64,000 nucleotides of DNA, taken from positions 229 to 64,228 of the forward strand of contig CAYYJS010000013.1 in assembly GCA_964472315.1 (NCBI GenBank). The letters run 5' to 3'. Made by a program: the position numbers and the translations under genes. Below the pieces are notes generated by a model that saw nothing but the letters and a program-made list of their open reading frames with translations, did not search any database and had not been told where the DNA came from. Positions 1-64,000 of this stretch are shown here, in pieces. How positions within the stretch are numbered: the stretch's first letter is position 1; each line of letters opens with the position of its first letter. This DNA is from an uncultured Victivallales bacterium. GTDB lineage: Bacteria; Verrucomicrobiota; Kiritimatiellia; UBA8416.

Positions 1-2
1 TC

Positions 3-290
3 CCCGCCGATGACACCGATTTGGACAACAACCCCGCGCTGGATACCGCGACCAGGGGAAAACTCAAGTGCCAGCGCAAGCGCCTGCGCCTCCTGTTTAC
101 TGATGACCATCTCAAGCAGCTCAAGCGCGTTAAGCTCATCGATGACATACTGGCCTGTACCGAACGTGTCTTGAACCCGGCAGCCCACGGCGGCAATCCT
201 CCTCTCTACGAAAGGGAAGTCGCCGACGCCCTTAGCCTGCTCCAGCAGCTCGATAGCTCGCTCATTTGCGCTGGGAGTAGCACGGCATGA
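3..290 (+). CDS. 3' portion of an unknown protein whose 5' end lies outside the window; its stop overlaps the ATG of the downstream ABC ATPase (ATGA)
   Basis: Open frame runs from the window edge to a stop at 288-290 (…NPAAHGGNPPLYEREVADALSLLQQLDSSLICAGSSTA*). The 4-nt ATGA overlap with the next gene suggests translational coupling. No family recognised. Confidence 0.35.
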   Translation, partial: PADDTDLDNNPALDTATRGKLKCQRKRLRLLFTDDHLKQLKRVKLIDDILACTERVLNPAAHGGNPPLYEREVADALSLLQQLDSSLICAGSSTA

Positions 291-2599
291 TCACTCGCAT
301 TCTCGAGATTCGCGGCGTCGGATCGCTGAAGAACGTGCGTCCCGACAAGGGGCATGAGTGCTCTTTTGCCCGTCATACGGTTGTGTACGCTCCGAACGCG
401 ACGGGGAAGACCACCCTTGCTGCCGTTTTGAAGGCGTATGGCTTCGATGATCCTGTTCTGATCGGTTCACGCACGACACTCTCAGGGGGAGCGACACCTT
501 TTGCCATCATCGAACTCGACGGCAGGGCGCGCCGCTTCCAGAACGGATCTTGGTATGGGCGCCAGGATGCGGAGTATCCATTCGCAGTGTTCGACCATGC
601 ATTCATCGAAGACAACGTCTTCGCCAGCGAGGTTACGCCAGACCATTTGAAGTCGATCCATCGCATTGTCATCGGGACAACCGGCAAGGCGCTCAACGAT
701 ACCCTTGAGCGATGTAAGCAGGCCGAAAAGGAGGTCCGTCGCGACTTTCAGGCACTTCAGAAGGACCTGGGCAACCTTCAAACGACCACAGGGCGGCAAG
801 ACTATCTTGACCTGCCTCGATCACTCACACGCACCGACGCCGAAGCACGCACAAATGAGTACGCGGGACGGTTGAAAGCGTTGAAGGATGTCGCCGCTGT
901 CGCGACTTTGGCGGTGCCCTCGCTGCAACCGCTGCGGCTCGGGGATTTCGCCGCCTTGAGAAGGGTGGCAACCGCCAGCGTGGCGGTTGTGCATGCCGAT
1001 GCAAAAGAGCGGGTGAAACAGCGCATACAGACGGTGCTCAGGGCAGATCGGGAAGCCGAATCCTTCCTCAACATCGGCCATAGGTTGCGCCCTCCTGACG
1101 GTCAGTGCCCATTCTGCGGTCAGAATACGAAGCCGGTCGTGCGTCTTCTCGACGACTATGAGAAGTGCTTCGACAAATCGTTCGCGGAACTGAAGGACAA
1201 TGTCACTGAGCGGGTAAAGAGGTTCGCGGAATGGTCCCCGGCGAAGGACCTGCAGGCATGGATGGCGACGGCAGCGAACGCTGCAACCCTGCGTGAAAAA
1301 TGGGTCGGGCTGATATCAGACCTACCACCGCTGCCGGACGTGGGTGCTTTCATCGAAGAAGCGGCGGCGACGGCGGTTGCTCATCACGCCAAGGCGCGCG
1401 AGGAGTTGGAGAAGAAGACGCTATCGCTGGATGCGAAACCGGATTTGGCTCATCTCGACGATCTGGAGGGTCTGCTTCGGCGTGTCAGGGCAGAGACGGA
1501 ACGATGTGTGCAAGCGTGCGAGCAAATCGGAGCACGGATCGCGGAATTCCGTCAGAAGTTGAAGCAAAGCAATGCTGAAGATACGGAACGTGAGTTGGCT
1601 CGCCGCCGAGCAATCGTTGAGGGATTGAGCCCGCCCGCGGACATCTGGCGAAAGCGATTTCGGGAAGCGGAAGCTCTTCTGACTGCAAGGGAGAAAGAGA
1701 GAGAGTCGGCGGAAAAGGTTCTGGAAGCCTACTGTCGCGAAACCTATGCGGAATTCCAGAACGGAGTAAACCACTTCCTAAGTGGTTTCGATCTCCGGCT
1801 TACTGTAAGCGGCCTTGAGCCCCGCTCAACGAAGCAGAGCAACCAGGTTCTTGCGGATATTTCGTTCGGCGTGGATGGTTGCGCAGTTTCGGCGTCCAAA
1901 CGGCAAAGCAACGATCCGTGCTTCAAGAACACCCTGAGCGAAGGAGAGAAAAGCGCCCTTGCCTTTGCGTTTTTCCTCGCGGACCTGCGACGGAGGGACG
2001 ACCTTTCCAACGCCATTGTCATTCTCGACGATCCTCTGTCGAGTTTCGATGACGGGCGCAGAGAGGAGACAGCCAATATTCTCGCCCGTCTGTCGGAGAA
2101 GTGCCGGCAAGTGATCGTGCTCACGCACAGGACCGATTTTGTCGTCCGGCTATTTGAGCAGCCATCGTTTGACGGCAGGTTTCTGCGGCTTGCCGCAGAC
2201 GCGGCGCAGGGTGTCCGGATCGAACCACTGGACGTTAAGGATCTGCAGCAACAGCCCCATGAGAAGAACGTCCGAGCTCTTGTCAGCTTCGCCGAGACTG
2301 GCGTACCACCCGCCCGCGACAACCTCCCTCGCCTGGTCCGCTGCGTTCTCGAATTCGCGCTGGCGGCCAAGTACCTCGTCCGACTTCATAGGGGCGAGCG
2401 TGACTTGACAGCAATGCACAATCGGCTGCGGGCAGATGGCTTGCTCGGCCAGGAAGTCGATGCGGAACTGACGTATCTCAACAGCCGATCACAAGAGGGT
2501 CTCCATGCCGCAACAAGCCACGACCCAACGCATGCCCTTTCAGACACTGAATACCGGCGACTTGCCAAGCGTACACTCGATCTCCTCGAAAAGATCTGA
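287..2599 (+). CDS. RloC/PrrC-like (AAA_13-type) ABC ATPase with a Rad50-like zinc hook; probable defence ATPase, possibly anticodon-nuclease-like
   Basis: 770 aa. The N-terminus carries a Walker A motif (YAPNATGKTT). The central region is a long coiled coil with CPFCGQ (a CxxC zinc hook). The C-terminal half has an ABC signature-like LSEGEKSALAFAFFLA and a Walker B/D-loop IVILDDPLSSFDD, followed by a ~200 aa extra domain. This architecture matches RloC-type proteins. Confidence 0.6.
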   Translation: MITRILEIRGVGSLKNVRPDKGHECSFARHTVVYAPNATGKTTLAAVLKAYGFDDPVLIGSRTTLSGGATPFAIIELDGRARRFQNGSWYGRQDAEYPFAVFDHAFIEDNVFASEVTPDHLKSIHRIVIGTTGKALNDTLERCKQAEKEVRRDFQALQKDLGNLQTTTGRQDYLDLPRSLTRTDAEARTNEYAGRLKALKDVAAVATLAVPSLQPLRLGDFAALRRVATASVAVVHADAKERVKQRIQTVLRADREAESFLNIGHRLRPPDGQCPFCGQNTKPVVRLLDDYEKCFDKSFAELKDNVTERVKRFAEWSPAKDLQAWMATAANAATLREKWVGLISDLPPLPDVGAFIEEAAATAVAHHAKAREELEKKTLSLDAKPDLAHLDDLEGLLRRVRAETERCVQACEQIGARIAEFRQKLKQSNAEDTERELARRRAIVEGLSPPADIWRKRFREAEALLTAREKERESAEKVLEAYCRETYAEFQNGVNHFLSGFDLRLTVSGLEPRSTKQSNQVLADISFGVDGCAVSASKRQSNDPCFKNTLSEGEKSALAFAFFLADLRRRDDLSNAIVILDDPLSSFDDGRREETANILARLSEKCRQVIVLTHRTDFVVRLFEQPSFDGRFLRLAADAAQGVRIEPLDVKDLQQQPHEKNVRALVSFAETGVPPARDNLPRLVRCVLEFALAAKYLVRLHRGERDLTAMHNRLRADGLLGQEVDAELTYLNSRSQEGLHAATSHDPTHALSDTEYRRLAKRTLDLLEKI

Positions 2600-2662
2600 A
2601 CCATGACACAACAAAATCGCCAGCTAACCGGCCGAATCCGATGCTGAAAGGATGAGAGCCCA

Positions 2663-2854
2663 ATGGACGTCAACAAACTGATGCTCAGCCGGATATTCGA
2701 CAGCACCGAGCGGCTCGATGCACCGCTTTTCCAGCGACCCTACGTGTGGAGCGAGAACCGAAACTGGGACCCGTTGTGGGAAGCGATTGAGTCGCTGGCG
2801 CAGAAACGCGTCGCCGGCAATCTGGGGGTGTCTGGGAGTCACGCGGAGGGTTGA
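2663..2854 (+). pseudogene. Truncated DUF262 (GmrSD N-terminal, ParB-like) fragment
   Basis: The 63-aa ORF contains the DUF262 hallmark LFQRPYVW, paralogous to the N-terminus of the full GmrSD gene at 3236 (LFQRSYSW). It has no DGQQR motif or downstream domains and looks like a remnant. Confidence 0.5.
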
Positions 2855-3040
2855 TGGGAATTCATGTCACAGCTCGGTTGGCCTGGCACAATGACGGGTG
2901 GAACGGGCGGGTTTGCCATGACCCGCCGGGCAACACGTAATGCGTAGGCTGCTACTCATACCCAGGGCTGATGATCGCCGAGCGGCGGGACCTGGCGAAG
3001 GAGACGGCGGCGGCCGGGGTGTCTATGGCGGAACTGGACT

Positions 3041-3089
3041 TCGTGCCGCCCTGCATCCCGCTGGGGTGAATGCAACGCCGGGGCCTGTC
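3041..3089. repeat. 49-bp direct repeat, copy 1 (pairs with 7808-7856; one mismatch)
   Basis: tcgtgccgccctgcatcccgctggggtgaatgcaacgccggggcc[t/c]gtc is present at both positions. The two copies fall in different reading frames, so the repeat is not conserved as coding sequence. Confidence 0.8.
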
Positions 3090-3235
3090 TCTTGCGGCAG
3101 CACGGGCGGCCGTTCTCGCGAAGGGATCTTCCCGGAGGCCGAATCTGTGGTACGGAGGCGATTTGTCGATCGGGGATTACGTGAAGATCCGAGCAGGAAG
3201 AGACTTAGTAGTCGAGAGAGGAACCGAGTAGCGAT

Positions 3236-5878
3236 ATGGACGCGAGAGCAAGAACAGTAAGCGAGATTCTGCACGAAGCGGCGCAGTACATGGTGCCACT
3301 TTTCCAGCGGTCGTACTCCTGGCACAAGGCGCACTGGCAGCGACTGAACGACGACGTGATCGCGCTGGCCGACGACCCTGAGCGCCAGGTTCATTTTCTG
3401 GGACCGCTGGTCTGCACGATCGGTAAGAGCGTGCCCGGATGCCTGCCGGCGTACCAGTTGATCGACGGACAGCAGCGGCTGACGACGCTGACGGTTGCCC
3501 TGGCGGCTATCCGCGACGTGGCACGCGACCGCGGCCTGACTGAACTCGCCGAGGAGATCACCGAGGACTACCTGGTCCACAAACGCAAACAGGACCTTGA
3601 GCGATTCAAAGTGCTGCCCAGGATCGGGGATCGGGACGCGCTGAAGGCGATCATCGAAAATAGCAACCTGGCTCCGTTCGGCCATCTGAGGCTTGTTCAC
3701 GCCTGGCGGTTCTTCCGTCGCCAGTTTTTACACCGCGCGCGGCGGAATCCGCGCGCCGAGCTCCAGAACCTGTTCGACACGATAACGCGGCGGCTGTCGC
3801 TCGTCGTCATTACGATCGACGGGGAGAACCCCTACGAGATCTTCGAGAGCCTGAATGCCACGGGGCTGCCGTTGGCCGAGTCCGATCTCATCCGCAACCA
3901 TGTCTTCATGCAGATTCCCGTTGCCGAGCAGGATGCCTTCGACCGCTCGTACTGGCAGCCGCTGGAGTGGCACTTCATGTCGTGGGGCGATGACCGCCCG
4001 GCGGTGATGACTGACTTCTACCGCGAATACCTGATGCGGGATGGGCGCTATTCGCGTGAGAAGAGCACGTTCGTCGGCTTCAAGCAGCAGCAGAAAGACC
4101 GCGGCCTCAACGCCAGGCAGCAGGCGGAGGAACTCCAACACTACGCCCCGCTGGCAGTGCAGATTCGCAGGCCGGAGACGTGTGCGTCTCCCGTGATCAG
4201 TCGTCGCCTCTCCGAGGTTTCGATGATGGACATCGGGACAGCCCAGGCTTTCGTGATGCACCTACTGGACCGCCATAGCCGCAGTCAACTGAGCGAGCAG
4301 GATCTTTCGACGTGCCTGTGCGATCTGGTGTCGTTCGTCCTGCGGCGCACTGTCTACGGTGACTCCACCCGTGCATACGGCCGGTGGTTCATTGAGGCCA
4401 TCGCCGTGGCCGGCGACACTCCTGTTTCGAACCTGCGACGCTACTGGATGGAACGGGGCTGGCCCGATGATACGGCCTTCACGCATGCCTTGGGAGAGTT
4501 CCAGATCTATAAACGCGAACCCCGCAAGGCCCGTATGGTGCTGGAGGCATTGGAGCTTGCATCCCAGCATAAGGAACAGGTGCCGCTGGAGTCCCTCACC
4601 ATCGAACACGTAATGCCGCAAACCGTCACGGATGACGAGGCGGGAAAGGCGTGGAAGACGGCGTTGGGCGAAAGCTGGGATGATCTCCACGAACGGTACT
4701 TGCATGCACTTGGCAACCTGACGCTGACGGGCTACAACCCAGAGCTTGGCAAGATGGCTTTCCGGAACAAGCAGGAGGTTTACCGCGATAGTCATGTCGG
4801 ATTGAACCAGCGCTTCCGCGACCTGACCACATGGGATTCGGAGTCCATCCGGAATCGGACTACCGCCCTGGCCGCCCAGTTGTGCCGGATCTGGCCGCGA
4901 CCGGATTCTGGCATTCCCTATTCCGCGAGCCAGGATGATTTGACGGGGCAGCAGGCATCTCCAGCTCGCAAGCGGAATCTCGAATACTGGGGGGCACTCC
5001 TGAAACAATGGCCCGAACGGCTGGGCACGCCACCCGCGCCCTCGAATTCAGCCGAACTGGTCATCCCGCTGGATAAGGAGAAGGGCGTTTCCGTCAGCCT
5101 GTGGCAATTCCGACGGGAGCGGAAGGTGGTTGTCTATGTCCGTTTCGAGGGTCGGCTCGGGCGGCGCATCTACGGGCGGCTGCACGAGATCGCGAAGGAG
5201 ATTGACGACAGAATCGAGGGCGAGCTTGTCTGGGATTGGCCCGTCAGGAGCAGTTTCGCGGTCTGCGAGGACGACGTGGACTTTTCGGACCGGAACGACT
5301 GGGAAATTCAGCACGCCTGGTTCATCGAGGAGCTGTCCGATATTATCGAAGCGCTCACCTCCGAAATCGAACAGGTGGCCGAGGCTGAAGAAGGCGATGG
5401 CGGGGCAGATATTCCGGATGAAGCGACCGCGGAACGGCAGCGACTGCGATACCAGTTCTGGACCGGGCTTCTCGGCTATGCGGCGACGAAGACAGACCTT
5501 CACGCCACCCGAAAACCGGGCAAGTTCAACTGGATCGGCGGAGGCATTGGCCGTAGGGGGTTCGGCCTCAACTACAGTGTCCGTGAGTACGAATCGCAGG
5601 TTGAACTCTACATTGACCTGGGCAAGGGGTGCGAGGGGGAGAATGAGCGTGCGTTTGGCGCGCTTAAGAAGGAGCAGACGGTCGCGGAAGCGGTCTTTGG
5701 CGGTCCGTTGGACTGGCAGGATCTGCGAGACAGCCGTGCCTGCCGAATCTGCAAAGTGATCCCGGGCGGTTGGAGATCGGCGCCGGAAACGTGGAGTGAG
5801 ACGCATGCGACCATGGTCGATGCGATGATTCGCCTGGATCGGGCGCTTCGGCCCTATGTGCAGGGCATGCGCCTGTAA
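3236..5878 (+). CDS. GmrSD-family type IV (modification-dependent) restriction endonuclease: DUF262 + DUF1524 with a C-terminal extension
   Basis: 880 aa. The N-terminus has LFQRSYSW and LIDGQQRLTTL (DUF262, ParB/Srx fold). The mid-to-C-terminal region has LTIEHVMPQ and a His-Me finger-like region (DUF1524). The C-terminal ~300 aa resemble a DUF4268-like tail. Confidence 0.75.
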   Translation: MDARARTVSEILHEAAQYMVPLFQRSYSWHKAHWQRLNDDVIALADDPERQVHFLGPLVCTIGKSVPGCLPAYQLIDGQQRLTTLTVALAAIRDVARDRGLTELAEEITEDYLVHKRKQDLERFKVLPRIGDRDALKAIIENSNLAPFGHLRLVHAWRFFRRQFLHRARRNPRAELQNLFDTITRRLSLVVITIDGENPYEIFESLNATGLPLAESDLIRNHVFMQIPVAEQDAFDRSYWQPLEWHFMSWGDDRPAVMTDFYREYLMRDGRYSREKSTFVGFKQQQKDRGLNARQQAEELQHYAPLAVQIRRPETCASPVISRRLSEVSMMDIGTAQAFVMHLLDRHSRSQLSEQDLSTCLCDLVSFVLRRTVYGDSTRAYGRWFIEAIAVAGDTPVSNLRRYWMERGWPDDTAFTHALGEFQIYKREPRKARMVLEALELASQHKEQVPLESLTIEHVMPQTVTDDEAGKAWKTALGESWDDLHERYLHALGNLTLTGYNPELGKMAFRNKQEVYRDSHVGLNQRFRDLTTWDSESIRNRTTALAAQLCRIWPRPDSGIPYSASQDDLTGQQASPARKRNLEYWGALLKQWPERLGTPPAPSNSAELVIPLDKEKGVSVSLWQFRRERKVVVYVRFEGRLGRRIYGRLHEIAKEIDDRIEGELVWDWPVRSSFAVCEDDVDFSDRNDWEIQHAWFIEELSDIIEALTSEIEQVAEAEEGDGGADIPDEATAERQRLRYQFWTGLLGYAATKTDLHATRKPGKFNWIGGGIGRRGFGLNYSVREYESQVELYIDLGKGCEGENERAFGALKKEQTVAEAVFGGPLDWQDLRDSRACRICKVIPGGWRSAPETWSETHATMVDAMIRLDRALRPYVQGMRL

Positions 5879-6123
5879 TGTTCTCAGCCGCCATCTGCAA
5901 GAAGGGAAGTGCGCCGCCGGGGCATGTCCCTTGTCTGGCCCCAACGTCGTCGTGGAAAGAAGGGACAGGCCACGTGAGCGGGCGCGGGGCGTGCCGGGGG
6001 ATCCACGGGCGTCAAGGGCCATCAGGGCATGGTTTCGCCTATGGGTTGCGAACGGTGGTGATGCAAGGCGTTGATGAGCAGGATATTGCGGGGGCATCGG
6101 GGGGCATCGGGGTCAGCAGAATC

Positions 6124-6163
6124 GAGTATTGATGAAGTGGTTGACGCTGTCCGGCGTCATGGG
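6124..6163. repeat. 40-bp direct repeat, copy 1 (pairs with 19839-19878; 2 mismatches), with an internal 6-bp inverted repeat tgacgc-N6-gcgtca
   Basis: gagtattgat[g/a]aagtggtt[g/a]acgctgtccggcgtcatggg occurs at both sites. Weaker similarity extends about 25 bp upstream (…catcgg[g/a]gtca…). Confidence 0.75.
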
Positions 6164-6489
6164 GGTTCCACTCCACATGGACTCTGAGGATATTGATTGT
6201 CTATGGGGACAGTAAGCGGTCATGGAGGCGGCCAGGCCCCCGCAATCGAGGCCTGGATCCAGAAACACGGATGGCACGATACACTGCGAAGCCGCCTGAC
6301 CAAGGTCGGCTTTACGCCGCCTGAGTGTCAAAGGTTTCGCAACGCGCATCACGCGCCGGATGATGAATCAACCCACTTGCGTGAGAAGACGGAATGAGCG
6401 AAGCGAAGCACACGGTGGCACAGCATCTTTGACGCCGAACTTCCCGAGCGCAGGACAACGAAGGCCGTGCTGTCGAGACAATTGCACTC

Positions 6490-7836
6490 ATGGCCTACGG
6501 GTCGATCGTTTCCGTGCCCGGGCGGGAGATCGCCGACGCCGTCGACAGAGTCGTTGATAGGGATACGCCCTTCCCGGTCGAGTACGCCCGAAGCAGCAAA
6601 CGTCGAACCTGGGCTCCAACAGTCGTCGAGGTACCCGAGGGCTACGGCTCCCCAGTCAAAGCCAAGGTGTTTGTCCTCAAGGAGCACGTGACGGAGCAGC
6701 AGGCCCTCGACATGCTCTACAGGCGGGAGATCAACATGGTGGGCGATGCGACCGTGACTTACGACGATGCCCGGCAGAGGAAGAAACGGGACGGTGTCGT
6801 AATTGACAGCCGCAAGGGGTTGGGGGTTGGCAACGTCCTGTACACGACACTCCGGGCCAATATGCCGGAGATCCTCGACAACAGAATTTCCATCGAAGAC
6901 AAGGGACGCCTGTTGGCCGACAAAGCTCGCGCGAGCCTGACTGAAGAGGAATACCGCAGACGGCGGGACGGCATTCAGTATCTTGCAGATAACATCGACC
7001 AAGGAATCATTACTCCTCTGACCACCCCGTACTGTCAGGCAATCCTGTCTGCCATCCCCGGGTCTGGCAATCTGCGGTCAGCGAGGCTGAGGCTGGCGTC
7101 TGAGAGGCTGGGAGTCCGTATTGTCGCCGGCGTCGACGGCTGCAAGGCTGGCTGGTTCGCAGTCTGGGGCGACGGCGCCGAGAACTGGACGTTCGGCGTG
7201 TTTTCAGACTTCGCATCCCTTTGGCAGGAGCTCGCCTACGCCGACCTCATCGTTGTCGATATCCCGATCGGGCTGCCCTCCGATAGCCCCCGAACTTGCG
7301 ATCTGGTGGCGAGGAAGCTCCTGAGAAGGCCTCGGCACTCCAGCGTCTTCCCGGTGCCATGCAGGCAGGCCGTACACGCCTCTTCCGAGGACGAAGCCAA
7401 GGCCGCGAACAAGCGGATCATGGGCAAGAGCATTAGCAGGCAGTGCTTGGGAATCTGCAGCAAGATCGCCGAGGTCGATCGTTTGTTGCTGTCGGACACG
7501 GAGGCACGACAAACCATCAGGGAGGGGCATCCTGAGGTCTCCTTTTATGCCTTTGCAGGTAGTAGACCCATGGAGCACAAGAAATCGATTGCCGAGGGCG
7601 TTGGGGAAAGATTGGCAGTACTGCGTGAGAGATGGTCGAGCATTGACGACCTGTTCAAGAAGGCATCGAAGGAGTGTCGCCGCGGGCATATGGAAAATGA
7701 CGACGTCTTGGACGCGGCGGCCATGTACCTGACGGCGGCGGCGGAAGAGTCCAGGGCGATCCCAACAAAGCGGGAGAGGGATTCGGAGGGGCTGGCGATG
7801 GAAATGGTCGTGCCGCCCTGCATCCCGCTGGGGTGA
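6490..7836 (+). CDS. DUF429 (RNase H-like fold) domain protein with a ~200-aa uncharacterised N-terminal domain
   Basis: 448 aa. The C-terminal half has VAGVDGCKAGWFAVW…LIVVDIPIGLP…CDLVARKLL, typical of DUF429. I do not recognise the N-terminal half. The last codons overlap 49-bp repeat copy 2. Confidence 0.55.
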   Translation: MAYGSIVSVPGREIADAVDRVVDRDTPFPVEYARSSKRRTWAPTVVEVPEGYGSPVKAKVFVLKEHVTEQQALDMLYRREINMVGDATVTYDDARQRKKRDGVVIDSRKGLGVGNVLYTTLRANMPEILDNRISIEDKGRLLADKARASLTEEEYRRRRDGIQYLADNIDQGIITPLTTPYCQAILSAIPGSGNLRSARLRLASERLGVRIVAGVDGCKAGWFAVWGDGAENWTFGVFSDFASLWQELAYADLIVVDIPIGLPSDSPRTCDLVARKLLRRPRHSSVFPVPCRQAVHASSEDEAKAANKRIMGKSISRQCLGICSKIAEVDRLLLSDTEARQTIREGHPEVSFYAFAGSRPMEHKKSIAEGVGERLAVLRERWSSIDDLFKKASKECRRGHMENDDVLDAAAMYLTAAAEESRAIPTKRERDSEGLAMEMVVPPCIPLG

Positions 7837-7856
7837 ATGCAACGCCGGGGCCCGTC
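7808..7856. repeat. 49-bp direct repeat, copy 2
   Basis: See copy 1 at 3041-3089. Confidence 0.8.
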
Positions 7857-7871
7857 CCCCCCGCGCTAGGT

Positions 7872-7913
7872 AGTTGACAACAGTTGACAACTGTCGCTTC
7901 GGTTCGCTAACAT
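7872..7913 (+). promoter_or_regulatory. Candidate sigma70-type promoter with operator for the XRE/ImmA operon
   Basis: A tandem 10-bp repeat agttgacaac agttgacaac supplies two TTGACA boxes (7874-7879 and 7884-7889). A perfect palindrome acagttg-a-caactgt lies at 7880-7894. An 18-nt spacer leads to TAACAT (7908-7913), about 55 nt upstream of the XRE gene start. Confidence 0.4.
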
Positions 7914-7967
7914 ACCAACATCAATGACAGAAGCGGGATCACTCCCGCGAAACGGGTGTGGGTGCGT

Positions 7968-9104
7968 ATGATCAAGTCTCTCAATCTTCCAGCTATCACT
8001 GACACGTTGCCACGTGTCGGCCTGAGTGCGGCTGATCTCGCCAGAGAACTCGGCGTCAGCCGGGAAGCAGTCTCGAAGTGGCTCAACGGGAAGTCCACGC
8101 CAAAGCCGGACAAACTGCTCCGGTTAGGCATGCTGCTCGGACTTTCGTTCGACGAATTGACGATACCGGAAGTCAAATCGGCCGTCCCCATTGTGTCATT
8201 CCGGCGTAAGGGTGGGCGCATCACCCGAGACCGTCATCTCGACAAGGCCCGAGATACCGGGGAACTCTTGAGACGTCTGGTGCGGCACCTACCGGAACAG
8301 GGCTTGGCGGCGCCTCCCGTCCTTAGAGATCCTCGGTGCGACTACGACTATGTCCAGAAAGCGGCGGCTGAAACACGACACGAAATGGGCATAAAAGACG
8401 CTGACATGATCGAATACGCCCAACTTATTCAGAAATTCGGTCGGCTCCATGCCATCATTGTCCCTGTACTATGGGGGGAGCGACAGTACCATGGCAACGC
8501 ACTCAACATTCACCTTCCTGATTGCGGGATCACATGGATCTACCTCAACCTGGACAGCAATGCGATCGACTTCAAATTCTGGATGGCGCACGAACTCGGC
8601 CACGCACTTGCCCCGAAGCTAAGCGGGGAAGAGGGCGAGGATTTCGCCGACATGTTTGCGCAGGCACTCCTGTACCCGGAGGCCGTTGCCGCGGAACTAC
8701 GCACTCAACTGGCACGCCGAACGAATGTCGGCCAGCGCATCAATGCTGTCAAGAGCACCGCAAGAGAGCGCCGTATTTCACCAGTCACAATCCGGTACGC
8801 GATCAAGGCCTACGAGGCAGCCCGAGGCCTGGCCCCCCTGGAGTTGGGAGCCGAGGCGTCTTTCATGGGTGCCGCGAGGAACGTCTCCAAGGAGTACGAA
8901 ACGGTAACCGAAACGCTGTTCACGGAGAATCCGCCATCGCCAGCAGACTATGCGGCCATTGGGCGGCGAACCTTCGATAGCCAGTTTTTTGAATCACTGG
9001 CTGCCTATTGCCGCAACGAGGACGGAGCGGAGCATTTCATCCACAGCGTTCTTGACCTGCCGTTAGCCGACGCAAAAGCCCTTGCGGCGGAGCTCGCAAG
9101 ATGA
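7968..9104 (+). CDS. XRE-family HTH fused to an ImmA/IrrE-family (COG2856) zinc metallopeptidase
   Basis: N-terminal HTH (LSAADLARELGVSREAVSKWLNGKSTP). C-terminal HEXXH motif (FWMAHELGHAL). The first ATG in frame is at 7968 (MIKSLNL); the ORF could also start at GTG 7956. Confidence 0.7.
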   Translation: MIKSLNLPAITDTLPRVGLSAADLARELGVSREAVSKWLNGKSTPKPDKLLRLGMLLGLSFDELTIPEVKSAVPIVSFRRKGGRITRDRHLDKARDTGELLRRLVRHLPEQGLAAPPVLRDPRCDYDYVQKAAAETRHEMGIKDADMIEYAQLIQKFGRLHAIIVPVLWGERQYHGNALNIHLPDCGITWIYLNLDSNAIDFKFWMAHELGHALAPKLSGEEGEDFADMFAQALLYPEAVAAELRTQLARRTNVGQRINAVKSTARERRISPVTIRYAIKAYEAARGLAPLELGAEASFMGAARNVSKEYETVTETLFTENPPSPADYAAIGRRTFDSQFFESLAAYCRNEDGAEHFIHSVLDLPLADAKALAAELAR

Positions 9105-9685
9105 GCGGTGGGCCGAAGGTCATCTTGCTCGACAGCAACGCCTATTTCCGCCTCGCTCAGTCCATTCGGCCTTTGCTCAAACCGCGGTATGGCCCACCGC
9201 CGTCGTATTCGCTTCTTGTCCTGAAGGAGCTCGATCAGGAATACCTTCGCAGTGCCCGCCTCCGAAGCAGATTCAACTGGTTCAGCGGCAGAGAATATGT
9301 CAGCGATCGCGAGAAGAACCGCTATACGGTGAGTGGTGCGGGCGCACGACTGGTCGATATCGCGTTCTCCTATCTGGCGAGGCAGGCCGATAGCGAGGGC
9401 CTGAATCTTGCTCGCGAGGACATCCAGGCGCTTGCTGTTGGCCACGCGCGTGGATTTCCTGTCGTCACGGATGACAGGGGCATGCAGAGGCTGGCCGGAA
9501 TATTCGGCATCGAGTGCTGGTCGACGTTGGCGCTCTTGAAGCACATGGTCGATCATGGGCGCATCGATTTCAACATCGTCCGCCAAGTAGTCGAGTATTG
9601 GCACGCAGAGCAGGACCTGCCTTGGCCTTTGAACGAACTTCGCCGGCGTTACAAGGAGTTCTTCTCGGAGGACTGTCCCATATAG
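9101..9685 (+). CDS. PIN-like domain protein (DUF4411-like), the usual partner of ImmA/IrrE-HTH proteins
   Basis: 194 aa. VILLDSNAYFRL at the N-terminus and PVVTDD resemble PIN acidic motifs. The ATGA overlap with the upstream peptidase gene suggests translational coupling. The ImmA-DUF4411 gene pairing is a known conserved neighbourhood. Confidence 0.5.
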   Translation: MSGGPKVILLDSNAYFRLAQSIRPLLKPRYGPPPSYSLLVLKELDQEYLRSARLRSRFNWFSGREYVSDREKNRYTVSGAGARLVDIAFSYLARQADSEGLNLAREDIQALAVGHARGFPVVTDDRGMQRLAGIFGIECWSTLALLKHMVDHGRIDFNIVRQVVEYWHAEQDLPWPLNELRRRYKEFFSEDCPI

Positions 9686-9720
9686 GCCCGCTCGATGCCG
9701 CTACACGGATACCTCACACC

Positions 9721-10524
9721 ATGAACGCACTTGAACGGGCATCGATTGCGAAAGCGGGGCGTGACCACGGGTGGGAGTGCGTGCTGCGCAACGGTGAGCA
9801 TGGCGTCATCCTGGGGTCATCCCGGCATGACGGCGAAGCCACGATCGAGGCGAGCACCCCGGCGGGAGCCTGGTCATGCCTGTTCAACAACGGCCTTGCC
9901 ATGGCGGAGCTGCGCCGTTCGTTCCCGGACGCCGCCCGCGCTGACGGCACATTCGTCCTCGGCGCCATGGGAGCGCTCACCGTCCTTCTCCGGCGTGCGG
10001 CGGAGTTGCACATGTCCCTGCCCAACGCGGCGGCCCGGCGATACGCGAAGTGCGTCAAAGAAGGGGAGCATGTCGAAGGAACGAACGATCTGGCATTCTC
10101 GCAGGTCGGCGATGTGGCCGAAGCCGTACGCCGAAAGACGCTGGTTTTCGACTGGCTGGTACAGAACGAAGACCGAATTCTTGGCGAGCGAGGTGGCAAC
10201 GTCAATGTCCTCTGGGTTGCCGGCGAGAACTCGGTGTTCGTGATCGATCACAATCTCGCATTCGACACGGCTTTCAATGTCGCTTCATGGAAGGCGCAGC
10301 ACGTGTTCCGCAATGATCTCGATGCATGGGATGCCGGGTTCGCCCTTGCATTGGAGCCGTTGCTGAAGGATACTCAGTTGCGGCTGGACGAGTACTGGGG
10401 AGAGTTGCCGGATGAATGGGTTGATGTGGCTTCGCTGCTCCCTGAGTTCTCGCTGGCAAGGCTGCACGCTGTGCTGGCACGATTTGCTGGAGCGAATAGC
10501 CTGTTTGGCATGGTGACAAAATGA
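9721..10524 (+). CDS. HipA-like (HipA_C / PI3K-PI4K-like) kinase-fold protein
   Basis: 267 aa. FDWLVQNEDRILGERGGNVNVLW parallels the HipA catalytic loop (VLIGNTDDHLKNF). VFVIDHNLAFD parallels the HipA activation/DFG-like motif. I see no N-terminal HipA domains. Confidence 0.4.
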   Translation: MNALERASIAKAGRDHGWECVLRNGEHGVILGSSRHDGEATIEASTPAGAWSCLFNNGLAMAELRRSFPDAARADGTFVLGAMGALTVLLRRAAELHMSLPNAAARRYAKCVKEGEHVEGTNDLAFSQVGDVAEAVRRKTLVFDWLVQNEDRILGERGGNVNVLWVAGENSVFVIDHNLAFDTAFNVASWKAQHVFRNDLDAWDAGFALALEPLLKDTQLRLDEYWGELPDEWVDVASLLPEFSLARLHAVLARFAGANSLFGMVTK

Positions 10525-11366
10525 AGAGCAACTACGCCTGCAATTTTGCGGTTGTGAGATTTCTGCCATACCCCGAGACGGATGAATTCGTCAATATCGG
10601 CATTGTCATGGCGTGCCCGCAAACGGGCATCTTCGACTTCAAGATCGACACTCGGCGTCGGGAGCGCATCACGGGATTCTTTCCTGAACTCGATGTTGAT
10701 ACACTCTTGGATGGTCGGAAGGCTTTCGTGCGCGAAGTGGCGCGTGTGAAGGCTGCATTCGACGGGCAAGCGACGCCGGATCAGCGAAGCTTCAACTTCA
10801 GCCAGCGGGAATGCGTCGATATATTCCGGAAACTGGTGAAGCCGCGTGAAAGCGTCTTTCGGTTCAGCGCCATCGGAACGGTGCTCACCATGGACCCGAA
10901 GCAGAAGCTGCAGGAGCTGTTCGCATACTACGTGGAGCGCCAATTCGCGCAGCGTGAGGAGTACCAGGAGACAGTCATGACTCGCCGGCTTGCGACTGTG
11001 TTCAAGGCGGAACACTTGATCGACCTGTACCACGAGCAGCGTTTCGGCGATGAACTATACCATGTGACGCTGCCGTTCGTTCACGAGGTGGACGACGCTG
11101 CGGTCAAGGCGATCAAACCCCTCGACCTCGACAAACATGATTCAACCCGGATCATTGAATATGGCGACAAATGGCAACGCCGTATCGAGCGCCTCCGTGG
11201 CATGGGGGACTTCCCCAAGCGGATTCTGTTTGTCGTGCGCCAGCCCGGAAGTGGCCGCAAGCGAGAGGCAGCGGAAAGCGTGCGTCGTGATCTTGAAGCC
11301 CTTCACGCCGAGACGCTCAACGAGCGCGATAAGGCTGAGGTGGTCGCATTCGCCCGGGCCGGATAG
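10521..11366 (+). CDS. DUF3037-like protein
   Basis: 281 aa. The N-terminus CNFAVVRFLPYPETDEFVNIGIVM matches my recollection of the DUF3037 consensus. Its ATGA overlaps the upstream kinase-like gene. Confidence 0.4.
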   Translation: MKSNYACNFAVVRFLPYPETDEFVNIGIVMACPQTGIFDFKIDTRRRERITGFFPELDVDTLLDGRKAFVREVARVKAAFDGQATPDQRSFNFSQRECVDIFRKLVKPRESVFRFSAIGTVLTMDPKQKLQELFAYYVERQFAQREEYQETVMTRRLATVFKAEHLIDLYHEQRFGDELYHVTLPFVHEVDDAAVKAIKPLDLDKHDSTRIIEYGDKWQRRIERLRGMGDFPKRILFVVRQPGSGRKREAAESVRRDLEALHAETLNERDKAEVVAFARAG

Positions 11367-11442
11367 CTTGCCTGGCGCTGGAAGAGGGGGGCGACAGACT
11401 CGTGAACCAAACGCGGGCTGTCAGAGCTGGCGATGACATTTG

Positions 11443-11537
11443 AGGGAGCCAAGGGCCAGGCCATCTGAGCGCGATGGGCCGGGGTGCATGTCCCCTCCCC
11501 GTAGCCTCCGTCGCCAGGCGGTGGACTCCCCACATGG
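11443..11537. repeat. 95-bp direct repeat, copy A (pairs with 17592-17686; one mismatch)
   Basis: agggagccaagggccaggccatctgagcgcgatgggccggggtgcatgtcccctccccgtagcctccgtcgccag[g/a]cggtggactccccacatgg is present at both positions. The pair brackets the helicase module. Confidence 0.85.
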
Positions 11538-11581
11538 TGGACGGAAATGTGCGGGAAACCTTGCTGGTCGGCCTTCATTGA

Positions 11582-14500
11582 ATGAGTGATACAGCCACAG
11601 ATCCCATTTCAGACTGCGTCCGGCTGGATCTGGAGACCAACCAGTCTGGGGGGATTCTCAAAATCGGTGCCGTCCGTGGCAATCGGACTTTCCTGCGTAC
11701 GGGCCGCTTTGACCAGAAGGCTGCGCTGGCTGAGCTGGATGGTCTGTGTCGGGGAGCATCTTGCGTGGTCGGCCATAATGTTGTGCTTCATGACTTGGAA
11801 GTCCTCAGGGAGCACAGCGCTTCGCTTTCGCTTCTGAGGCTGCCGGTAATCGATACGCTGTTCCTGTCGCCGATCTGCTTCCCGGAGAACCCATATCATC
11901 ACCTGGTCAAGGACTACAAACTAGTCTCGGACTCTGTGAACGATCCCGTCGCGGACGCACGGCTTTCCGGCGTCTTGCTCGCGGATGAGGTGCAGTCGCT
12001 GCGCGGAAGGGCCGAAGCGGCTCCCGATGTGTTCCGTTGCCTGCAGTTTCTGCTGTGCGCAGAAGGCGGCACCGACAACCTTCTGTCTGTGGGTATGCAG
12101 TTGGTGTTTGGCGCAGCCGGTGGAGGCGACTCGGTCACGACACAGCAAGGGCGCCCGTTGCTCACGTCAGTCCTAGGGGATCTGGCCTGTCGAACCGGCG
12201 CGGCATACCTGGCGGAAACCGACTTTGGCTCCGCGCAATCGCGTTGGGCACTGGCGTATGTGCTGTCGTGGCTGCGCGTCGCCGGCGCCGATTCCGTACT
12301 GCCGCCCTGGGTACGTCTGCACAACCCGCTGGTGAGCCCGATCCTTTCGCGACTGCGCGATGTCCCGTGTGACAGTCCCGAGTGCACGTACTGCCGTGCG
12401 ACTCACGATCCCGAGGCCCAACTGTCACGTTTTTTCGGATTCGACAGCTTCCGCCCCACTCCGCCGGATGCAAACGGCCAGAGTCTTCAGCGCGGCATTG
12501 TCTTGGCGGGCATGCGAAATGAGTCCGTGCTGGCCATCATGCCCACCGGCGGAGGGAAATCACTCTGCTTCCAGCTTCCCGCCCTGGTGCGCAACTTACG
12601 CAGAGGGCAGCTCACCATCGTCGTGTCTCCCCTGCAGGCGCTCATGAAGGATCAGGTCGATGGCCTTGTGCGCCGGACCCACATGCACAACGCAGCGGCG
12701 CTTTACGGGTTGCTGACTTCACCCGAACGAGGGGAGGTCCTGCGCGGCGTGCGAACCGGGAGCATTGCGCTCCTTTACGTTTCGCCAGAACAACTGCGCG
12801 GGAAGTCGTTCAGGAATGCCGTGCTTCAGCGAGAGATCGGCTGCTGGGTTCTGGATGAGGCGCACTGTCTGTCCAAATGGGGACACGACTTTCGTCCTGA
12901 CTACCTGTACGTAGGCCGGTTCATCCGCGAATTGGCGAAAGAGCAGGCAGGCGCCCTGCCGGCAATCGCCTGCTTCACGGCAACTGCGAAGCGGGATGTC
13001 ATCGACGAAATCGTCGAGTTCTTCCGCCGCGAGACCGGCACGGAACTGATTCGCTATGAAGGCGGCGTCGAGCGCGACAACCTGCATTTCGAGGTACAGA
13101 CTGTGGGTGCGCATGCGAAGTTGCCGCGGATGCATGATCTTCTGAGTGCCCGACTGCGGCCCGGCGGCCCTGGAAGCGCAGTCGTATTCCGTGCTACGCG
13201 AAAGGCTGCGGAGGAAACGGCGGAATTCCTCGTTACTAAGGGCTGGTCCGCGGCATGTTTTCATGCCGGACTGCTGGCGACCGACAAGAAGCGCATCCAG
13301 AATGACTTCCTGGCTGGCGAAATCCAGGTCATCTGTGCGACCAACGCTTTCGGGATGGGTATCGACAAGGATGACGTCAGGCTCGTCATCCACGGCGACA
13401 CGCCGGGATCGCTGGAGAACTACCTGCAGGAAGCCGGACGGGCCGGGCGAGACCGGAATCCCGCCGACTGCGTGCTCCTATACGACGAAGAGGATTGCGA
13501 GCAACAATTTCGCATGGGTGCTCACTCCGAGCTGAGCCGCCGCGATATCGCCCAGATCCTTCGCGGTCTCCGCAAGGCCGCCCGGTCGCGGAAAACCGAT
13601 GAAGTCGTCATCACAACCGGTGAGTTGCTGCGCGATGAAGACGTCGATACTGAATTTGGTCCCCAAGACAATTCAGCGGACACCAAGGTGCGGGCCGCCG
13701 TCTCATGGCTGGAGCGTGCAGGATTTGTCGAACGGAACGAGAACCGGACCAACGTCGTGCAGGCCCGACTGCTCGTCAAGAGTATCGACGAGGCCCGGGC
13801 GCAGTTGGCGAGGCTCAACTTGTCCGAACGGGAGGGCGGCCTGTGGTTAGCGATCATACGCGAGATGATGAACGCCTCCGAGATGGATACGCTATCCGTC
13901 GACGAGATTGCCCTGTTGCCCGAGTTCCAGTCCTACTTGGAGGAAGCCCGTTCCGGTGCGCCGGAGCGGCTGGTACGGGAAGGGCGCAGCCAGGAGTATC
14001 TGAGCGCGAAGGTGCTGAAAGTCCTCGACGCGATGATGGGTGTGGGCGTGCTCAAGAAGGATACGCTGCTGACAGCGTACGTGCGGTATAAGGTCGCGGA
14101 TCATTCTGGGATCAGACTGGACCGCGTGCTCGGCGTGGATCGCGAGTTCCTCAAGCTGCTGTCCGAGGAAGAGCCAGATCCGGAGGGGTGGCTCTCGCTC
14201 AACCTCCGTCTCGTGAACGACGAACTGTTGTCGCGAGGGGTTGACTGCTCGCCGGAAATGCTGCGACAGCTCCTGCGGAGCCTGAGCGAGGATGGTCGAG
14301 GGTTCGCGGGCCAAACGGGCAGCATTGACTGCCGCTACGTGGGGCGTGACGCCTACCGCGTCAGGGTTCGAAGGGAATGGCGACAAGCTGAGGCGCTGGC
14401 CGAAGTGAGGAGGAGAGTGGCAACCAAGATCCTGGAAGCCCTCTTGGACACAGTCCCGCCGAATACACCGCCTAAGGGCGACCTCTTGGTTGAGTTCGCG

Positions 14501-16804
14501 TTCGAGACGCTCCGGTCGGCGTTGGAGAGTGACCTGACCCTTCGCTCCGATATTCGTGACATGCAGGCGGCCATCGAGCGCGGGTTGATGTTTCTACATG
14601 AGCAGAGCGTCATCATCCTTCAAAAGGGGCTGGCGATATTCCGCTCTGCCATGACCGTCCGCGTTCTGCCCGAAGGTGACCGCCAACGGTATACGGCAGA
14701 ACACTACGACGCGCTGCAGCACCACTACCGTGAGCGTGTGTTTCAGGTGCATGTGATGAACGAGTACGCCCGTTACGGACTGCAGAAGATCCGCGCAGCT
14801 CTCGAGTTGGTCGTCGCATACTTCACGATGGACAAGGAGTCGTTCATCCGACGGTTCTTCAGTGACAGCGGGGAACTGCTGGAGAGAGCCACGACGGCGC
14901 GGTCCTACCGCGCGATCGTAGACAGCCTGGGAAACCGCGATCAGATCCGCATTGTGACCCAGCCGACTCAGAAAAACATCCTGATCCTGGCCGGACCAGG
15001 CTCAGGGAAGACCCGAACCGTCGTGCACCGGTGTGCGTACCTGTTGCGCGTTAAGCGCGTACGTCCCCGGGCCGTCTTGGTCTGCTGCTTCAACCACAAG
15101 GCCGTCCTGGAGTTGCGCCGACGCCTGGCCGCTTTGGTTGGCAAGGACGCCATCGGGGTTACGATTCAGACCTACCACGGCCTGGCCCTTCGCATCCTCG
15201 GCCTGTCCTGCCGCGGACTGGAGGACAGGAACGGGACCACGCCCGATTTCGACCAGCTCATATCCGACGCTGTACGCGTCCTGCGTGGAGAGTCCGGAGT
15301 GCCGGGTGTCGAGCCGGACGACGTTCGTGACCGCCTGTTGGCCGGCTTTGAGCACATTCTCGTGGACGAGTACCAGGACATCGATGAGCCCCAGTACGAG
15401 ATGATCAGCGCCATAGCCGGCCGTACCCTCAAGGACGGGGAGCGCAAACTGTCCATTCTGGCTGTCGGCGACGACGACCAGAGCATCTACGGTTTTCGGG
15501 GCGCCAACGTGGAATTCATCCGTCGCTTCAAGACGGACTACGAGGCGGATGTTGCCTTCCTGATCGAGAACTACCGTTCCACGCGCCATATCATTGAGGC
15601 GGCCAACCGCTTGATCGGGCGCAATCATGACCGCATGAAGGTGGACAAGGAGATCCGAATCGACCAGGGACGTGGCTTACTCCCGCCGGGCGGGGTGTTC
15701 GGCCAGAAGGACGCCCTTACGCGCGGCCGCGTCACGCTCGTCGAGGTCGGGGACGCTTCGGTGCAGGCGTCAGCCGTCGTGCGCGAGATCAAGCGGCTGC
15801 GCGCCTTGGGCGCAACCCGCTGGGAGGACATCGCCGTCCTCTCGCGCACACGGCGAGACCTTGCCCTGGTGCGCGCCGCAGCGGAAGCCGATGGCATTCC
15901 CGTTTCGTGGCCGCTGGACCGCGGCAAGATACCTCCGCTGAGCCGCATCCGTGAGGTATGGAACGTCCTGTCCGAACTGGCCTCTATTCGCGGCGAATCC
16001 ACCACGGCTTCGGACCTGCTTGTTCGGTTTGGGCTTTCGGACGACTCACCGCCAGCAAATCCCTGGCGGGTGCTCATCCAGGACTGCCTGCATGCGTGGG
16101 CCGACGAGACACTGGACGAAAGACTTCCTGTCGCCACCGCTCTCGAGGGGCTTTACGAGGCGCTGGCCCAGCGACGGCGCGACGAACAGTTCGGCTGCGG
16201 CGTAGTCCTGAACACAGTCCATGCGGCCAAAGGCACGGAATACGAGCATGTCCTGCTCTGCGGCGATTGGTCGGGCGCGCGAGGGGCGGACATTGAGGAG
16301 GAACGCCGTGTTCTTTACGTCGGCATGACCCGTGCCCGCCACACCTTAGCTGTTTTCAACAGGATGGACCGCCGCAATCCCTTTGCCGACGAACTCACCG
16401 GGCCGTGTTTCACCTACCGCCGCGAGTCTGCCGGCCCAGCCGGACGCGACCACGATGCATCGGATTATGTCCTGCTCGGCATGGAAGATATCTTCCTGGA
16501 CTTCGCCGGCCAGCAGCCCGCCGGCCACCCCGTACACACTGCGCTGGCGGGGCTTCAGCCCGGCGACAAACTGGCAGTGTCCCGTAACGGCGCGCGGCCC
16601 GCGTTGCTGAACGCGGACGGGCAGATGCTTGCTCGGTTCTCTGCCAAGGCCGCTGATACGTGGAAGGATCGTCTCGACACGATTCGTGACGTTCAAGTCA
16701 TCTGCAACGTTATTCGACAGCGCACCGACTGCAAAGAGAGCGAATACCAAGACCGGCTCAAAGCGGACAGATGGGAGATCCCGATCTGCGAGATCCGGAT
16801 GTAG
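11582..16804 (+). CDS. Tri-domain protein: N-terminal DnaQ-like DEDDh 3'-5' exonuclease, RecQ-family helicase and UvrD/PcrA-family helicase
   Basis: 1740 aa.
- Exonuclease: RLDLETNQ…VVGHNVVLHDLEVL matches exonuclease motifs I and III.
- RecQ: MPTGGGKSLCFQLPAL and LDEAHCLSKWGHDFRPDY are RecQ signatures.
- UvrD: ILILAGPGSGKTRTVVHR (Walker A), VDEYQDIDEPQYEMI (motif II) and YVGMTRAR (motif VI).
The last ~150 aa are unassigned. Confidence 0.7.
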   Translation: MSDTATDPISDCVRLDLETNQSGGILKIGAVRGNRTFLRTGRFDQKAALAELDGLCRGASCVVGHNVVLHDLEVLREHSASLSLLRLPVIDTLFLSPICFPENPYHHLVKDYKLVSDSVNDPVADARLSGVLLADEVQSLRGRAEAAPDVFRCLQFLLCAEGGTDNLLSVGMQLVFGAAGGGDSVTTQQGRPLLTSVLGDLACRTGAAYLAETDFGSAQSRWALAYVLSWLRVAGADSVLPPWVRLHNPLVSPILSRLRDVPCDSPECTYCRATHDPEAQLSRFFGFDSFRPTPPDANGQSLQRGIVLAGMRNESVLAIMPTGGGKSLCFQLPALVRNLRRGQLTIVVSPLQALMKDQVDGLVRRTHMHNAAALYGLLTSPERGEVLRGVRTGSIALLYVSPEQLRGKSFRNAVLQREIGCWVLDEAHCLSKWGHDFRPDYLYVGRFIRELAKEQAGALPAIACFTATAKRDVIDEIVEFFRRETGTELIRYEGGVERDNLHFEVQTVGAHAKLPRMHDLLSARLRPGGPGSAVVFRATRKAAEETAEFLVTKGWSAACFHAGLLATDKKRIQNDFLAGEIQVICATNAFGMGIDKDDVRLVIHGDTPGSLENYLQEAGRAGRDRNPADCVLLYDEEDCEQQFRMGAHSELSRRDIAQILRGLRKAARSRKTDEVVITTGELLRDEDVDTEFGPQDNSADTKVRAAVSWLERAGFVERNENRTNVVQARLLVKSIDEARAQLARLNLSEREGGLWLAIIREMMNASEMDTLSVDEIALLPEFQSYLEEARSGAPERLVREGRSQEYLSAKVLKVLDAMMGVGVLKKDTLLTAYVRYKVADHSGIRLDRVLGVDREFLKLLSEEEPDPEGWLSLNLRLVNDELLSRGVDCSPEMLRQLLRSLSEDGRGFAGQTGSIDCRYVGRDAYRVRVRREWRQAEALAEVRRRVATKILEALLDTVPPNTPPKGDLLVEFAFETLRSALESDLTLRSDIRDMQAAIERGLMFLHEQSVIILQKGLAIFRSAMTVRVLPEGDRQRYTAEHYDALQHHYRERVFQVHVMNEYARYGLQKIRAALELVVAYFTMDKESFIRRFFSDSGELLERATTARSYRAIVDSLGNRDQIRIVTQPTQKNILILAGPGSGKTRTVVHRCAYLLRVKRVRPRAVLVCCFNHKAVLELRRRLAALVGKDAIGVTIQTYHGLALRILGLSCRGLEDRNGTTPDFDQLISDAVRVLRGESGVPGVEPDDVRDRLLAGFEHILVDEYQDIDEPQYEMISAIAGRTLKDGERKLSILAVGDDDQSIYGFRGANVEFIRRFKTDYEADVAFLIENYRSTRHIIEAANRLIGRNHDRMKVDKEIRIDQGRGLLPPGGVFGQKDALTRGRVTLVEVGDASVQASAVVREIKRLRALGATRWEDIAVLSRTRRDLALVRAAAEADGIPVSWPLDRGKIPPLSRIREVWNVLSELASIRGESTTASDLLVRFGLSDDSPPANPWRVLIQDCLHAWADETLDERLPVATALEGLYEALAQRRRDEQFGCGVVLNTVHAAKGTEYEHVLLCGDWSGARGADIEEERRVLYVGMTRARHTLAVFNRMDRRNPFADELTGPCFTYRRESAGPAGRDHDASDYVLLGMEDIFLDFAGQQPAGHPVHTALAGLQPGDKLAVSRNGARPALLNADGQMLARFSAKAADTWKDRLDTIRDVQVICNVIRQRTDCKESEYQDRLKADRWEIPICEIRM

Positions 16805-16859
16805 CATCCTTGTTCGGCCAGGAATCGAAAGCTCCACATGAAGAACACACGAAGCGAAA

Positions 16860-17258
16860 ATGCAACCAGCGCGTAGAGATGAGATACGGCGTTTTCTCGT
16901 CACGGGCGAGCATGATGCGGCGCATAGGGTTTGGCCCGGACGCCACGTTTTTGAGCGGGTCCATGCGGGGGATGCTGCGCTGCGGGCCGCCCTGGCCGAC
17001 GCCGTGCGCCAGCGGACAAAGGGGCTGACATTTCCTTCCCTGCCACCCGACTTCGATGCCGGCCAGTTTGTGCTCGGCAAGGTCCGTCCCATGGTATGCG
17101 GGCTCTTTCCGGCAAGGGAGCGACAGGTCATGCTCGACCTGTTCGAAAAAGCCCTGGTGTTCGTGTCCGGGGACAACATCGAGCAACTCGTTTCAGAGAC
17201 GGAAATGCTGTCCACAGCCCGCCAGATGAGGGAGCATACCCGATGGGAGTGCGAGTGA
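16860..17258 (+). CDS. Hypothetical protein downstream of the helicase
   Basis: 132-aa ORF, 56 nt after the helicase stop, same strand. No recognised domain. Confidence 0.35.
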   Translation: MQPARRDEIRRFLVTGEHDAAHRVWPGRHVFERVHAGDAALRAALADAVRQRTKGLTFPSLPPDFDAGQFVLGKVRPMVCGLFPARERQVMLDLFEKALVFVSGDNIEQLVSETEMLSTARQMREHTRWECE

Positions 17259-17572
17259 CGATGGATCGGGCAAACAGTGAAATGAGCGCCAACCTGCTCG
17301 ATAACGTGAGCGCCCTGGTCGACCAGATGCAGGGCTTGGCGCGTCAGGCTCACGCCGAATACAGCCCCGAGGTGGATGCGCTGATTGCCACGCGCACCCG
17401 CGACACCCGACGGATCGAACGCCTGCTCGATGGCATCCTCGATTTCGGCTTCGATGACGCCATGACCCAGCTCTTCAAACGCCTCTGCCGCTACTACTAC
17501 ACCCTCGATCCCACCGCCACCGTCGATTACGTCCACACCTACCGCGAGATGTGGGACAGCGACGGATCATAG
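17243..17572 (+). CDS. Hypothetical protein (second small ORF of the helicase module)
   Basis: About 109-aa ORF (MGVRVTMDRANSEMSANLL…). It overlaps the previous ORF's end by 16 nt; an alternative start is MDRAN at 17261. It ends 20 nt before 95-bp repeat copy B. Confidence 0.3.
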   Translation: MGVRVTMDRANSEMSANLLDNVSALVDQMQGLARQAHAEYSPEVDALIATRTRDTRRIERLLDGILDFGFDDAMTQLFKRLCRYYYTLDPTATVDYVHTYREMWDSDGS

Positions 17573-17591
17573 GTTCCGCCGTCCACAACAT

Positions 17592-17686
17592 AGGGAGCCA
17601 AGGGCCAGGCCATCTGAGCGCGATGGGCCGGGGTGCATGTCCCCTCCCCGTAGCCTCCGTCGCCAGACGGTGGACTCCCCACATGG
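17592..17686. repeat. 95-bp direct repeat, copy B
   Basis: See copy A at 11443-11537. Confidence 0.85.
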
Positions 17687-17925
17687 CCTGTCCCTTGACG
17701 GCCTTATTCGACAAACCGATTTTGACCATCACTGACTTTGTCGAACGCACGGGTATTCAGCGGCGCAGCGCTGAACAGATCATGGAGGCCCTCCTGAACA
17801 GGAGGATTCTCGGAATCCAGGAGAGAGAAGCCGGCAGCAGGCCGGCCGTTCTGGCTTTCAGACGCTTGGTAGCCATTACGCAGCGCAAGGAGTTTTCAGC
17901 CAAGTGACAGAGCCCGGCGTTGGTG

Positions 17926-18046
17926 TTCGCACGACACCCATGACGTGCGGCAGAGTTTGTGCGACACCGGTGACGCACAAACGGGATTGTGCGACATGAA
18001 TGTCGCTCAAAAAGCGTTGAGCGACACGGCTGACGCACAAGGTTTG
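17926..18046. repeat. Tandem array of four 30-bp degenerate units, each carrying a short hairpin (gcgaca-N4-tgtcgc type)
   Basis: Units begin near 17927, 17957, 17987 and 18017. The consensus is ttg[t/a]GCGACA-nnnn-TG[A/T]CGC-[a/t]caa-n6. There are no spacers between units. The array ends 15 bp before the abiEii stop codon. Confidence 0.6.
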
Positions 18047-18060
18047 TTGAGGGAAAGGGG

Positions 18061-19083
18061 CTACTTTCTGTTGATGGCGAGTTCCGCCTCGAGCAACGTG
18101 GCGATGATGGCATCAAAGTCGGGTGGCGGCGACAGGAACATGGGTTCCATGGCGGCGTAGTCGCGGCGCAGCTCGGGGAGACGGGCGGCGGGGGGCACGA
18201 GGCGCAGTGTACCGGGAACGGCTGTTTCGAAGTGGGCCCAGCTTGAGGCGAAGAAGCGGCTCTTGTGAATGCGGACGCGTTCCAGCAGATCGAGGGAGTC
18301 GGCGGCGGCGCGACCACCGGGGTGTCTCCAGAGCGCGGCGAAGTCGGCGTAGTGGCGGGCGAACCGATCGCGGAGCGGCTGGTTGGCCGGCCGGTGGTAT
18401 TCGGCATGCAGGATGGTGGCCTTTTCCCAGAACGTGCGCTCGATTTCAAGGGCCACGACCTCGGCATGGAAGTCGTCAAACGCATCGGGCGCCAGCTCGG
18501 CGACAAAGGGCGTGATCACATGTGTGCCGGTGGGACGCTGGTCCGTCAGCGATCCGAACTCCATCTTGACGAGGGGCGGAATGTAGGAGCCGGGCGCGAC
18601 CGCTCGCGGATAGGGAAACAGGATCACCGGAGATTGAGATACAGCGTCGAGCTCGAAGCTCAACCAGTGGCCTGTTTCGGGATGGGTGCCCAGGGCGGAG
18701 GTGACGACGGCTTCCAACTCGGGCGTGAAGCGGGCGTTCACCGCGCCAGCGCAATCGGCCTGGAGTTCCTTGTTGCGCTTCAGGCGTTGCGAATTGGAGG
18801 GGGCGTCGTCCAGGTCGGCTTCCTTCCAACCGAGCGAGGCGGGCGTGAGTCCGAGGTCGATGTCCTCGGAAAAGCGGTCGATGGCGCCAAAGACCTTTGA
18901 GAGTGACGTGCCGCCCTTGAAAACGCATTCCGCTCCGAGCTGGGGCGTGGCGAAAATGTGGCCGAGCAACCAGCAGACCCAGAAGTCCTTCTCGACGATA
19001 AACTCCGGCACGCCGGTACGGTTGGCATGGTTCCGCCAGTAGAGGGCGCGCTCTTCGGACGGGAGTAAGGCAAAGGATTTCAC
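18061..19083 (-). CDS. AbiEii/AbiGii-family nucleotidyltransferase toxin (DUF1814), type IV toxin-antitoxin system
   Basis: 340 aa with FKGGTSLSKVFGAIDRFSEDIDLGL, the DUF1814 nucleotidyltransferase motif. Its start overlaps the upstream abiEi-like gene by 4 nt. Confidence 0.75.
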   Translation of the reverse strand: MKSFALLPSEERALYWRNHANRTGVPEFIVEKDFWVCWLLGHIFATPQLGAECVFKGGTSLSKVFGAIDRFSEDIDLGLTPASLGWKEADLDDAPSNSQRLKRNKELQADCAGAVNARFTPELEAVVTSALGTHPETGHWLSFELDAVSQSPVILFPYPRAVAPGSYIPPLVKMEFGSLTDQRPTGTHVITPFVAELAPDAFDDFHAEVVALEIERTFWEKATILHAEYHRPANQPLRDRFARHYADFAALWRHPGGRAAADSLDLLERVRIHKSRFFASSWAHFETAVPGTLRLVPPAARLPELRRDYAAMEPMFLSPPPDFDAIIATLLEAELAINRK

Positions 19084-19709
19084 GGGGTGCCCTCCTCCCG
19101 GCCGATCGCCCTGAAGTAGGAGTGCATCCAGGCCGGGGCGAGCGTGATGTCGGCAAGCAACTGGCGGCGATCATCAAGAGAAAGCAGCTTGTGCAGGTGC
19201 GCCACCCTGTCGGGCGTGATGTTTGCTTTGCCGACATAGCGCAGCGCCGCGATGACGAGACCAGTCATCCTGCCGGAGGCGGCCATCATGCGTGGCGAGG
19301 CCTGGCGCAGTTCGATGGTCTGGTTCCCGTAGCGCAGCTTGCGTGGTTTTCCGTCGGTCAGGAAGACCACGCGGGCCGGGACCTGCTCAGAAAGACGCAA
19401 GAGGTTGGCCGCATAGCCGCCAAACGGTTGAAGCTTTACGTGATCGCGGTCAGCCAGCGCTTTGGCTACGGCCTCCACGGGTGGCAGAATATCTCCCAGG
19501 ACGGGGTGTGTCTTGGGCTGGTAGTACAGCCCCCGGGCGAGTCGCCGCAGGAAGCCGGACGCCACCAGGCGGGACAACGCCTTGTCAACCGCTGTGCGCG
19601 TATCCAAGTCGAGAAAACGCCCCGCATGGAACACCGTATCGGGGCCAGTCTTTTCGACCCGCCAGCGGATGCGGTCCGCCGTACTGTCGTGTGTCTTGGG
19701 CCTAGCCAT
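19080..19709 (-). CDS. AbiEi-family antitoxin/transcriptional regulator (type IV toxin-antitoxin system)
   Basis: About 209 aa, directly upstream of and overlapping abiEii. Its size and the positively charged C-terminal domain are consistent with AbiEi. ATG at 19709 (MARPKTHD…); the ORF could extend to TTG at 19748. Confidence 0.6.
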   Translation of the reverse strand: MARPKTHDSTADRIRWRVEKTGPDTVFHAGRFLDLDTRTAVDKALSRLVASGFLRRLARGLYYQPKTHPVLGDILPPVEAVAKALADRDHVKLQPFGGYAANLLRLSEQVPARVVFLTDGKPRKLRYGNQTIELRQASPRMMAASGRMTGLVIAALRYVGKANITPDRVAHLHKLLSLDDRRQLLADITLAPAWMHSYFRAIGREEGTP

Positions 19710-19711
19710 TA

Positions 19712-19741
19712 CGTCAGATAATGTGTCCGCTTTTTCTGACG
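19712..19741 (-). promoter_or_regulatory. Inverted repeat cgtcaga-N16-tctgacg abutting the abiEi start; candidate AbiEi autoregulatory operator
   Basis: Perfect 7-bp arms at 19712-19718 and 19735-19741, 2 nt upstream of the ATG at 19709, or inside the coding region if TTG 19748 is the start. AbiEi antitoxins are known to bind inverted repeats in their own promoters. Confidence 0.4.
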
Positions 19742-19838
19742 ATATCAACTCAGAAATGCGGCAAATTACAGGGCCCTTACAGTGGGCAATGGGGTCAACC
19801 CTTGGGGCGATGTTGGCGGGACATCGGAGTCATCCCTT

Positions 19839-19878
19839 GAGTATTGATAAAGTGGTTAACGCTGTCCGGCGTCATGGG
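19839..19878. repeat. 40-bp direct repeat, copy 2
   Basis: See copy 1 at 6124-6163. It lies about 130 bp upstream of abiEi. Confidence 0.75.
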
Positions 19879-20287
19879 CTATTTCTCGTGGCGTCATGGC
19901 CAGGAAACTTCGCGTGCCGTTCGTGGCAATCCCTTCGACTACCTCACCACGCTCCGCCGTCACATCCGCCGCGTTCGCGACGATCCCGCCGCCTGGATGC
20001 CCTGGAACCTGGCTGCCGTGCACCGAAGAAACACGGCCACACACGCTTACCGAAGGGACACGGGGGCGCGCCAGAACACCACCCATTCGGCGTTCTCCGC
20101 GTGCCTCGCCTCCCCCGCAGCAGCACTCGAAGCCCCCTCATCTTCCAAAAGAATCAGTCATGCCTCCGAGGATGGGAAAAGCTTGGCGTGTGACATTGCC
20201 CCGCCATTGCCTTTAGTTTGATACGAAATACATTGGCGCCCTATTCGTCTTGGCGCGTTCCACACCTTCTGGTACATTTTCAGTGCG

Positions 20288-20691
20288 ATGAAGCTGGACC
20301 GTGAAAAGCTGGTGGTGGTGGATCTCCACGGGAGCGCCGAATCGTCCGATCGGGCGTACTGGCGCGACAAGACGCCGATCGAGCGACTGCGCGCCGTACG
20401 TGTTGACCGGCAGGTGGCCTATGGACGAGCAAGTACGTCCCGACGACTTCAGAGAGTTCTTGAAGTTGCTGAGCGAGGCTGAGGTCCAGTACCTTCTGAT
20501 CGGCGGGTACGCCGTGGGGCTCCGATTGCTATGCGGACCGTGTCACAACGGAGATCGACGGCCAAAGCGTGGACCTGATTTCCCGCACGCATCTCCGCAT
20601 GAACAAGCGTGCCTCGGCTCGACACAAAGATCTCGATGACCTGGAGCACATCCCGGAAGACGAGGGGAACACGACTGCCGGAAGAGACTGA
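20288..20691 (+). pseudogene. Frameshifted nucleotidyltransferase-family gene, disrupted by at least 2 frameshifts
   Basis: Three pieces in three frames. MKLDREKLVVVDLHGSAESSDRAYWRDKTPIERLRAVRV is in one frame. DDFREFLKLLSEAEVQYLLIGGYAVG is in a second. IDGQSVDLISRTHLRMNKRASARHKDLDDLEHIPEDEG is in a third. Together they reconstitute a typical ~130-aa nucleotidyltransferase (NTase)-fold protein. Confidence 0.55.
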
Positions 20692-20709
20692 GAACAACGG
20701 TACAGGAGA

Positions 20710-21555
20710 GTGGAGATGGCAGCGGAACGCTACATCGTCGGGATCTATAATTACTGCGACTATTGGTGCGAACGCTGCGCCTTTACCCGGCGGTGCCGTA
20801 ATTACGTTTCCGACCGCGCGGAGAGGGGGCAAGCCCGATCCGGTGACGAGGCATCGCCACCGGATGCCGATGCAACGAATGCAACGTTCTGGGATGCCCT
20901 GGCGGAGCGGCTTCGAGAGATCTCAGTCTTCGGGAAACCCGAACCTTCTGCCTTGGAGCCTCCGGCTGATGAATTTGGCCCTGATGACGCCCCGGATGAC
21001 GCATGGCTGGAGCAGGAAACGAAGAGCCGCGAGGAAGCAAGGCGTCATCCGCTTGCCATTCTGTCGCACGATTACATGATGAAGGTGCATGAATGGCTCA
21101 AGACGGCTGATGGTGATTTGAAAGTCGTTGCCCGCAGTCTGCTCGAAGACGCGACCAATCCGTTCGTCGAGGACGATGTTGAAGAACAAGCACGCGAAAT
21201 TGGGGAGATGATCGACGTTGTGGCCTGGTATCACACCTTGATCCCCGCCAAACTGGGGCGGGCCGTCCGCGGGATTATGGAGCGTGCCGAAGGGGCGGGC
21301 GAGTATGCGGCGATCATCGCCGAATCGCGTTGTTCGGATGCCAGCGGCTCCGGGAAGGTCGCCTTGATTGGTGTTGAGCGCTCGATCGCCGCCTGGTTGA
21401 AATTGCGCGACATCCTGCCCGCGAAGGAAGATAGCATCCTCTCCATGCTGGCGATGCTTAATCGGATACGTCGCCGAATTCAGATTGACCTGCCGGATAG
21501 CGTGACGTTTCGCCGTCCGGGATTTGACGGCGATGATGTCGGGCTATTCGATTGA
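20710..21555 (+). CDS. Hypothetical protein with an N-terminal Cys cluster (CDYWCERCAFTRRC) and an acidic linker
   Basis: 281-aa ORF with coding-like composition. No family recognised. Confidence 0.4.
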   Translation: MEMAAERYIVGIYNYCDYWCERCAFTRRCRNYVSDRAERGQARSGDEASPPDADATNATFWDALAERLREISVFGKPEPSALEPPADEFGPDDAPDDAWLEQETKSREEARRHPLAILSHDYMMKVHEWLKTADGDLKVVARSLLEDATNPFVEDDVEEQAREIGEMIDVVAWYHTLIPAKLGRAVRGIMERAEGAGEYAAIIAESRCSDASGSGKVALIGVERSIAAWLKLRDILPAKEDSILSMLAMLNRIRRRIQIDLPDSVTFRRPGFDGDDVGLFD

Positions 21556-22315
21556 CATGACGACGGGAGGTTACCGCCTGATCATGGACGTGGACAACAC
21601 GCTCAACAAGCCATAGGGTCATGTCTTTCTAGGGTCAATGGAATCCGTTCCGTGGAGGCGCGGATGATCGACCTGCTCGTACGCGAGATCAAGGCCGCCG
21701 AGGCCCCGCGCGAACAGTTCGAACGGTTGGGGCTTCAGGCGGGATGAACGGCCGTCGGACGCCTACTCGACCGTCAGGATGCGGCGTACGGGCACGGCCT
21801 CCTGTACATGCGGTTCGATGTGGCTGCCGAACTGGCAGGCCGTGACCGCGATCCGCAGCGGGAAGGTCGCCCGCGCCGGGGTCTCGGCGAGCGCCAGTCG
21901 GTTGCCGTCGCGGATCGCGGCCGGCCCGTATTCGACGGTGAAGCGCACCGGCAGTCCGGCGCTGCTCGTGGCTTGCAGGGCGAGCGGGAAAGCGTCGCGC
22001 TTCACGACGCCGATGTCCGGGAAGTCGAGGCTCTGGGCCGGCAGCCCGCGTTGCAAAGTTCTTCCTGCCCGACCACCCCGGTCAACTGCTTGTCTCGCTG
22101 TTCGTCCTCCTGCCCATCGTTTTGGTCTTTGGCTTCATCTCTCTCTTCCGGACTGAGGGTCCAGTCCGCTCGCTTGCTTTCTTGGTGGATGCTTCCCGCA
22201 TCCGCAACGCTTACGTCCGTGTTGTTTTATGTCCTCGTAACTTTGGTGCGGAGGACACTCTCAACGTAATGGGGTAAGAGAAGGGCCGACAGCCGACACG
22301 CATTGGCGCCGACCG

Positions 22316-22651
22316 TCAGATCGGGCGGTTCGCGGCGTCGAGCACGATGACGCAGGGTTTGTGCGTCGCGACTTCCTCGGGCGACAGGAGGACGAACGAG
22401 AAGACGATCAGACGGTCGCCGACGGCGCCCTTGTGGGCCGTGGCGCCGTTGAGGCAGATCGTGCCGGACCCCGGCGCGTCCGGAATGGCATAGGTCTCGA
22501 AGCGTTCGCCGTTGGCCATGTTCGCGACCAGAATCTTCTCATACGGCAGGATGCCGACTTTGTCCATGAGCGCCCGGTCGATCGTCAGACTGCCTTCATA
22601 CTCCAACGCGCATTCGGTGACGCGCGCATGATGGAGCTTCGCCTTCAACAT
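22316..22651 (-). CDS. panD: Aspartate 1-decarboxylase
   Basis: MLKAKLHHARVTECALEYEGSLTIDRALMDKVGILPYEKILVANMANGERFETYAI…GSGTICLNGA matches PanD closely. About 111 aa, starting at the internal Met of the longer ORF. Confidence 0.85.
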   Translation of the reverse strand: MLKAKLHHARVTECALEYEGSLTIDRALMDKVGILPYEKILVANMANGERFETYAIPDAPGSGTICLNGATAHKGAVGDRLIVFSFVLLSPEEVATHKPCVIVLDAANRPI

Positions 22652-22855
22652 GATGAGCTGCACAGTTTCGTCCTCCGCTGGATGTAATCGATTCGGGCAA
22701 CCATACGGGAATGCGGGGCGTGACGCAAGAATGCGAATCGGCAGCATCCGTTTGGGATGCGGAATACCGGAGCGAAACCGTGCCGGCGGATGCCGCGGAG
22801 GTGTTCCGCCGCAGTCAACGGCTGTGTCCGCCACGCGCCATCATGGCGATCGACG

Positions 22856-22892
22856 GCTGAATCGGCGCCATCGTTCGCGATGGCGATTCAGC
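22856..22892. other. Stable imperfect hairpin (15 bp, one 3-nt bulge) in the panD-mgtE divergent intergenic region; possible leader regulatory structure
   Basis: gctgaatcggcgccatcg-ttcg-cgatggcgattcagc. It is preceded by the palindrome gccatcatggc (22838-22848), which shares cgccatc/gatggcg with the hairpin, so alternative pairings are possible. Confidence 0.35.
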
Positions 22893-22982
22893 TCTTGCGT
22901 TCACGCGTCGACCCTCCATAATCCTGATTCGACCGCGGAAACCGTGCGGGAGCTTCCGTCAGTCGGAAGCGTCTGGAGACCC

Positions 22983-23969
22983 ATGCTGACGAAGGCGCAC
23001 CTCGACGATTCGATCATCCGACATGTCCGCACCGACTATGTCGCGCTCGACCGGGACCTCACGATCCGCCAGGCGCTCGACGAGATCCGGCGGTACGGTC
23101 CGGGCGACAACCCGATCTACTTCTACGTCGTCGATGACGAGAAGCGTCTGGTCGGGGTGTTGCCGATCCGGTGCCTGCTGACGCTGCCGCTGGAGACCCG
23201 GATCGGCCAGTGCATGCGCGGCAAGGTGGTGGCCATCCCGGACAGTTTCACGGTGATGGACGCGTGCGAGTTGTTCGTCATGCACCGCTTCCTGGCGCTC
23301 CCCGTGGTGGATGGCGCGCGGCGCGTGCTGGGGGTCGTCGACGTGGCGTTGCTGACCGACGAGATGTTCAACGTGCACGAGCGCGAGGAGATGGACGCCT
23401 TTTTCGAGACGCTCGGCGTTCGGTTGTCCCAGGTCCGCGACGCGACGCCGTGGAAGGCTTTCCGCGCGCGCTTCCCCTGGATGGTGGCGACGATCGTCAG
23501 CGGGTTGCTCTGCGCGGTGGTAGCCGGCGCGTTCGAGTTGACGCTGGCCAGGAGTCTGGTTCTGGCGCTCTTCCTGACCTTGCTTCTGGGGCTCGGCGAG
23601 AGCGTCAGCGTTCAGACCATGACGATCATGGTGTACCGCCTGCGCGGCGAGCGGCCGGGGTGGCGCTGGTATCGGACGATTCTGCGCAAGGAAATGCTCG
23701 GCACGCTGCTGCTCGGCGCGGCCTGCGCGGCGGTGGTGGCGAGTTTCGTCCTGCTGTGGAAGGGCGACCCGGCGGTGGCGGCGGTCGTGGGCGGCGGCAT
23801 CGTCGCCGCGGTGGCCGGGGCGTGCTTTGTCGGCGTGAGCGTGCCGAGTCTGCTGCACGTGCTGAAACTCGACTTGAAAATCGCGGCCGGACCCGTGACG
23901 TTGGCAACGGTAGACGTGTGGACCATCGCTTCCTATCTCACACTCGCCACACTGGTTCTGGGACGTTGA
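22983..23969 (+). CDS. mgtE: Magnesium transporter MgtE (CBS pair + MgtE transmembrane domain)
   Basis: The CBS region (FYVVDDEKRLVGVLPIRCLL…LPVVDGARRVLGVVDV) is followed by five hydrophobic segments with MgtE-like motifs. Start taken at MLTKAHLDD. Confidence 0.7.
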   Translation: MLTKAHLDDSIIRHVRTDYVALDRDLTIRQALDEIRRYGPGDNPIYFYVVDDEKRLVGVLPIRCLLTLPLETRIGQCMRGKVVAIPDSFTVMDACELFVMHRFLALPVVDGARRVLGVVDVALLTDEMFNVHEREEMDAFFETLGVRLSQVRDATPWKAFRARFPWMVATIVSGLLCAVVAGAFELTLARSLVLALFLTLLLGLGESVSVQTMTIMVYRLRGERPGWRWYRTILRKEMLGTLLLGAACAAVVASFVLLWKGDPAVAAVVGGGIVAAVAGACFVGVSVPSLLHVLKLDLKIAAGPVTLATVDVWTIASYLTLATLVLGR

Positions 23970-24076
23970 CGCCGGGATGCCGGAAGGAGGATGTGTTGCC
24001 GACAAACCACGGGCATTTCACGAAGGACGGCCGGGAGTACGTGATCACCGTCGGCTAGGTTGACAAGACCGCGGCG

Positions 24077-24577
24077 ATGCTGGTACTAAGGGGCTTACGT
24101 ATGACGATGTCCGAATTCACGCAAACCCCTGTGTCGGCGGTGGTGTGGCCGTGGCCGCTGGCCGCCGGCACGCCGTCGGCGGTCCATGTCGCAAACGCCG
24201 CCCTGCGCCGTCAGGCCGCGGTGCGCGGCGCGGTGGCCGTGACGATCGGCTGCATCCTGTCGGTCTTCGCCGCGACCCGCCACCTGGGCGTTGTAATCGC
24301 CGGCGTGGGCGGCGCGGTCGGGTTACTCGGGGTCGCCCTGCCGCCGGCATTCGCCCGGTTGGACGCCGGCCTGCACGTATTCGGCCGATGGGTGGGTGTC
24401 GCCTTGAGCTGGGTGCTGCTGGTGCCGTTCTTCATCCTCGTCATGTGCTTCGGACGCCTCGTCTTGACGCTGCGCGCGCGGGATCCCCTGCGCCGCGGCC
24501 GCGAACCCGACCGGGCGTCCTATTGGGATGACGCGCCCGCCCCCGTCGGCGCCGTCCGCTACCGGAATCAATACTAA
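24077..24577 (+). CDS. Small polytopic membrane protein, SxtJ-like by context
   Basis: 166 aa with 3-4 predicted transmembrane segments. It sits immediately upstream of the carbamoyltransferase, mirroring the sxtJ-sxtI-sxtK arrangement; its sequence identity to SxtJ was not checked. Confidence 0.35.
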   Translation: MLVLRGLRMTMSEFTQTPVSAVVWPWPLAAGTPSAVHVANAALRRQAAVRGAVAVTIGCILSVFAATRHLGVVIAGVGGAVGLLGVALPPAFARLDAGLHVFGRWVGVALSWVLLVPFFILVMCFGRLVLTLRARDPLRRGREPDRASYWDDAPAPVGAVRYRNQY

Positions 24578-24580
24578 CCC

Positions 24581-26407
24581 ATGAACATCCTCGGCATCAG
24601 CGCCTTCTACCATGACTCGGCGGCCGCGCTCGTGCAGGACGGCAGGATTGTCGCCGCGGCCCAGGAGGAGCGCTTCACGCGCAAGAAACACGATTTCGGG
24701 TTCCCGATTCACGCCATCCGCTACTGTCTGGCCGAGGGCGGGGTGACCAAGGGTGGCGTCGACACGGTCGTCTTCTACGACAAGCCGATCACCAAGTTCG
24801 AGCGCATCCTGAAGACGTACTTCTCCGTGGCGCCGAAAGGACTGCGGTCCTACATGATGGCGATGCCGCTCTGGCTGCGGGAGAAGCTCTGGATTCCGTA
24901 CGAGATCGAGTCCGCGCTCGACCGCGCGGGGCTGGGCGAACCGGGCGAGATCCTGTTCGCGCAGCACCATGAATCGCACGCGGCCAGCGCCTTCTACCCG
25001 TCGCCGTTCGAGTCCGCGGCCATTCTGACGGTTGACGGCGTCGGCGAATGGGCGACCAGCACCATCGGCCACGGACGGGCGAACTCGCTTCAACTTCTCA
25101 AGGAACTCCGTTTCCCGCATTCGCTGGGGTTGCTGTACTCGGCCTTTACCTACTTCACCGGTTTCCGGGTCAACTCGGGCGAGTACAAGCTGATGGGTCT
25201 GGCGCCCTACGGCGAGCCAAAGTACGTCGGCGCGATCAAGGACAACCTCGTCGACCTGCGTGACGATGGCTCGTTCCGGCTGAACCTGGACTACTTCGGG
25301 TATCTCGACGGGCTGACGATGACCAACCAGCGGTTCGCGGCGTTGTTCGACGGCCCCGCCCGCTCGCCGGAGTCGGCCATCACCCGGCGCGAAATGGATC
25401 TGGCGCGTTCGATTCAGGTGGTGACCGAGGAGATCGTCGCGGCTATGGCACGCACGGCCAAGGCGCTGACCGGCGAGCGGAACCTGTGCATGGCCGGCGG
25501 CGTCGCGCTCAACTGCGTGGCGAACGGGAAACTGCTGGCGGCCGGGGTGTTCGACGATATCTGGATCCAGCCGGCGGCCGGCGACGCCGGCGGCGCGCTC
25601 GGCGCGGCGCTGCACGTCTGGCATGCGGTTCAGGGCAACGCTCGCACCGTCGACGGCAAGGATCGGATGCGCGGCGCCTACCTCGGTCCGGCCTTCGAGG
25701 ACGACGAGATCGGCGCCTACCTCCAGGCCAACGGGTATCCCGCGGAGTTCCTCGATGCCGCGGCCTGGCCGACACGCGTGGCCGGGATCGTCGCCGAGCA
25801 GAACGTCGTCGGGCTGTTTCACGGCCGCATGGAGTTCGGACCGCGCGCGCTGGGCAACCGCTCGATCATCGGCGATGCGCGCTCGACCGAGATGCAGTCG
25901 GTGATGAACCTCAAGATCAAGTACCGCGAGTCCTTCCGTCCGTTCGCGCCATCGTGCCTCGAAGAGCGCGTCGGCGACTTCTTCGAACTGGACCGGCCGT
26001 CGCCCTATATGCTGCTCGTCGCCCCCGTACGCGCGTCGCGCCTGCTCCGGAACGATGCCGGGCGCGACTTGCCCCTGCGGGAATGGGTGAACGTGCCGCG
26101 CTCGGATGTGCCGGCCATCACCCATGTCGACTATTCGGCGCGCGTGCAGACAGTCAACCGCGACACCAACCCGCGCTACTACGATCTGATCAAAGCTTTC
26201 GAGGCGCGGACCGGCTGCGGCATCGTCATCAACACGTCGTTCAACGTTCGCGGCGAACCGATCGTCTGCACGCCGGCGGATGCCTACCGCTGTTTCATGC
26301 GGACTGAGATGGACTACCTCGTGCTGGGCTCCTACCTGCTGGACAAACGCCGGCAGCCCGCGTGGAAGGAAAGCAAGGATTGGCGCAACGAGTATGCCCT
26401 CGACTGA
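24581..26407 (+). CDS. Carbamoyltransferase (NodU/CmcH family)
   Basis: 608 aa. MNILGISAFYHDSAAALVQDGRIVAAAQEERFTRKKHDFGFP is the canonical carbamoyltransferase N-terminus. Confidence 0.85.
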   Translation: MNILGISAFYHDSAAALVQDGRIVAAAQEERFTRKKHDFGFPIHAIRYCLAEGGVTKGGVDTVVFYDKPITKFERILKTYFSVAPKGLRSYMMAMPLWLREKLWIPYEIESALDRAGLGEPGEILFAQHHESHAASAFYPSPFESAAILTVDGVGEWATSTIGHGRANSLQLLKELRFPHSLGLLYSAFTYFTGFRVNSGEYKLMGLAPYGEPKYVGAIKDNLVDLRDDGSFRLNLDYFGYLDGLTMTNQRFAALFDGPARSPESAITRREMDLARSIQVVTEEIVAAMARTAKALTGERNLCMAGGVALNCVANGKLLAAGVFDDIWIQPAAGDAGGALGAALHVWHAVQGNARTVDGKDRMRGAYLGPAFEDDEIGAYLQANGYPAEFLDAAAWPTRVAGIVAEQNVVGLFHGRMEFGPRALGNRSIIGDARSTEMQSVMNLKIKYRESFRPFAPSCLEERVGDFFELDRPSPYMLLVAPVRASRLLRNDAGRDLPLREWVNVPRSDVPAITHVDYSARVQTVNRDTNPRYYDLIKAFEARTGCGIVINTSFNVRGEPIVCTPADAYRCFMRTEMDYLVLGSYLLDKRRQPAWKESKDWRNEYALD

Positions 26408-26434
26408 AGGGCGCACGGACAAGAAGGGGATGCG

Positions 26435-26599
26435 ATGAGATTCCTGAAACATGTCGGCCGGCTGCTGGGAGAATTCGCCGGATTTGCCTGGCACAACAAG
26501 GCCTGGTGGATCATCCCGGTGGTATTGGTGCTGCTGCTGCTGGCCCTGCTGATCGCGAGCGGACAGGGCGCCGCGCCCTTCATCTACACGTTGTTCTGA
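26435..26599 (+). CDS. DUF5989 family small membrane protein (SxtK-like)
   Basis: 54 aa: MRFLKHVGRLLGEFAGFAWHNKAWWIIPVVLVLLLLALLIASGQGAAPFIYTLF. A single transmembrane segment and the characteristic APFIYTLF C-terminus. Below the ORF-track size cutoff; found by eye. Confidence 0.65.
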   Translation: MRFLKHVGRLLGEFAGFAWHNKAWWIIPVVLVLLLLALLIASGQGAAPFIYTLF

Positions 26600-26637
26600 A
26601 CCGGCGGGGACGCCGGAGAGCGGACGGGTCAAGACAC

Positions 26638-27117
26638 ATGCCATCGACGGAACGCGCCCCGACAAGAATCGTCACCGTGGCCGGCAAGGACCGCGGCGCC
26701 GATCTGGGCCGCGACATCGCGGCGGCGGCCGAAGCCTTGCACGACGCCGGTCTGGCCGGTCTGCTGGAAGGCGAATCCGAGATCCTCAGACTCGGCGCCG
26801 CCGCCAACGAGGCCGAGTTTCTCGACCGTCAGATCGCCGTGTTGACCCGTCGGACCCAGGTGGATATGGACGGTTGCGAGACGCCGCCGGCGGCGGGCCC
26901 GGCGAGCCGCGTCATGCGCGTACTCCGGCGGATTCTCTGGCGGCTGATGCGCTACCCGAGCGACTTCATCGCCTTCAATCAGAACGCCATCAACTGTCAG
27001 TTTGTGCATGCCCTCGAACTGGAGGCGCGGCTGCGCCGACGCGAAACCGAAGCGCTGCGCCGGCGTCTGGCGGCGATTGAGGCGGATCGTCGGGGCGGGG
27101 AGCCGCCCCGGCCATGA
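26638..27117 (+). CDS. Hypothetical coiled-coil protein
   Basis: 159-aa ORF starting MPSTERAPTRIVTVAGKD; its stop overlaps the GT4 start. Part of the glycan cluster. Confidence 0.4.
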   Translation: MPSTERAPTRIVTVAGKDRGADLGRDIAAAAEALHDAGLAGLLEGESEILRLGAAANEAEFLDRQIAVLTRRTQVDMDGCETPPAAGPASRVMRVLRRILWRLMRYPSDFIAFNQNAINCQFVHALELEARLRRRETEALRRRLAAIEADRRGGEPPRP

Positions 27118-28175
27118 CGCGCCGCATCGACCAGTTGGTGGCCGGCTACGCGCGGGGCGACGCCATCTCGCAGGAAGTCCGCATGTTGCGGGACGTCCTG
27201 CGCGAGCTCGGCTATGCGTCGGATACCTTCGTTCCGGAAGGCCATATCGCCCCGGATGCGGTCGGGGACTGTCGGCCGCTACGCGAGTACGACCCGGCCG
27301 CCGGCGAAGGCGCCATCCTCCACTATTCCACCGGTTCGCCGGTGAACACGGCGTTCGCGGCCGTGCGCGGGCGGCGTATTGTGAAGTATCACAACATCAC
27401 GCCGGCCGAATTCTTCGACGGGTACGACGACAATGTGGCGGCCGAACTGCGACAGGCGCGCGCGGGGCTCGCGGACATGGCCGCGGTCGCCGACGAGTTC
27501 TGGTCGGATTCGGCCTACAACGCCGGCGAACTGACGCCCTTCGGCGTGCGCGCTTCCAAGGTGCTTCATCTCGTGTTCCGCGCCGACGAATTCGAGACCG
27601 GCGAAGACCCCCTGATCCGGCGGCAATTCGGCGACGACCTGACCAACTGGTTGTTTGTCGGCCGCCTCGCGCCGAACAAATGCATCGAGGAACTGATCCT
27701 GGCTTACGCCTGGTACTACCACCGCATCAACCGCCGGAGCCGGTTGATCGTGGTCGGTTCGGAACAGAGCTGTCCCCGCTATTACGCCATGCTCCGCCTG
27801 CTGTCCCAGCGATTGCGATTGCCGAACGTCTGCTTTACCGGATACATCTACACGGGGCGGGCGACCCTCTACGACTGCGCGGATGTCTTCGTGATGGCGA
27901 GCCGTCACGAAGGGTACTGCCTGCCGCTCGTCGAGGCCATGGCGCGCGACATCCCCGTCGTGGCGCGCCGCGCGGGCGGCATGCCGGAGGCCATGGGCGA
28001 CGCCGGCGTGATGTTCGACAACCTCAAACCGGCGGAGCTGGCGGTGCTGCTGCACCGGGTGTGCGGCGACGGCGCGCTGCGGGCGGAAGTGATGGCGTCC
28101 CAGCGACGGCGGCTGGCGGACGTGCGGGCGCGCGACGTGAAGCGCGAGGTGGCGGAAGCGCTGGGGCCGATGTGA
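27114..28175 (+). CDS. Glycosyltransferase family 4
   Basis: GRLAPNKCIEELI…EGYCLPLVEAMARDIPVV is the GT4 (RfaG-like) EX7E region. Confidence 0.75.
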   Translation: MTRRIDQLVAGYARGDAISQEVRMLRDVLRELGYASDTFVPEGHIAPDAVGDCRPLREYDPAAGEGAILHYSTGSPVNTAFAAVRGRRIVKYHNITPAEFFDGYDDNVAAELRQARAGLADMAAVADEFWSDSAYNAGELTPFGVRASKVLHLVFRADEFETGEDPLIRRQFGDDLTNWLFVGRLAPNKCIEELILAYAWYYHRINRRSRLIVVGSEQSCPRYYAMLRLLSQRLRLPNVCFTGYIYTGRATLYDCADVFVMASRHEGYCLPLVEAMARDIPVVARRAGGMPEAMGDAGVMFDNLKPAELAVLLHRVCGDGALRAEVMASQRRRLADVRARDVKREVAEALGPM

Positions 28176-28197
28176 TCGTACGGGAGAGGAGCGCAAC

Positions 28198-29244
28198 GTG
28201 GCGGAAATAGTCATCACCGGCGGCGCCGGATTCATCGGTTGCGCCGTGGCCAACCACCATCTGGCCGCGGGCGATCGGGTAACGGTGTTCGACAATCTGT
28301 CGCGCGCCGGGACGGATCATAACCTGGCATGGTTGCGGCGGCAGCCGGGCGGTGACCGGTTGACGTTCGTCCGCGGCGACGTCCGCGACGCCGAGGCCGT
28401 CGTCCGCGCGGTGTCGGCCGACGCCGGGCGCGTCTATCACCTGGCCGGACAGGTCGCGGTGACCACGTCCGTCGTCGCGCCCCGCGAGGATTTCGAGATC
28501 AACGCGCTGGGCACGCTGAATGTGCTCGAAGCCGTGCGCCGGCAGGCGCCCGCGGCCGTGATGCTCTACGCCTCGACCAACAAGGTCTACGGCGGCCTTG
28601 AGGACCGGCCCGTGGAGGAGACCGAAGCGCGGTACGCGCTGACCGACCGCCCCGACGGCATCGACGAGCGCGAACCGCTGGACTTCCACAGTCCGTATGG
28701 CTGCTCGAAAGGGTGCGGAGACCAGTACGTCCGCGACTACGCGCGCATCTACGGTCTGCGGACCGTGGTCTTCCGTCAGTCCTGCATCTACGGCACGCGG
28801 CAATTCGGCGTCGAGGACCAGGGCTGGGTCGCCCATTTCTGCCTGGCCACGCGGTTCGACCGCCCGCTGACGATCTACGGCAACGGGAAGCAGGTGCGCG
28901 ACGTCCTGTTCATCGACGACCTCGTGGCGGCCTACGAGAGCGCCGCCACGCAGATCGCCACGACCGCCGGACAGGTCTACAACATCGGCGGCGGGCCGGC
29001 CTTCACGCTGTCGATCTGGCGCGAGTTCGGTCCCATTTTGGCGCGGCTCAACGGCGGAGAACCGGTGGTGCGCTGGGGCGAATGGCGTCCCGGCGACCAG
29101 CCGATCTACATCAGCGATATCCGGAAGGCGCGACGCGACTTCGGTTGGGCGCCGCGCGTGTCGCCGCAAGAGGGTCTCGACAAGCTGTGGCGCTGGATCG
29201 GCGAGAACGAACCGCTGCTGCGGGCGACCTTCGGCGCGCGGTGA
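28198..29244 (+). CDS. NAD-dependent epimerase/dehydratase (extended SDR)
   Basis: ITGGAGFIGCAVANHH Rossmann motif and a YxxxK region (SPYGCSKGCGDQY). Confidence 0.75.
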   Translation: MAEIVITGGAGFIGCAVANHHLAAGDRVTVFDNLSRAGTDHNLAWLRRQPGGDRLTFVRGDVRDAEAVVRAVSADAGRVYHLAGQVAVTTSVVAPREDFEINALGTLNVLEAVRRQAPAAVMLYASTNKVYGGLEDRPVEETEARYALTDRPDGIDEREPLDFHSPYGCSKGCGDQYVRDYARIYGLRTVVFRQSCIYGTRQFGVEDQGWVAHFCLATRFDRPLTIYGNGKQVRDVLFIDDLVAAYESAATQIATTAGQVYNIGGGPAFTLSIWREFGPILARLNGGEPVVRWGEWRPGDQPIYISDIRKARRDFGWAPRVSPQEGLDKLWRWIGENEPLLRATFGAR

Positions 29245-29278
29245 CGCGCCGCGGCGCGCCCGCCGCACCCGCACCCCC

Positions 29279-29830
29279 TCAACACGACGACGGGGTGTCG
29301 GCGGCCCGACGCTTCGTGCGCAGGTACAGATGCACGAGGACGAGGATCGGCGCGAGGATCAGCAACTCGTTCAGCGCGGAGACCAGGTGCCACCAACTGA
29401 AGAGGCCCAGCCCCCATTGCAGGCCGATGAAGATGTCGAACGGCGCATGGAATCGCCGTTCCGTCCAGGGCCAGAACAGCATGAGGCCGCGTCCGCACGT
29501 GAAGAAGTCCATCGCCGCATGCAGGCTCAGGGCCACCGCCGCCAGGCCGACGTAATGTCGCGCCCGACGGACCTGGAACACGCCGCAGGCCAGCGCCGTC
29601 GCCGCCGTTACGCCGGCGACGAACAGCAGGCTGTGCGTGAACTGGTTGTGATAGGCGCCCATGTCGCGCAGAACCACCCCGGCCACGGCGTCGAGGTCCT
29701 GCGCGAACGAGAAACCCAGCGCGACCCCCGCGTGCATCCAGCGCTCCCAGGCGCCGACCGGTTCGACCTTGCGGAGCGCCAGGCGATGGACCACGTAGGC
29801 GGCGCCGAGATGTGCGAGCGGTGAAGGCAT
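29279..29830 (-). CDS. Membrane-bound metal-dependent hydrolase (DUF457/YdjM-like)
   Basis: 183 aa, multiple transmembrane segments, His-rich motifs typical of DUF457. Confidence 0.5.
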   Translation of the reverse strand: MPSPLAHLGAAYVVHRLALRKVEPVGAWERWMHAGVALGFSFAQDLDAVAGVVLRDMGAYHNQFTHSLLFVAGVTAATALACGVFQVRRARHYVGLAAVALSLHAAMDFFTCGRGLMLFWPWTERRFHAPFDIFIGLQWGLGLFSWWHLVSALNELLILAPILVLVHLYLRTKRRAADTPSSC

Positions 29831-29842
29831 GGCGGGGGTCCG

Positions 29843-30862
29843 TCAGCGCCGGCGCGCGTCCGCGGAACCGGTGCGAGCCGGCAGGTAGCCTTCCGCGATG
29901 TACCACGCGGCCGTCCGCTGCAACCCCTCGTCAAGACCCACGCGCGGCTGGTAGCCGAGATCGCGGCGGGCCTTGTCGATCTTGAACGCGCGGTTCTGGC
30001 GATACCAGTCGACCCGGCGCGGGAAGATGGGCGGCGTCACGTGGAACGGTTTGCAGAGCGTCTCGCAGACGTGTCCGGCGATGACCAGCGGCAGCACCGG
30101 GAAATGCGGAATCTTCACGTCGACGCCCAGGGCTTTGCCGACCCGGCGCACGAGGTCCTCGATGCCGACGTATTCCTCGTCGGCGATGAGATAGGCCTGC
30201 CCGTCGCCCCGACCCGGCTGCATGGCCAGCACCAAGGCATCGACCAGGTTGTCGATGTAGAGCGGATGGTACAGCGTCCGGCCGTTGCCGAACATGGGGA
30301 AGCGCCCGGAGGCGACGCGTTTGAAGATCATGAAGAAGCGCTCCGGGTCCCCCGGTCCGTAGATCGCGGCGGGACGCAGGATCACGCAGGCCATGCGCGG
30401 ACCGTTGTACTCGAGCACGATCGGTTCCGCCAGGTACTTCGTGTGCTGATAATAGTCGGCCGGCTGGATCGGCGCATCCTCGCCGCCCGGCGGGTTGTCC
30501 ACATTCCCGTGCACGCCGCAGGTGCTGGTGTAGATGAAGCGCTTCACGCCGGCCTGCTTCGCCGCTTCGAGCACGATGCGGGTGCCGCCGACGTTGACAT
30601 CGTCATAATGCGATTCGGGGACATCGAGCTCGCGGAAGGCGGCCGCCATGTGCTGCACCACGTCCACGCCGCGCATGGCGGACTCGACCACCGGCTTGTC
30701 CGTGACCGAACCGATCACGACGGTCGCGCCCCAGTCGCGCAGTTCCTGGGTCTTCAGGCCTTCCTTGTAATCGAGCGCGGTGACGGCGTGTCCCGCATCG
30801 AGCAGCCGTCGGACAAGCGCCTTGCCTGTGAACCCCGTGCCTCCGGTAACCAATACTCTCAT
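29843..30862 (-). CDS. NAD(P)-dependent epimerase/dehydratase
   Basis: MRVLVTGGTGFTGKALVRRLL and YxxxK (YQHTKYLAE). Confidence 0.75.
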   Translation of the reverse strand: MRVLVTGGTGFTGKALVRRLLDAGHAVTALDYKEGLKTQELRDWGATVVIGSVTDKPVVESAMRGVDVVQHMAAAFRELDVPESHYDDVNVGGTRIVLEAAKQAGVKRFIYTSTCGVHGNVDNPPGGEDAPIQPADYYQHTKYLAEPIVLEYNGPRMACVILRPAAIYGPGDPERFFMIFKRVASGRFPMFGNGRTLYHPLYIDNLVDALVLAMQPGRGDGQAYLIADEEYVGIEDLVRRVGKALGVDVKIPHFPVLPLVIAGHVCETLCKPFHVTPPIFPRRVDWYRQNRAFKIDKARRDLGYQPRVGLDEGLQRTAAWYIAEGYLPARTGSADARRR

Positions 30863-30893
30863 CGGATCGATCCTCCTTGTCCGTCGCCGTCCG

Positions 30894-32768
30894 TCAGCAA
30901 TTGACGTTGAACTTGCGCTGCCAGATGGCCGTGTTCAGCAGGGCCCACAGCACATGGTTGTGATTGTGTTTCATGGCGAGATGCTCATCGACCAGGCGTT
31001 TGAGCGTCTTCACATCGAGGTTGCGCTGGATGATCGGCGACTGATCGAAGAGGTCGATCATGTAATCCTTGAGCCGGCCGCGCAGCAACTGTTTGACGGG
31101 CAGGCTGTAGCCCTGCTTGCCGCGGTTGACGATGTTGTCCGGCAGGATGCCTTCCAGGGCCGAGCGGAAGACGTGCTTCGTCCGGAACCCCTTCAGCTTC
31201 CAGTCGCCGGGCAGCGAGGCGATGAACTCCACGAGGACGTGGTCGAGCAGCGGCACGCGCACCTCGAGCGAGCTGGCCATGCTCATCTTGTCGACCTTCA
31301 TCAGGACGCTGTCCGCCATCATGAACCGCATATCCAGGTAGATCTCGCGGTTGACGATGTCGGTGGCGTCGCATCGGTCCAGATAGGGGCGGATGAGGCG
31401 AAAGGCGTCGAACACCGCCTTGCCCTTGAAGTCGTCGTTGAACAGCGCGGCATCCTGCCGCGCGTTGCCGAAGTACTGCCAGCGCAGATGATGCCCCTCG
31501 GGCGGGAGGTTCGAACCTTCGATGAAGCGCTTGAACATGTTGATGGCGCCCTTCTTCTGGGGCCGATCGGGCAGGCAGGCGGCCAGACGCGCGATGACGT
31601 GCCTGCGCAGCGGGCCGGGAATGACGCTGAACCAGCGGTTGAGCCGACTGGCCTTGAAGCGGTCGTAGCCGGCGTAGCTCTCGTCGCCGCCTTCGCCGCT
31701 GAGGCAGACCGTGACGTGCTTCCGGGCCTGCTCGCAGACCAGGAACAGCGGCACCGACGACAGGTCCGTCATCGGCTCGTCGAGATGCCAGAGAGCGCGC
31801 TCGACGTAGTCCGGCTTGAGGTTGCTGTCGATCATCAGCACCTGGTGGTCGGTTTGGAACACGTCGGCCACCTGCTGGGCATAGTCCAGTTCGCTGAATG
31901 TCTTGTCCGCGTAGCCGATGGTGAACGTGCGGAGGCGGCCCGGAATGTGGCGGCGCATCATGGCCACCAGCGCGCTGGAGTCGAGCCCGCCCGAGAGGAA
32001 GACGCCGAGGGGCACGTCGCTCATGAGGTGACTCTTGACGGCGTGGTCCAGCAGTTCGCGCTGCCGCTCGACCGCCTCGCCGTAATGGAGATGCTCGGCG
32101 TTCGGCTTGAGGCTCAAATCCCAGTAGCGTGTGACGCGGGTATCGCCGCGTCGATGGATCAGGTGATGTCCGGCCGGGAGTTTCAGGATGCCGCGGAACA
32201 TGGTCTCCGGCGCGGGCACGAACTCGAAGCCGAGGTAGTCGTACAGCGCCTGATGGTTCAACTCGCGCGGGACATCGGGATTTTCGAGGATGGCCTTGAT
32301 CTCGGAGGCGAAGATGAGGCGGCCGCCGTGGAGACTGTAGTAGAGCGGCTTGATACCGATGCGGTCGCGCGCGATGAAGAGCTGTTGCCGGCCGGCGTCC
32401 CAGATGGCGAAGGCGAACATGCCGCGCAGCTTGTCGACGCAGTCGACCCCGTACTCCTCGTAGGCGTGGACGATGACCTCGCTGTCCGTATGGCTGGCGA
32501 ACCGGTGCCCCCGCCGTTCGAGCTCGGGCTTCAGATCCTGGTAATTGTAGATCTCGCCGTTAAAGACCAGCCGCACGGCGCCGTCCTCGTTCGTCATCGG
32601 CTGGCGACCGTGATCGCTGAGGTCGATGATACTGAGGCGGCGATGCCCGAGCGAGATGCCCTCCGCCGCATATGTGCCGTCCTGATCCGGACCGCGATGG
32701 GCCATGACGCCGTTCATCTTCGCAACGAGCGCTTCGTCGCGCCATGTGAATCCGCAAATGCCGCACAT
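30894..32768 (-). CDS. asnB: Asparagine synthase (glutamine-hydrolysing)
   Basis: MCGICGF N-terminal nucleophile, SGGLDSS PP-loop, 624 aa. Confidence 0.85.
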   Translation of the reverse strand: MCGICGFTWRDEALVAKMNGVMAHRGPDQDGTYAAEGISLGHRRLSIIDLSDHGRQPMTNEDGAVRLVFNGEIYNYQDLKPELERRGHRFASHTDSEVIVHAYEEYGVDCVDKLRGMFAFAIWDAGRQQLFIARDRIGIKPLYYSLHGGRLIFASEIKAILENPDVPRELNHQALYDYLGFEFVPAPETMFRGILKLPAGHHLIHRRGDTRVTRYWDLSLKPNAEHLHYGEAVERQRELLDHAVKSHLMSDVPLGVFLSGGLDSSALVAMMRRHIPGRLRTFTIGYADKTFSELDYAQQVADVFQTDHQVLMIDSNLKPDYVERALWHLDEPMTDLSSVPLFLVCEQARKHVTVCLSGEGGDESYAGYDRFKASRLNRWFSVIPGPLRRHVIARLAACLPDRPQKKGAINMFKRFIEGSNLPPEGHHLRWQYFGNARQDAALFNDDFKGKAVFDAFRLIRPYLDRCDATDIVNREIYLDMRFMMADSVLMKVDKMSMASSLEVRVPLLDHVLVEFIASLPGDWKLKGFRTKHVFRSALEGILPDNIVNRGKQGYSLPVKQLLRGRLKDYMIDLFDQSPIIQRNLDVKTLKRLVDEHLAMKHNHNHVLWALLNTAIWQRKFNVNC

Positions 32769-32847
32769 GCAATCGGTTCCCGAGGTTTCGTGTCTGCCCG
32801 AAAGGCGAGGTCAAACCGTATGCCTTTTCGGCGCGGGATGCAATCCC

Positions 32848-33576
32848 TTACCCGTCGCGGCGCAGTTCCATGATCACCGGCGAACCCCACAGTCGGGTGA
32901 GTCCGAGCGCTCCGCACACGGCCTCCAGAGCCGCGGACAGGGCCGGCCGGCGCAGCACGCGGTGCAGTACCATGGGCAGAAAGAACTGCTTCCGCTCGCG
33001 CATGCGGACGAACCCGTGTCGGGCGAAGACATCGGTCAGTTCGCGGCGGCTGAAGAGCCGCCACGCGCGGGTGTTGCCTTCGAGCTTCTTCTTGAACGAG
33101 AAAAGGCCGCCCGAGACCGCCGCATTGAGACTGCGGCTGGTGGGGTAGTCGACGATGATGGAGCGCCGCGCGACACGACAGAGCTCGCCGATCAGCTTCG
33201 GCCATGCGTCACAGTGCGTGAGCAGACGAAAGCAGAGCACCGTGTCGACGGAGGCGTCCGCAAAGGGCAGGTCGAACATGGAGGCGCGGACGAACGTGCA
33301 GGCGCCCCGGTCAACCAGATCGCGAATGCGCGCGCCGCAAACCGCGTCGCTGCCGTGGACCGTCACCCGGAACCCGGCTTCGGCCAGCGGGCGCGCAAGC
33401 TGGGCATGCCCGCCGCCGACATCCAGCACCTCGACGCCCTGGTGTGCGTCGAGCGCGGCGAGAACGATACGGGCCTGCCGCCGCAGCATCCAGGCGCCGA
33501 TGGCGCCCGAAAACCGCCGGGCATAGTCATCGGACGCGGTCTCGATATCGGCGGCATCACTGGCGACCATTGGCAT
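32848..33576 (-). CDS. Class I SAM-dependent methyltransferase
   Basis: VLDVGGGHAQLARPLAEAGFRVTVHGSD motif I and a downstream motif (DTVLCFRLL). Start chosen at MPMVASD. Confidence 0.65.
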   Translation of the reverse strand: MPMVASDAADIETASDDYARRFSGAIGAWMLRRQARIVLAALDAHQGVEVLDVGGGHAQLARPLAEAGFRVTVHGSDAVCGARIRDLVDRGACTFVRASMFDLPFADASVDTVLCFRLLTHCDAWPKLIGELCRVARRSIIVDYPTSRSLNAAVSGGLFSFKKKLEGNTRAWRLFSRRELTDVFARHGFVRMRERKQFFLPMVLHRVLRRPALSAALEAVCGALGLTRLWGSPVIMELRRDG

Positions 33577-33866
33577 TGTCCCGGTTGCGTATCCACCCTC
33601 AGGCGCCTCACGGCCGACACGACCGATCCGGCGACTGGCACGATAGTACGGAACGGCGGGTGTGTCGAGCGATCCCCGACACACCCCTCTCCCGTCCCCT
33701 CCTTGCCACTGTTCGTGTGCATGACAAACCATTTTTCACCTTGTCTTCGAAACGCCGCGGGCGAATTGCTCACGCTTCATGCAGTCGCTCAGTACGGCAT
33801 ACGTGGAGCAGCTATCCGAGCTATATCGGACGGCGCAAACGGTTGGACTTCGTCGAATATGGGCCG

Positions 33867-34490
33867 ATGCTTGCGGAGATGGGCGGCAAGGAGCGTGTGC
33901 GTCCCAGGCGCTACCGGGACTTTGCAGAAAGCGGGTTGGCGGAAAACGATGAGGAGTTCCTGGAGGTGTTGCGGGAATACCCGCGCTGCATGGGAGGCGA
34001 GGCGTTTCGAGACTGGGTCAATGAACAGTACGGAAAGCTCTTGAATCGGCACGCGCATCCCGAGGACGTTTCGTTGCGTCGCACGTCCACGCCCCTGAGT
34101 GCGGAACGGGTACTCCAGCTTGTGGCGGAGAACTTCGGCATACAGGTCAGCGACCTTCAGGTGCGCCGCCGCGACAGCCTCCTGCGCGCCGTGGCGGCTC
34201 GCTGCCTATGTCGTCACGCGGGGCTTACGCAGCGCACCGCGGCCGCGGCGCTCAACATGGGAAGCGGGGCGGCCGTCAGCCACCAATTGCGTAAACTGAT
34301 CGAGGCGCAACAAGCCGACAAGAAACTGGCCCGCCGTCTCGCCGCCTTGGACCAACGACTGTCCACTGAGAGCAGGAACAAAGTATACCAACTCAAGGGC
34401 TGCCCCGATGCCCCCAGTTCCAGCCCATCGTCCGGTCAAACGCTCCACGCTGGCGCACATCCTCAAGCAGGGCAGACTCAGCGCGCATAG
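33867..34490 (+). CDS. DnaA C-terminal-like HTH domain protein, possibly a transposase-associated gene remnant
   Basis: …SAERVLQLVAENFGIQVSDLQVRRRDSLLRAVAARCLCRHAGLTQRTAAAALNMGSGAAVSHQLRKL resembles DnaA domain IV, a module fused to Y1-type transposases in some genomes. The N-terminal part is unassigned and the start is uncertain. Confidence 0.4.
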   Translation: MLAEMGGKERVRPRRYRDFAESGLAENDEEFLEVLREYPRCMGGEAFRDWVNEQYGKLLNRHAHPEDVSLRRTSTPLSAERVLQLVAENFGIQVSDLQVRRRDSLLRAVAARCLCRHAGLTQRTAAAALNMGSGAAVSHQLRKLIEAQQADKKLARRLAALDQRLSTESRNKVYQLKGCPDAPSSSPSSGQTLHAGAHPQAGQTQRA

Positions 34491-34742
34491 AGCAGCCTGT
34501 CCCTTGACGCCTATCAGTGGTGTGTGTGGGACCCTCCGAAAGGAGGGTTCCCATCCCGATCGTCGCTCCCGTCGTCCGCTCTCGTCAGCCGATCCCCGTG
34601 AGACCGACAGAATCGAGATGCGCCCCCCTGCGACGCTGCTTGCAGTATCCCCTTGCCCCGGCTTTGCAACACGCGTAGAATCGCGCCGATCTGGGGTGTA
34701 TCGTGCGCCGGGGCGAGCGCACCTAATGCGAGAGGGGGCGAC

Positions 34743-37022
34743 ATGAGCAGGATCACGCGGGCCACGACGTTTTCGCAATCGCACGCGCTCACCCGCGGCC
34801 ATGCCGCATGGGATGACCCGCGGCATCCCGGTCCCGCCGCATGCGGTTGCGCCCGTGCGCTCCTGATGTGCCTCGCGCTGGCGGCGCCCGCGCGCGTCGG
34901 AGCACAGGCCGGCGGTGACGCAGCCGCGGGTGGCCTGTTCGACATGCCGCTCGAGGACCTCATGCGGATCAACGTACTGTCGGCGGCCAGTTTCTTCGAA
35001 GTCGACACGGAGAAGAACCCCGGCTACTCGCAGACGTTCACGGCCGAAGAACTCGCGGTCGCGCCGATCCGGACACTGGGGGACCTGATCGAGCTCAAGT
35101 GCCCGACCTTCGCCACGGGCGGCAGTCCGCGCGAGGGTCTGCAGATCGGCGGTCGCGGCATCACCAGCGAGAACTCGTGGCGCACGCTGCTGCTGATCGA
35201 TGGACACAATGTCAACCATCGCGTCCACTTCGGGATGCTCGAGAGCCTCTCGACACCCATCCTGGGCGATATCCGCAAACTGGAGGTCATCACGGGCCCC
35301 AGCGCCATCGTGCACGGCAGCGGCGCGTTCGACGGCTTCATCAACATCACCCCGCGCAACGGCACCGACGACGCCGGACTTTGGGCGGACGTCGAGTACG
35401 GGTTCGAGGATGATTTGCGGAAACTGGAGACCGGCTACGGCTTCGACTATGGCCCCGGCCGCGACGTCTACATTCACCTCGCCTGGTTCACCGCCGACGG
35501 CTTCGAGCCGGATGACGAGTGGGGCTACGAGATGTCCGCGGCGAATCAGGCGTGGGCCACGGAACTCGGCAATTTCGATACCAAGGGGATGATCCGCACC
35601 GCGCGCCCGTTCCGCTTCGTCGGCGACAACTACCGGCTGGCCACCTACTGGAACCATGGCAATCTGAAGACCCATCTTATTTTCGGCGAATCCAACCAGG
35701 ACATGTTCTCGTTCAACGAGCAAGGATACCTGCACAGCCAATACCTCCTGATGCAGACCAAGTACCTGCAGGAACTGGGCGAAACGGATTCCCTGGAGTA
35801 CATCCTCGCCGGCGAGATGTTCGACGAGTACTACGAATGGTCGGCCAACACGCTGCCCGCGTTTGCCCTCGGCGACAAGAGCGGCGGCGACGAGTTCGGC
35901 ATCGAGGGCAAACTGATCTACCGGACCGAGCGCCTGGAGCGTAACCGCATCGCTTTCGGCAGCGCCGTGGCCCGCCGCGAGATGAACAGCCTGGAGCAGT
36001 TTTTCCGCAAAGACGACTTGATCGGTCCCGGCAACGACGCCACGGGCGAATACACGTCGATGGGGCTGTTCATCGAAGACTGGATCACGCTGACCGCGCG
36101 ACTGACGGCCTACGCCGGCCTGCGATACGACCGGATCTACCAGGGCACGTACCGGACGCATAACTCGGTGGCGGGGGTCACCCCGCCGTCGTTCACGCCG
36201 GAGGACCTTCACGAATGGTCGCCGCGCATCGGCCTCGTCTACGAACTGACGCCGAACGACACCGTCAAGGCATCCTACCAGCGGGGCTTCCGCTTCCCCG
36301 AACCGGCCATGTACGCCTGGCATGACCTGTTTGGAACCGTGCTGGCCGAGGGCGGATTCGACCGACTGCCGGACTTCACGCCCGAGACGCTGGACAGCGT
36401 CGAACTGAACTACATCCGCAAGTTCCCGGAACAGCGTTTGAACCTGTACCTTAACCTGTTTCATAACACCTACCGGGATCGCCTGACGTGGATCTGGTTC
36501 CAGCGCGAGGACGGCTATGTGGACCCCGAGGGGTGGGACTACGTGGTCGACACCGTGGGTTGGGTCGGCAGCTATGCCAACATCGACGGCAAGGAGTACA
36601 TCTACGGCGGCGAGGCCGTCATCGCGTACGCGTTGACCGACGACCTCCATGTCAACGCCGGATACGGACTGATCGAGATCGACAACCGCGATGTCGTCCG
36701 TTACCCGAACCAGCAACTCAAACTGAACGTCAGGGCCGAGTTCCTGTCGGACCGACTGGTGTGCGACGTGTACTACGTGGCCACACCGGGCGGGATCGAC
36801 AATGAAACGGGGGTGCAGCATCCGATCTACGACGAGTCGCGTTCGCTGGTCGACGCCGCGATCGGTTACCGCGTCAACCCGAACTTCCGGCTCAAGCTCA
36901 TCGGCAAGAATCTGCTGGAGGACGACGTCCCGCCGCCGACGTTCAATATGGACAGCCCGCAATCGGGCCATATCGGGCGCGACGCCCGACGTGTCTACCT
37001 GGTCGCCGCCACTCATTTCTGA
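34743..37022 (+). CDS. TonB-dependent receptor-like outer-membrane beta-barrel protein
   Basis: Signal peptide (…ALAAPARVGAQA), plug-like region (TFTAEELAVAPIRTLGDLIELKCP…LLIDGHNVN) and a C-terminal aromatic residue (…VAATHF). Confidence 0.65.
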   Translation: MSRITRATTFSQSHALTRGHAAWDDPRHPGPAACGCARALLMCLALAAPARVGAQAGGDAAAGGLFDMPLEDLMRINVLSAASFFEVDTEKNPGYSQTFTAEELAVAPIRTLGDLIELKCPTFATGGSPREGLQIGGRGITSENSWRTLLLIDGHNVNHRVHFGMLESLSTPILGDIRKLEVITGPSAIVHGSGAFDGFINITPRNGTDDAGLWADVEYGFEDDLRKLETGYGFDYGPGRDVYIHLAWFTADGFEPDDEWGYEMSAANQAWATELGNFDTKGMIRTARPFRFVGDNYRLATYWNHGNLKTHLIFGESNQDMFSFNEQGYLHSQYLLMQTKYLQELGETDSLEYILAGEMFDEYYEWSANTLPAFALGDKSGGDEFGIEGKLIYRTERLERNRIAFGSAVARREMNSLEQFFRKDDLIGPGNDATGEYTSMGLFIEDWITLTARLTAYAGLRYDRIYQGTYRTHNSVAGVTPPSFTPEDLHEWSPRIGLVYELTPNDTVKASYQRGFRFPEPAMYAWHDLFGTVLAEGGFDRLPDFTPETLDSVELNYIRKFPEQRLNLYLNLFHNTYRDRLTWIWFQREDGYVDPEGWDYVVDTVGWVGSYANIDGKEYIYGGEAVIAYALTDDLHVNAGYGLIEIDNRDVVRYPNQQLKLNVRAEFLSDRLVCDVYYVATPGGIDNETGVQHPIYDESRSLVDAAIGYRVNPNFRLKLIGKNLLEDDVPPPTFNMDSPQSGHIGRDARRVYLVAATHF

Positions 37023-37247
37023 GTGCCGCGATCGGATGGGCCACCCTCCGGCACACGAGAATCGATGGAACTCCTGTTGATCCAACCGGATCGGGCAGTT
37101 TCTCAACCGCGTGGGGCAGACCGCGGAGCGCGGAGCCTGGGCCAGTCGCCACGGATGGAGCCCCTGTGGAAGACGATGGCATTTCTCTCCAGCGCCTGAC
37201 GAAGCGTATCGGCCGTCCACCGCATCCAATCAAACCGTCTTATGCCA

Positions 37248-38405
37248 TTAGAGACCTTCGACGAACCGCTTGATGCGCGCGCAGCCTTCCTCGATGTTCT
37301 GCCGGCTGCAGGCGTAGGAGAGTCGCACGGTCTGGTCGGCGCCAAACGCCGCGCCGGGCACGACGGCCACCTTCTCCTTCGCGAGCAGCCGTTCGGCGAA
37401 CGTCACCGAGTCGAGTCCGAAGGCCGAGATGTTCGGTAGCACGTAGAACGCGCCCCGTGGCCGTACGCACGTGATCCCATCGATCTCCCGCAACAGCCCG
37501 TAAATCAGGTCGCGCCGTTCCGCAAAGGCCGCCACCATCTTCGCGACCTCGGGGCCGGCCGACTGCAGGGCCGCGAGCGCGCCAAACTGGGCGAAAGTGT
37601 TCGGCCCGGACGTGCTGTGGCTCTGCAACGTGCTCGCGGCGTCGAGAATCGGCTGCGGCGCGGCGAAGTAACCCAGCCGCCAACCGGTCATCGAGAAGGC
37701 CTTGCTGAAGCCGTTGACGGTGATCGTGCGGGCAAGGATGTCGCGGTTGAAACTACCGATACTGACATGCTTCACGTCGTCGTAGATCATCTTTTCGTAG
37801 ATCTCGTCCGCCACCACCAGCACGTCCTTCTCGACGGCGACCGCGGCGAGCGCGCGAAGCTCGTCGCCCGTGTACACGTTGCCGATGGGGTTCGACGGCG
37901 AGTTGATGACGATCGCGCGGGTGCGCGGCGTGATGGCCGCGGTCAACGCTTCCGGCGTGATCTTGTAGTCGTTGGCTTCATCGGTCGGCACGCAAACGGG
38001 TACACCGCCGGCGATATTCACCATTTCCGGGTAACTCAGCCAGTATGGCGCGGGGATGATGACCTCGTCGCCGGTATCGCAGATCGCCATGAAGATGTTG
38101 AACAGCGACTGCTTGGCGCCGTTGCCCACCGAGATCTGCTCGGGCGCGTAGTCGAGGCCGTTCTCGGTCTTCAGTTTGGCCGCGATGGCCTTGCGAAGCG
38201 CCGGCAGGCCGTCGACGGGGGTATACTTGGTCTCGCCGCGCGCGAGGGCGGCGATCGCCGCCTGCTTGATGACCTCGGGGGTGTCGAAATCCGGCTCGCC
38301 GGCGGCAAAACTGCAGACCTTCTCGCCCTTCGCGGCCAGGGCTTTGGCCATGCTGGCGACGGACAGGGTGACCGATGGGGGAATCGCGGCGATACGGGGG
38401 TTCAT
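37248..38405 (-). CDS. Pyridoxal-phosphate-dependent aminotransferase class I (aspartate aminotransferase-like)
   Basis: 385 aa with SPSNPIGNVY and the AspC-like fold. Confidence 0.8.
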   Translation of the reverse strand: MNPRIAAIPPSVTLSVASMAKALAAKGEKVCSFAAGEPDFDTPEVIKQAAIAALARGETKYTPVDGLPALRKAIAAKLKTENGLDYAPEQISVGNGAKQSLFNIFMAICDTGDEVIIPAPYWLSYPEMVNIAGGVPVCVPTDEANDYKITPEALTAAITPRTRAIVINSPSNPIGNVYTGDELRALAAVAVEKDVLVVADEIYEKMIYDDVKHVSIGSFNRDILARTITVNGFSKAFSMTGWRLGYFAAPQPILDAASTLQSHSTSGPNTFAQFGALAALQSAGPEVAKMVAAFAERRDLIYGLLREIDGITCVRPRGAFYVLPNISAFGLDSVTFAERLLAKEKVAVVPGAAFGADQTVRLSYACSRQNIEEGCARIKRFVEGL

Positions 38406-38501
38406 GGCGGCGCCTCTCTTGCGGTTCCGGCGGGGACCCGTTGGTTCACGTTATGTCATACCATGCCATACCGGCGTCCAACCGAAGGGCCGGCGGCAGG
38501 A

Positions 38502-39662
38502 CTATCCGCAATACTGTTCGATCCATGGCTTCAGCGTATCTTCCTCGACACGCACAATGCCCATTTCGCGCTGGGCGTTGTCCGGCGAATCCGACGCATG
38601 CGCGGCATTGACCATGATGCTGCTGCCGAATTCCCGGCGTACCGAGCCCGGGCGCGCCTTGCTCGGGTCGGTGGCCCCGAGAATGTCGCGAATCTTGGCG
38701 ACGGCGTCCACTCCTTTGTACACGAGCGCCAGACATTCCTCGTGGCCGGCGGTCGCGGCATCCCGCGGCAACACGTCGGACGGACGGTGCCCCGTCATGA
38801 ACTGCACGATGCTCTCGAACTGACCTTCGGCGAACCGCGCGCCCAGTTGTTCGCACAGCCCGCGCGTGTCATCGGGCTGCACCGGGAAGCCGAATTCGCG
38901 CGTCAGCGCGTCGGCGGCGCGTCTGGCGCCGATATCGGCGAACTTCTTCGCGAGCACCTCGCGCACGGGGCCATAGAATTCCAGCGCCTGATCGACGGTC
39001 ATCCGGAACTTCTTGGCGCCGACGATGCGCAACCCGGCCGCGGAGAGCACGTCGATGATGCTGCCCGGCCGCAGACTCGGGAAACGGAAATTGTCGGGCT
39101 TGAGCATGACCAGCGTGCTCTGCACGTCGCCACCGGGATACGGCGAGGACGATTCGACAATCCCGCCATGCCGGTCGGTGTATTCGGCCCAGAGGCGCAG
39201 GGTGCGGTGGGTCCGCGCACGCGTCGGCCCGACCAGAACCGCCGGCTCGAAGTAACGCACGTTGCCGGCTTCGTCCTCGATGTACTCGCCGTAGGTTTCA
39301 CGGACGGTTTCGCCGCTGTCGCGTCGCAGCGTGGCGCCGCCGGTCACCTGCCAGATCTTCGCGACCGCATCCTCGCCCTCGAAGAGCAACATCATGACCC
39401 GATGCGGCTGCCCGGTGAGCGGATTCGGCCCGTATTCCGCCGCGATGTAATCGCCGATCAACCGGTTGAGGCGCACATCCCCGTCGGGCGCGGTGCGCAC
39501 CTGGTCGGCGTAACGGTCGGCGAGTTCCCGCGGCGGATTGAACATCCGGACGGCGACAAGGTTCAGGTCCGTGCGGGCCACGTAACGGCCAATGACGCCG
39601 CCGGTGCGCGACTTGGCCAGGGTGTGCGGGTTGATCAGAACGAATGCGAGTTCGCGGGCCAT
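38502..39662 (-). CDS. Tandem nucleoside-diphosphate-kinase-like domain protein
   Basis: Two NDK-like repeats: ELAFVLINPHTL…GVIGRYVARTDLNLVAVRMF and STLVMLKPDNFR…GSIIDVLSAAGLRIVGAKKF. 386 aa. Confidence 0.55.
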   Translation of the reverse strand: MARELAFVLINPHTLAKSRTGGVIGRYVARTDLNLVAVRMFNPPRELADRYADQVRTAPDGDVRLNRLIGDYIAAEYGPNPLTGQPHRVMMLLFEGEDAVAKIWQVTGGATLRRDSGETVRETYGEYIEDEAGNVRYFEPAVLVGPTRARTHRTLRLWAEYTDRHGGIVESSSPYPGGDVQSTLVMLKPDNFRFPSLRPGSIIDVLSAAGLRIVGAKKFRMTVDQALEFYGPVREVLAKKFADIGARRAADALTREFGFPVQPDDTRGLCEQLGARFAEGQFESIVQFMTGHRPSDVLPRDAATAGHEECLALVYKGVDAVAKIRDILGATDPSKARPGSVRREFGSSIMVNAAHASDSPDNAQREMGIVRVEEDTLKPWIEQYCG

Positions 39663-39698
39663 GTCAGCTTCTCCTTGGAGTTCGGTGCCGGCGTAGTG

Positions 39699-42062
39699 TC
39701 AGTAGTCGTACCCGATCCAGATGACCCAGGGGTCCTTGTCGGTATAGTCGTCATCGGCTTCGATCGCCCAGGCCCGGTCGATGCGGATGGGAAAGCCGGG
39801 CATGTCGAGGCGAATCCCGATGCCGTAGGAGCTGGCCATATCGGTCAGATCCATGTCGTATGGTTCGAGCCAGGCATTGCCGATATCGTAGAACGTCGCG
39901 AGGCGAATCCCGGTGACGATCGGAATGGTGTACTCCGCCGAGCCCACCGCCAGCGACTGGCCACCGCGCGGCCGGTGCCGGTAGACGTCGGTTTCGCCGA
40001 TGGGACGGATCACCTTCGGTCCCACGTCGCGGTAGTCCCACCCGCGCAGCGTCCGGCCGCCGCCGAGAAACAGCCGATCGGTCAGCGGCACGATGTCCGT
40101 ATCGCCGAACGCCTCGATCACCTGGAACTGGGTGCGCAGACTGATCACGTGGCCGAACCACAACGGCAGGTAATGGGCCGTCCGCAGGCCAACCTCGTAC
40201 ATATCGGTGTCGCAGCCCATCGGGCCGCCGGTCACCGTATAGTTGCCCGCGAGACGGTTGCCGCGCGTGGGCACGAACGGGTTGTCGCGCGTGTCGTGCG
40301 CCAGCGTCAACGTCAGCGAACTGGTGATGCGGTCCTCCTCGCTCTGAAAGAAGTACGGCGTGCCCGTGCGGGTCTCGAAGTCGAACGAATCCAACTCGTA
40401 GTACACGTTGGTGTCGGCGATGTCGTTGATGAGCGACTGTTCGATCTGGTACCGCAGACTGATCCGGTTGGCGCCCGGCAGGGCCTTGCCCAACGTGACG
40501 GCCACGCCGGTACGCTCCTCGTCATAATCGTGGTAGTCGCGTTCGCGGTGGTAGATATCGAAGCCCAGCGACAGGCGGCGGTCCATGAACCAGGGCTCGG
40601 TGAACGAGATCTCATAGTCCTGGCGGGTCGAACCGAACTGCGCGCGCAGGCGGAGCTTCTGACCGCCGCCGGTAAATGACGGCCAGCCCATGAGGTCGAA
40701 ATTGCCCTGGGACAGCTCGACGAAACCGATCATCTTGTCGATGCTCGAAAAACCCGCGCCCACCATGAACTGCCCGGTCCGCTTCTCCTCGACCTCGAAC
40801 ACGAGATCGCGTTCGCTCATATCGTCGGTCGGCACGGGAATGGCACGCACCGTCTCGAAGAAGCCCAGGTTCTGGAGGCGGCGCTGGCTGCGTTCGACAC
40901 GGCTCTGGTTGTAGGTTTCGCCCGGGTAGATGAGCAACTCGCGCCGGACAACCTTGTCGCGCGTCCGCGTGTTGCCGCGGACGAGAATATGGCGCAAACT
41001 CACCAACTGGCCTTCCTCGATGGCGTATGTGATGTCGACGATTCGCGTCGACGGGTCCGGCGTCAGCACAGGCCGGGCATCGCTGTCGAGATAGCCGCGG
41101 TCCCCGTAGTAGCCGGAAAGCGCGGCGGCCGTCGCGGCAATGTCGCGGTGCGCCGCGACGGCGCCGGGCTTGAGCCGCACGAGGGTGCGCACATCCGGTT
41201 CGGGGAACAGCGTGATACCGGTGACATCGACGGCGCCGATCCTGTATTGAGGCCCCTCGACGACTTGGACGACGGCGACCTGCCGCCCGGACGGGGTGGC
41301 CTCGGTCCGTGCCGTGGCGGTAGCTTCCAGATAGCCGAGGTCCATGTAGACGGCCTTGACCTCGGCCTCGACGCCGGAAAGTTCACTCTGCGCGTATCGT
41401 TTCGGCCACACCCAGCGGAAGACGTTCCACGGTGCCGGCCGGTGCAGGGCGGTGCGTAGCGTGCCGCTCGACACGGCGTCGTTGCCCTCGACCCTGATCT
41501 TCCGGATGTACCGCTTCGGTCCTTCGTCGATCGTCAGCGTAACCGTCACCAGGCCCTCGACCTCGTCAACGGTATCGAACGTCCACGCGCACGCCGCATC
41601 GGCATAGCGATCATCGCGGTACTCGTCGATCAGCGCCCGCGTCCGCATCCCCATGACCTGGTCATCCACCAGGTCGCCGGACCGGAGGTTCAGCAACTTG
41701 CGGATCTTGCGCCGGCTCAAGTGATCGTTGCCGCGGATGTCGGGATCGGCGGCGAGCCGGTGTTTCGGGCGGACGGCGAACACGAGGCGGACGCCGTCGG
41801 CCTGCTGTTCCAGCGCCGCGTCGACCGAGGTGAAACGGCCGGTGCGCAGCAGGGCCTTGACGTCGTTGGACACGCGAGCCGTGTTCAGTTCCTCCCCGAC
41901 GCGCGACGCGACGTGATTGAGAACGAAGGTCTGGTCAATGCGTGCCGGCCCCAGAGTCTCGACGGCCATCTCGCGCACGACCGGCGCGGCCACGACCGTG
42001 CCACACAGTACACCGGCAACCAGTGCCGCCATCAGGAACGCTGTCATCTGCTTTCGCCGCAC
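39699..42062 (-). CDS. bamA: Outer membrane protein assembly factor BamA
   Basis: Signal peptide, POTRA repeats, Omp85 barrel. 787 aa. Confidence 0.8.
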   Translation of the reverse strand: MRRKQMTAFLMAALVAGVLCGTVVAAPVVREMAVETLGPARIDQTFVLNHVASRVGEELNTARVSNDVKALLRTGRFTSVDAALEQQADGVRLVFAVRPKHRLAADPDIRGNDHLSRRKIRKLLNLRSGDLVDDQVMGMRTRALIDEYRDDRYADAACAWTFDTVDEVEGLVTVTLTIDEGPKRYIRKIRVEGNDAVSSGTLRTALHRPAPWNVFRWVWPKRYAQSELSGVEAEVKAVYMDLGYLEATATARTEATPSGRQVAVVQVVEGPQYRIGAVDVTGITLFPEPDVRTLVRLKPGAVAAHRDIAATAAALSGYYGDRGYLDSDARPVLTPDPSTRIVDITYAIEEGQLVSLRHILVRGNTRTRDKVVRRELLIYPGETYNQSRVERSQRRLQNLGFFETVRAIPVPTDDMSERDLVFEVEEKRTGQFMVGAGFSSIDKMIGFVELSQGNFDLMGWPSFTGGGQKLRLRAQFGSTRQDYEISFTEPWFMDRRLSLGFDIYHRERDYHDYDEERTGVAVTLGKALPGANRISLRYQIEQSLINDIADTNVYYELDSFDFETRTGTPYFFQSEEDRITSSLTLTLAHDTRDNPFVPTRGNRLAGNYTVTGGPMGCDTDMYEVGLRTAHYLPLWFGHVISLRTQFQVIEAFGDTDIVPLTDRLFLGGGRTLRGWDYRDVGPKVIRPIGETDVYRHRPRGGQSLAVGSAEYTIPIVTGIRLATFYDIGNAWLEPYDMDLTDMASSYGIGIRLDMPGFPIRIDRAWAIEADDDYTDKDPWVIWIGYDY

Positions 42063-42064
42063 GG

Positions 42065-43504
42065 CTACTCCTCCACTTCCGCCCCCGGTTCCGTCGCGAA
42101 TCCGTCGACGCCGCGCGCGCGGTCGGTGAACCGGGTATAGGTATCCTCGAAATTCAACTGCACTTCACCGGTAGGTCCATTGCGGTGTTTGACGACGTCG
42201 ACGACCGCCAGCGTCTCGTCGTCGCAGCCTTCACTGCCCGGGTAGCGGCAGGGACGACGCAGCATGAGAACCACGTCGGCATCCTGTTCGATAGCCCCGG
42301 AATCGCGTAGATCGGAGAGCTTCGGTTTGCCCTCGGCGCCGCCCGTGCGCTGATCCGGCGCACGACTGAGCTGACTGAGCACGATCACCGGCAGCTTGAG
42401 TTCCTTGGCCATCGCCTTGATGTTGGCGGAGATGGCCGACGTTTCAAGCTGACGCCCCTGGCGCGCGTATTCCCGACAGTTGAGTAACTGCAGATAATCG
42501 ATCACGATCAGCGAAATCTCGTACTTCTTCTTCATGCGCCGGGCGCGGGCGCGCAGCTCGAGCACATCCAGGCCGCCGGTGTCGTCGATGTAGATGCGTG
42601 CGCGGCTGAGATCGTCCGCGGCGGTCATCAGCCGCCGATGGACATCCGTGGAGACATAGCCGCCCGACAGCCGGAAGCCCGATACTTGCGCCCGGCAGCA
42701 AAGCATGCGCATGACCAGCGATTCATAGGACATCTCCAAGCTGAAGATGCCGACGGCATGGGGCTTGTGATCGGAATCGCCTTTGCCGAGGGCGACATGT
42801 TCGGCGATGTTCATGGCCAGCGATGTCTTGCCCATCGACGGGCGGGCGGCCAGGACGACCATTTCGCTGGGACGCAGTCCGTTCAGCTTCTCGTCCAAGT
42901 TCCGGAACCCCGACGAAATGGCGTCGCCGATGCCGTGTTTCGACTGGAACACCTTCTCGATGTGTTCCATCACTTCCTTGACCGCATCGGCCCAGATCGT
43001 CACCGCCCCGTGCTGGTGTTCGGTGATATCGAGGAAGCGTTGCTCGACGTCGCTGAGCAGTTTGTCGGCGCTCTGCTGCTCGTCATAACAGGCGGATTCG
43101 GTATCGCGCGCCGTGTTGATGATGCAACGCAGAAGATGCTTCTGGCGGACGATATCGATGTAGTAGCCGGCATGCGCCGGCGTCGGCGTGGCGTCGACAA
43201 GCTGTTCGAGATACGTCAGCCCGCCGACGCCATCGAGACGGCCCGCGGCGGCCAGATGATCGCCAAGGGTCAGCACATCGATGGCGCGGCCGGCCTGTTG
43301 CAGCGCCAGCATGCCTTCGTAGATGACGACATGGGCGGGCTGGTAAAACGCGTCGGGTGCGATCTGGCTTTCGATGGCCAGATCGAGCACCCGTTGCGCA
43401 TCCAGCAGGATAGACCCCAGCACCCCTTTTTCGGCCGCATCCGAAGCGGGCGGAACACGGTCCATCGCCCTCGCGTGCGGCGGAGTGCCGGCGTCTTTGA
43501 CCAT
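42065..43504 (-). CDS. dnaB: Replicative DNA helicase DnaB
   Basis: Walker A (ARPSMGKTSLAMN), Walker B (LIVIDYLQLL) and a DnaB N-terminal domain. Confidence 0.9.
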   Translation of the reverse strand: MVKDAGTPPHARAMDRVPPASDAAEKGVLGSILLDAQRVLDLAIESQIAPDAFYQPAHVVIYEGMLALQQAGRAIDVLTLGDHLAAAGRLDGVGGLTYLEQLVDATPTPAHAGYYIDIVRQKHLLRCIINTARDTESACYDEQQSADKLLSDVEQRFLDITEHQHGAVTIWADAVKEVMEHIEKVFQSKHGIGDAISSGFRNLDEKLNGLRPSEMVVLAARPSMGKTSLAMNIAEHVALGKGDSDHKPHAVGIFSLEMSYESLVMRMLCCRAQVSGFRLSGGYVSTDVHRRLMTAADDLSRARIYIDDTGGLDVLELRARARRMKKKYEISLIVIDYLQLLNCREYARQGRQLETSAISANIKAMAKELKLPVIVLSQLSRAPDQRTGGAEGKPKLSDLRDSGAIEQDADVVLMLRRPCRYPGSEGCDDETLAVVDVVKHRNGPTGEVQLNFEDTYTRFTDRARGVDGFATEPGAEVEE

Positions 43505-43511
43505 TATGGGG

Positions 43512-43961
43512 TCACTCCTCGACGATCCAGACCTTCACGCTCGCCTGGACGTCGGCATGGAGCCTGACCGGCACATCGAACACGCCCAGCTCCTTGAACG
43601 GCGTCTCGAGCACGAGCGCTTGGCGGTCGATCTCCACGCCCTGCTGCTTGAGGGCCGTTTCGATGTCGCCGACACCGACCGAACCGTAGAGTTTGCCGTC
43701 CTCGACCGTCTTGACGGCGATCGTACAGGACACGCCTTCGAGTCGCGCGGCGCGCTTCTTCGCATCGGCCAGCACGGCGGCCCGTGCGGCTTCACGCTCT
43801 ACTTTGGCCTTCGCGAACCGACGGCGCGTCGCTTCCGTCACCGGCGCGGCGAGTTTCTTCGGCAGCAGGTAGTTACGGGCGAACCCGTCCGCGACGGTCA
43901 CCACATCGCCCTCGGATCCGAGATCCGGCACATCAACCATCAGGAAGACTTCGGTTGCCAT
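43512..43961 (-). CDS. rplI: 50S ribosomal protein L9
   Basis: MATEVFLMVDVPDLGSEGDVVTVADGFARNYLLPKKLA. Confidence 0.9.
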   Translation of the reverse strand: MATEVFLMVDVPDLGSEGDVVTVADGFARNYLLPKKLAAPVTEATRRRFAKAKVEREAARAAVLADAKKRAARLEGVSCTIAVKTVEDGKLYGSVGVGDIETALKQQGVEIDRQALVLETPFKELGVFDVPVRLHADVQASVKVWIVEE

Positions 43962-43983
43962 GGTGGATATCCTTTCCGGACGG

Positions 43984-44229
43984 TTAGGCCAGCAGACCCA
44001 TGTTGCGGGCCCGACGAACGGCGCGCTTGATCTGCCGCTGTTGTTTGGGTGTCGCTCCCGTCAGACGGGCGGGAATGATCTTGCCGTATTCGGTGACGAA
44101 CTTGCGCAGCAGTTCGTAATCGCGGGAGTCGATATCGTTGACGCCATCGAGATGGCGCGAGCGTTTGCGGCGGGTCACGGTGCGGTCCCGACGCGGCGTG
44201 CGTGCGTAGCTTTTTCTTGCGGGTGCCAT
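43984..44229 (-). CDS. rpsR: 30S ribosomal protein S18
   Basis: …[22 protein letters not shown]…. Confidence 0.9.
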
Positions 44230-44266
44230 AGTTGTCCTCTTGTCTTATCGCTGTGTCAGCCATTGC

Positions 44267-44782
44267 CTAAAACGGCAGGTTATCGTCATCGGCTTCGAGT
44301 TCGTTCGGCGCGGCGGCGGGCGGCGGGGTCTGAGTCTGAGCCTGGGTCTGAGTCTGGGACTGGGGCGGCGGAGTCGGCGCCGATCCGCGCGCGGCGGACG
44401 GGGGCTGCGGACGCGCCGCGGCCGGCCCCGAGGGACCGTCCTGAAGCGCGCCGCGCGGACTGCCCAGAAACTGGGTCCGTTCCGCCACGACACTCAACCG
44501 GTTGGACTTCTGCCCGTCCTTCTCCCATTCCTCGTACTTCAGGCGCCCCTCCACCAGAAGGGGCGAACCCTTGCGCAGGTATTCACCGCAGGTTTCGGCC
44601 GAACGTCCCCACACCGTGACGGTCACGAAGCAGGTTTCTTCATGGTCCTGGCCATCCTGCGTGCGATACTTGCGACTCACCGCGAGCCGCAGGTCTCCGA
44701 CGGCGGAGCCCGACGGCGTGTACCGGATTTCCGGATCGCGCGTCAGGTTGCCGATCAGCAGAACCTTATTGAGACTCGCCAT
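44267..44782 (-). CDS. ssb: Single-stranded DNA-binding protein
   Basis: MASLNKVLLIGNLTRDPEIRYTPSG, OB fold, Gly/Pro/Gln-rich linker and an acidic C-terminal tail (…DDDNLPF). It overlaps rpsF by about 17 nt. Confidence 0.85.
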   Translation of the reverse strand: MASLNKVLLIGNLTRDPEIRYTPSGSAVGDLRLAVSRKYRTQDGQDHEETCFVTVTVWGRSAETCGEYLRKGSPLLVEGRLKYEEWEKDGQKSNRLSVVAERTQFLGSPRGALQDGPSGPAAARPQPPSAARGSAPTPPPQSQTQTQAQTQTPPPAAAPNELEADDDNLPF

Positions 44783-45110
44783 CGTTCCGTCCTTCCATCG
44801 GCCGCACGGCCACGTTGATGGCATCCCTGTCACCCATCGTGATCAGCACGCGAAACACCTCTTCGGTGATCCGGTAGCGCGCGCGCAGGGCGGCAATCCG
44901 CTCCGGCGCGAGATCGAATACGATGCGGAAATACTGTCCCGTCTCCCGCTTCCGCATCGGCCGCGCAAACGTCTTGCGGCCCATCGGCACGGTCGCCACG
45001 ATTTCGCCACCCAGACGCGTGATTTCTCCCCGCACGCGGTCCAGGATGCCTTCGAGGGCCTCGTCTCTCAACGAGTCCTCGAAGATGAACAACCCTTCAT
45101 ATGTTCTCAA
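44766..45110 (-). CDS. rpsF: 30S ribosomal protein S6
   Basis: MRTYEGLFIFEDSLRDEA…. Confidence 0.9.
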   Translation of the reverse strand: MRTYEGLFIFEDSLRDEALEGILDRVRGEITRLGGEIVATVPMGRKTFARPMRKRETGQYFRIVFDLAPERIAALRARYRITEEVFRVLITMGDRDAINVAVRPMEGRNDGESQ

Positions 45111-45204
45111 TGTTCTTCTCCCTCACGGAATGAACGCATTCATGTCTTGTTCCGCGCCCGCCAACGGATACCGGTATACCCGTCGGCCTGCACGTTGCCG
45201 CCCG

Positions 45205-45795
45205 CTAACCGCGGTCCGGCTCCTCCGCGCGCACCGCGTTGAACTGGTTCATGGCGTCAGCTACACCCGAATCCAGCACGCAACACACCGCATCCGCGGC
45301 ACGCGCCGTCATCTCATCCACCACCCGTCGCGCCTCTTCAGCAAAGGGACGCAACACATGGCCAACAAGGTTCTCTCCCGCGCCCCGACGCCCGATCCCG
45401 ATGCGGATGCGGACAAATTGCCCGGTCCCCACATGCTCGACCACGGAGGCCAACCCTTTGTGCCCGCCCGTGCCGCCGCCGGGACGCACGCGCAGCCGTC
45501 CCAATTCCAGATCGGCATCGTCCAGAACGACGATCAGGTCGTCCGGCGCCGCCTTGTTGTAACGCAATATCGCCCCGATGGCCGCCCCGCTCCGGTTCAT
45601 GTACGTCTGCGGTTTGACCAACAGGAGCCGTTCGTCTCGATAATCCACTTTGGCCGTGTGCGCCGCGAATCGCAGCCCACGGCGAAACGTGCAGCCCCAA
45701 CGCTTTGCCAGCACATCCAGCGCGTCAAACCCGACGTTGTGCGGGGTTCCCGCGTATGCGCCGCCGGGATTGCCGAGGCCTGCGATGATCTTCAC
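45205..45795 (-). CDS. pth: Peptidyl-tRNA hydrolase
   Basis: MKIIAGLGNPGGAYAGTPHNVGF…. Confidence 0.9.
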   Translation of the reverse strand: MKIIAGLGNPGGAYAGTPHNVGFDALDVLAKRWGCTFRRGLRFAAHTAKVDYRDERLLLVKPQTYMNRSGAAIGAILRYNKAAPDDLIVVLDDADLELGRLRVRPGGGTGGHKGLASVVEHVGTGQFVRIRIGIGRRGAGENLVGHVLRPFAEEARRVVDEMTARAADAVCCVLDSGVADAMNQFNAVRAEEPDRG

Positions 45796-45808
45796 AATAT
45801 CGAATGTT

Positions 45809-46462
45809 CTAGGCTTCCGCTTCGGCTTCCTCGCCCGCCTTCTTCTTGCTCACGAGTTCGGGCGCGGGCGCACCCTCGACGGCGGCCGGCGCCGCTTCCT
45901 CAAGCGTGCGTGGCGCCATCACCGAAGCGACCAGCGCATCGGCCGGCGTCGTCGCCACGACTCCTTCCGGGAGTTTGATGTCGCCCACGACCAGATGAGC
46001 GCCCATGACCATATCCGAAATATCGACCGCAACCACTTCGGGCAGGTCCATCGGCAGACAGCGCACCTGGATCGCGTTCAACAATTGCTCCAGAATGCCG
46101 CCGAGCTTGACGCCGGCGCTCTCGCCGACAAGCTCGATCCGTACGGGCGCCTCGAGCAGCTCGGTCATCGAAATTTCCATGAAGTCCACGTGCAGCAGCG
46201 CACCCGAGACCGGCGCATGCTGGACGTCCTTCATGAGAACGGTCTTCTCGCCATTCCCCTCGACCATCAGACGGAGAATCATGTTCTCGCCGTGACGCTG
46301 CAGCAACATGCCGAACTCATGCGCGTCCAGTTGGACCGGCAGCGTCTCCCGCTGCCGGTTGTAGACGATCGCCGGAATCTTGCCGGTCAGGCGCAGACGC
46401 CGGGCGTTGCTGGAACCGTTCGTGGTACGTGTTTGGACGTTTACTTTTGTTTCTTTGGCCAT
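45809..46462 (-). CDS. rplY: 50S ribosomal protein L25/general stress protein Ctc
   Basis: L25 N-terminal domain plus a Ctc-type C-terminal domain with an acidic/Ala tail. 217 aa. Confidence 0.85.
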   Translation of the reverse strand: MAKETKVNVQTRTTNGSSNARRLRLTGKIPAIVYNRQRETLPVQLDAHEFGMLLQRHGENMILRLMVEGNGEKTVLMKDVQHAPVSGALLHVDFMEISMTELLEAPVRIELVGESAGVKLGGILEQLLNAIQVRCLPMDLPEVVAVDISDMVMGAHLVVGDIKLPEGVVATTPADALVASVMAPRTLEEAAPAAVEGAPAPELVSKKKAGEEAEAEA

Positions 46463-46474
46463 GGTCTTCCTTCC

Positions 46475-47452
46475 TTACACTCTGAACAATGTCGTAATCG
46501 AACGCCCTTCGTGAATGCGTACGATCGCTTCCCCGAGCATCTCGGACACGGACAACACGGTGACCGGGTATCCATCCAGGTCGACCCCGACCGGAACCGT
46601 ATCCGTCACGATCAATTCCTTGATCGGCGACGCCTTCAATCGGACGATGGCTTTCTCGGTGACCGTCGCGTGCGTGACGGCGGCATAGATGTCGCCGGCG
46701 CCATGCTTGGCCAACAGTTTGGCCGCGGAACAGAGCGTGCCCGCCGTGGTCGTCATGTCGTCCACCATGACCGCCGTACGCCCGTCAACATTACCGACCA
46801 GCGTGAAGGCCTCCACCTCGGATGGTCCCATGCGCTGCTTGGCCACAACCGCCAGGTCGCACCGCATCTGGCGGGCATACGCGTACGCCGCCTTCACACC
46901 GCCGGTGTCCGGCGCCACAATCACGGGATTCTTCAGTTCGAGCGCATCGAGGTACTTGGCAATGATCGGGAACGCATACAGATGATCGACCGGAATATCG
47001 AAGAAACCCTGAATCTGCTGCGCGTGTAGATCCACCGTCAACAGCCGGTTCACGCCGGCCGCCACCAGCAGATTGGCCACGAGTTTCGCCGTGATCGGCA
47101 CCCGCGGCTGGTCCTTCCGGTCCTGCCGCGCATACCCGTAGTAAGGGATGACCGCGGTGATGCGCCCCGCCGACGCGCGCTTCATGGCGTCGATCATGAT
47201 CAGCAGTTCCATCAGGTGCTCGTTCGGGGGGTTGCAGATCGGCTGAACGATGAAAACGTCGCTGCCGCGGATGTTCTCGGTCACCTTCACAAGCGTCTCG
47301 CCATCCGGAAAACGGCTGATGACCACCGCACCCAGCGGAACGTTGGCGTACTCGGCGATACGCTCCGCCAACGGCGCGTTCGCGGTGCCGGTGAATATCT
47401 TCAGATCGTTCGCGTGCATTCCCGCGTACACCTGTTTCCGCTCCTCGCTCAA
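46475..47452 (-). CDS. prs: Ribose-phosphate pyrophosphokinase
   Basis: …VIPYYGYARQDRK…DLHAQQIQGFFDIPVDHLYA…. Confidence 0.9.
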   Translation of the reverse strand: MSEERKQVYAGMHANDLKIFTGTANAPLAERIAEYANVPLGAVVISRFPDGETLVKVTENIRGSDVFIVQPICNPPNEHLMELLIMIDAMKRASAGRITAVIPYYGYARQDRKDQPRVPITAKLVANLLVAAGVNRLLTVDLHAQQIQGFFDIPVDHLYAFPIIAKYLDALELKNPVIVAPDTGGVKAAYAYARQMRCDLAVVAKQRMGPSEVEAFTLVGNVDGRTAVMVDDMTTTAGTLCSAAKLLAKHGAGDIYAAVTHATVTEKAIVRLKASPIKELIVTDTVPVGVDLDGYPVTVLSVSEMLGEAIVRIHEGRSITTLFRV

Positions 47453-47454
47453 CC

Positions 47455-47528
47455 TGGTTGCCCGACTAGGACTCGAACCTAGACTCTAGCCTCCAAAGGG
47501 CCGTGTGCTGCCATTACACCATCGGGCA
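47455..47528 (-). tRNA. tRNA-Gln (anticodon TTG), CCA encoded
   Basis: Minus-strand sequence TGCCCGA-TG-GTGTAATGGCAGCACA-CGGCC-CTTTGGA-GGCTA-GAGT-CTAGG-TTCGAGT-CCTAG-TCGGGCA-A-CCA. Acceptor stem 7 bp, T-arm with TTCGAGT loop, anticodon loop CU-UUG-GA. It sits between ispE and prs, a conserved position for tRNA-Gln. Confidence 0.7.
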
Positions 47529-48420
47529 ACATCCGCACCGCCCGGCCCCAGAGGCCGGCGCCGAAAGCCGCCCGGACAGCCGTCAGCATCTCCCGGGCAT
47601 GTCCTTCATCCCGGGCCAGCCCGAAAACGGAACCGCCGCTGCCCGATAGCAAGCTCCCCAAGGCCCCATGTTCCATGAGACCTTCGAGCAGCATCTCGAT
47701 CAGCGGATACTTCCGCACCACCGTCGCCTGGAGGTCGTTGAACAACGCCCCCGCCAGGCCGGAAAGACTCCTTTCCTGAACGGCGGAAATCATCCTTGTA
47801 TAGATTGCGCCCGGGGAAGTCAAGGGCGGCGTGTAACACGCGTAGACGTCACGCGTCGGAACGGGGAAGCCGGGATTGAGCAAGACCAGCCACCAGGGCT
47901 CCGCCCCGGCGGCATCCGGATCGAACATCAACGGCGTGACGCGCTCGCCGCGGCCGGCCACACCGACAAGCCGGTCATGGACCTGCGCGGGCACGTCGCA
48001 CCCGATTTCGGCGCCCAGGTCCGCCAGCGCGGCAACATCCAGTCCGACGCCCCACAAGTCGTTGAGCGCCCGCAGCACCGCCGCGGCATCCGAACTGCCG
48101 CCGCCCAGGCCCCCGCCGGGCGGGATGTGCTTCTCGATGCCCATGGTCGCCCCGAGACGGCTCCCGGTGCGCGCCTGCAGCAACCGCGCCGCCCGCGTCG
48201 CCAGGTTGTCATCGGCGCCGGCCAGGCCGAGGCGACGCTCGTCGATGCTGCCGGTCGGCAAAATCCGCGTCTCGATCGCGGGTGTGTCCGTTCGCGCAAT
48301 CTCGATGCGGTCGTACAGACTCACCGGCAGGATGATGCTCCGGATGTCATGATAGCCGTCGGCACGCTTGCCGCACACCTCGAGGACGAGGTTGATCTTG
48401 GCCGGCGCAAGCACCGTCAT
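47479..48420 (-). CDS. ispE: 4-diphosphocytidyl-2-C-methyl-D-erythritol kinase
   Basis: MTVLAPAKINLVLEV…, GHMP kinase motif PPGGGLGGGSSDAAA. The 3' end overlaps the tRNA call by about 50 nt. Confidence 0.8.
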   Translation of the reverse strand: MTVLAPAKINLVLEVCGKRADGYHDIRSIILPVSLYDRIEIARTDTPAIETRILPTGSIDERRLGLAGADDNLATRAARLLQARTGSRLGATMGIEKHIPPGGGLGGGSSDAAAVLRALNDLWGVGLDVAALADLGAEIGCDVPAQVHDRLVGVAGRGERVTPLMFDPDAAGAEPWWLVLLNPGFPVPTRDVYACYTPPLTSPGAIYTRMISAVQERSLSGLAGALFNDLQATVVRKYPLIEMLLEGLMEHGALGSLLSGSGGSVFGLARDEGHAREMLTAVRAAFGAGLWGRAVRMLPDGVMAAHGPLEARV

Positions 48421-48923
48421 TCTGTCTGGACCTGAAAACACGCGGGCGGAACTACCACACTGCCCCCCGCGTGACAAGTCAAATGCTCCCCTTCCATGCG
48501 GGCGGCAAAGTCATCCCGCGGACTCCGGTCGGCCGCACCGGCCTGCTGCATGTAGTCGGCCAGCGCCAGCAGCCTGTCCAGCACGCAACGGTCCATGACA
48601 TGTTCCATGCGGCAGGCGTTGGTTTCGGCCAGTCCCGGCTCCACGAGCAGGACATCCTGCAGAAAACCCCGCAGGATTTCATGGCTGCGCGAGACCTCGC
48701 GGGCGATGGATGACCCGCCGCCCGTCAGCGACACCGCCTCATAGGGGGCATAGTGGATCAGCCCCTTGTCCGACAGCGCCCGCAACGCCGCGGTAACGGT
48801 GGACTTGTGCACGCCCAGCCGCGCGGCGATGTCGCCCGCCCGCGCCTCGCCCGTCTCGTGCGTCAGCGCCAGGATCGCCTCGAGGTAATCCTGCAACGCC
48901 GCGGAAAGCTGTTCGTTCGCCAT
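48417..48923 (-). CDS. DtxR/MntR-family metal-dependent transcriptional regulator
   Basis: N-terminal wHTH (LEAILALTHETGEARAGDIAARLGVHKSTVTAALRAL) plus a metal-binding/dimerisation domain. 4-nt overlap with ispE. Confidence 0.65.
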   Translation of the reverse strand: MANEQLSAALQDYLEAILALTHETGEARAGDIAARLGVHKSTVTAALRALSDKGLIHYAPYEAVSLTGGGSSIAREVSRSHEILRGFLQDVLLVEPGLAETNACRMEHVMDRCVLDRLLALADYMQQAGAADRSPRDDFAARMEGEHLTCHAGGSVVVPPACFQVQTE

Positions 48924-49247
48924 GCCGATACCCGTCGCATTCGTAAGTTTGACCGATCAAACTCAGGATACTCGCGCGCCGCCGTCAAGTCAACCCGCCG
49001 CGCGGCGTGTCGAACCGGGACCTCGTGCCGCATGCGCCGCGCCCGTCGCGGTAGGGGTTTGCCCATGCGACTTTGAGGGGCTCCCCGATTTCTCCGTCCC
49101 CCCGACTCGCCTAGTCTGACACCGTCCTACGCAAGGCGGGTCAGCCAGGAGGGTTTTGCGGCTTAGGGAGACGGCTGAACGGCATCGGCCGCGCCCGTGT
49201 GGTCGCGTAACGCAGAGACAGGAACAACGCAGGAGGAGGAAACGGAG

Positions 49248-49625
49248 ATGATCAAGTCGAACGGCAACGAGGCGATGGGTAACCGGACACCGATGCAGAT
49301 GGTCGCGCCGCGGGAGGGGGTATCTGCTCAACCCTCGCCGCGCAAGGCCGAAACAGCCCCGCGGGAACAGCGCCCGGCCATGACGTTCGTCTTCGCCGCG
49401 GCGCCGCAGGCGAAGGACGTATTCGTGGCCGGCGATTTCAACAACTGGGACCCGACGGCGACGCGTATGACGAGACGCGGCAGCGAGTTCAAACGCAAGA
49501 TCGAGCTCGCGCCCGGCGAACATCAGTATAAGTTCGTCGTCGATGGCCAATGGGTGGCCGACCCCGCGTCGGACGTGCATGTGGTGAACGACCTGGGTAC
49601 CGTGAACAGCGTCATCCGGGTCTAG
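49248..49625 (+). CDS. Glycogen-binding (CBM48/AMPK-beta-like, E-set) domain protein
   Basis: …MTFVFAAAPQAKDVFVAGDFNNWDPTATRMTRRGSEFKRKIELAPGEHQYKFVVDGQWVADP… A strong Shine-Dalgarno sequence (aggaggagga) lies upstream. Confidence 0.6.
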   Translation: MIKSNGNEAMGNRTPMQMVAPREGVSAQPSPRKAETAPREQRPAMTFVFAAAPQAKDVFVAGDFNNWDPTATRMTRRGSEFKRKIELAPGEHQYKFVVDGQWVADPASDVHVVNDLGTVNSVIRV

Positions 49626-50024
49626 TCGACAACAGGGAACGGGCCCGCGCGGTCCAATATGCGGAAAGCACGGGAGTGTCCCGGCCCACGCGGGGGACAC
49701 TCCCGTCTTCCACTTCGACCGCTTCGAACCCGCCCTGGCATTGGAAACGCTGGGGCCGCTGCGCGAGCAGTCGGGTCTTTCCGAACCGGAGTTGCTCGGG
49801 CTCGGTCGCGTCACCCCGATGGACAACGGCGAGCCGTTCTGCATGACCGTGCTGGGACTGCGCATGGCCTGGTACCGGAACGCGGTCGCACACCTCCATC
49901 AACGGGTCAGCCAAGACATGTGGCACATGCTGTGGCCCGCGGTTCGCACAGTACAAGCGCGGCAACCTGCTGCTGCACGACATGGACTGGTATCGCGAAG
50001 CGCCGGCGTCCCACGCGAACTCCG

Positions 50025-50846
50025 TCAAGGGGGGCTTGGGTGTCGTGCCGCACGCTGCCGGACGGCCTCGTAAAGCAGGATGGTCGTGGCGGAGGCGACG
50101 TTGAGGGAGTCGGCCTGGCCGCGCATGGGAATGCGGACGCGGATGTCGGCGGCCGCCAGCCAGCGATCCGTCAGTCCGTATTGTTCGGCACCGACGACGA
50201 TGGCGATACCGCGCGTGAGGTCGACGTCGCTGTACAGGACATCGCTGTGCGGCGTGGTCGCCACGATTCGCACCTGGCGGGCCTTGAGCCAGTCGAGGGC
50301 GACATCGGTGGCCGTCTCGATGACCGGCAGCGTGAAGATCGTGCCGACGCTGGCGCGGACGACGTTGGGGTTGTTGACGTCCGTACAGCGGTCGCACACG
50401 ATGACGGCGTCGACACCGGCGGCATCGGCGGAACGCAGGATCGTGCCGAGGTTGCCGGGCTTCTCGATGGACTCGGCGACAACCACGAACGGGTTGTCGA
50501 TGTCCGCGAGTTCATCAAGCCCGCGCCGCACCTGGGGGCCGATGGCGAGCAACCCGTCCGGACGGTCACGGTACGCGATCTTGTCGAAGACGGACCGGAC
50601 ACAGTCGACGATCGTGGCGCCCTGATCGACGGCCCGCTGAATCAGGGCCTCGTTGTTCTCGCCCTGGAACAGCTCCCGACAACAGAACAGTTCCGTGACG
50701 GCGTGCCGGTTGTTCAGGGCGTGCCGGATCTCGCGGTAGCCTTCGATGATCATCAACCCCTGGCTGTCGCGATGCGAACGCTGCCGGAGCTTGACGACCT
50801 CTTTGATGCGGAGGTTGGCCGGACTGGTGATGACGAGCGGCGGCAT
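50025..50846 (-). CDS. TrmH/SpoU-family RNA 2'-O-methyltransferase (RlmB-like)
   Basis: SPOUT motifs …GNLGTILRSADAAGVDAVIV… and …SLNVASATTILLYEA…. Confidence 0.75.
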   Translation of the reverse strand: MPPLVITSPANLRIKEVVKLRQRSHRDSQGLMIIEGYREIRHALNNRHAVTELFCCRELFQGENNEALIQRAVDQGATIVDCVRSVFDKIAYRDRPDGLLAIGPQVRRGLDELADIDNPFVVVAESIEKPGNLGTILRSADAAGVDAVIVCDRCTDVNNPNVVRASVGTIFTLPVIETATDVALDWLKARQVRIVATTPHSDVLYSDVDLTRGIAIVVGAEQYGLTDRWLAAADIRVRIPMRGQADSLNVASATTILLYEAVRQRAARHPSPP

Positions 50847-50850
50847 GGGC

Positions 50851-51228
50851 CTACTGGTGGGTGATGTAGGCGTCGGCCGAAGCGACCGTGGTCGTGGTTG
50901 CGGTCGTGGTCGTGGTATTCGTGCCGGTGCTGGTGACGGTTTGCGCGACGATGCTGACGGTCAGCACCTGGGACGCCGCCCCGGCCCGCAGGCTCGTGTA
51001 GATCGTGCGTTCGCCGACGTTCTGGCTGAGGTAACCGAGGCTCGCGTCCGAAAGGCGCCAGGCGTACTCGTTCCAGCCGGATGCCGCGAACTCGATGGAC
51101 TGGCCTTTGCTGATGGTCGCCTCGCGCGGCGTGATGGTCAGATAGATTTGGGAAGGCTTTTCGGTCTCGCAGCCGACGATCAGACCGGCCACGACAATCG
51201 CCGACAGGCATGTCCATGTCCATTGCAT
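50851..51228 (-). CDS. Small lipoprotein
   Basis: Signal peptide with lipobox (LIVGC), a beta-rich body and a Thr-rich tail. Confidence 0.45.
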   Translation of the reverse strand: MQWTWTCLSAIVVAGLIVGCETEKPSQIYLTITPREATISKGQSIEFAASGWNEYAWRLSDASLGYLSQNVGERTIYTSLRAGAASQVLTVSIVAQTVTSTGTNTTTTTATTTTVASADAYITHQ

Positions 51229-51610
51229 GCGGAAACTTTAGCGCAAGGGGCGAACGGCTGTCAATGAATCGCTGGGGAGGACAGTGTCCACGGGGCGCGC
51301 ATCGGGCGGGCGCGCATGGCGTTCGCCTCGTCGTCGCCGATGAACTCGCGGCTGGATCGTTGCTGCGTCCCCGTCTGGCAGATGCGGCCGGTGGCGGCGG
51401 CCGCACGACAGATGGCGCGCCTCTCGACGATGGTCAGCGTCATGGGCTTTTCGACGTAGACATCCTTCCTATCGTGACGATCGTTCCCGAAATGGCGGCA
51501 TTGTACGGCATGGCCGCGCGACAACCAGCCGGAAAATGAGTGGCGTTCGCGCTGGATTCCGGCGCGGGGTTCTGCAAGACTCCGCACGCGTAGAGGAGGC
51601 ATCGAAACGA

Positions 51611-52498
51611 ATGGCCAAGAAAAACCGTCGGAATATCCAACAACATCGCGCGCGCAGCCGGCAACGGGTCGATGCGCGCCGCAAGCAGCGCAAGAAAGCA
51701 CAGGCGGGATCGCGGCCGACGCTCGCGGTCGGCCGCGGCACGATGCGTGCCGCGCCGCTCCACGAAGTCCTGCTGACCGACAACCTGTTTGCCGTAGGCA
51801 TCGGACATCTTGTCGTGAGCCGGAGCCTGCCGAACGGGCAGTTGGCCATAGGCATTTTCATGATCGATGTGCGGTGCATGGGTGTTAAGGACGCGTTCCT
51901 GCAGGTCGGTGATCCTTTCGGGTATGTTGGTTTGCGTCGCAAGCTGGTCGATTTCGGCGCGTCGCCCGTCGATCCGGCTTACGCCCGTAAACTTCTGGAC
52001 GCGGCCGTCGGCTACGCGCGCGGACTGGGCTTCGAACCGAGCGGCCATTTCAAGGACGCTTACGTCGTCATCGACGCGATCGATGCGTCCACCTGTACCG
52101 ATGCCTTCGTTTTCGGCGTCGACGGCAAGCCGCACTTCATGTCGGGACCGTACGATTCGCCGGCCTTCATCGCCCACGTCACCCGCACGCTGGAAGCGGC
52201 ATGCGGCAAGGACGGCTACAACTTTACGATCGCCGGGCCCGAGATGGACGGGGACTGGTTCGACTCGGACGAGGACGATGAGGACACGGACGAGATCGAC
52301 GACGAGGCGGAGGAGGTGACGCGTTGTGTCCAATCCCTGCTGGAAGGGCCGCATCCGGACGACAACGACCACGGACGCGTCGCGCCGCCGCCCCCCGCAA
52401 GGGTCAACGCCGATGACGGAACGCAACCGACGACAGCCGATGCGCCGGCGAAAGGCTGGTTGAGCGGCATCAAGCGCCTGTTCAAGAAACAGGACTGA
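51611..52498 (+). CDS. Hypothetical protein with a basic N-terminus and an acidic ([18 protein letters not shown]) stretch
   Basis: The + strand ORF has plausible composition; the overlapping minus-strand ORF looks like antisense noise. Confidence 0.4.
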
Positions 52499-52525
52499 GG
52501 CGACGGCGCCGTTCGGCCCGCACGG

Positions 52526-53347
52526 CTACCCCGCGGCGGGCCGTATGCCCAGCGGTGTATGCTTCCCGGCGCGGAACGGCGCGGCCAGCGCGTGCGCGAC
52601 GAAGGCCTGGGCCGCCTTGACGGCGTCCGGCAGCGTTCGGCCGTGCGCCAGGCCGGCGGCGCAGGCCGCGGCAAACGTGCAGCCGGTACCATGCGTCTCG
52701 ACGGCGGGGAGACGCGTCTGCGCGAACCGGTGGCAGACGGCGCCATCGTAGAGAACGTCGACGAGCGCCGCGCCGCGCGCGGAGTCCAGATGGCCGCCTT
52801 TGACCACGCAGGCGCAGCCGAAACGATCGTAGACGGCCCGCGCCGCGGCTTCCATCTGCTCGACCGATGCGATGGCCATGCCCGTGAGCGTCTCCGCTTC
52901 CGGGATGTTGGGCGTCGTGACGGTCGCCAGCGGCAACAGGTCCGACCGCAGGGCCGCGACGGCGTCATCCTTGAGCAGCCGCCCGCCCGACGTCGCGATC
53001 ATCACGGGGTCGACCACCAGCGCCGGCAGGCGGCGCGCCCCGAGGACGGCCGCCACCCGCGCGACCAGCTCCGCCGAATAGAGCATGCCGGTCTTGACGG
53101 CAACCACGGGGAAGCCGTCGCACACGGCGTCGATCTGCCGTTGTACGATCTCGGGGCTCAACGCCTCGATCCCGCGCACCGCGTCGGGGTTCTGCGCCGT
53201 GACGCACGTGATGGCGGACGTGCCGAAGCAGCCGAGCGCGGCAAACGTCTTCAGGTCGGCCTGAATGCCGGCGCCGCCGCCGCTATCCGAACCCGCGATG
53301 GTCAGGACGACGGGAACCGGTGTCGCGACAATGGCGGCGCGTGTCAC
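52526..53347 (-). CDS. thiD: Hydroxymethylpyrimidine/phosphomethylpyrimidine kinase
   Basis: …VLTIAGSDSGGGAGIQADLKTFAALG… A GTG start at 53347 directly follows the argG stop at 53349. Confidence 0.8.
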   Translation of the reverse strand: MTRAAIVATPVPVVLTIAGSDSGGGAGIQADLKTFAALGCFGTSAITCVTAQNPDAVRGIEALSPEIVQRQIDAVCDGFPVVAVKTGMLYSAELVARVAAVLGARRLPALVVDPVMIATSGGRLLKDDAVAALRSDLLPLATVTTPNIPEAETLTGMAIASVEQMEAAARAVYDRFGCACVVKGGHLDSARGAALVDVLYDGAVCHRFAQTRLPAVETHGTGCTFAAACAAGLAHGRTLPDAVKAAQAFVAHALAAPFRAGKHTPLGIRPAAG

Positions 53348-53348
53348 G

Positions 53349-54581
53349 TCACGCCCTGATCTGGCCGGCAAGGGCCAGCGCACGGGCTTCGACGCTCTGG
53401 ATTTCGGCAAAGCCCTGCGAACTGATCGGGTTGAGTCCCGCGCTGGCTTCCATGGACGAATCGGCTTCGTTGTAGATCGACGCCGGACAATCGGCGAGCC
53501 CGCGGAACTGAACGTTGCCCTTGTAGAGCCCGACGGTGACCGTTCCGGAGGCATGCGCGGCGAAGACATCGATGGCGGCCATGGCGGCCACCGTGACCGG
53601 ATCGAAGTACCGGCCGTCATACACCTGATCGGCCACCAGCTTCGACAGGTGTGTGAACAACTTGGCGGCGCGGCGGTCCATCGTGGCCTGGTACACGGTC
53701 GCCAGGCACTGGGCCAGCAGCTCCATGCCCGGCGATTCGTACACGCCGCGGCTCTTGGTGCCGATGATCCGGTTCTCGAGCGCGTTCTTGAAACCGATGC
53801 CGTTCCGGCCGCCGATCGTGTTCGCCAGCAACATGGCTTTCAGCGGCGTGACCTTGCGGCCGTCGATCGCGGTGGCCCGGCCCTTCACGAACGTCACGCT
53901 GACGGTCTCGCCCGCCTCGGGCGCGGCCTGCGGCCAGACGCCCATGGTCGGCTCCACGATCGTGCAGGGCGTCGACAGGCTTTCCAGATCCTCGGCCTCG
54001 TGACTCAACCCGGCCAGGTTGGCGTCGGTCGAGTAGCGCTTCTTGCCGCCGGGGAACGCCTCGATGCCGTGACGGCGCAGGTACTGCACCATCTCGAGTC
54101 GCCCGGGGAACTCCTTCAGCAGCGCCGCATCGCGCCACGGCGCGTAGACTTTCATGTCGGGCGCAAGGACGTTGGTGTAGCGCTCGAACCGCATCTGGTC
54201 GTTGCCGCGACCCGTCGCGCCGTGCACGAGCACCGTGCACCCGCGTTTCCGCATCTCCGGAATCAGGCCCTGGACGGTCACCGCCCGCGCGATGCCCGTG
54301 GAGTTCCAGTAACCGCCGTCGTACATCGCCTGCGCCTTGATCATGGCGAAGCAGGCCTCGGCCATGGGCTTCTTCAGGTCGACGACGACGGTCTCGGCGC
54401 CGCAGGGGCGCATCTTCTCAACCACGCCGCCGATATCCGCCTCGTCCGGTTGGGCGAGGTCCGCCGTGAAGCAGACGACATCGATGCCGAGGTCGACGAA
54501 CTTCTTCGTGACGGTCTTGCTGTCCAGCCCGCCGGACACGCAGATGCCAAGCTTCTCGTTCCTGAGTCGATCCAGCGTCAT
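53349..54581 (-). CDS. argG: Argininosuccinate synthase
   Basis: …ICVSGGLDSKT…, the 400+ aa ArgG type. Confidence 0.9.
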   Translation of the reverse strand: MTLDRLRNEKLGICVSGGLDSKTVTKKFVDLGIDVVCFTADLAQPDEADIGGVVEKMRPCGAETVVVDLKKPMAEACFAMIKAQAMYDGGYWNSTGIARAVTVQGLIPEMRKRGCTVLVHGATGRGNDQMRFERYTNVLAPDMKVYAPWRDAALLKEFPGRLEMVQYLRRHGIEAFPGGKKRYSTDANLAGLSHEAEDLESLSTPCTIVEPTMGVWPQAAPEAGETVSVTFVKGRATAIDGRKVTPLKAMLLANTIGGRNGIGFKNALENRIIGTKSRGVYESPGMELLAQCLATVYQATMDRRAAKLFTHLSKLVADQVYDGRYFDPVTVAAMAAIDVFAAHASGTVTVGLYKGNVQFRGLADCPASIYNEADSSMEASAGLNPISSQGFAEIQSVEARALALAGQIRA

Positions 54582-54585
54582 GGCG

Positions 54586-55819
<1,234 letters not shown>

Positions 55820-55827
<8 letters not shown>

Positions 55828-56710
55828 CGCTCAACATCTCCGTTCCAACACCCTTGTCCGTGAAGATCTCCAGCAGGAGCGAATGCCGCATCCGCCCGTC
55901 GATCATATGTACCTTGCGCACACCCGCGCGCAGCGCCTCCACACAACTCGCGATCTTCGGCAGCATGCCGCCGGAGATCACACCTTCCTCGATCAGCCGT
56001 TCCACCTCGCCCAGCCGGAGCGTCGGGATCACCGACGCCGGATCCTTGGGGTCCCGCAGCAAGCCGGGCACGTCCGACAGAAAAACCAGCTTGCGCGCCT
56101 GGAGCGCCTTGGCGACGGCCGCCGCCGCCACGTCCGCGTTGACGTTGTGCACGTGATGGTCCGCCCCGACGCCCAGCGGCGTGATGACCGGGATCACGCC
56201 TTCCGCCAGGAACGCCCGGATCGGCGCGGCGTCGACGGCATCCGGCTCGCCGACAAAGCCCCAGTCCAGCCGTTCGCCCGTGACGGGATCGGTTTCCGTC
56301 TTGCGGGTCACCCGCAGGATTTCGTCGCCGTGCAGGCTGCGCGCCTTGACGCCCTTGCGCGTCAGGCCGCGCACGATCTGGGGGTTGATCTCGCCCTTGA
56401 TGACGCGTTCGACCACCTCGATCGACTTCGCGCACGTCACGCGCAGGCCGCGCACGAAACGGGACTCGATGCCCTGTTCGACCATGCCGCGCGAGATGGC
56501 CTTGCCGCCGCCGTGCACGACGACGCAACGCATGCCGACGGTCGCCATGAAGGCGATGTCCGCCAGCACGCTGTCCACGTGCGCGGCGTCTTCCATCGCG
56601 CTGCCGCCGAATTTGACGACGACGATCTCGCCGCGGAAGCTCTGAATGTAGGGCAGCGCTTCGATCAGCACCGCCGCCTTGCCGATGATCGTATCCATGG
56701 GGACTACCAC
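55820..56710 (-). CDS. argB: Acetylglutamate kinase
   Basis: …IVVVKFGGSAMEDAA…VVVHGGGKAI…. Confidence 0.9.
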
Positions 56711-56711
56711 C

Positions 56712-57917
56712 TCAGGTCATATACTCCGCGTTGATCCGGACATACTCGTAGCTGCAATCGCACGTGTACACCGTCGCCTGGCCGTTGCCGACATGCAGGC
56801 CGATCCGCACCGTGAATTCGGGTTTCGCGTAAACGGCCTCGACCGCCGCGAGCGAGAAGTCGGCGGCCGGGCACCCGTTGCGCACGGCGGCCACGTCGTC
56901 GAAATCGATATCCACGCGGTTCTCGTCGATCCGCGCGCCGGAGTAGCCGACGGCGGCGATGACGCGGCCCCAGTTGGGGTCGCCGCCGAACCAGGCGGTC
57001 TTGACGAGCAGGGAGTTGGCGATGGCACGGGCCACGCGATCGGCATCGGCATCGTCGGCCGCGCCGTCGACCGTCACGGTCACGAGTTTCGTGGCGCCTT
57101 CGCCATCCTTGACGATCTTCAGCGCCAGGGTGCGGGCGACCTCCGTGACCGCGGCCTGGAAGGCCGGCCACTCGGGGTGCGCCTCGTCGAGCGCCGGGTT
57201 GCCGGCGGCGCCGTTGGCCATCAGCAGGACCGTGTCGTTGGTGCTCTGGTCGCCATCCACCGAAATCCGGTTGAAACTCAGCGCGACGGCGGCGGACAGA
57301 CAGCGCTGGAGCGCCGGCTGCGCGACCGCGGCGTCGGTCGTCAGGAACGCGAGCATGGTGGCCATGTTCGGCTCGATCATCCCGGCGCCCTTGGCCATGC
57401 CGCCGATCCGGACGACACGGCCGCCGATGGTCAGCTCGGCCGCGGCCTGCTTCGGAACGGTATCGGTGGTCATGATGGCCCGCGCGGCATCGGGGCCGCC
57501 GGTCGGGGAAAGCGCGGCGGCGGCCAGGGCGGCGCCTTTTTCGATCTTGTCGATGGGCAGGGGTTTCCCGATCGTGCCGGTGGAACAGACGAAGACGTGC
57601 CCGACCGGAACCTTCAGCAGCCGGGCTGTGGTGACGGCGGTGCGCTCCGCGGCGGCCATGCCGGCGGGACCGGTACAGGCGTTGGCGCAACCGCTGTTGA
57701 CGATGATCGCCCGTGCCGTGCCGCCGGCCAGATGCGCGCGGCAGAGCTTGACCGGCGCGGCATGAACCTTGTTACGCGTGAACGTGCCGGCCACCGCGGC
57801 CGGCGTGGTCGAGACGAGCAGCGCCATATCGAGCTTGTTCGCCTTGATGCCCGCTTCGATCCCGCAGGCCTGGTATCCCAGCGGGGTCGTCACACCACCC
57901 TCGATCATCCTGTGCAT
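56712..57917 (-). CDS. argJ: Bifunctional glutamate N-acetyltransferase/amino-acid acetyltransferase
   Basis: …ATMLAFLTTDA…, start at MHRMIEGGVT. The longer ORF upstream of it looks like a spurious extension. Confidence 0.85.
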   Translation of the reverse strand: MHRMIEGGVTTPLGYQACGIEAGIKANKLDMALLVSTTPAAVAGTFTRNKVHAAPVKLCRAHLAGGTARAIIVNSGCANACTGPAGMAAAERTAVTTARLLKVPVGHVFVCSTGTIGKPLPIDKIEKGAALAAAALSPTGGPDAARAIMTTDTVPKQAAAELTIGGRVVRIGGMAKGAGMIEPNMATMLAFLTTDAAVAQPALQRCLSAAVALSFNRISVDGDQSTNDTVLLMANGAAGNPALDEAHPEWPAFQAAVTEVARTLALKIVKDGEGATKLVTVTVDGAADDADADRVARAIANSLLVKTAWFGGDPNWGRVIAAVGYSGARIDENRVDIDFDDVAAVRNGCPAADFSLAAVEAVYAKPEFTVRIGLHVGNGQATVYTCDCSYEYVRINAEYMT

Positions 57918-57988
57918 AGTCCTTCGCTCCGCGTTCCGATGGTCGCTGAATCGTTGGCCGCCGCCGCGTTCGTCCGGTGCGCCCTGCG

Positions 57989-59938
57989 TCAACCGCGCGT
58001 CCGGCTCCGCCCGCCGCGCCCCGATGACGCGCCGCCGCGTCCGCCACTGCGTCCGCCGCTGCGTCCGCCGCCGCCGCCACGGGGTCCACGCGATGATCCC
58101 TGTCGCGGCGCGCGGTCGGCCTCGTCCCGCACCGGCGCCGGCCGGGTCATGGGCGGCAACGGCTTCATCAGTTCTTCTTCCGGCATCCGGCACATCATGG
58201 TTTCGCCGATGTATTTCTCGATGTCCGGGATGATGAACGACTCGTCCTCGCAGGCGAAGGATACCGCCTTGCCAAGCGCGCCGGCGCGGCCGGTGCGACC
58301 GATACGGTGAACGTAGTCATCGGGTTCGTACGGCAGATCGTAGTTCACCACGCAGTCGATATCGTCCACATGCAGACCGCGGCCCGCCACATCGGTGGCC
58401 ACGAGCACGTTGACGCGCCCCGCCTTGAAATCCTCCAGCACGCGCATGCGCTTCCGCTGGTTCACCGCGCCGGAGAGCAGTTCGCAGTGCACGCCCAGAC
58501 GCGTCAACGCGTCGGCGATGCGCTCCGTATGATCGCGACGGTTGGCGAAGACGAGCAGCTTGCGGTTCGAGACGTGCATGACCAGGTTGTACAGCACGGT
58601 CAGCTTCTCGCGACTCGAAACGATGTAGACGAGCTGCTGGACGGTATCCACCGCCACCTGCGTCGGTTCGATGTCCACGACCTCGGGGGCGGGCATCCAT
58701 TGCTCGGCGAGACGCTTGACGTCGTCAGTCAGGGTGGCGCTGAACAGCATCGTCTGCCGGCGGTCCTTCGGCGGCGTGGCGCCGATGATCCGGCGCACAT
58801 CGGGGATGAAGCCCATGTCCAACATCCGGTCGGCCTCGTCGATGACAAGCCATTCCACTTCGCCCAGGTCGAGCGTCCTGCGCTGTTTGAAATCCAGCAG
58901 CCGCCCCGGCGTGGCCGCGATCAGATCGACCGTCCCGACGCGAAGCGCCTGCTCCTGCTTCGAAAAGTCCATGCCGCCATAGATCGCCAGGGACCGCAGC
59001 GGCAGGTACTTGCCCAGCAACTCCGCGTCGTGCGCGATCTGCACGACCAGTTCGCGCGTCGGCGCCAGCACCAGCGCGCGCGGCGTGCCCGGCTTACGGT
59101 CCGGCTTCGGGCGGGCGAGGCACTGCGCGAAGATCGAGATCAGGAACGCGGCCGTCTTGCCGGTACCGGTCTGGGCGCGGCCGGTCACGTTCTTGCCGGT
59201 GCGCGCATGGGGCAGCACGCCGGCTTGCACCGGCGTGCAATACTGGAAGTTCAGATCGGCGATGGCATGCATCATGGCGTCAGGCAGGCCCAGATCGTGG
59301 AAGCGCGTGAAGCCCTCCTTCGGCGGCACGACGAACTGGTCCGGCGACCACGGCGTGCCGGCATCGGCCGGTTCCGGTCGCGCCACCGGCGCGGTCTCGG
59401 CCGGCAGCTCCGGCATCGCATCCGCAGCGGTCTCGGCCGATACCCCGGTCGTTGCCTCCGCATCGGGTGCGGGGACATCTTCGACATCCGTGGCCACCGG
59501 CGCCGAATCGCCCGCCGCCGCACGCCCCCGCGGGCGTCGCCGCCGTCGCCGCCGCCGTTTCGCCACATCCCCGGCATCCGCGGCACCGGCCGCAAGGCCA
59601 TCGGGCACGCTCGGGCGTGCCGGACGTGCCGGACGTGCCGGACGCGCTGGCGTGCGCGGCGCTTCGGGCTCGGCGACGGGAAGTGTCGCCTCCGCCTGCG
59701 GCTTGGCCAGCCGGGAAGCGCCCGGACGCCAGGTCTCGGCGGCGCCGGCCGCGCTCTTCAACCCATGGGCCGGTGGCACATGGACGGGGGGGGGCGAGGG
59801 GTGGTGCGGACGCCGCTTACGGGCGCCATCGCCGGTCTTCGCCGGCGGGGTAACGGGCGCACGGCCGAGCCCATCGGCCGGATTCCCGCCACGTCCCAGC
59901 AGTTTATTGCCCAGCTTCTTGATCAATTTCAGTGGCAT
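57989..59938 (-). CDS. DEAD-box ATP-dependent RNA helicase with a Pro/Ala-rich N-terminal extension and an RGG-rich C-terminal tail
   Basis: Q motif, Walker A (AQTGTGKTAAF), DEAD (VIDEADRMLDMGF), SAT, HRIGRTGRAG. True start may be internal. Confidence 0.8.
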   Translation of the reverse strand: MPLKLIKKLGNKLLGRGGNPADGLGRAPVTPPAKTGDGARKRRPHHPSPPPVHVPPAHGLKSAAGAAETWRPGASRLAKPQAEATLPVAEPEAPRTPARPARPARPARPSVPDGLAAGAADAGDVAKRRRRRRRRPRGRAAAGDSAPVATDVEDVPAPDAEATTGVSAETAADAMPELPAETAPVARPEPADAGTPWSPDQFVVPPKEGFTRFHDLGLPDAMMHAIADLNFQYCTPVQAGVLPHARTGKNVTGRAQTGTGKTAAFLISIFAQCLARPKPDRKPGTPRALVLAPTRELVVQIAHDAELLGKYLPLRSLAIYGGMDFSKQEQALRVGTVDLIAATPGRLLDFKQRRTLDLGEVEWLVIDEADRMLDMGFIPDVRRIIGATPPKDRRQTMLFSATLTDDVKRLAEQWMPAPEVVDIEPTQVAVDTVQQLVYIVSSREKLTVLYNLVMHVSNRKLLVFANRRDHTERIADALTRLGVHCELLSGAVNQRKRMRVLEDFKAGRVNVLVATDVAGRGLHVDDIDCVVNYDLPYEPDDYVHRIGRTGRAGALGKAVSFACEDESFIIPDIEKYIGETMMCRMPEEELMKPLPPMTRPAPVRDEADRAPRQGSSRGPRGGGGGRSGGRSGGRGGASSGRGGRSRTRG

Positions 59939-60038
59939 ATCGTATGTCTTCGGATAGCAAAAAAGGGCATGTCACGCGGACGGTGACATGCCCTCAGACA
60001 ATGCCAAGTTGTTGTCGTGCAACGCCGAAACCGCGTGA

Positions 60039-60437
<399 letters not shown>

Positions 60438-60451
60438 CGCTCGACTCCCTG

Positions 60452-60883
60452 TTACTGCCAGTCCACGACGCGCGGCTGTTGCGCCGCATGCGGGTGTTCC
60501 TGCCCGGCATAGACCTTCAGCCGCGTCGCCATCCGCCGGCAAAGGTTGTTTTTCGGCAACATACCACGTACCGCCAGCTTGATCATACGATCCGGATGAT
60601 CCTTGCGCATGGCGCTCGCGGGGATCGATTTGAGGCCGCTACGGTACCCGGAGAACTGGTGATAGAACTTCTGATCTTCCTTGCGGCCGGTCAGCTTGAC
60701 CTTGTCGGCGTTCACGACGACCACAAAGGCTCCGGTATCCACCTGGGGCGAAAACTGGGGCGTGTTCTTGCCGCGCAGCGCGTCGGCGATCTTTACGGCG
60801 AGACGCCCCAACGGCCGGTCGGCCGCATCGACGACGAGCCAATCGCGCTGGTCGCCGGGGTCTTTCGGTAGAAAACTCTTCAT
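60452..60883 (-). CDS. rplM: 50S ribosomal protein L13
   Basis: MKSFLPKDPGDQRDWLVVDAADRPLGRLAV…. Confidence 0.9.
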   Translation of the reverse strand: MKSFLPKDPGDQRDWLVVDAADRPLGRLAVKIADALRGKNTPQFSPQVDTGAFVVVVNADKVKLTGRKEDQKFYHQFSGYRSGLKSIPASAMRKDHPDRMIKLAVRGMLPKNNLCRRMATRLKVYAGQEHPHAAQQPRVVDWQ

Positions 60884-61011
60884 CGAAACATTCCTTCCGT
60901 CAAAATAGAACGGCGAACATTACAGCAGCCGCCCGCGCCATGTCAACACCCGCGATGCGTTTTTTTTGTGGTGGCAATGGCCGGGTGTTTCGCGAGCCGT
61001 CGGCCAGGGCG

Positions 61012-62490
61012 TCAGGCGTCGAAGGCGGCCTCGATGGCGGCGACCACCGTGCGCAGGGCCTGGACGCGCGCGACGTACTTGTCGTTGCCGGCGATGACGG
61101 TCCAGGGCGCGACGGCGGTGCTGGTGCGCCGGATCATTTCGTCGACGGCCTGGTGGTAGAGCGGCCACTTCTTGCGGTTGCGCCAATCCTCGTCGGTCAG
61201 TTTCCACTGCTTGTGCACGACGGTTTCGCGTTCGTGGAACCGGCGCAGTTGCTCGTGCTTGTCGATGTGGATCCAGAACTTCACGATCACCGTGCCGGCA
61301 TCGGCCAGCGACCGCTCGAACTCGTTGATCTCGTCGTAGGCGCGGCGCCATTCGGCTTCGGTGCAGAACCCCTCCACGCGCTCGACGAGGACGCGTCCGT
61401 ACCAGGACCGGTCGAAGATCGTCAGGTGACCGGCCTTGGGAACTTCCTTCCAGAAGCGCCAGAGGTAGTGATGGTCGAGTTCTTCCCGCGTGGGGGCCGC
61501 GAAAGGCAGCACCTCGTACCCGCGCGGATCCAGTTCCCGCGTCAGCCGCTTGATATTGCCGCCCTTGCCGGCGGCGTCCCAGCCCTCGTACACGATGGCC
61601 GCCGGTACGCGCCGCGCGTACATCTCGTGCTCGATCCGGCACAATCGCCGCTGAAGGCGGTCGCGCTCCCGCGTGTAGGCCTGTCGGGTCAGACGCTGGC
61701 CCAGGTCCACGCGGTCCAGCGGCGACTCCTCGCGCGTGACCCGGCGACGCTCCGGTTTCATCGGCCGCCGGGCGGCCGCCCCGCCCGCCCGCGTCCGCGC
61801 GATGGCCTGGCGCAGGACGGCGTCCACCGTCTCCAGCACCTTCATGCGCGCGTACCGCTCGTCCGTGGCTTCCACGACCGTCCACGGCGCCTGCGCGGTG
61901 GAGGTCAGCTCGATCACCTCGTCGACCGTCCGCAGGCGCTCCCCGTAACGGCGATTCTCGCGGCGTTCCGCCGGGCCGAGTTTCCAGGCGAGGGCCTTGT
62001 CCGCCGCGATCTTCTTGAACCGCCGGGCCTGCTCCTTTTTCGAGATATGCAGCCAGAACTTCACGAGTGCCACGCCGTCGTCGGTCAACTGCCGTTCGAA
62101 CTGCAGGATCGCCTCGCAGTCGCGACGACGGTCCAGTCCGTCCGCCTGGTCGCGCAGGACGCGGCCGTACCAGGAGCAGTCGAAGATCGCCAGGCGACCC
62201 TTGCGCGGCAGGCGCGTGGCAAAACGCCAGAGAAAGGGGCGCAGACGCTCGTCTTCGCTCGGCGCGGCGATCGCATGGACACGGAATCCGCGCGGATCGA
62301 GAGGCTCGACCAACCGGTTGATGCAGGTGCCCTTGCCGGCGGCTTCCCAGCCTTCGAAGACAATGACCACCGGCACGCCGGCCTCGAAGGCCTGGCGTTG
62401 CAGCGCGGCCAGCTCGAACTGCAGCGGCTCGAAGGCCGCCTTGTACGCCTTGCGAGGCAACGACTTGTCGAGATCCGTCTTCTCCAGCAT
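61012..62490 (-). CDS. Two-domain polyphosphate kinase 2 (PPK2, class II/III-like)
   Basis: Two tandem PPK2 domains, each with a Walker A (FEGWEAAGKGT and YEGWDAAGKGG) and a lid (DRSWYGRVL). 492 aa. Confidence 0.8.
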   Translation of the reverse strand: MLEKTDLDKSLPRKAYKAAFEPLQFELAALQRQAFEAGVPVVIVFEGWEAAGKGTCINRLVEPLDPRGFRVHAIAAPSEDERLRPFLWRFATRLPRKGRLAIFDCSWYGRVLRDQADGLDRRRDCEAILQFERQLTDDGVALVKFWLHISKKEQARRFKKIAADKALAWKLGPAERRENRRYGERLRTVDEVIELTSTAQAPWTVVEATDERYARMKVLETVDAVLRQAIARTRAGGAAARRPMKPERRRVTREESPLDRVDLGQRLTRQAYTRERDRLQRRLCRIEHEMYARRVPAAIVYEGWDAAGKGGNIKRLTRELDPRGYEVLPFAAPTREELDHHYLWRFWKEVPKAGHLTIFDRSWYGRVLVERVEGFCTEAEWRRAYDEINEFERSLADAGTVIVKFWIHIDKHEQLRRFHERETVVHKQWKLTDEDWRNRKKWPLYHQAVDEMIRRTSTAVAPWTVIAGNDKYVARVQALRTVVAAIEAAFDA

Positions 62491-62508
62491 CGCGTCCGAT
62501 CCTCCTCT

Positions 62509-63417
62509 TCAACGGTATTCGTGGTGGTAGCGGCCGCGCACGGCGGCAAGGTGGCCGAGATTGGCGGCGACCTTGGTGAGCCAGTAGCCGGCGTAGCGCG
62601 GCACCGGCAGGCAGAGAACGGTCAGCAGCGCGCTCGCCGCCAGGAAGCCGGCGGCGCGCCCGCCGAGCGCGACGGCGGCGCGCGTGCGGCCGCGGTTGTC
62701 GGCGAGATCGAGGGTGACGCGCGTGAACGTGTTACCCCCACGGTAGGCGCGGCGCAGAATCCAGCACAGACGCGTGCGGGCCGGCGGGATCCGTTCGACC
62801 ACGCAGGCCTCCGGCGCGCTGATCCAGCGGGCGCCGTCGCGTCGCAGGCGCTTGAAGAGGTAGGAGTCCTCGCCGCCGGTCGTGCCGTAGCGCGCGGGGA
62901 ACGGGTCCGGCATGGCTTTCAACAACGCCGCGCGGATGCAGCAGTTGCTCGTGGGTGTGGCGATGGCCTCCTCGCCGCATTCCGGCAGCGGGCGCGTGAA
63001 AAGGTAAAGCGTGCGGATCCAGGCGGCCGTTCCGACGGGGAACTCCGAGACGATACGGCCGAAAGAGCCGTCCGCGCCGAATTGCCGCACCGCCGCGAGG
63101 TGTGCGGCGATCCAGTGCGGCATGGCCGTCTCGTCGTCGTCGATGAAGAGAAGCCAGTCGCCGGTCGCGGCGCCGACGGCCACGTTGCGCGTCAGGCTGA
63201 TGTTCTTTTCGGGCTGGGCGAGCGCCCGCAGCGCGAGGCCCGGCGGGGGACGACGGGCGCGGCAGACGGCCCCCGCCGAACCATCCGGATCGTTATCCAC
63301 CACGATGATCTCGACCGTCGTATCCGGCGGGAGCGTCTGGGCTTCGAGACTGTCCAGCAGGGCCGTCAGTCCCTCCGGACGGCGATAGGCCGCGATGCAC
63401 ACGGAACAGCGGGTCAT
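62509..63417 (-). CDS. Glycosyltransferase family 2
   Basis: …SVCIAAYRRPEGL…IIVVDNDPDGS…LLFIDDDE… (DXD). Confidence 0.75.
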   Translation of the reverse strand: MTRCSVCIAAYRRPEGLTALLDSLEAQTLPPDTTVEIIVVDNDPDGSAGAVCRARRPPPGLALRALAQPEKNISLTRNVAVGAATGDWLLFIDDDETAMPHWIAAHLAAVRQFGADGSFGRIVSEFPVGTAAWIRTLYLFTRPLPECGEEAIATPTSNCCIRAALLKAMPDPFPARYGTTGGEDSYLFKRLRRDGARWISAPEACVVERIPPARTRLCWILRRAYRGGNTFTRVTLDLADNRGRTRAAVALGGRAAGFLAASALLTVLCLPVPRYAGYWLTKVAANLGHLAAVRGRYHHEYR

Positions 63418-64000
63418 GCGCGCGCATCCTCCGGCGGCGGGTTGATGTAGGTGTGATAAATCAGGGCCGCCCAGAGCAGAACGGCCATCGCGCCTTCACC
63501 GAGCAGCATGGCCGTCAGGGCGCCCGGGATGCCGGTGAGACGGATCAGCACGTACCCGGCGATGACAGTCACGACCATCATCGCCGTGTTGACCATGGCC
63601 AGGAGCCGGAATTGCGTCAATACCTGCAATCCGAAGCTGGCGTTCATGCGGATGAACTGCGCCGCGGCGACGGCCGCCCAGAGCGGGACCAGATCGAAGG
63701 CGCGGTCGAACTTGTCCGTGAAGAGGATGCGTTCGAGAAGCGGCGCCAGATGGCAAAGCACCGCGGCGTAGGCGACGATCATGGCCGGACCGGTGACGCA
63801 GGCGCCGATCAGGCCCCGGACGTAGACCCGCATGCGGCCATCCTGGCGCAGGCGCGCGCCGTGCGGCACCGAAACCTGCGCCCAGCCCTGCCGGATCAGC
63901 ATGAACGGCATGAGCAGCAGGCGGGCCGCCGACAGGTCGGCCACCGCCAGACTTCCCGCCATGGCGCCCAGCATGTAGGTCGAGCTGTAGGTCTGGATAT
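63414..64000 (-). CDS. Polysaccharide biosynthesis protein/flippase (Wzx/MATE-like); C-terminal part only, continues beyond the window
   Basis: Hydrophobic multi-transmembrane ORF running to the window edge. Its stop overlaps the GT2 start. Confidence 0.5.
   Translation of the reverse strand, partial: IQTYSSTYMLGAMAGSLAVADLSAARLLLMPFMLIRQGWAQVSVPHGARLRQDGRMRVYVRGLIGACVTGPAMIVAYAAVLCHLAPLLERILFTDKFDRAFDLVPLWAAVAAAQFIRMNASFGLQVLTQFRLLAMVNTAMMVVTVIAGYVLIRLTGIPGALTAMLLGEGAMAVLLWAALIYHTYINPPPEDARA

Follow-up and report, generated by a model that had tools for sequence, protein, structure and literature searches.

A divergent, probable RloC-family gene and its ABC-ATPase neighbour in a bacterial defence island

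Close to the 5′ end of the window (the whole stretch of DNA that was analysed, 64 000 nt) lies an ORF of 770 aa that a sequence-only reading had likened, by its layout, to RloC-type anticodon nucleases, and had assigned, as probable, to a system of two or more components together with the gene upstream. Known but little studied, RloC-type nucleases serve as a defence of last resort: a cell whose immunity at the DNA level has failed turns on its own tRNA and cuts it. The locus raises the question of whether this ORF specifies such an enzyme and, if so, whether the enzyme is self-contained.

Identity of the 770 aa protein

The ORF, its ATPase motifs and the CPFCG sequence are all present on the forward strand as they had been quoted. 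The features of the gene are given below, where conservation values are counts from an alignment of 153 diverse family members with a median identity to the window protein of 23 %; subset A3 of this alignment comprises 86 sequences.

287..2599, + strand: RloC-family gene, 770 aa, ATG start; product with ABC ATPase head, CxxC-bearing helical stalk and C-terminal HEPN-like domain
386..412, + strand: Walker A motif YAPNATGKT, aa 34–42; N37, G40 and K41 98 % conserved, and invariant in subset A3
638..1786, + strand: helical insert, aa 118–500 (~380 residues), from AF2 secondary structure with pLDDT mostly >90
1106..1120, + strand: CPFCG, aa 274–278, putative zinc-binding CxxC ('zinc hook'); C274 present in 152 and C277 in all of the 153 members
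1934..1951, + strand: ABC signature LSEGEK, aa 550–555; S551 99 % and G553 98 % conserved
2015..2053, + strand: Walker B and D-loop IVILDDPLSSFDD, aa 577–589; D581 and D582 100 %, D588 99 % conserved
2126..2128, + strand: H-loop histidine H614, 99 % conserved
2234..2596, + strand: C-terminal helical domain, aa ~650–770 (~120 aa, four or five helices), putative anticodon nuclease; domain model with pLDDT 92 and pTM 0.83
2339..2353, + strand: R685-C-V-L-E689, Arg-X3-Glu of the PrrC/RloC triad; R685 in 152/153 and E689 in 153/153 members
2504..2506, + strand: H740, putative catalytic His, 50 residues past E689 at the end of helix 722–740; 153/153 members

Pfam AAA_13, the model by which the earlier reading had proposed to check itself, matches the protein at E=2.4e-29, and the top HMM match is PADLOC PDC-S06 (E=1.1e-58), whose alignment takes in the N-terminal half as well as the C-terminal region. 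An exhaustive search of 1.84 billion cluster representatives returned 1614 relatives at E≤1e-30. Given these two matches and the number of relatives, 287–2599 is a real gene rather than a chance ORF. PDC-S06 itself is a single-gene phage defence candidate derived from 'guilt by embedding', a computational label that adds no mechanism. The family is uniform in length, typically ~765 aa, and among the best 150 of the 1614 relatives most are of 750–790 aa and align end to end. The IMG product name 'wobble nucleotide-excising tRNase' is borne by cluster-mates of two close representatives, P0060 and P0109, the former being 42 % identical to the window protein. The clade to which the window protein belongs comprises about eight known sequences, 50–57 % identical to it, whilst identity between this clade and the bulk of the family is ~23 %; the best match among GTDB representative genomes is 29 % identical.

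When set beside the RloC proteins (COG4694) of Geobacillus kaustophilus (GkaRloC) and Acinetobacter baylyi (AbaRloC), the protein resembles them in size (770 vs 804 aa for GkaRloC), in having an ABC head split by a helical or coiled-coil insert with a central CxxC, in the position of that CxxC (residue 274 of 770, paralleling C291 of 804 in GkaRloC; PMC2610378) and in a C-terminal Arg-X3-Glu-X(36–52)-His. A further point of likeness is that family members are now and then linked to type I restriction-modification (R-M) and ArdC genes. The window clade differs in its E-to-H spacing of 50, near the top of the published range, in a Leu before the putative catalytic His, in Arg/Arg at the usual His246 and Cys455, and in its low identity to the bulk of the family. 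The comparison, which runs through the published signature and description of the characterised RloCs, supports the view that the 770 aa gene is a divergent, otherwise ordinary member of the RloC family. That family is already known, and the contribution of the window is the divergent clade.

PrrC of Escherichia coli (EcoPrrC) likewise combines an N-terminal ABC ATPase domain with a C-terminal nuclease bearing an Arg-X3-Glu...His triad, and PrrC and RloC share a back-up role to DNA restriction (PMC2610378, PMC3710099). PrrC, however, is a protein of ~400 aa that has an uninterrupted ABC domain and a PrrC box and neither stalk nor CxxC, whereas the window protein has 770 aa and a 380 aa insert, and the triad spacing is X31 in PrrC vs X50 here. 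Furthermore, PrrC always lies inside, and is kept silent by, a type Ic hsd locus, whereas Pfam and PADLOC scans of the main ORFs over ~17 kb downstream of the window gene detected no hsd genes, and the gene directly 5′ matches an ABC-ATPase family instead of hsdS or hsdM. Membership of PrrC was rejected on size, insert and context; the PADLOC PrrC model covers only aa 534–619, the signature and Walker B part of the protein (E=6.7e-7).

ATPase head, stalk and C-terminal domain

The set of ABC ATPase motifs (Walker A, signature, Walker B/D-loop and switch His) is complete and 98–100 % conserved across the family, and R591, just past the D-loop, is conserved in 100 % of the aligned members. A full-length AF2 model (pLDDT 90) has an SMC/Rad50-like head and a stalk. 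Where a long coiled coil had been described from the sequence, the model does contain a helical insert with a long antiparallel pair, helices 118–168 and 449–500, which form the stalk; it is not, however, one long coiled coil, as about nine shorter helices lie in between. The CPFC is placed in a loop joining helices 254–267 and 282–315, with a local pLDDT of 60–76. At positions 246 and 455 the window clade has Arg/Arg vs His246/Cys455 in 127 of the 153 relatives. In the alignment, the clade is thus seen to keep the CxxC and the putative nuclease triad and to have lost two further conserved His/Cys positions; because of the two arginines, its putative zinc site may differ from that of the rest of the family. 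A comparison of this clade with typical members could tell whether the so-called zinc hook joins separate molecules or is instead a four-ligand zinc site within a single molecule.

The C-terminal domain proved smaller than the ~200 aa first ascribed to it, as aa 505–647 belong to the C-lobe of the ABC head in the AF2 model and the distinct domain covers ~120 aa. Within it, R685-X3-E689-X50-H740 agrees with the published RloC signature, a C-proximal Arg-X3-Glu-X36-52-His in which Ser often precedes the His (PMC2610378). In the window protein the residue before H740 is Leu (GLH), neither Ser nor the His found in most relatives (F-H-H). With the triad and its spacing, the ABC motifs, the helical insert with an invariant CxxC and the IMG names of the cluster-mates, the RloC-like layout claimed earlier is borne out.

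The earlier reading had also allowed for a C-terminal domain unlike any nuclease; the predicted structure of the domain instead has HEPN RNase-fold proteins as its best matches, although these are not significant. In a Foldseek search of the PDB, 1wwp and 2q00, both HEPN proteins (PMC3710099), came first (probabilities 0.96 and 0.91, TM ~0.53, E 0.25), and 1ylm, HepT and Csx1 ranked next. HEPN domains feature E-x3-[KR], and their helix 3 ends in the catalytic His (PMC3710099); the counterparts here are E689-x3-R693 (consensus) and a His at a helix end. The isolated domain had no meaningful match among Pfam and PADLOC models; a solved PrrC or RloC structure, sought by sequence, was not found, nor was a structural paper.

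Proposed mode of action and target

We consider that the ORF at 287–2599 probably specifies a self-contained, single-protein anticodon nuclease of the RloC family. A working model can be borrowed from the mechanism of RloC as it is known, a zinc-responsive removal of the wobble nucleotide from tRNA that depends on DNA and ATP (PMC2610378, PMC3458546, PMC3874168). By analogy with the Geobacillus and Acinetobacter proteins, the nuclease would be kept silent by its own stalk and CxxC and by the ATPase switch. DNA ends or damage arising from phage attack, or a failure of restriction, would then trigger DNA-dependent ATP hydrolysis, upon which the C-terminal, metal-independent RNase would be set free to cut tRNA anticodon loops, with translation arrest and abortive infection as the expected outcome.

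The same fold and the same ABC-ATPase gating could also serve a HEPN RNase with a target other than tRNA anticodons, be it mRNA, rRNA or other sites in tRNA, and we regard this as unlikely. HEPN RNases act on many substrates (PMC3710099), and targets vary even among the studied RloCs, for example tRNA-Glu and tRNA-Gln in Acinetobacter (PMC3458546, PMC3874168); in addition, the window clade is remote from most of its relatives and has GLH at H740 where the family has F-H-H. On the other hand, the triad, spacing included, is that of the two characterised anticodon nucleases (PMC2610378), close relatives carry IMG/COG annotation that favours RloC, and the sequence gives no pointer to a different substrate.

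Upstream gene and wider neighbourhood

Whether the putative anticodon nuclease is self-contained depends on the gene before it, whose end and junction with the 770 aa gene comprise the following features.

3..290, + strand: last 95 codons of the upstream gene, matching the C-terminal helical domain of a ~555 aa ABC-ATPase family (51 homologues)
162..188, + strand: ERVLNPAAH, by which the upstream protein has an Rx6H motif of HEPN type; invariant R, V, L, N, P and H across 70 sequences of the family
273..277, + strand: GGGAG, read from the sequence as a presumed Shine–Dalgarno-like site, 9 nt before the ATG at 287
287–290, + strand: ATGA, read from the sequence, shared by the upstream stop codon and the start codon of the ATPase gene

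The upstream ORF is cut by the window edge and ends at 290 in an ATGA overlap, as described before. An exact-protein look-up retrieved a 3.3 kb Logan contig (L001) that adds 203 nt upstream and lengthens the ORF to 163 aa, and the gene for which the earlier reading had sought an identity is probably the 3′ end of one for a ~555 aa ABC ATPase, whose head would lie beyond the edge of the contig. In longer homologues the signature, Walker B and H-loop motifs precede the C-terminal domain, and intact genes of the family in metagenome loci have 554–605 codons. The C-terminal domain of the family is marked by R-x3-E and an invariant RVLNPxxH...Y..E. The copy in the window and L001 is 43–67 % identical to family C-termini, with family R60 and E64 replaced by S and Q in a hand alignment, and it may be a 3′ remnant only. 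Elsewhere, the family, which is apparently undescribed, is usually encoded by the third gene of an operon whose other members specify an HKD(PLD)-Snf2 helicase-nuclease and an Eco57I/TaqI_C N6-methyltransferase.

Because of the 4 nt ATGA overlap the two genes are probably co-transcribed. Together with the lack of a promoter- or terminator-like site at the junction (a scan of 1–3400 gave nothing beyond shuffled expectation), the overlap also leaves room for translational coupling, and each of the two proteins is assigned to a family of ABC ATPases whose C-terminal helical domain bears R-x3-E and His motifs. These observations would fit an obligate two-component system in which the pair forms a heteromeric sensor and effector, as the earlier reading had proposed. 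Such a partnership is nonetheless very improbable in the light of the families' distribution. Not one RloC-like gene was found by tblastn, even at E=1e-3, in 80 loci encoding the upstream family, and amongst the RloC-family loci L001–L077 the upstream family was matched only in the window's own contig, L001. RloC-family genes have varied neighbours, or none. Conversely, the slot 3′ of the upstream-family ATPase is filled by unrelated cargo (RhuM, DUF3800, Schlafen-Fic, DarT or SIR2-pAgo), and in nine other loci of that family the next gene, unrelated to the one here, overlaps by the same −3, which argues that the overlap belongs to the site and not to a partnership. The possible remnant state of the upstream copy also speaks against an obligate pair. 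A profile–profile comparison of the two C-terminal domains (hhalign) gave a probability of 7.9 % and thus no evidence of homology, with the R-x3-E of both domains in register; beyond the ABC fold the upstream family is unrelated to the RloC-like family. On these sequence comparisons, the 770 aa gene is probably independent of the upstream gene, which would be a chance neighbour and not a dedicated partner.

The more useful by-product of the analysis is the identity of this neighbour, a HEPN-like-tailed ABC ATPase that is regularly found behind a helicase-nuclease/methyltransferase pair and appears to mark a hot spot of defence-gene insertion. As an ABC and HEPN-like protein is conserved in third place of the helicase-nuclease/methyltransferase operon, the family could act, much like PrrC, as an RNase 'guardian' of a restriction-modification-like system of a type other than I. 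Tentatively, its 3′ side would then be a docking slot for diverse defence cargo, often ATGA-coupled, and the RloC-type cargo found here would mean that a single DNA-targeting module is followed by two different RNases in tandem, each gated by an ATPase. The divergent clade and the neighbour family leave current understanding unchanged, and both are testable leads.

On the other side of the RloC-family gene the following were found.

2663..2854, + strand: 63 aa GmrSD_N (DUF262) remnant of a GmrSD N-terminus; Pfam GmrSD_N E=6e-6, under the gathering score
3236..5878, + strand: complete GmrSD type IV restriction gene with GmrSD_N, GmrSD_C and DUF4268 (Pfam/PADLOC), a neighbour outside the RloC unit

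The complete GmrSD gene and the DUF262 fragment are thus located downstream as had been noted, and the RloC-family gene is cargo within a lower-GC defence island. The accompanying statement that RloC is usually found in restriction neighbourhoods was too strong, as linkage of RloC to restriction genes is rare in the literature (8/72; PMC2610378) and type I R-M genes adjoin about a quarter of the 52 relatives whose neighbours were recorded (HsdR 11, Methylase_S 3, N6_Mtase 2, ArdC 4).

The genomic context and the C-terminal domain also bear on the reading of the protein as a DNA repair protein of the SMC/Rad50/RecN type, or as a DNA sensor akin to Lamassu LmuB, with no nuclease domain of its own, for which we see next to no likelihood and which the conservation of the C-terminal domain effectively refutes. 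The closest solved structures to the full-length model are indeed SMC, Rad50, LmuB and JetC heads with coiled coil (Foldseek, E 1e-9 to 1e-5), with which it shares the head fold and an antiparallel helical stalk, and the CxxC recalls the zinc hook of Rad50; the SMC_N, RecF, Rad50 and LmuB models also match weakly. Those weak matches, however, span the ABC motifs only and score far under curated cut-offs (17–23 bits vs 700–1000 for Rad50), the stalk is short, and the CxxC is surrounded by a module of several helices, not by a simple hairpin. Full-length relatives all possess the extra C-terminal domain with its invariant R, E and H, which is absent from SMC, Rad50 and RecN (PMC2610378), so that the SMC/RecN-type full-length matches envisaged by the sequence-only reading were not what the searches returned. 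Proteins of the Rad50, SMC, LmuB and JetC kind have no C-terminal nuclease domain and use separate nuclease partners, and neither Mre11/SbcD nor LmuA or LmuC genes were detected among ORFs scanned up to ~17 kb downstream; location in a defence island likewise argues against a repair protein or sensor of this kind. Membership of Rad50/SbcC/SMC/RecN was rejected on NCBIfam Rad50 and RecF scores of 17–30 bits vs cut-offs of 172–1000, the lack of these partner genes and the conserved extra domain, and that of Lamassu LmuB on a partial HMM match (E=1.2e-14) far weaker than that of PDC-S06 and on the lack of LmuA/LmuC nearby.

The sole tRNA gene in the window is located at 47455, far from the RloC-like gene. 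The 63 aa remnant is 54 % identical to residues 1–52 of the GmrSD protein specified by another of the loci collected (L080).

The 770 aa ORF and the RloC family

The product of the 770 aa ORF was searched against Pfam and PADLOC. Because it matches both Pfam AAA_13 (E = 2.4e-29), the HMM search that the sequence-only reading had proposed, and the PADLOC candidate PDC-S06 (E = 1.1e-58), this is not a chance ORF. The elements of that reading, namely the ORF itself, the quoted motifs, CPFCG, the ATGA overlap and, downstream, a GmrSD gene and a DUF262 fragment, were all confirmed. Those of the gene and its start are as follows.

287–2599, + strand: RloC-like ORF, ATG start, 770 aa
287–290: ATGA overlap, shared by the upstream ORF's stop codon and the ATPase gene's ATG
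9 nt 5' of the ATG: GGGAG
aa 34–42 of the 770 aa protein: YAPNATGKT
aa 274–278 of the 770 aa protein: CPFCG
aa 550–555 of the 770 aa protein: LSEGEK
aa 577–589 of the 770 aa protein: IVILDDPLSSFDD

RloC was defined as distantly homologous to PrrC and by three features: the ABC motifs of PrrC, a coiled-coil insert that a CxxC loop breaks, and, near the C-terminus, Arg-X3-Glu-X36–52-His, in which Ser often precedes the His (Davidov and Kaufmann 2008, PMC2610378). In the 804 aa Geobacillus RloC the triad is R692, E696 and H737, C291 lies in the hook, and mutating any triad residue abolishes anticodon nuclease activity (PMC2610378). The window protein likewise presents, within 770 aa, R685-X3-E689-X50-H740 and C274/C277; compared by the published definition, it has every sequence-level feature except the optional Ser. 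The proposed RloC identity of the ORF is supported by all testable defining features (ABC motifs, CxxC insert, Arg-X3-Glu-X50-His), and the gene adds a divergent new member to an already known family, which PADLOC lists as a candidate only (PDC-S06).

A word-indexed search with the 770 aa protein returned only seven relatives, six of them 50–57 % identical and one 26 %. When 1.84 billion cluster representatives were searched exhaustively with HMMER, 8657 of them passed E ≤ 1e-3 and 1614 passed E ≤ 1e-30; among the best 150 of these matches, the majority were 750–790 aa long and aligned from residue 1 to about 767. Two family representatives, P0109 and P0060 (the latter sharing 42 % identity with the window protein), have 90 %-cluster mates named 'wobble nucleotide-excising tRNase' in IMG, which we take to be the product name of COG4694/RloC; this naming may serve as indirect confirmation of homology to RloC.

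Conservation was counted in an alignment of 153 relatives with a median identity of 23 % to the window protein. Residues conserved at 98–100 % were N37, G40 and K41 of Walker A, S551 and G553 of the signature, D581, D582, D588 and R591 of the Walker B/D-loop, and H614 of the H-loop. Equally constant were the CxxC of the insert (C274 in 152/153, C277 in 153/153) and, in the C-terminal region, R685 (152/153), E689 (153/153) and H740 (153/153), a pattern which argues for strong selection on the family for both the CxxC and the Arg-X3-Glu...His motif. Additionally, the equivalents of aa 246 and 455 (codons at window positions 1022–1024 and 1649–1651) are His and Cys in 127 of the 153 relatives; the eight members of the window's clade have Arg at both. 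With C274 and C277 added, this His and Cys would give typical members four potential zinc ligands per chain. If so, the 'hook' model would be called into question: in most RloC-like proteins the 'zinc hook' may be an intramolecular site, one which the window's clade has possibly changed or lost.

Predicted structure and candidate activity

A full-length AlphaFold2 model built from an 86-sequence alignment was confident (pLDDT 90, pTM 0.69). It places the ABC head in two lobes (aa 1–117 and 505–647), alongside a long antiparallel helix pair (118–168 with 449–500) and about nine helices grouped between these two. CPFC sits in a loop between helices 254–267 and 282–315, the lowest-confidence part of the model (pLDDT 60–76). 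Foldseek against the PDB matched the full-length model to heads with coiled coil of SMC, Rad50, cohesin, condensin, Lamassu LmuB and JetC (E 1e-9 to 1e-5).

Modelled separately, aa 645–770 form a helix bundle (pLDDT 92, pTM 0.83), for which Foldseek gave no statistically significant match (best E = 0.25). The two best of these non-significant matches were 1wwp and 2q00 (probability 0.96 and 0.91, TM about 0.53), and 1ylm, the HepT toxins 6m6w, 6m6u and 7bxo, two HEPN toxins (8yuf, 8xdj) and Csx1 8y7g were also among them. All of these are HEPN proteins, an assignment taken for 1wwp, 2q00 and 1ylm from PMC3710099. The nearest solved folds to the modelled C-domain, though not significantly matched, are HEPN. 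HEPN domains frequently carry an E-x3-[K/R] motif, and their catalytic His lies at the end of helix 3 (PMC3710099); in 129/153 family sequences the residue at +4 from E689 is Arg, and H740 is, in the model, the last residue of the long helix 722–740.

With its established domain architecture, SMC-like head and stalk, and conserved ATPase, CxxC and triad residues, the window protein is probably an RloC-type anticodon nuclease. By analogy with the Geobacillus and Acinetobacter enzymes (PMC3458546, PMC3874168), the nuclease would be kept silent by the stalk/CxxC and the ATPase switch, activated by DNA-dependent ATP hydrolysis in response to DNA ends or breaks, and would then cut anticodon loops, thereby halting translation when DNA restriction is compromised. 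GkaRloC excises the wobble nucleotide, and Acinetobacter RloC has tRNA-Glu and tRNA-Gln as its targets (PMC3458546, PMC3874168). The main remaining alternative, that the same architecture acts on another RNA substrate, we consider improbable.

Upstream ATPase family and gene neighbourhoods

The upstream ORF, in a different frame from the ATPase gene, stops at 290, and because no promoter-like or terminator-like site was found by scanning the junction, the two are likely to be co-transcribed. The further proposal of a two-component system was not supported: none of 80 upstream-family loci encodes an RloC-like protein (tblastn, E ≤ 1e-3), and the upstream family is absent from 77 RloC-side loci (L001–L077) except for the window's own contig, L001. 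Functional dependence of the RloC-like gene on the upstream ORF is thus not indicated.

Close homologues of the RloC-like gene occur in three settings: one 3' of a 1672 aa helicase/MTES_1575 gene, one immediately after a type I hsdR-hsdM...hsdS cluster, and one alone beside a PIN/FitA pair. The immediate neighbours of 52 broader relatives include HsdR (11), Abi_C (7), ArdC-N (4), Methylase_S (3) and N6_Mtase (2), recalling the occasional association of rloC with R-M loci of type I/III and with ArdC that has been published (PMC2610378). The genome loci L044–L050, L058, L036 and L042 share the order ~430 aa gene, ~249 aa gene overlapping the AAA_13 start, RloC-like gene and ~1050 aa gene, the last beginning at the RloC-like gene's stop codon. 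The ~249 and ~1050 aa genes are most likely the sources of the Abi_C and HsdR matches, respectively, so that the RloC-like gene here seems to lie inside a type I R-M locus, along with an Abi_C protein.

The upstream ORF reaches 163 codons on a Logan contig whose sequence is the same as the window's. Its 51 homologues are unannotated, and the longer ones start with an ABC signature-like segment LNEAKLTQLALSVRFA, Walker B LLVLDDLLVSLD and H-loop ILTHE. In 80 metagenome loci (L083–L162, e.g. L148:102–8453 and L094:72–8444) the intact gene has about 555 codons, its product carrying the Walker A G-x-NG-x-GKS at the N-terminus and lacking a long insert. The protein matches SMC_N, AAA_15 and AAA_23, and various PADLOC ATPase models in its N-terminal part only; no Pfam or PADLOC model covers the ~555 aa family at full length. 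Its ~200 aa C-domain contains R60-x3-E64 (98 % and 92 % conserved) and an invariant R-V-L-N-P-x-x-H (ERVLNPAAH at window 162–188); by hand alignment, the R60/E64 positions read S and Q in the window's copy. The C-domains of the two families aligned with a probability of only 7.9 % (hhalign), and the upstream neighbour is an ATPase with a HEPN-like tail from a family other than that of the RloC-like gene.

In most intact loci a ~1250 aa Eco57I/TaqI_C N6-adenine methyltransferase, resembling type IIG, PglX and DrmMI enzymes, lies directly 5' of the upstream-family gene, with ORFs overlapping or abutting. In the two long loci inspected in detail (L148 and L094), a ~1000 aa DrmD-like HKD(PLD)+Snf2 helicase (PADLOC C3a139, E = 2e-128) precedes the methyltransferase, forming a three-gene operon. 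The slot 3' of the ATPase is variable, holding RhuM (4), DUF3800 (4), Schlafen/AlbA-Fic (3–4), DarT, DUF1016, MORC-like ATPase, SIR2-pAgo, GNAT or housekeeping genes, and the gene in it overlaps the ATPase by the same 4 nt (ATGA-type) in nine loci (L085, L097, L098, L118, L123, L129, L130, L137 and L146). The pattern points to a site used repeatedly for insertion or coupling; given the variable contents and shared overlap, the window's RloC-like gene is one more cargo. That the upstream family is a PrrC-like guardian of the helicase-nuclease/methyltransferase module, and a landmark of the cargo-insertion slot, we put forward with considerable doubt.

The window's copy stops at the contig end and may be either intact or a 3' remnant, such remnants of the gene being common elsewhere. 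Remnants of 130–340 codons were seen in L078 (~5990–6747), L080 (6001–6573), L081 (6001–6489), L088, L099, L107, L122, L127 and L142; they recur in long contigs, some beside IS21 or GmrSD genes.

The surrounding defence island

A defence island takes up the window's first ~17 kb. Its GC content is 60.5 % (58 % in the RloC-like gene), compared with 65.3 % for the remainder (17000–64000), which is consistent with horizontal acquisition of 1–17000. Pfam and PADLOC scans found no hsd, Mre11/SbcD or LmuA/LmuC genes among its main ORFs, which are accompanied by one gene fragment.

2663–2854: GmrSD_N fragment, 63 aa
3236–5878: complete GmrSD_N/GmrSD_C/DUF4268 gene, a type IV restriction enzyme with DUF4268 fused at the C-terminus
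6490–7836: DUF429 fusion protein with a ~210 aa unannotated N-terminal extension
7956–9104: HTH + ImmA/IrrE (Peptidase_M78) regulator resembling PADLOC RmrA
9514–11366: HipA_2 kinase and DUF3037 pair, translationally overlapping
11582–16804: 1740 aa double helicase, a DEAD/Helicase_C module plus a UvrD-type module

The first two entries bear out the restriction-type neighbours that the sequence-only reading noted downstream; PADLOC scored the DUF4268 part of the complete gene apart, as PDC-S11. The fragment is 54 % identical to residues 1–52 of the GmrSD in L080, the remainder of the gene having been deleted, and the L080 gene adjoins a remnant of the upstream-ORF family.

Follow-up and report, generated by a model that had tools for sequence, protein, structure and literature searches.

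The window, 64,000 nt of a 75.8-kb contig from an uncultured Victivallales bacterium, covers a defence island in which two near-identical 49-nt sequences bracket a gene cassette. The parts of the locus described here lie on the + strand, apart from one unstranded spacer. The resident left flank opens with the gene for a 770-aa AAA_13 / PDC-S06-type ATPase (287-2599; Pfam AAA_13 E 2e-29, PADLOC PDC-S06 E 1e-58; GC3 0.65). Next comes what is left of the 5′ end of a DUF262/GmrSD_N gene, some 44 codons (2663-2795, with the ORF continuing to 2854), which is recognised by Pfam, by an FQRPYVWS motif and by the Logan annotation; the Pfam GmrSD_N match (E 6e-6) aligns protein residues 9-44 with profile positions 2-37 of 199. 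After it stands a stub that retains the first 68 codons of a PDC-S68-type defence gene (2854-3069; PADLOC PDC-S68 E 1e-28, positions 1-68 of 1202), a gene that encodes ~1200 aa at full length according to the profile. It survives as a pseudogene, a 71-codon pseudo-ORF with one in-frame TAA (2938-2940), and it ends with PLG-stop within the first copy of the 49-mer.

The 49-mer copies lie at 3041-3089 and 7808-7856 in direct orientation and are 48/49 identical, with 45 nt of perfect identity, a mismatch at position 46 (T3086 / C7853) and 3 further matching nucleotides; the coordinates and mismatch count of the original prediction are exact. A search of the window allowing <=3 mismatches returned these 2 matches in 64 kb, where 100 shuffles gave an expectation of 0. 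A possible third copy at 5909-5932 was rejected, as it does not surpass chance matches elsewhere. Both edges of the repeat are sharp: the downstream flanks share no similarity and the upstream flanks only a marginal one (p about 0.04). The original prediction had placed copy 1 in intergenic DNA and had argued for a DNA-level element on the ground that the two copies are read in different frames. Copy 1 instead closes the PDC-S68 pseudo-ORF (stop codon 3067-3069), and the same frame runs through both copies, reading VPPCIPLG-stop, within ..FVPPCIPLG-stop in copy 1 and ..VVPPCIPLG-stop in copy 2 (stop codon 7834-7836). The frame argument is therefore wrong and its conclusion survives on other evidence: since the edges are abrupt on either side and the identity extends 20 nt beyond the stop, the 49-mer is a duplication at the DNA level.

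The interval between the copies measures 4,718 bp (3090-7807). The repeats enclose the GmrSD and DUF429 genes, as had been noted, together with a 146-nt leader and a 611-nt spacer. Ahead of the closest GmrSD genes (L007, L008 and L009), blastn found nothing homologous to the leader (3090-3235). The first gene (3236-5878; GC3 0.76) encodes an 880-aa GmrSD-type Type IV restriction endonuclease fused to DUF4268, identified with Pfam (GmrSD_N 4e-33, GmrSD_C 2e-24, DUF4268 8e-32) and PADLOC (Orf5 1e-144, mREase_IV 8e-23). In the spacer (5879-6489), a six-frame Pfam scan was empty, with no recognisable coding relic; this spacer holds a 40-nt segment, D2a (6124-6163), to which we return below. The second gene (6490-7836) encodes a 448-aa protein with an N-domain of unknown type (aa 1-210) and an RNase H-like DUF429 domain (aa 214-429; Pfam 4e-53). 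The right flank (7857-9104; GC3 0.65) consists of a putative promoter, with its -35 box at 7884 and its -10 box at 7908, followed by the XRE-HTH/M78 regulator gene at 7968-9104, the first of an XRE-orf194-HipA_2-DUF3037 block. The insert, with GC3 of 0.75-0.76, differs in composition from the two flanks (0.65 and 0.65).

A close examination of copy 1 divides the repeat into two parts. The left 17 nt (3041-3057) are native PDC-S68 coding DNA, codons 63-68, continuous with the resident stub, and adding FVPPCIPLG lifts the PADLOC PDC-S68 score from 88.6 to 97.9 bits. The alignment to the profile ends at residue 68-69, both in the original frame and in the two frameshifted continuations. Homologues aligned with HMMER (P0121/22/23/25) read PPC[MVCI][YF]S[VI]NAF where the window reads PPCI/PLG-stop, and their alignments end at I68. 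Judging from these alignments, the 49-mer is an older composite scar, made of 17 nt of a PDC-S68 gene cut off after codon 68 and 32 nt of unrelated DNA (3058-3089), and the left neighbour of copy 1, the PDC-S68 stub, is native. Copy 2 holds the last 8-9 codons and the stop of the DUF429 gene. Most of the 40-odd DUF429 homologues inspected read ..GLPMEMV[YF] followed by 2-20 variable residues, and the 49-mer begins at their last conserved codon (MEMV/V). On this comparison, the native tail of the DUF429 gene is replaced by copy 2, and the left neighbour of copy 2 is non-native.

The arrangement is reproduced in an independent read assembly. The Logan unitigs of SRR12261224 match the window at 100% identity and break exactly 30 nt (k-1) inside each 49-mer copy (L003 ends at 3070, L001 spans 3056-7837 and L002 begins at 7823), so all four repeat/flank junctions are present in the raw reads. 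Because a k=31 de Bruijn graph with unitigs ending exactly at the repeat cannot separate the states, these breaks would also be produced by a population mixture, in which an empty site (stub - 49-mer - XRE) and a separate circular or tandem 4.77-kb form were merged by the assembler. We consider such a merger very improbable. The 75.8-kb NCBI contig runs through both 49-mers and through both members of a 95-nt repeat pair farther to the right, a 49-nt repeat is normally spanned by short reads, the 49-mer copies differ at position 46, and the 95-nt repeats are two distinct copies because of an internal mismatch. Even under a merger, the 49-mer would bound the segment on both sides in real molecules.

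The original prediction saw in the repeats attL/attR-like sites or reusable hotspots for swapping defence cassettes; in this form the cassette would be mobilisable in cis, with the site-specific recombinase supplied by a gene at another genomic location. Many islands driven by integrases do have flanking direct repeats, of 16 to >100 bp. The likeness extends to the end of an ORF being included in the repeat at both sites and to a conceivable circle, since the Logan k=31 graph fits an empty site accompanied by a 4,767-bp circle, although it fits both states alike. The remaining features differ from those of such islands. Pfam and PADLOC searches of those island ORFs that were tested within the 64 kb of the 75.8-kb contig, and six-frame scans of the spacers, revealed no integrase or transposase, which leaves the cassette and those ORFs without a recombinase. 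The site is a composite pseudogene scar, neither a tRNA nor a conserved gene end; the only tRNA in the window is at 47,455, and the 49-mer is not tRNA-derived. Folding of the 49-mer does not exceed that of shuffles (z 0.48, 0.81, -0.12), with no hairpin, and its inverted sub-repeats do not exceed chance. For the 23-nt core taken from the right-hand, non-PDC-S68 part, GTDB representatives, JGI metagenomes and IMG/VR contained 0 exact matches, and plasmids and phages yielded no match of about 70% identity or higher. The junction cuts short the final gene of the cassette, the cargo is no conserved unit, and the other repeat pairs of the island are unrelated to the 49-mer in sequence and length. 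The 49-mer thus bears little resemblance to a dedicated recombination site, and we regard the attL/attR reading, which would make this a site-specific integrative element, as distinctly improbable. What holds of the original prediction is the DNA-level bracketing of an acquired defence cassette by junction repeats, and in principle its loss or re-integration.

Other classes of mobile DNA were also compared. A transposon target-site duplication (roughly 2-15 bp) is at odds with the 49-bp length, as the original prediction had rightly said, with the lack of a transposase in the island ORFs tested and with the ends of the insert, which have no inverted repeats scoring outside the range of shuffles. 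The locus resembles integron cassettes in its tight, one-orientation genes and in a repeated element at an ORF 3′ end; however, the flanking repeats are identical target copies, not cassette-specific attC sites, and their fold z is about 0. Inspection of both strands of the 49-mer found no GTTRRRY, and there is no attC-like imperfect palindrome and, in the island ORFs tested, no integron integrase, which speaks against an attC cassette. Nor does the 49-mer behave in the 64-kb window like an abundant REP-like or MITE-like dispersed repeat, a case that had been named as speaking against a junction element: it has two copies only, and no structure. A search of Rfam gave no family at gathering score in the island; two sub-threshold matches lie elsewhere in it.

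The closest GmrSD genes (L007, L008 and L009; 73-79% nucleotide identity) occur in three unrelated contexts without DUF429 or the 49-mer, and in blastn their homology covers window positions 3226-5874 only, with left starts at 3226-3236. From these comparisons, GmrSD moves as a single gene and the cargo is no conserved unit. No close relative of the host was found in the collections: the AAA_13 ATPase has no relative in JGI metagenomes, the best core-gene relatives share 74% amino acid identity without synteny, and in clustering at 90% identity all of the tested proteins found in the collection (9/9) are singletons.

The reading we favour, with roughly an even chance of being correct, is that the 49-mers record an insertion with long target duplication, made with no element-encoded recombinase into a decaying anti-phage defence island. 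Both would derive from a single resident sequence that became doubled as a 4.7-kb fragment (3090-7807) entered the site. The locus before insertion would have read stub - 49-mer - XRE promoter, which supposes that the 32-nt right part of the repeat first adjoined this promoter and not the GmrSD leader, and the incoming fragment would have carried the leader, GmrSD-DUF4268, the spacer and the N-domain-DUF429 gene minus its last few codons. Its two ends may have been attached to target positions separated by 49 bp, either because the breaks were staggered or because each end joined a different sister duplex, after which repair synthesis would copy the 49 bp twice, and copy 2 would supply the last 8 codons and stop of the DUF429 gene. 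The 45 bp of perfect direct identity could then serve as a handle for host recombination or replication slippage, by which the host might precisely delete the cassette, restoring the old junction and freeing a 4,767-bp circle, or amplify it.

Events of this kind are on record for type I-IV restriction genes, whose insertion duplicated 45-420 bp of the target (Furuta, Abe and Kobayashi 2010, NAR 38:2428, PMC2853133). The criteria used there were a restriction gene in an insert of <20 kb, unique direct repeats of high identity and >30 bp that are not tRNA-derived, no mobility genes (integrase, transposase or phage genes) in the insert or beside it, resident target DNA as the duplicated sequence, and a relative whose empty site holds one repeat copy aligned with both flanks (Furuta et al. 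2010). The published cases carry no mobility genes and have unique repeats, which may overlap the 3′ end of a gene, as well as gene fusions at the junctions; in Haemophilus influenzae, Thermus and Xylella the repeats measure 45-47 bp, whereas those of H. pylori reach about 420 bp (PMC2853133). For Helicobacter pylori, insertion with long target duplication was described by the Kobayashi laboratory (cited as reference 37 in PMC2853133). The present locus is alike in its Type IV restriction gene in a 4,718-bp insert, its 48/49 direct repeats, the absence of mobility genes among the island ORFs tested, a repeat that is not tRNA-derived and overlaps an ORF 3′ end, an altered junction gene and an insert composition unlike the flanks. 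Its membership is judged from internal evidence, and it differs in that the duplicated target is an older scar in a pseudogene, the insert carries, besides the restriction gene, a second gene of another kind and 40 nt that recur in resident DNA, and the host is an uncultured PVC-group bacterium. Most likely, the event type is one already known (Furuta et al. 2010), with a mechanism still unexplained in the literature, and this locus is a further case.

The possible consequences of such repeats are seen in the microcin H47 island, which has no recombinase and excises via its flanking direct repeats by a host RecA-independent recombination (Azpiroz and Lavina 2017, PMC5426353). The likeness lies in a small island without its own recombinase and with direct repeats that could mediate deletion or circle formation; the H47 repeats, however, are longer, imperfect and comprise several homology blocks (PMC5426353), and for the present cassette we only infer excision.

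Two further repeat pairs were found in the island, differing from the 49-mer in sequence and length, so that the 64 kb contain three pairs, all short, direct, sharp-edged and at or near borders of gene blocks of differing origin. The 95-nt pair has its first copy, D1a, at 11443-11537, 44 nt upstream of a gene for a 1740-aa helicase, and its second, D1b (1 mismatch), at 17592-17686, 19 nt past the last ORF of the helicase cassette. The 40-nt D2a inside the insert is 95% identical (2 mismatches) to D2b (19839-19878), resident DNA 12 kb rightward in the AbiEi upstream region. With one member in the insert and the other in resident DNA, D2 interleaves with the 49-mer pair (R), giving the order R, D2, R, D1, D1, D2. 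This interleaving is unpredicted by simple insertion of wholly foreign DNA and counts against the favoured reading.

The interleaved order, awkward for simple insertions, would be unconstrained if copy 2 were a patch, copied from a template in the course of a complex rearrangement. In that event the GmrSD leader would already have adjoined the 49-mer, with the arrival of the GmrSD segment truncating PDC-S68; later, the truncated DUF429 gene would have been joined to the XRE block, with copy 2 as junction filler: template switching, in replication or in the repair of a break, would have brought in 49 nt from a template 4.7 kb upstream. The island's other duplicates, of 95 and 40 nt, would be similar fillers, in keeping with the shared character of the three pairs and their position at block borders, and the left junction of copy 2 is indeed non-native. 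We nevertheless judge this account unlikely. To our knowledge, templated fillers of 40-95 nt are no established outcome of bacterial end joining. Nothing ties the 32-nt right part of the repeat to the GmrSD leader, the closest GmrSD loci sharing nothing upstream of 3226, and the 49-nt and 95-nt pairs each closely enclose a compact gene cassette, the outcome expected of insertion with target duplication.

The 95-nt pair, tightly placed around its cassette, looks like a second, similar case of insertion with target duplication, here with a RecQ/UvrD-type helicase and not a restriction system as cargo. A broader proposal, which we put forward with considerable doubt, is that the island holds at least two recombinase-free cassettes bracketed by long resident duplications (49 bp for the Type IV restriction cassette, 95 bp for the helicase cassette) and that this is a general route of defence-island growth. 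If both are true insertions, long target duplication would be general to defence islands and not peculiar to restriction-modification genes. The process might then be triggered by chromosome breaks from incoming nucleases, and the repeats left behind would let the host drop or amplify each cassette, a turnover that proceeds without an integrase.

The pair of 49-mers is a real, non-chance feature, with an anatomy unlike the one originally described. By sequence comparison the two copies (3041-3089 and 7808-7856) lie on the same strand as direct repeats with a single mismatch, T3086 against C7853, and 45 identical bases. These coordinates, the strand and the mismatch are those of the original prediction. 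A search of the window allowing up to three mismatches returned just these two matches, with none in shuffled sequences, and comparison of the whole 64 kb with itself gave only three significant repeat pairs, all direct and all within the first 20 kb. The proposal that the repeat is a DNA-level element rather than a conserved peptide also holds, as the identity runs 20 nt past the stop codon and covers 45 exact nt with 0 matches expected by chance, which rules out both coincidence and a shared peptide as its origin. The borders are sharp: similarity over the 60 nt upstream is only marginal (p about 0.04 against in-frame controls) and is absent over the 60 nt downstream, so that homology reaching beyond the 49-mer (repeat family D14, gapped blast extension) was rejected. 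A third, partial copy 3' of the GmrSD stop (5909-5932, 20/24 identical) was dropped because equal-scoring chance matches occur elsewhere in the window.

Logan unitigs, assembled independently from run SRR12261224 and present in two further runs, match the window at 100% identity, and their ends fall 30 nt (k-1) inside each copy, L003 running to 3070, L001 covering 3056-7837 and L002 starting at 7823. Since they stop exactly k-1 into each copy, all four repeat/flank junctions exist in the raw reads. The k=31 graph by itself fits a linear insertion and a mixture of an empty site with a circle equally well; the long NCBI contig (75.8 kb) and the mismatches between copies favour the linear form, and we regard the mixture as very unlikely.

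Copy 1 had been described as intergenic and as read in a different frame from copy 2, and neither description survives. Copy 1 closes a reading frame of 71 codons (2854-3069) with one internal TAA at 2938-2940, which reads MGIHVTARLAWHNDGWNGRVCHDPPGNT up to that stop and CVGCYSYPGLMIAERRDLAKETAAAGVSMAELDFVPPCIPLG from there to the terminal stop. Both copies are in the same frame, the upstream frame ending in FVPPCIPLG and a stop and the DUF429 gene in VVPPCIPLG and a stop. Aligned to the PADLOC profile PDC-S68, the upstream frame covers positions 1-68 of 1202 (E 1e-28), which makes it a 5' stub left from a large defence gene. A word-indexed protein search with the 71-aa stub and a literature search for PDC-S68 both returned nothing.

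The PDC-S68 score is 97.9 bits with FVPPCIPLG and 88.6 bits when the stub is trimmed of it, and the profile alignment ends at residue 68-69 in the original frame as well as in both frameshifted continuations. We also considered whether PDC-S68 carries on through the repeat in another frame, and neither of the two alternative frames raised the score. A HMMER search with stub residues 30-71 against 1.84 billion representative proteins found four N-terminal relatives, which read PPC[MVCI][YF]S[VI]NAF where the window instead has PPCI followed by PLG and a stop, the alignments finishing at or just before I68. Taken together, the score drop and the divergence at I68 identify 3041-3057 (17 nt) as native PDC-S68 coding DNA contiguous with the stub, and hence the other 32 nt of the 49-mer (3058-3089) as something else. 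The 49-mer is composite, with a native left side at copy 1 and a non-native left side at copy 2, and therefore represents an older deletion or replacement junction that was duplicated later.

The PDC-S68 stub (68 codons, in-frame TAA) is itself the second of two 5' stubs lying head-to-tail directly 3' of the AAA_13 gene (2663-3069). The first, of about 44 codons at 2663-2795, belongs to DUF262/GmrSD_N (Pfam E 6e-6, profile positions 2-37). This stacking indicates that resident genes here were overwritten repeatedly from the right.

At the other end, copy 2 has a left neighbour that is not native. In most of the 40-odd DUF429 homologues inspected, the C-terminus consists of GLPMEMV[YF] and then a variable tail of 2-20 residues; in the window, copy 2 begins at the last conserved codon and provides a foreign tail and stop. 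A PDB search with the DUF429 protein returned nothing. Its first 210 residues (6490-7125) belong to no Pfam family and match the C-terminal half of two proteins, P0010 and P0024 (434-437 aa).

Between the two copies lie 4,718 bp comprising four elements: a 146-nt leader, an 880-aa Type IV restriction enzyme built of GmrSD_N, GmrSD_C and DUF4268 (3236-5878), a 611-nt spacer in which no relic is recognisable, and a 448-aa fusion of an unknown N-domain to DUF429 (6490-7836). A six-frame Pfam scan for coding relics in the spacer and in 19.9-20.7 kb was empty. GC3 of the insert is 0.75-0.76, against 0.65 and 0.65 in the flanking genes and 0.81-0.90 in core genes beyond 22.3 kb. Three other contigs carry relatives of the GmrSD gene (73-79% nucleotide identity), each in a context of its own, one adjoining a giant FG-GAP protein (L007), one within a BREX operon (L008) and one in a third setting (L009). 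The homology of these contigs to the window is confined to 3226-5874, that is, the GmrSD gene itself, and both DUF429 and the 49-mer are absent from all three. In the closest JGI relative (L009, 6762-9407), the GmrSD gene is split in two: its GmrSD part is 623 aa long, and DUF4268 forms a protein of its own of 236 aa. The split marks the domain boundary of the fusion in the window. A conserved two-gene system of GmrSD and DUF429 is unsupported, as the closest DUF429 genes (62% and 59% identity) stand alone, encode 250 aa and have unrelated neighbours, and the closest GmrSD genes keep other company. The sole adjacency of GmrSD and the N-domain that was found is in a BREX island (L006, 5706-9314), where the P0024 gene lies directly 3' of a distantly related GmrSD gene of only 21% identity.

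Defence islands turn over fast, yet many of their cassettes have no visible means of moving. The repeats had been proposed to be attL/attR-like or hotspot junctions for exchanging defence cassettes, and the att reading finds no support: the island ORFs tested contain no integrase or transposase domain, no tRNA lies near the repeat (the only one in the window is at 47.4 kb), and the 23-nt core of the part outside PDC-S68 has no exact match in GTDB genomes (one for each species), JGI metagenomes or IMG/VR. An attC-, REP- or terminator-like structure was rejected because the 49-mer folds no better than its shuffles (z 0.48, 0.81 and -0.12) and has no terminator-like site; terminal inverted repeats at the cassette ends were sought and are lacking. 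Across the island, Rfam never reached a gathering score, its two sub-threshold matches (21529-21583 and 19806-19867) falling at neither 49-mer. Site-specific att sites, integron attC, transposon duplications and REP-like elements each differ from the 49-mer pair in at least one of the defining features tested. A recombinase acting in trans from elsewhere in the genome, of which the window covers only a minor part, is a reading that we consider improbable.

Outside the window, a comparison of the region with plasmids and phages gave no meaningful match apart from an irrelevant 68-nt one to DUF262. Nine of ten proteins tested are present in the protein collection, each alone in its 90% cluster, bar one Logan AbiEii variant that has only the gene itself in common with the window (87% nucleotide identity). 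The best relatives of the core carbamoyltransferase are 74% identical, in Verrucomicrobiota, Kiritimatiellia and Lentisphaerae MAGs, with synteny of at most one small gene, and AAA_13 has no relatives in JGI metagenomes. This places the host among uncultured PVC-group bacteria and leaves it with no close relative in the data.

The closest known match for the 49-mer cassette is insertion with long target duplication, of which restriction-gene cases have been recorded since 2000. The class was defined by the Kobayashi laboratory; in it, restriction genes of types I-IV, among them a Type IV mcrA standing alone, lie between target duplications ranging from 45-47 bp up to about 420 bp; mobility genes are absent, the repeats occur nowhere else in the genome and at times overlap the 3' end of a gene, and fusion of the junction gene has been observed (PMC2853133). 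The cassette agrees with this class in cargo, size, repeat length and identity, lack of mobility genes and non-tRNA origin. The pair is best read, with about even confidence, as a scar left when a fragment with a restriction gene was inserted without a recombinase. The history most likely to apply, being the simplest consistent with the observations, has three steps. The PDC-S68 gene would have been cut after codon 68, creating the junction now seen as the 49-mer; the 4.7-kb fragment would then have entered this junction, its ends joining at points 49 bp from each other and repair copying the 49 bp on both sides; and the DUF429 gene, severed at its last codons, would now read into copy 2. We infer both that the 32-nt right part once adjoined the XRE promoter and the way in which the ends were joined.

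On this insertion reading, the locus would be a clean further example of the class in a distant uncultured PVC-group lineage. Its duplicated target would be recognisable as resident without a comparison genome because a truncated resident gene ends within the 49-mer, and its junction gene, DUF429, would have been repaired by reading into that target. The 45 bp of perfect direct identity could serve as a handle for host recombination or slippage, deleting the cassette precisely or amplifying it; if confirmed in read data, this would be a simple way for a restriction gene to be lost or amplified in one step. In E. coli, an island lacking a recombinase excises via its flanking repeats (PMC5426353).

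The kind of event is already known, and a second example likely lies adjacent. The 95-nt pair D1 (11443-11537 and 17592-17686, one mismatch) tightly encloses the helicase gene together with two small ORFs, from 44 nt before the helicase ATG to 19 nt after the last stop. The pair shows no inverted ends and no fold, and its 95-mer core found nothing in viral contigs. It is probably another insertion with long target duplication, here with non-restriction cargo and 3.6 kb from the 49-mer cassette. A 74-codon ORF running from the last bases of the 95-mer (17683-17907, plus strand) resembles the Fic-family C-terminal winged-helix (SoFic-like_C, E 0.037 only) and may be a 3' gene stub.

In the third pair, D2 (40 nt, two mismatches), the first copy falls within the GmrSD-DUF429 insert (6124-6163) and the second upstream of AbiEi (19839-19878), so that the pair is interleaved with the 49-mer pair. 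Both mismatches are synonymous in the minus-strand frame MTPDSVNHFINT, and the repeat holds a palindrome, TGACGC-N4-GCGTCA (fold z -2.9). Such interleaving is easier to fit to a more complicated history than to a simple insertion. In that history the 32-nt part would be native to the GmrSD leader and copy 2 a 49-nt templated patch at the junction of DUF429 and XRE, an account that we find rather unlikely. The 830 nt that follow D2 (19879-20709) hold no intact gene; their fragments (..EVQYLLIGGYAVG..) recall a nucleotidyltransferase/antitoxin pair, and Pfam returned nothing.

The defence island as a whole occupies the first 22 kb of the window up to panD (22316-22834, minus strand), and the window begins inside it, L003 reaching 203 nt further left. 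Its genes have a GC3 of 0.65-0.80 (1-22300), and the core genes beyond panD (22300-64000) one of 0.81-0.90. The island genes include the AAA_13/PDC-S06 ATPase, the RecQ+UvrD helicase (1740 aa, 11582-16804), AbiEii/AbiEi and the block XRE-M78, orf194, HipA_2 and DUF3037. The latter (7968-11366) consists of four tightly packed, co-oriented genes encoding an XRE-HTH+M78 peptidase, a 194-aa protein without a family, a HipA_2 kinase and DUF3037, with stop/start overlaps at two or more junctions; HipA_2 and DUF3037 match the PADLOC candidate system PDC-M66. Upstream of the XRE-M78 gene, at 7872-7913, a tandem AGTTGACAAC present twice overlaps a -35 TTGACA, with a -10 TAACAT 18 nt downstream, and is likely an autoregulated operator/promoter, 28 nt past copy 2 of the 49-mer.

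What the first reader, a model, noticed from the sequence alone, without database searches (positions are those of the whole stretch)
9721..11366. HipA-like catalytic core lacking N-terminal HipA domains, paired with a DUF3037-like partner
The 267-aa protein retains only the catalytic-loop-like motif (LVQNEDRILGERGGN) and the downstream VIDHNLAFD motif of the HipA/PI3-PI4 kinase fold. It overlaps by ATGA with a protein whose N-terminus resembles DUF3037. This could be a minimal kinase toxin with a novel antitoxin or cofactor. Note that DR replaces HipA's DH in the catalytic loop. Alternatively it could be a nucleotide- or protein-modifying effector regulated by the upstream ImmA switch. The DUF3037 assignment is from memory of the family consensus.
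Basis: inference. Interest (0 to 1): 0.6.

Follow-up and report, generated by a model that had tools for sequence, protein, structure and literature searches.

The report
Broken HipA-like kinase / DUF3037 defence pair
This is a copy of an already known two-gene anti-phage toxin-antitoxin system (a HipA-like kinase plus a DUF3037 protein) in which the front half of the kinase has been replaced by a piece of an unrelated nuclease gene, so it is most likely a dead relic and not a new minimal kinase.

Summary
ORF A (9721-10524, 267 aa) matches Pfam HipA_2, and ORF B (10521-11366, 281 aa) is a DUF3037 protein. They overlap by ATGA. The pairing is already known: it is PADLOC candidate PDC-M66, and relatives have been shown to defend against phage (DS-6/'HipAD' in E. 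coli, and the pair in the Retron-Sda1 operon). In those relatives the kinase behaves as the toxin and DUF3037 as its neutraliser. In 73 loci that encode a relative of B, 56 carry a full-length HipA_2 gene directly upstream.

The 'minimal kinase' reading is wrong. All relatives are about 245 aa and have a conserved N-lobe with an invariant Lys and Glu. In this window that N-lobe is missing. Residues 1-114 of A are instead the N-terminal domain of an unrelated HNH_2 endonuclease family, fused in frame at codon 115 to the kinase C-lobe, with a jump in GC content at the junction. The catalytic Asp (D151, equivalent to DS-6A D139) and the DHN motif survive, but the presumed ATP-binding half does not. 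I conclude that A is probably an inactivated toxin next to an intact antitoxin-like gene. Nine other loci show similar kinase erosion. The upstream HTH/ImmA gene belongs to a separate two-gene module with a PIN-like protein. This is a degenerate member of a known system.

The parts
9721..10062 (+). 5' segment of ORF A (residues 1-114): the N-terminal domain of an HNH_2 endonuclease family, without its HNH domain
   Evidence: phmmer against 1.84 billion representatives gave 80 hits, the best at E 7e-20 and 45% identity, with Met1 aligned to Met1 of the hits. The full-length relatives are about 250 aa and carry PF13391 HNH_2 in their C-terminal half. BLASTP against P0152 gave 39% identity over residues 1-114, E 6e-23. 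The family-invariant residues are retained. GC is 0.675 and GC3 0.79, against 0.566 in the rest of the ORF. AF2 pLDDT is below 50 here.
10063..10065 (+). Fusion junction (codon 115, Gly), between ...AKCVKE and EHVEG...
   Evidence: HNH-family homology ends at residue 114. HipA_2 homology starts at nt 10066, residue 116 (tblastn; DNA alignment). The junction peptide was not found in JGI metagenome contigs.
10066..10524 (+). 3' segment of ORF A (residues 116-267 plus stop): the C-lobe of a HipA_2 kinase
   Evidence: Pfam HipA_2, E 4.5e-29, profile positions 88-231 of 240. It is 68% identical to P0002/P0003 over this part only. It is 29% identical to validated DS-6A residues 103-230, E 1e-12. AF2 pLDDT is about 80. 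All family-invariant C-lobe residues are retained.
10156..10200 (+). Catalytic-loop motif LVQNEDRILGERGGN (D151, R152, N160)
   Evidence: D151, R152, G159, N160 and N162 are invariant across the HipA_2 alignment. D151 aligns with DS-6A D139, whose Ala substitution abolishes defence (PMC13092281).
10240..10266 (+). VIDHNLAFD motif (D176-H177-N178), the presumed metal-binding Asp motif
   Evidence: D176, H177, N178 and F181 are invariant. The role in metal binding is inferred by analogy with the DFG/D332 position of kinases and HipA.
10521..10524 (+). ATGA overlap between the stop codon of A and the start codon of B (translational coupling)
   Evidence: Read directly from the sequence. The same 4-bp overlap occurs in DS-6 (A at 2415-3164, B at 1591-2418) and in L002. 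In 55 of the 56 loci with a full-length kinase the gap is between -8 and +15 nt; one locus has +116.
10521..11366 (+). ORF B, an intact 281-aa DUF3037 protein (antitoxin-like partner)
   Evidence: Pfam DUF3037, residues 9-138, E 9.7e-26. PADLOC PDC-M66B, E 8.4e-22, residues 8-262. There are 144 homologues at 40-75% identity with full-length coverage. It is 25% identical to DS-6B across residues 7-279, E 5e-30. AF2 mean pLDDT is 85.9 with two domains. The C-terminal domain (about residues 146-281) gives weak matches to the XPF/Mus81 restriction-endonuclease-like fold (E about 0.1, probability 0.84).
7968..9104 (+). Neighbour, not part of the system: HTH_3 plus M78 (ImmA/IrrE) protein, RmrA-like
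   Evidence: Pfam HTH_3 E 4e-12 and Peptidase_M78 E 4e-5. PADLOC RmrA, E 1.7e-12. The 378-aa form is the one called in L001 and in relatives.
9101..9685 (+). Neighbour, not part of the system: 194-aa PIN-like protein, coupled to the HTH/M78 gene by ATGA
   Evidence: There are 236 homologues. Distant ones carry PF01850 PIN or PF11848. The gene always sits directly after a 378-aa HTH gene with a 4-bp overlap, in unrelated contexts that lack HipA_2 and DUF3037.
7884..7913 (+). The only sigma-70-like promoter match upstream on this strand; possible source of read-through transcription into A and B
   Evidence: TTGACA, 18-nt spacer, TAACAT: 10 of 12 positions match. No such site lies between 9686 and 9720. 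This is a consensus match only.

Best explanation
The locus is a degenerate copy of the HipA_2 kinase / DUF3037 two-gene anti-phage toxin-antitoxin-like system (PADLOC PDC-M66; validated relatives DS-6/'HipAD' and the pair in the Retron-Sda1 operon). In intact members a kinase of about 245 aa is the toxic effector. The DUF3037 protein of about 280 aa is translated from an overlapping downstream gene, binds the kinase and neutralises it. Phage infection is thought to release the kinase, which then arrests the cell.

In this window a recombination or deletion event joined codon 114 of an unrelated HNH_2 endonuclease gene, in frame, to about codon 96 of the kinase gene. The HNH domain and the whole kinase N-lobe were removed. 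That N-lobe carries the family-invariant Lys and Glu, which I take to be the ATP-binding pair. The product keeps the catalytic Asp and the DHN motif but has no nucleotide-binding half, so it is most likely not an active kinase. The DUF3037 gene is intact and still translationally coupled.

Shown: family membership of both genes, co-conservation, the chimeric structure and its junction, and the uniqueness of the fusion. Inferred: loss of kinase activity, loss of defence function, and the deletion mechanism.
For: Family assignment: Pfam HipA_2 at 4.5e-29 and DUF3037 at 9.7e-26, and PADLOC PDC-M66A/B.

Direct homology to the validated DS-6 system: B against DS-6B over the full length, E 5e-30. 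A against DS-6A over the C-lobe only, E 1e-12. Canonical relative P0002 against DS-6A over the full length, E 7e-36. The DS-6 genes have the same order and the same 4-bp overlap, and D139A abolishes defence (PMC13092281). Deleting DUF3037 is toxic and deleting the kinase abolishes defence (PMC12548924).

Co-conservation: 56 of 73 loci have a full-length kinase directly upstream on the same strand.

Chimera: every HipA_2 homologue aligns only to A residues 116-267. No N-lobe remnant exists in any frame. Residues 1-114 belong to an HNH_2-family N-domain. In 80 metagenome loci encoding that N-domain, it is followed by the HNH domain in 61 of the 79 loci that match the full-length HNH proteins, and never by HipA_2 or DUF3037. 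GC jumps from 0.675 to 0.566 at the junction. AF2 pLDDT is below 50 for residues 1-116 and about 80 for the C-lobe.

Lost residues: P24, C27, Y35, K38, G39 and E50 (P0002 numbering), all invariant in the family. The only stretch of HipA_2 that hhalign could align to E. coli HipA (HipA residues 199-223) lies in the lost part, although that match is not significant (probability 4%).

Precedent for toxin erosion: 9 of the 73 loci have a truncated or frameshifted kinase next to an intact DUF3037 gene, and 8 have no kinase.

The junction is real: the identical four-gene block is present on an independent Logan contig seen in 3 samples.
Against: The ORF is open, in frame and still coupled to B. Every family-invariant residue of the C-lobe is intact, so there is no sign of decay after the fusion. 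That fits a very recent event, but it also fits continued selection on the fusion protein.

Loss of activity is inferred from general kinase architecture. It has not been measured, and no structure of a HipA_2 kinase was available to confirm which residues bind ATP. Sequence search of the PDB found nothing, and Foldseek matches to kinases were all weak (E above 0.1).

The AF2 alignment had no homologues for the N-terminal part, so the low pLDDT there is partly expected.
Confidence: 0.8

Rival explanations
1. The fusion is a working new effector. The HNH-family N-terminal domain supplies a new sensing or targeting function, or an unconventional nucleotide-binding function, to the kinase C-lobe. 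With DUF3037 it would form a functional variant defence system.
For: The reading frame is intact, and it uses the HNH gene's own start codon. The ATGA coupling is retained. All invariant C-lobe residues are retained, including D151, N160, N162 and D176-H-N. The N-domain keeps its own family-invariant residues. The locus lies in a dense defence island where domain shuffling is common.
Against: The architecture is unique. The protein cluster has one member. The junction peptide is absent from JGI metagenomes. None of the 80 loci with the N-domain and none of the 80 loci with a DUF3037 relative has this fusion. The N-domain shows no match to the kinase N-lobe profile and lacks the invariant Lys and Glu context. 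AF2 does not give a confident N-terminal fold or lobe packing.
Confidence: 0.08
2. An intact minimal HipA-type toxin-antitoxin pair controlled by the upstream ImmA/HTH protease switch.
For: The four genes lie on the same strand with short gaps. The only promoter-like site is upstream of the HTH/M78 gene, so co-transcription is plausible in this genome.
Against: The HTH/M78 gene overlaps the PIN-like gene by ATGA. That pair recurs alone in at least four unrelated contexts. No relative of the kinase/DUF3037 pair has an HTH/M78 neighbour in the loci examined. Family members are not 'minimal': they carry an N-lobe that is missing here.
Confidence: 0.04
3. Assembly artefact: the junction at about 10064 is a chimeric join made by the assembler and not a real gene fusion.
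For: GC content changes abruptly at the junction, and the gene product is unique to this genome.
Against: The same four-gene block, with an identical 267-aa product, is present on a separately assembled Logan contig reported from 3 samples. The join is in frame and uses no repeat.
Confidence: 0.03

Closest known systems
DS-6 / 'HipAD' of E. coli (DefensePredictor, PMC13092281; Brenes & Laub 2025, pmid 40409266)
   Same: The same two families are present in the same order, with the same 4-bp overlap: a HipA_2 kinase (DS-6A, 249 aa) upstream of a DUF3037 protein (DS-6B, 275 aa). B aligns with DS-6B over its full length (25% identity, E 5e-30). The catalytic Asp of DS-6A (D139) is conserved here as D151.
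   Different: DS-6A has the complete kinase with its N-lobe. The window protein aligns only from DS-6A residue 103 onward, and its first 114 residues come from an HNH-family gene. DS-6 is shown to defend against phage; nothing has been tested here. Pfam does not detect DUF1829 in B's C-terminal half, whereas HHpred gave probability 0.78 for DS-6B.
PADLOC candidate system PDC-M66, and the HipA-like/DUF3037 pair in the Retron-Sda1 operon (PMC12548924)
   Same: Both proteins match the PDC-M66A and PDC-M66B models. The toxin (kinase) and neutraliser (DUF3037) logic was shown by deletions in the Sda1 operon.
   Different: The match to PDC-M66A is weak and partial here (E 6.7e-6, residues 133-222), compared with E 3.8e-15 over residues 8-178 for the canonical relative P0002. 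No retron reverse transcriptase or ncRNA is nearby (and the ORF survey).
Classical HipBA type II toxin-antitoxin system (E. coli HipA/HipB)
   Same: The concept of a Ser/Thr-kinase toxin with a catalytic Asp and a downstream Asp motif. The protein is named 'HipA-like' in Pfam.
   Different: There is no match to the HipA Pfam families. Profile comparison with E. coli HipA is not significant (probability 4%). The HipA N-terminal domains are absent. The partner is DUF3037 encoded downstream, not the HTH protein HipB encoded upstream. The catalytic loop reads D-R...N, not D-G-H-A-K-N.
HNH_2 (PF13391) endonucleases of about 250 aa with a conserved N-terminal domain
   Same: Residues 1-114 of ORF A are 35-45% identical to the N-terminal domain of this family and start at the same Met.
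   Different: The HNH catalytic half is absent from the window. In this window the N-domain is joined to a kinase C-lobe, an arrangement seen nowhere else.

Membership tests
Pfam HipA_2 (PF20613) kinase family | Score above the Pfam gathering threshold | tested here: met
   101.8 bits against a cut-off of 27, E 4.5e-29.
Pfam HipA_2 (PF20613) kinase family | Catalytic loop N-x-D-R...G-G-N-x-N and the I-D-H-N motif | tested here: met
   D151, R152, G159, N160, N162 and D176-H177-N178 are present in A and invariant in the family.
Pfam HipA_2 (PF20613) kinase family | Complete domain including the N-lobe (RPFxC...YxVKG...EW...GLPIP; invariant P24, C27, Y35, K38, G39, E50) | tested here: not met
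   Only profile positions 88-231 of 240 are matched. Homologues cover only 25-57% of A, always within its C-terminal part. tblastn finds no N-lobe in any frame. Residues 1-114 belong to another family.
Pfam HipA_2 (PF20613) kinase family | Protein-kinase-like fold | tested here: inconclusive
HipA_2/DUF3037 defence system (PDC-M66; DS-6/HipAD) | Kinase gene directly upstream of a DUF3037 gene on the same strand, overlapping or nearly so | tested here: met
   ATGA overlap at 10521-10524. The same layout is seen in DS-6 and in 56 of 73 related loci.
HipA_2/DUF3037 defence system (PDC-M66; DS-6/HipAD) | Partner protein homologous to DS-6B / PDC-M66B over its full length | tested here: met
   BLASTP against DS-6B: residues 7-279 to 5-269, E 5e-30. 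PDC-M66B: E 8.4e-22, residues 8-262.
HipA_2/DUF3037 defence system (PDC-M66; DS-6/HipAD) | Full-length, catalytically competent kinase | tested here: not met
   The N-lobe is replaced. Catalytic competence itself cannot be tested in silico.
HipA_2/DUF3037 defence system (PDC-M66; DS-6/HipAD) | Kinase toxicity neutralised by DUF3037; protection against phage | not testable with these tools
   This needs expression and plaque assays. It has been shown only for relatives (PMC12548924, PMC13092281).
Classical HipBA toxin-antitoxin system | HipA_C/HipA_N/Couple_hipA domains, and an upstream HipB HTH antitoxin that is the cognate partner | tested here: not met
   No HipA Pfam families are hit. hhalign of HipA_2 against E. 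coli HipA gives probability 4%. The upstream HTH protein is coupled to a PIN-like gene instead.
DUF3037 (PF11236) | Full-length match to the Pfam model above threshold | tested here: met
   Profile positions 1-118 of 118, 90.7 bits against a cut-off of 22.6. All 33 aligned homologues match.
RosmerTA-like HTH/M78 antitoxin module (neighbouring genes 7968-9685) | An RmrA-type HTH plus M78 peptidase protein adjacent to a toxin gene | tested here: inconclusive
   RmrA models hit at E 1.7e-12. The partner is PIN-like only through distant relatives, and no PADLOC model hits it.

The most novel reading that the evidence does not exclude
The in-frame fusion of the HNH-family N-domain to the HipA_2 C-lobe is a selected, functional new protein. 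It could be an ATP-independent scaffold or decoy that still binds DUF3037, or a kinase with an unconventional nucleotide-binding half. That would be a new way of rewiring a kinase toxin-antitoxin defence system. Separately, the intact DUF3037 gene may be kept because it has a role of its own, such as anti-addiction against incoming HipA_2 toxins or DNA binding. This would fit the 17 of 73 loci where DUF3037 persists next to an eroded or absent kinase.
Probability: 0.08. Interest if true: 0.55.

Novelty: new member of a known kind. Interest (0 to 1): 0.22.

Why it matters
Mainly as a correction. A gene that annotation pipelines will call 'HipA_2 kinase', and that PADLOC-type tools may count as a PDC-M66 system, is here a chimera without its N-lobe. 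It should not be counted as a functional defence system or as a 'minimal kinase'.

It also gives a small, concrete data point on how these systems decay. In about a quarter of loci related through DUF3037, the kinase is truncated, frameshifted or absent while DUF3037 stays intact. This is what is expected if the kinase is the toxic partner, and it agrees with the deletion experiments on relatives.

The junction also fixes a boundary: the C-lobe alone (residues 116-267) is what is left next to its partner. That could be used experimentally to ask whether the C-lobe is enough to bind DUF3037.

Tried and rejected
- A profile of HipA_2 searched against PDB sequences gave no meaningful hit.
- hhalign of the HipA_2 profile against E. 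coli HipA gave only a 25-column match at probability 4%, so no residue-level mapping to HipA K181/D309/D332 could be made. The N-lobe Lys/Glu assignment remains an inference.
- Foldseek of the B model gave only weak hits to the XPF/Mus81-like fold. The aligned homologues show no conserved PD-(D/E)xK-type acidic residues in the C-terminal domain, so I did not call it a nuclease.
- Pfam does not detect DUF1829 in B or in any of its 32 aligned relatives.
- I looked for the ancestral arrangement (intact HNH gene next to intact hipA_2). There was no HNH-family hit in the DUF3037-related loci and other earlier loci searched, and no HipA_2 or DUF3037 in 80 loci encoding the N-domain.
- A search for the junction peptide in JGI metagenomes found nothing.
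- Megablast of 7900-11500 against plasmids found nothing.
- The first N-domain alignment was too diverse for a locus search.
- The alternative GTG start at 9514 (336 aa) was rejected. The HNH-family homologues start at the Met at 9721, and third-position GC in this reading frame is low upstream of about 9700.
- The 194-aa upstream gene in L002 turned out to be an unrelated fragment, not a relative of the window's 194-aa gene.
Full report
**1. What is in the sequence**

ORF A runs from 9721 to 10524 on the + strand and encodes 267 aa. ORF B runs from 10521 to 11366 on the + strand and encodes 281 aa. They overlap by ATGA. Pfam assigns A to HipA_2 (PF20613, 'HipA-like kinase') at E 4.5e-29. Only A residues 117-255 align, to profile positions 88-231 of 240. 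Pfam assigns B to DUF3037 (PF11236) at E 9.7e-26, with the whole profile covered by residues 9-138. NCBIfam has no model for either protein.

**2. The pair is a known system**

PADLOC models PDC-M66A and PDC-M66B hit A (E 6.7e-6) and B (E 8.4e-22). Two papers report experiments on relatives.

- In the Retron-Sda1 operon, a HipA-like kinase and a DUF3037 protein defend against phage Bas51 independently of the retron. Deleting the kinase abolishes defence, and deleting DUF3037 is toxic. The authors identify the pair as PDC-M66 (PMC12548924).
- DefensePredictor validated DS-6 (renamed HipAD, also found by Brenes & Laub 2025). DS-6A is a HipA-family kinase and DS-6B carries DUF3037 plus DUF1829. 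A catalytic mutant loses defence, and AlphaFold3 predicts an A-B complex (PMC13092281).

The supplement of the second paper gives the DS-6 sequences and layout. DS-6A (WP_000389051.1, 249 aa) is HipA_2 by HHpred. DS-6B (WP_000210934.1, 275 aa) is encoded downstream with a 4-bp overlap. The mutant is D139A.

Direct comparisons with the window proteins give the following.

| Comparison | Aligned residues | Identity | E-value |
|---|---|---|---|
| B vs DS-6B | 7-279 to 5-269 (nearly full length) | 25% | 5e-30 |
| A vs DS-6A | 118-241 to 103-230 (C-lobe only) | 29% | 1e-12 |
| P0002 (canonical relative) vs DS-6A | 5-222 to 9-230, N-lobe included | 33% | 7e-36 |

DS-6A D139 (in NADR) corresponds to A D151 (in NEDR).

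**3. Co-conservation**

I used an alignment of 33 B homologues to fetch 80 loci from GTDB representative genomes. They come mostly from Verrucomicrobiota, Lentisphaerota and Kiritimatiellota, with some Pseudomonadota. A HipA_2 profile was then searched against all ORFs of those loci. Of the 73 loci with enough upstream sequence:

- 56 have a full-length kinase ORF on the same strand ending within -8 to +15 nt of the start of B (one outlier at +116);
- 9 have a truncated or frameshifted kinase (L012, L032, L039, L044, L055, L059, L069, L080, L082);
- 8 have no detectable kinase.

The two genes are strongly linked. When one of them decays, it is the kinase.

**4. The kinase gene in this window is a chimera**

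Every HipA_2 homologue found (about 245 aa) aligns only with A residues 116-267. This holds even for the closest ones, which are 68% identical. Their conserved N-terminal 95 residues (RRAEQGxTRPFLCxxDDxxWYWVKG...EWIAGRIAQxFGLPIP) have no counterpart in the window in any reading frame (tblastn). DNA homology to the closest canonical locus, L002, starts at about nt 10066. In the family alignment the lost region holds the invariant residues P24, C27, Y35, K38, G39 and E50.

A phmmer search with A residues 1-116 against 1.84 billion cluster representatives found 80 relatives, the best at E 7e-20 and 45% identity. Nearly all align from their own first residue. The full-length relatives are proteins of about 250 aa whose C-terminal half is an HNH_2 endonuclease domain (PF13391). 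BLASTP of A residues 1-114 against P0152 gives 39% identity, E 6e-23, ending at ...VKE. A retains the invariant residues of this N-domain family. The HNH half is not present anywhere in the window.

In 80 metagenome loci that encode this N-domain, 79 match the full-length HNH proteins and 61 of those have the HNH domain directly after the N-domain. None has HipA_2, DUF3037 or the upstream window genes within 4 kb. The junction peptide KCVKEGEHVEG does not occur in the JGI metagenome contigs, and the protein cluster has a single member.

Composition changes at the junction. GC is 0.675 (GC3 0.79) for 9721-10065 and 0.566 (GC3 0.65) for 10066-10521. AlphaFold2 gives pLDDT below 50 for residues 1-116 and about 80 for residues 120-265. 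The identical four-gene block occurs on an independently assembled Logan contig seen in three samples, which argues against an assembly artefact.

**5. Interpretation**

In protein-kinase-like enzymes the N-lobe supplies the Lys-Glu pair and the loop that hold ATP. This is established knowledge of the fold. Assigning that role to K38 and E50 of HipA_2 is my inference, because no solved relative could be aligned. A protein with only the C-lobe, even with its catalytic Asp and DHN motif intact, should not bind ATP productively.

I therefore read ORF A as an inactivated toxin created by a recombination or deletion event. That event joined a resident HNH endonuclease gene to the 3' two-thirds of hipA_2 and destroyed both enzymes. 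ORF B is intact, confidently folded (pLDDT 85.9, two domains) and still coupled to A.

Toxin erosion with retention of the antitoxin-like gene is what the nine eroded loci also show. It fits the reported toxicity of the DUF3037 deletion.

One caveat is that the C-lobe shows no decay at all: every invariant residue is kept. The event is therefore either recent, or the fusion is still under selection. I give the second possibility about 8%.

**6. The upstream 'ImmA switch'**

The HTH_3 plus M78 protein (7968-9104) overlaps by ATGA a 194-aa protein (9101-9685) whose distant relatives carry PIN domains. This pair (378 aa plus 194 aa, 4-bp overlap) recurs by itself in unrelated neighbourhoods in L084-L087. 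It resembles RosmerTA antitoxins in PADLOC (RmrA, E 1.7e-12). It is an independent module, not a conserved regulator of the kinase/DUF3037 pair. The closest canonical pair (L002) has a different neighbourhood. In this window, the only promoter-like match on the strand lies upstream of the HTH gene (7884-7913), so read-through into A-B is possible but incidental.

**7. Context**

Positions 1 to about 22,000 form a defence island with lower GC (0.57-0.62, against 0.64-0.70 further on). It contains:

- an AAA_13 / PDC-S06 ATPase;
- a GmrSD-DUF4268 fusion;
- a DUF429 protein;
- the HTH/M78-PIN-like module;
- the A-B pair;
- a 1740-aa RecQ-UvrD fusion helicase;
- AbiEi/AbiEii.

**8. Verdict**

The locus is a degenerate new member of a known kind. 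Interest is low to modest. It is useful mainly as a caution for annotation and as an example of toxin erosion in this family.

Noticed in passing
window 11582-16804 (+): A 1740-aa single ORF fuses a RecQ-type helicase (DEAD/Helicase_C, residues about 280-650; PADLOC DpdF E 2.7e-107, PsyrT E 4.8e-80) to a UvrD/PcrA-type helicase (residues about 1120-1590; GajB-like). It also has an unassigned N-terminal region of about 280 aa whose sequence (…GHNVVLHDLEVL…) looks like a DEDDh exonuclease to my eye. That last point is untested. It lies directly downstream of the DUF3037 gene.
   Followed up: partly
window 7968-9685 (+); L084-L087: An HTH_3/M78 (RmrA-like, 378 aa) gene and a 194-aa PIN-like gene overlap by 4 bp and form a recurrent, self-contained two-gene module found in many PVC-group genomes in unrelated contexts. 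In L087 it sits between two FabA/ApeI-like genes of 107 and 145 aa, which might be two halves of an interrupted gene.
   Followed up: partly
window 6197-6397 (+) and L002:643-915: A small ORF (66 aa) shares a 31-residue stretch (IEAWIQKHGWHDTLRSRLTKVG, 55% identity, pairwise E 3e-11) with the 90-aa ORF that overlaps the start of the canonical hipA_2 gene in L002/L003. In the window it lies upstream of the DUF429 gene instead. It was not found in any other fetched locus.
   Followed up: partly
window 6490-7836 (+): A DUF429 protein (Pfam E 4e-53, residues 214-429) has an unassigned N-terminal extension of about 210 aa. No PADLOC or NCBIfam model matches it.
   Followed up: no
window 287-5878 (+): An AAA_13 ATPase (PADLOC PDC-S06, E 1e-58) is followed by an 880-aa fusion of GmrSD_N/GmrSD_C (a type IV restriction-like enzyme) with a C-terminal DUF4268 (PDC-S11-like).
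   Followed up: no
window 18061-19748 (-): An AbiEii nucleotidyltransferase toxin (E 7e-91 in PADLOC) and an AbiEi/DUF6088 antitoxin form a complete AbiE pair in the same island.
   Followed up: no
window about 1-22000 versus 23000-64000: GC is 0.57-0.62 in the defence-gene region and 0.64-0.72 beyond about 23 kb. This suggests a horizontally acquired island. No tRNA lies at the boundary; the only tRNA is tRNA-Gln at 47455-47528.
   Followed up: partly
L012, L032, L039, L044, L055, L059, L069, L080, L082 (DUF3037-related loci): The kinase gene next to an intact DUF3037 gene is eroded again and again, by 5' truncations, 3' truncations or frameshifts. Eight further loci (L007, L011, L014, L015, L020, L034, L062, L076) have DUF3037 with no detectable HipA_2. 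In L014 the upstream gene is a different 272-aa protein.
   Followed up: partly
window 10956-11363 (B residues about 146-281): The C-terminal domain of the DUF3037 protein is predicted with high confidence as a beta-beta-beta-alpha-beta-alpha-beta-alpha unit. It gives weak Foldseek matches to XPF/Mus81/Hef nuclease domains (restriction-endonuclease-like fold), but the aligned homologues show no conserved acidic catalytic residues.
   Followed up: partly
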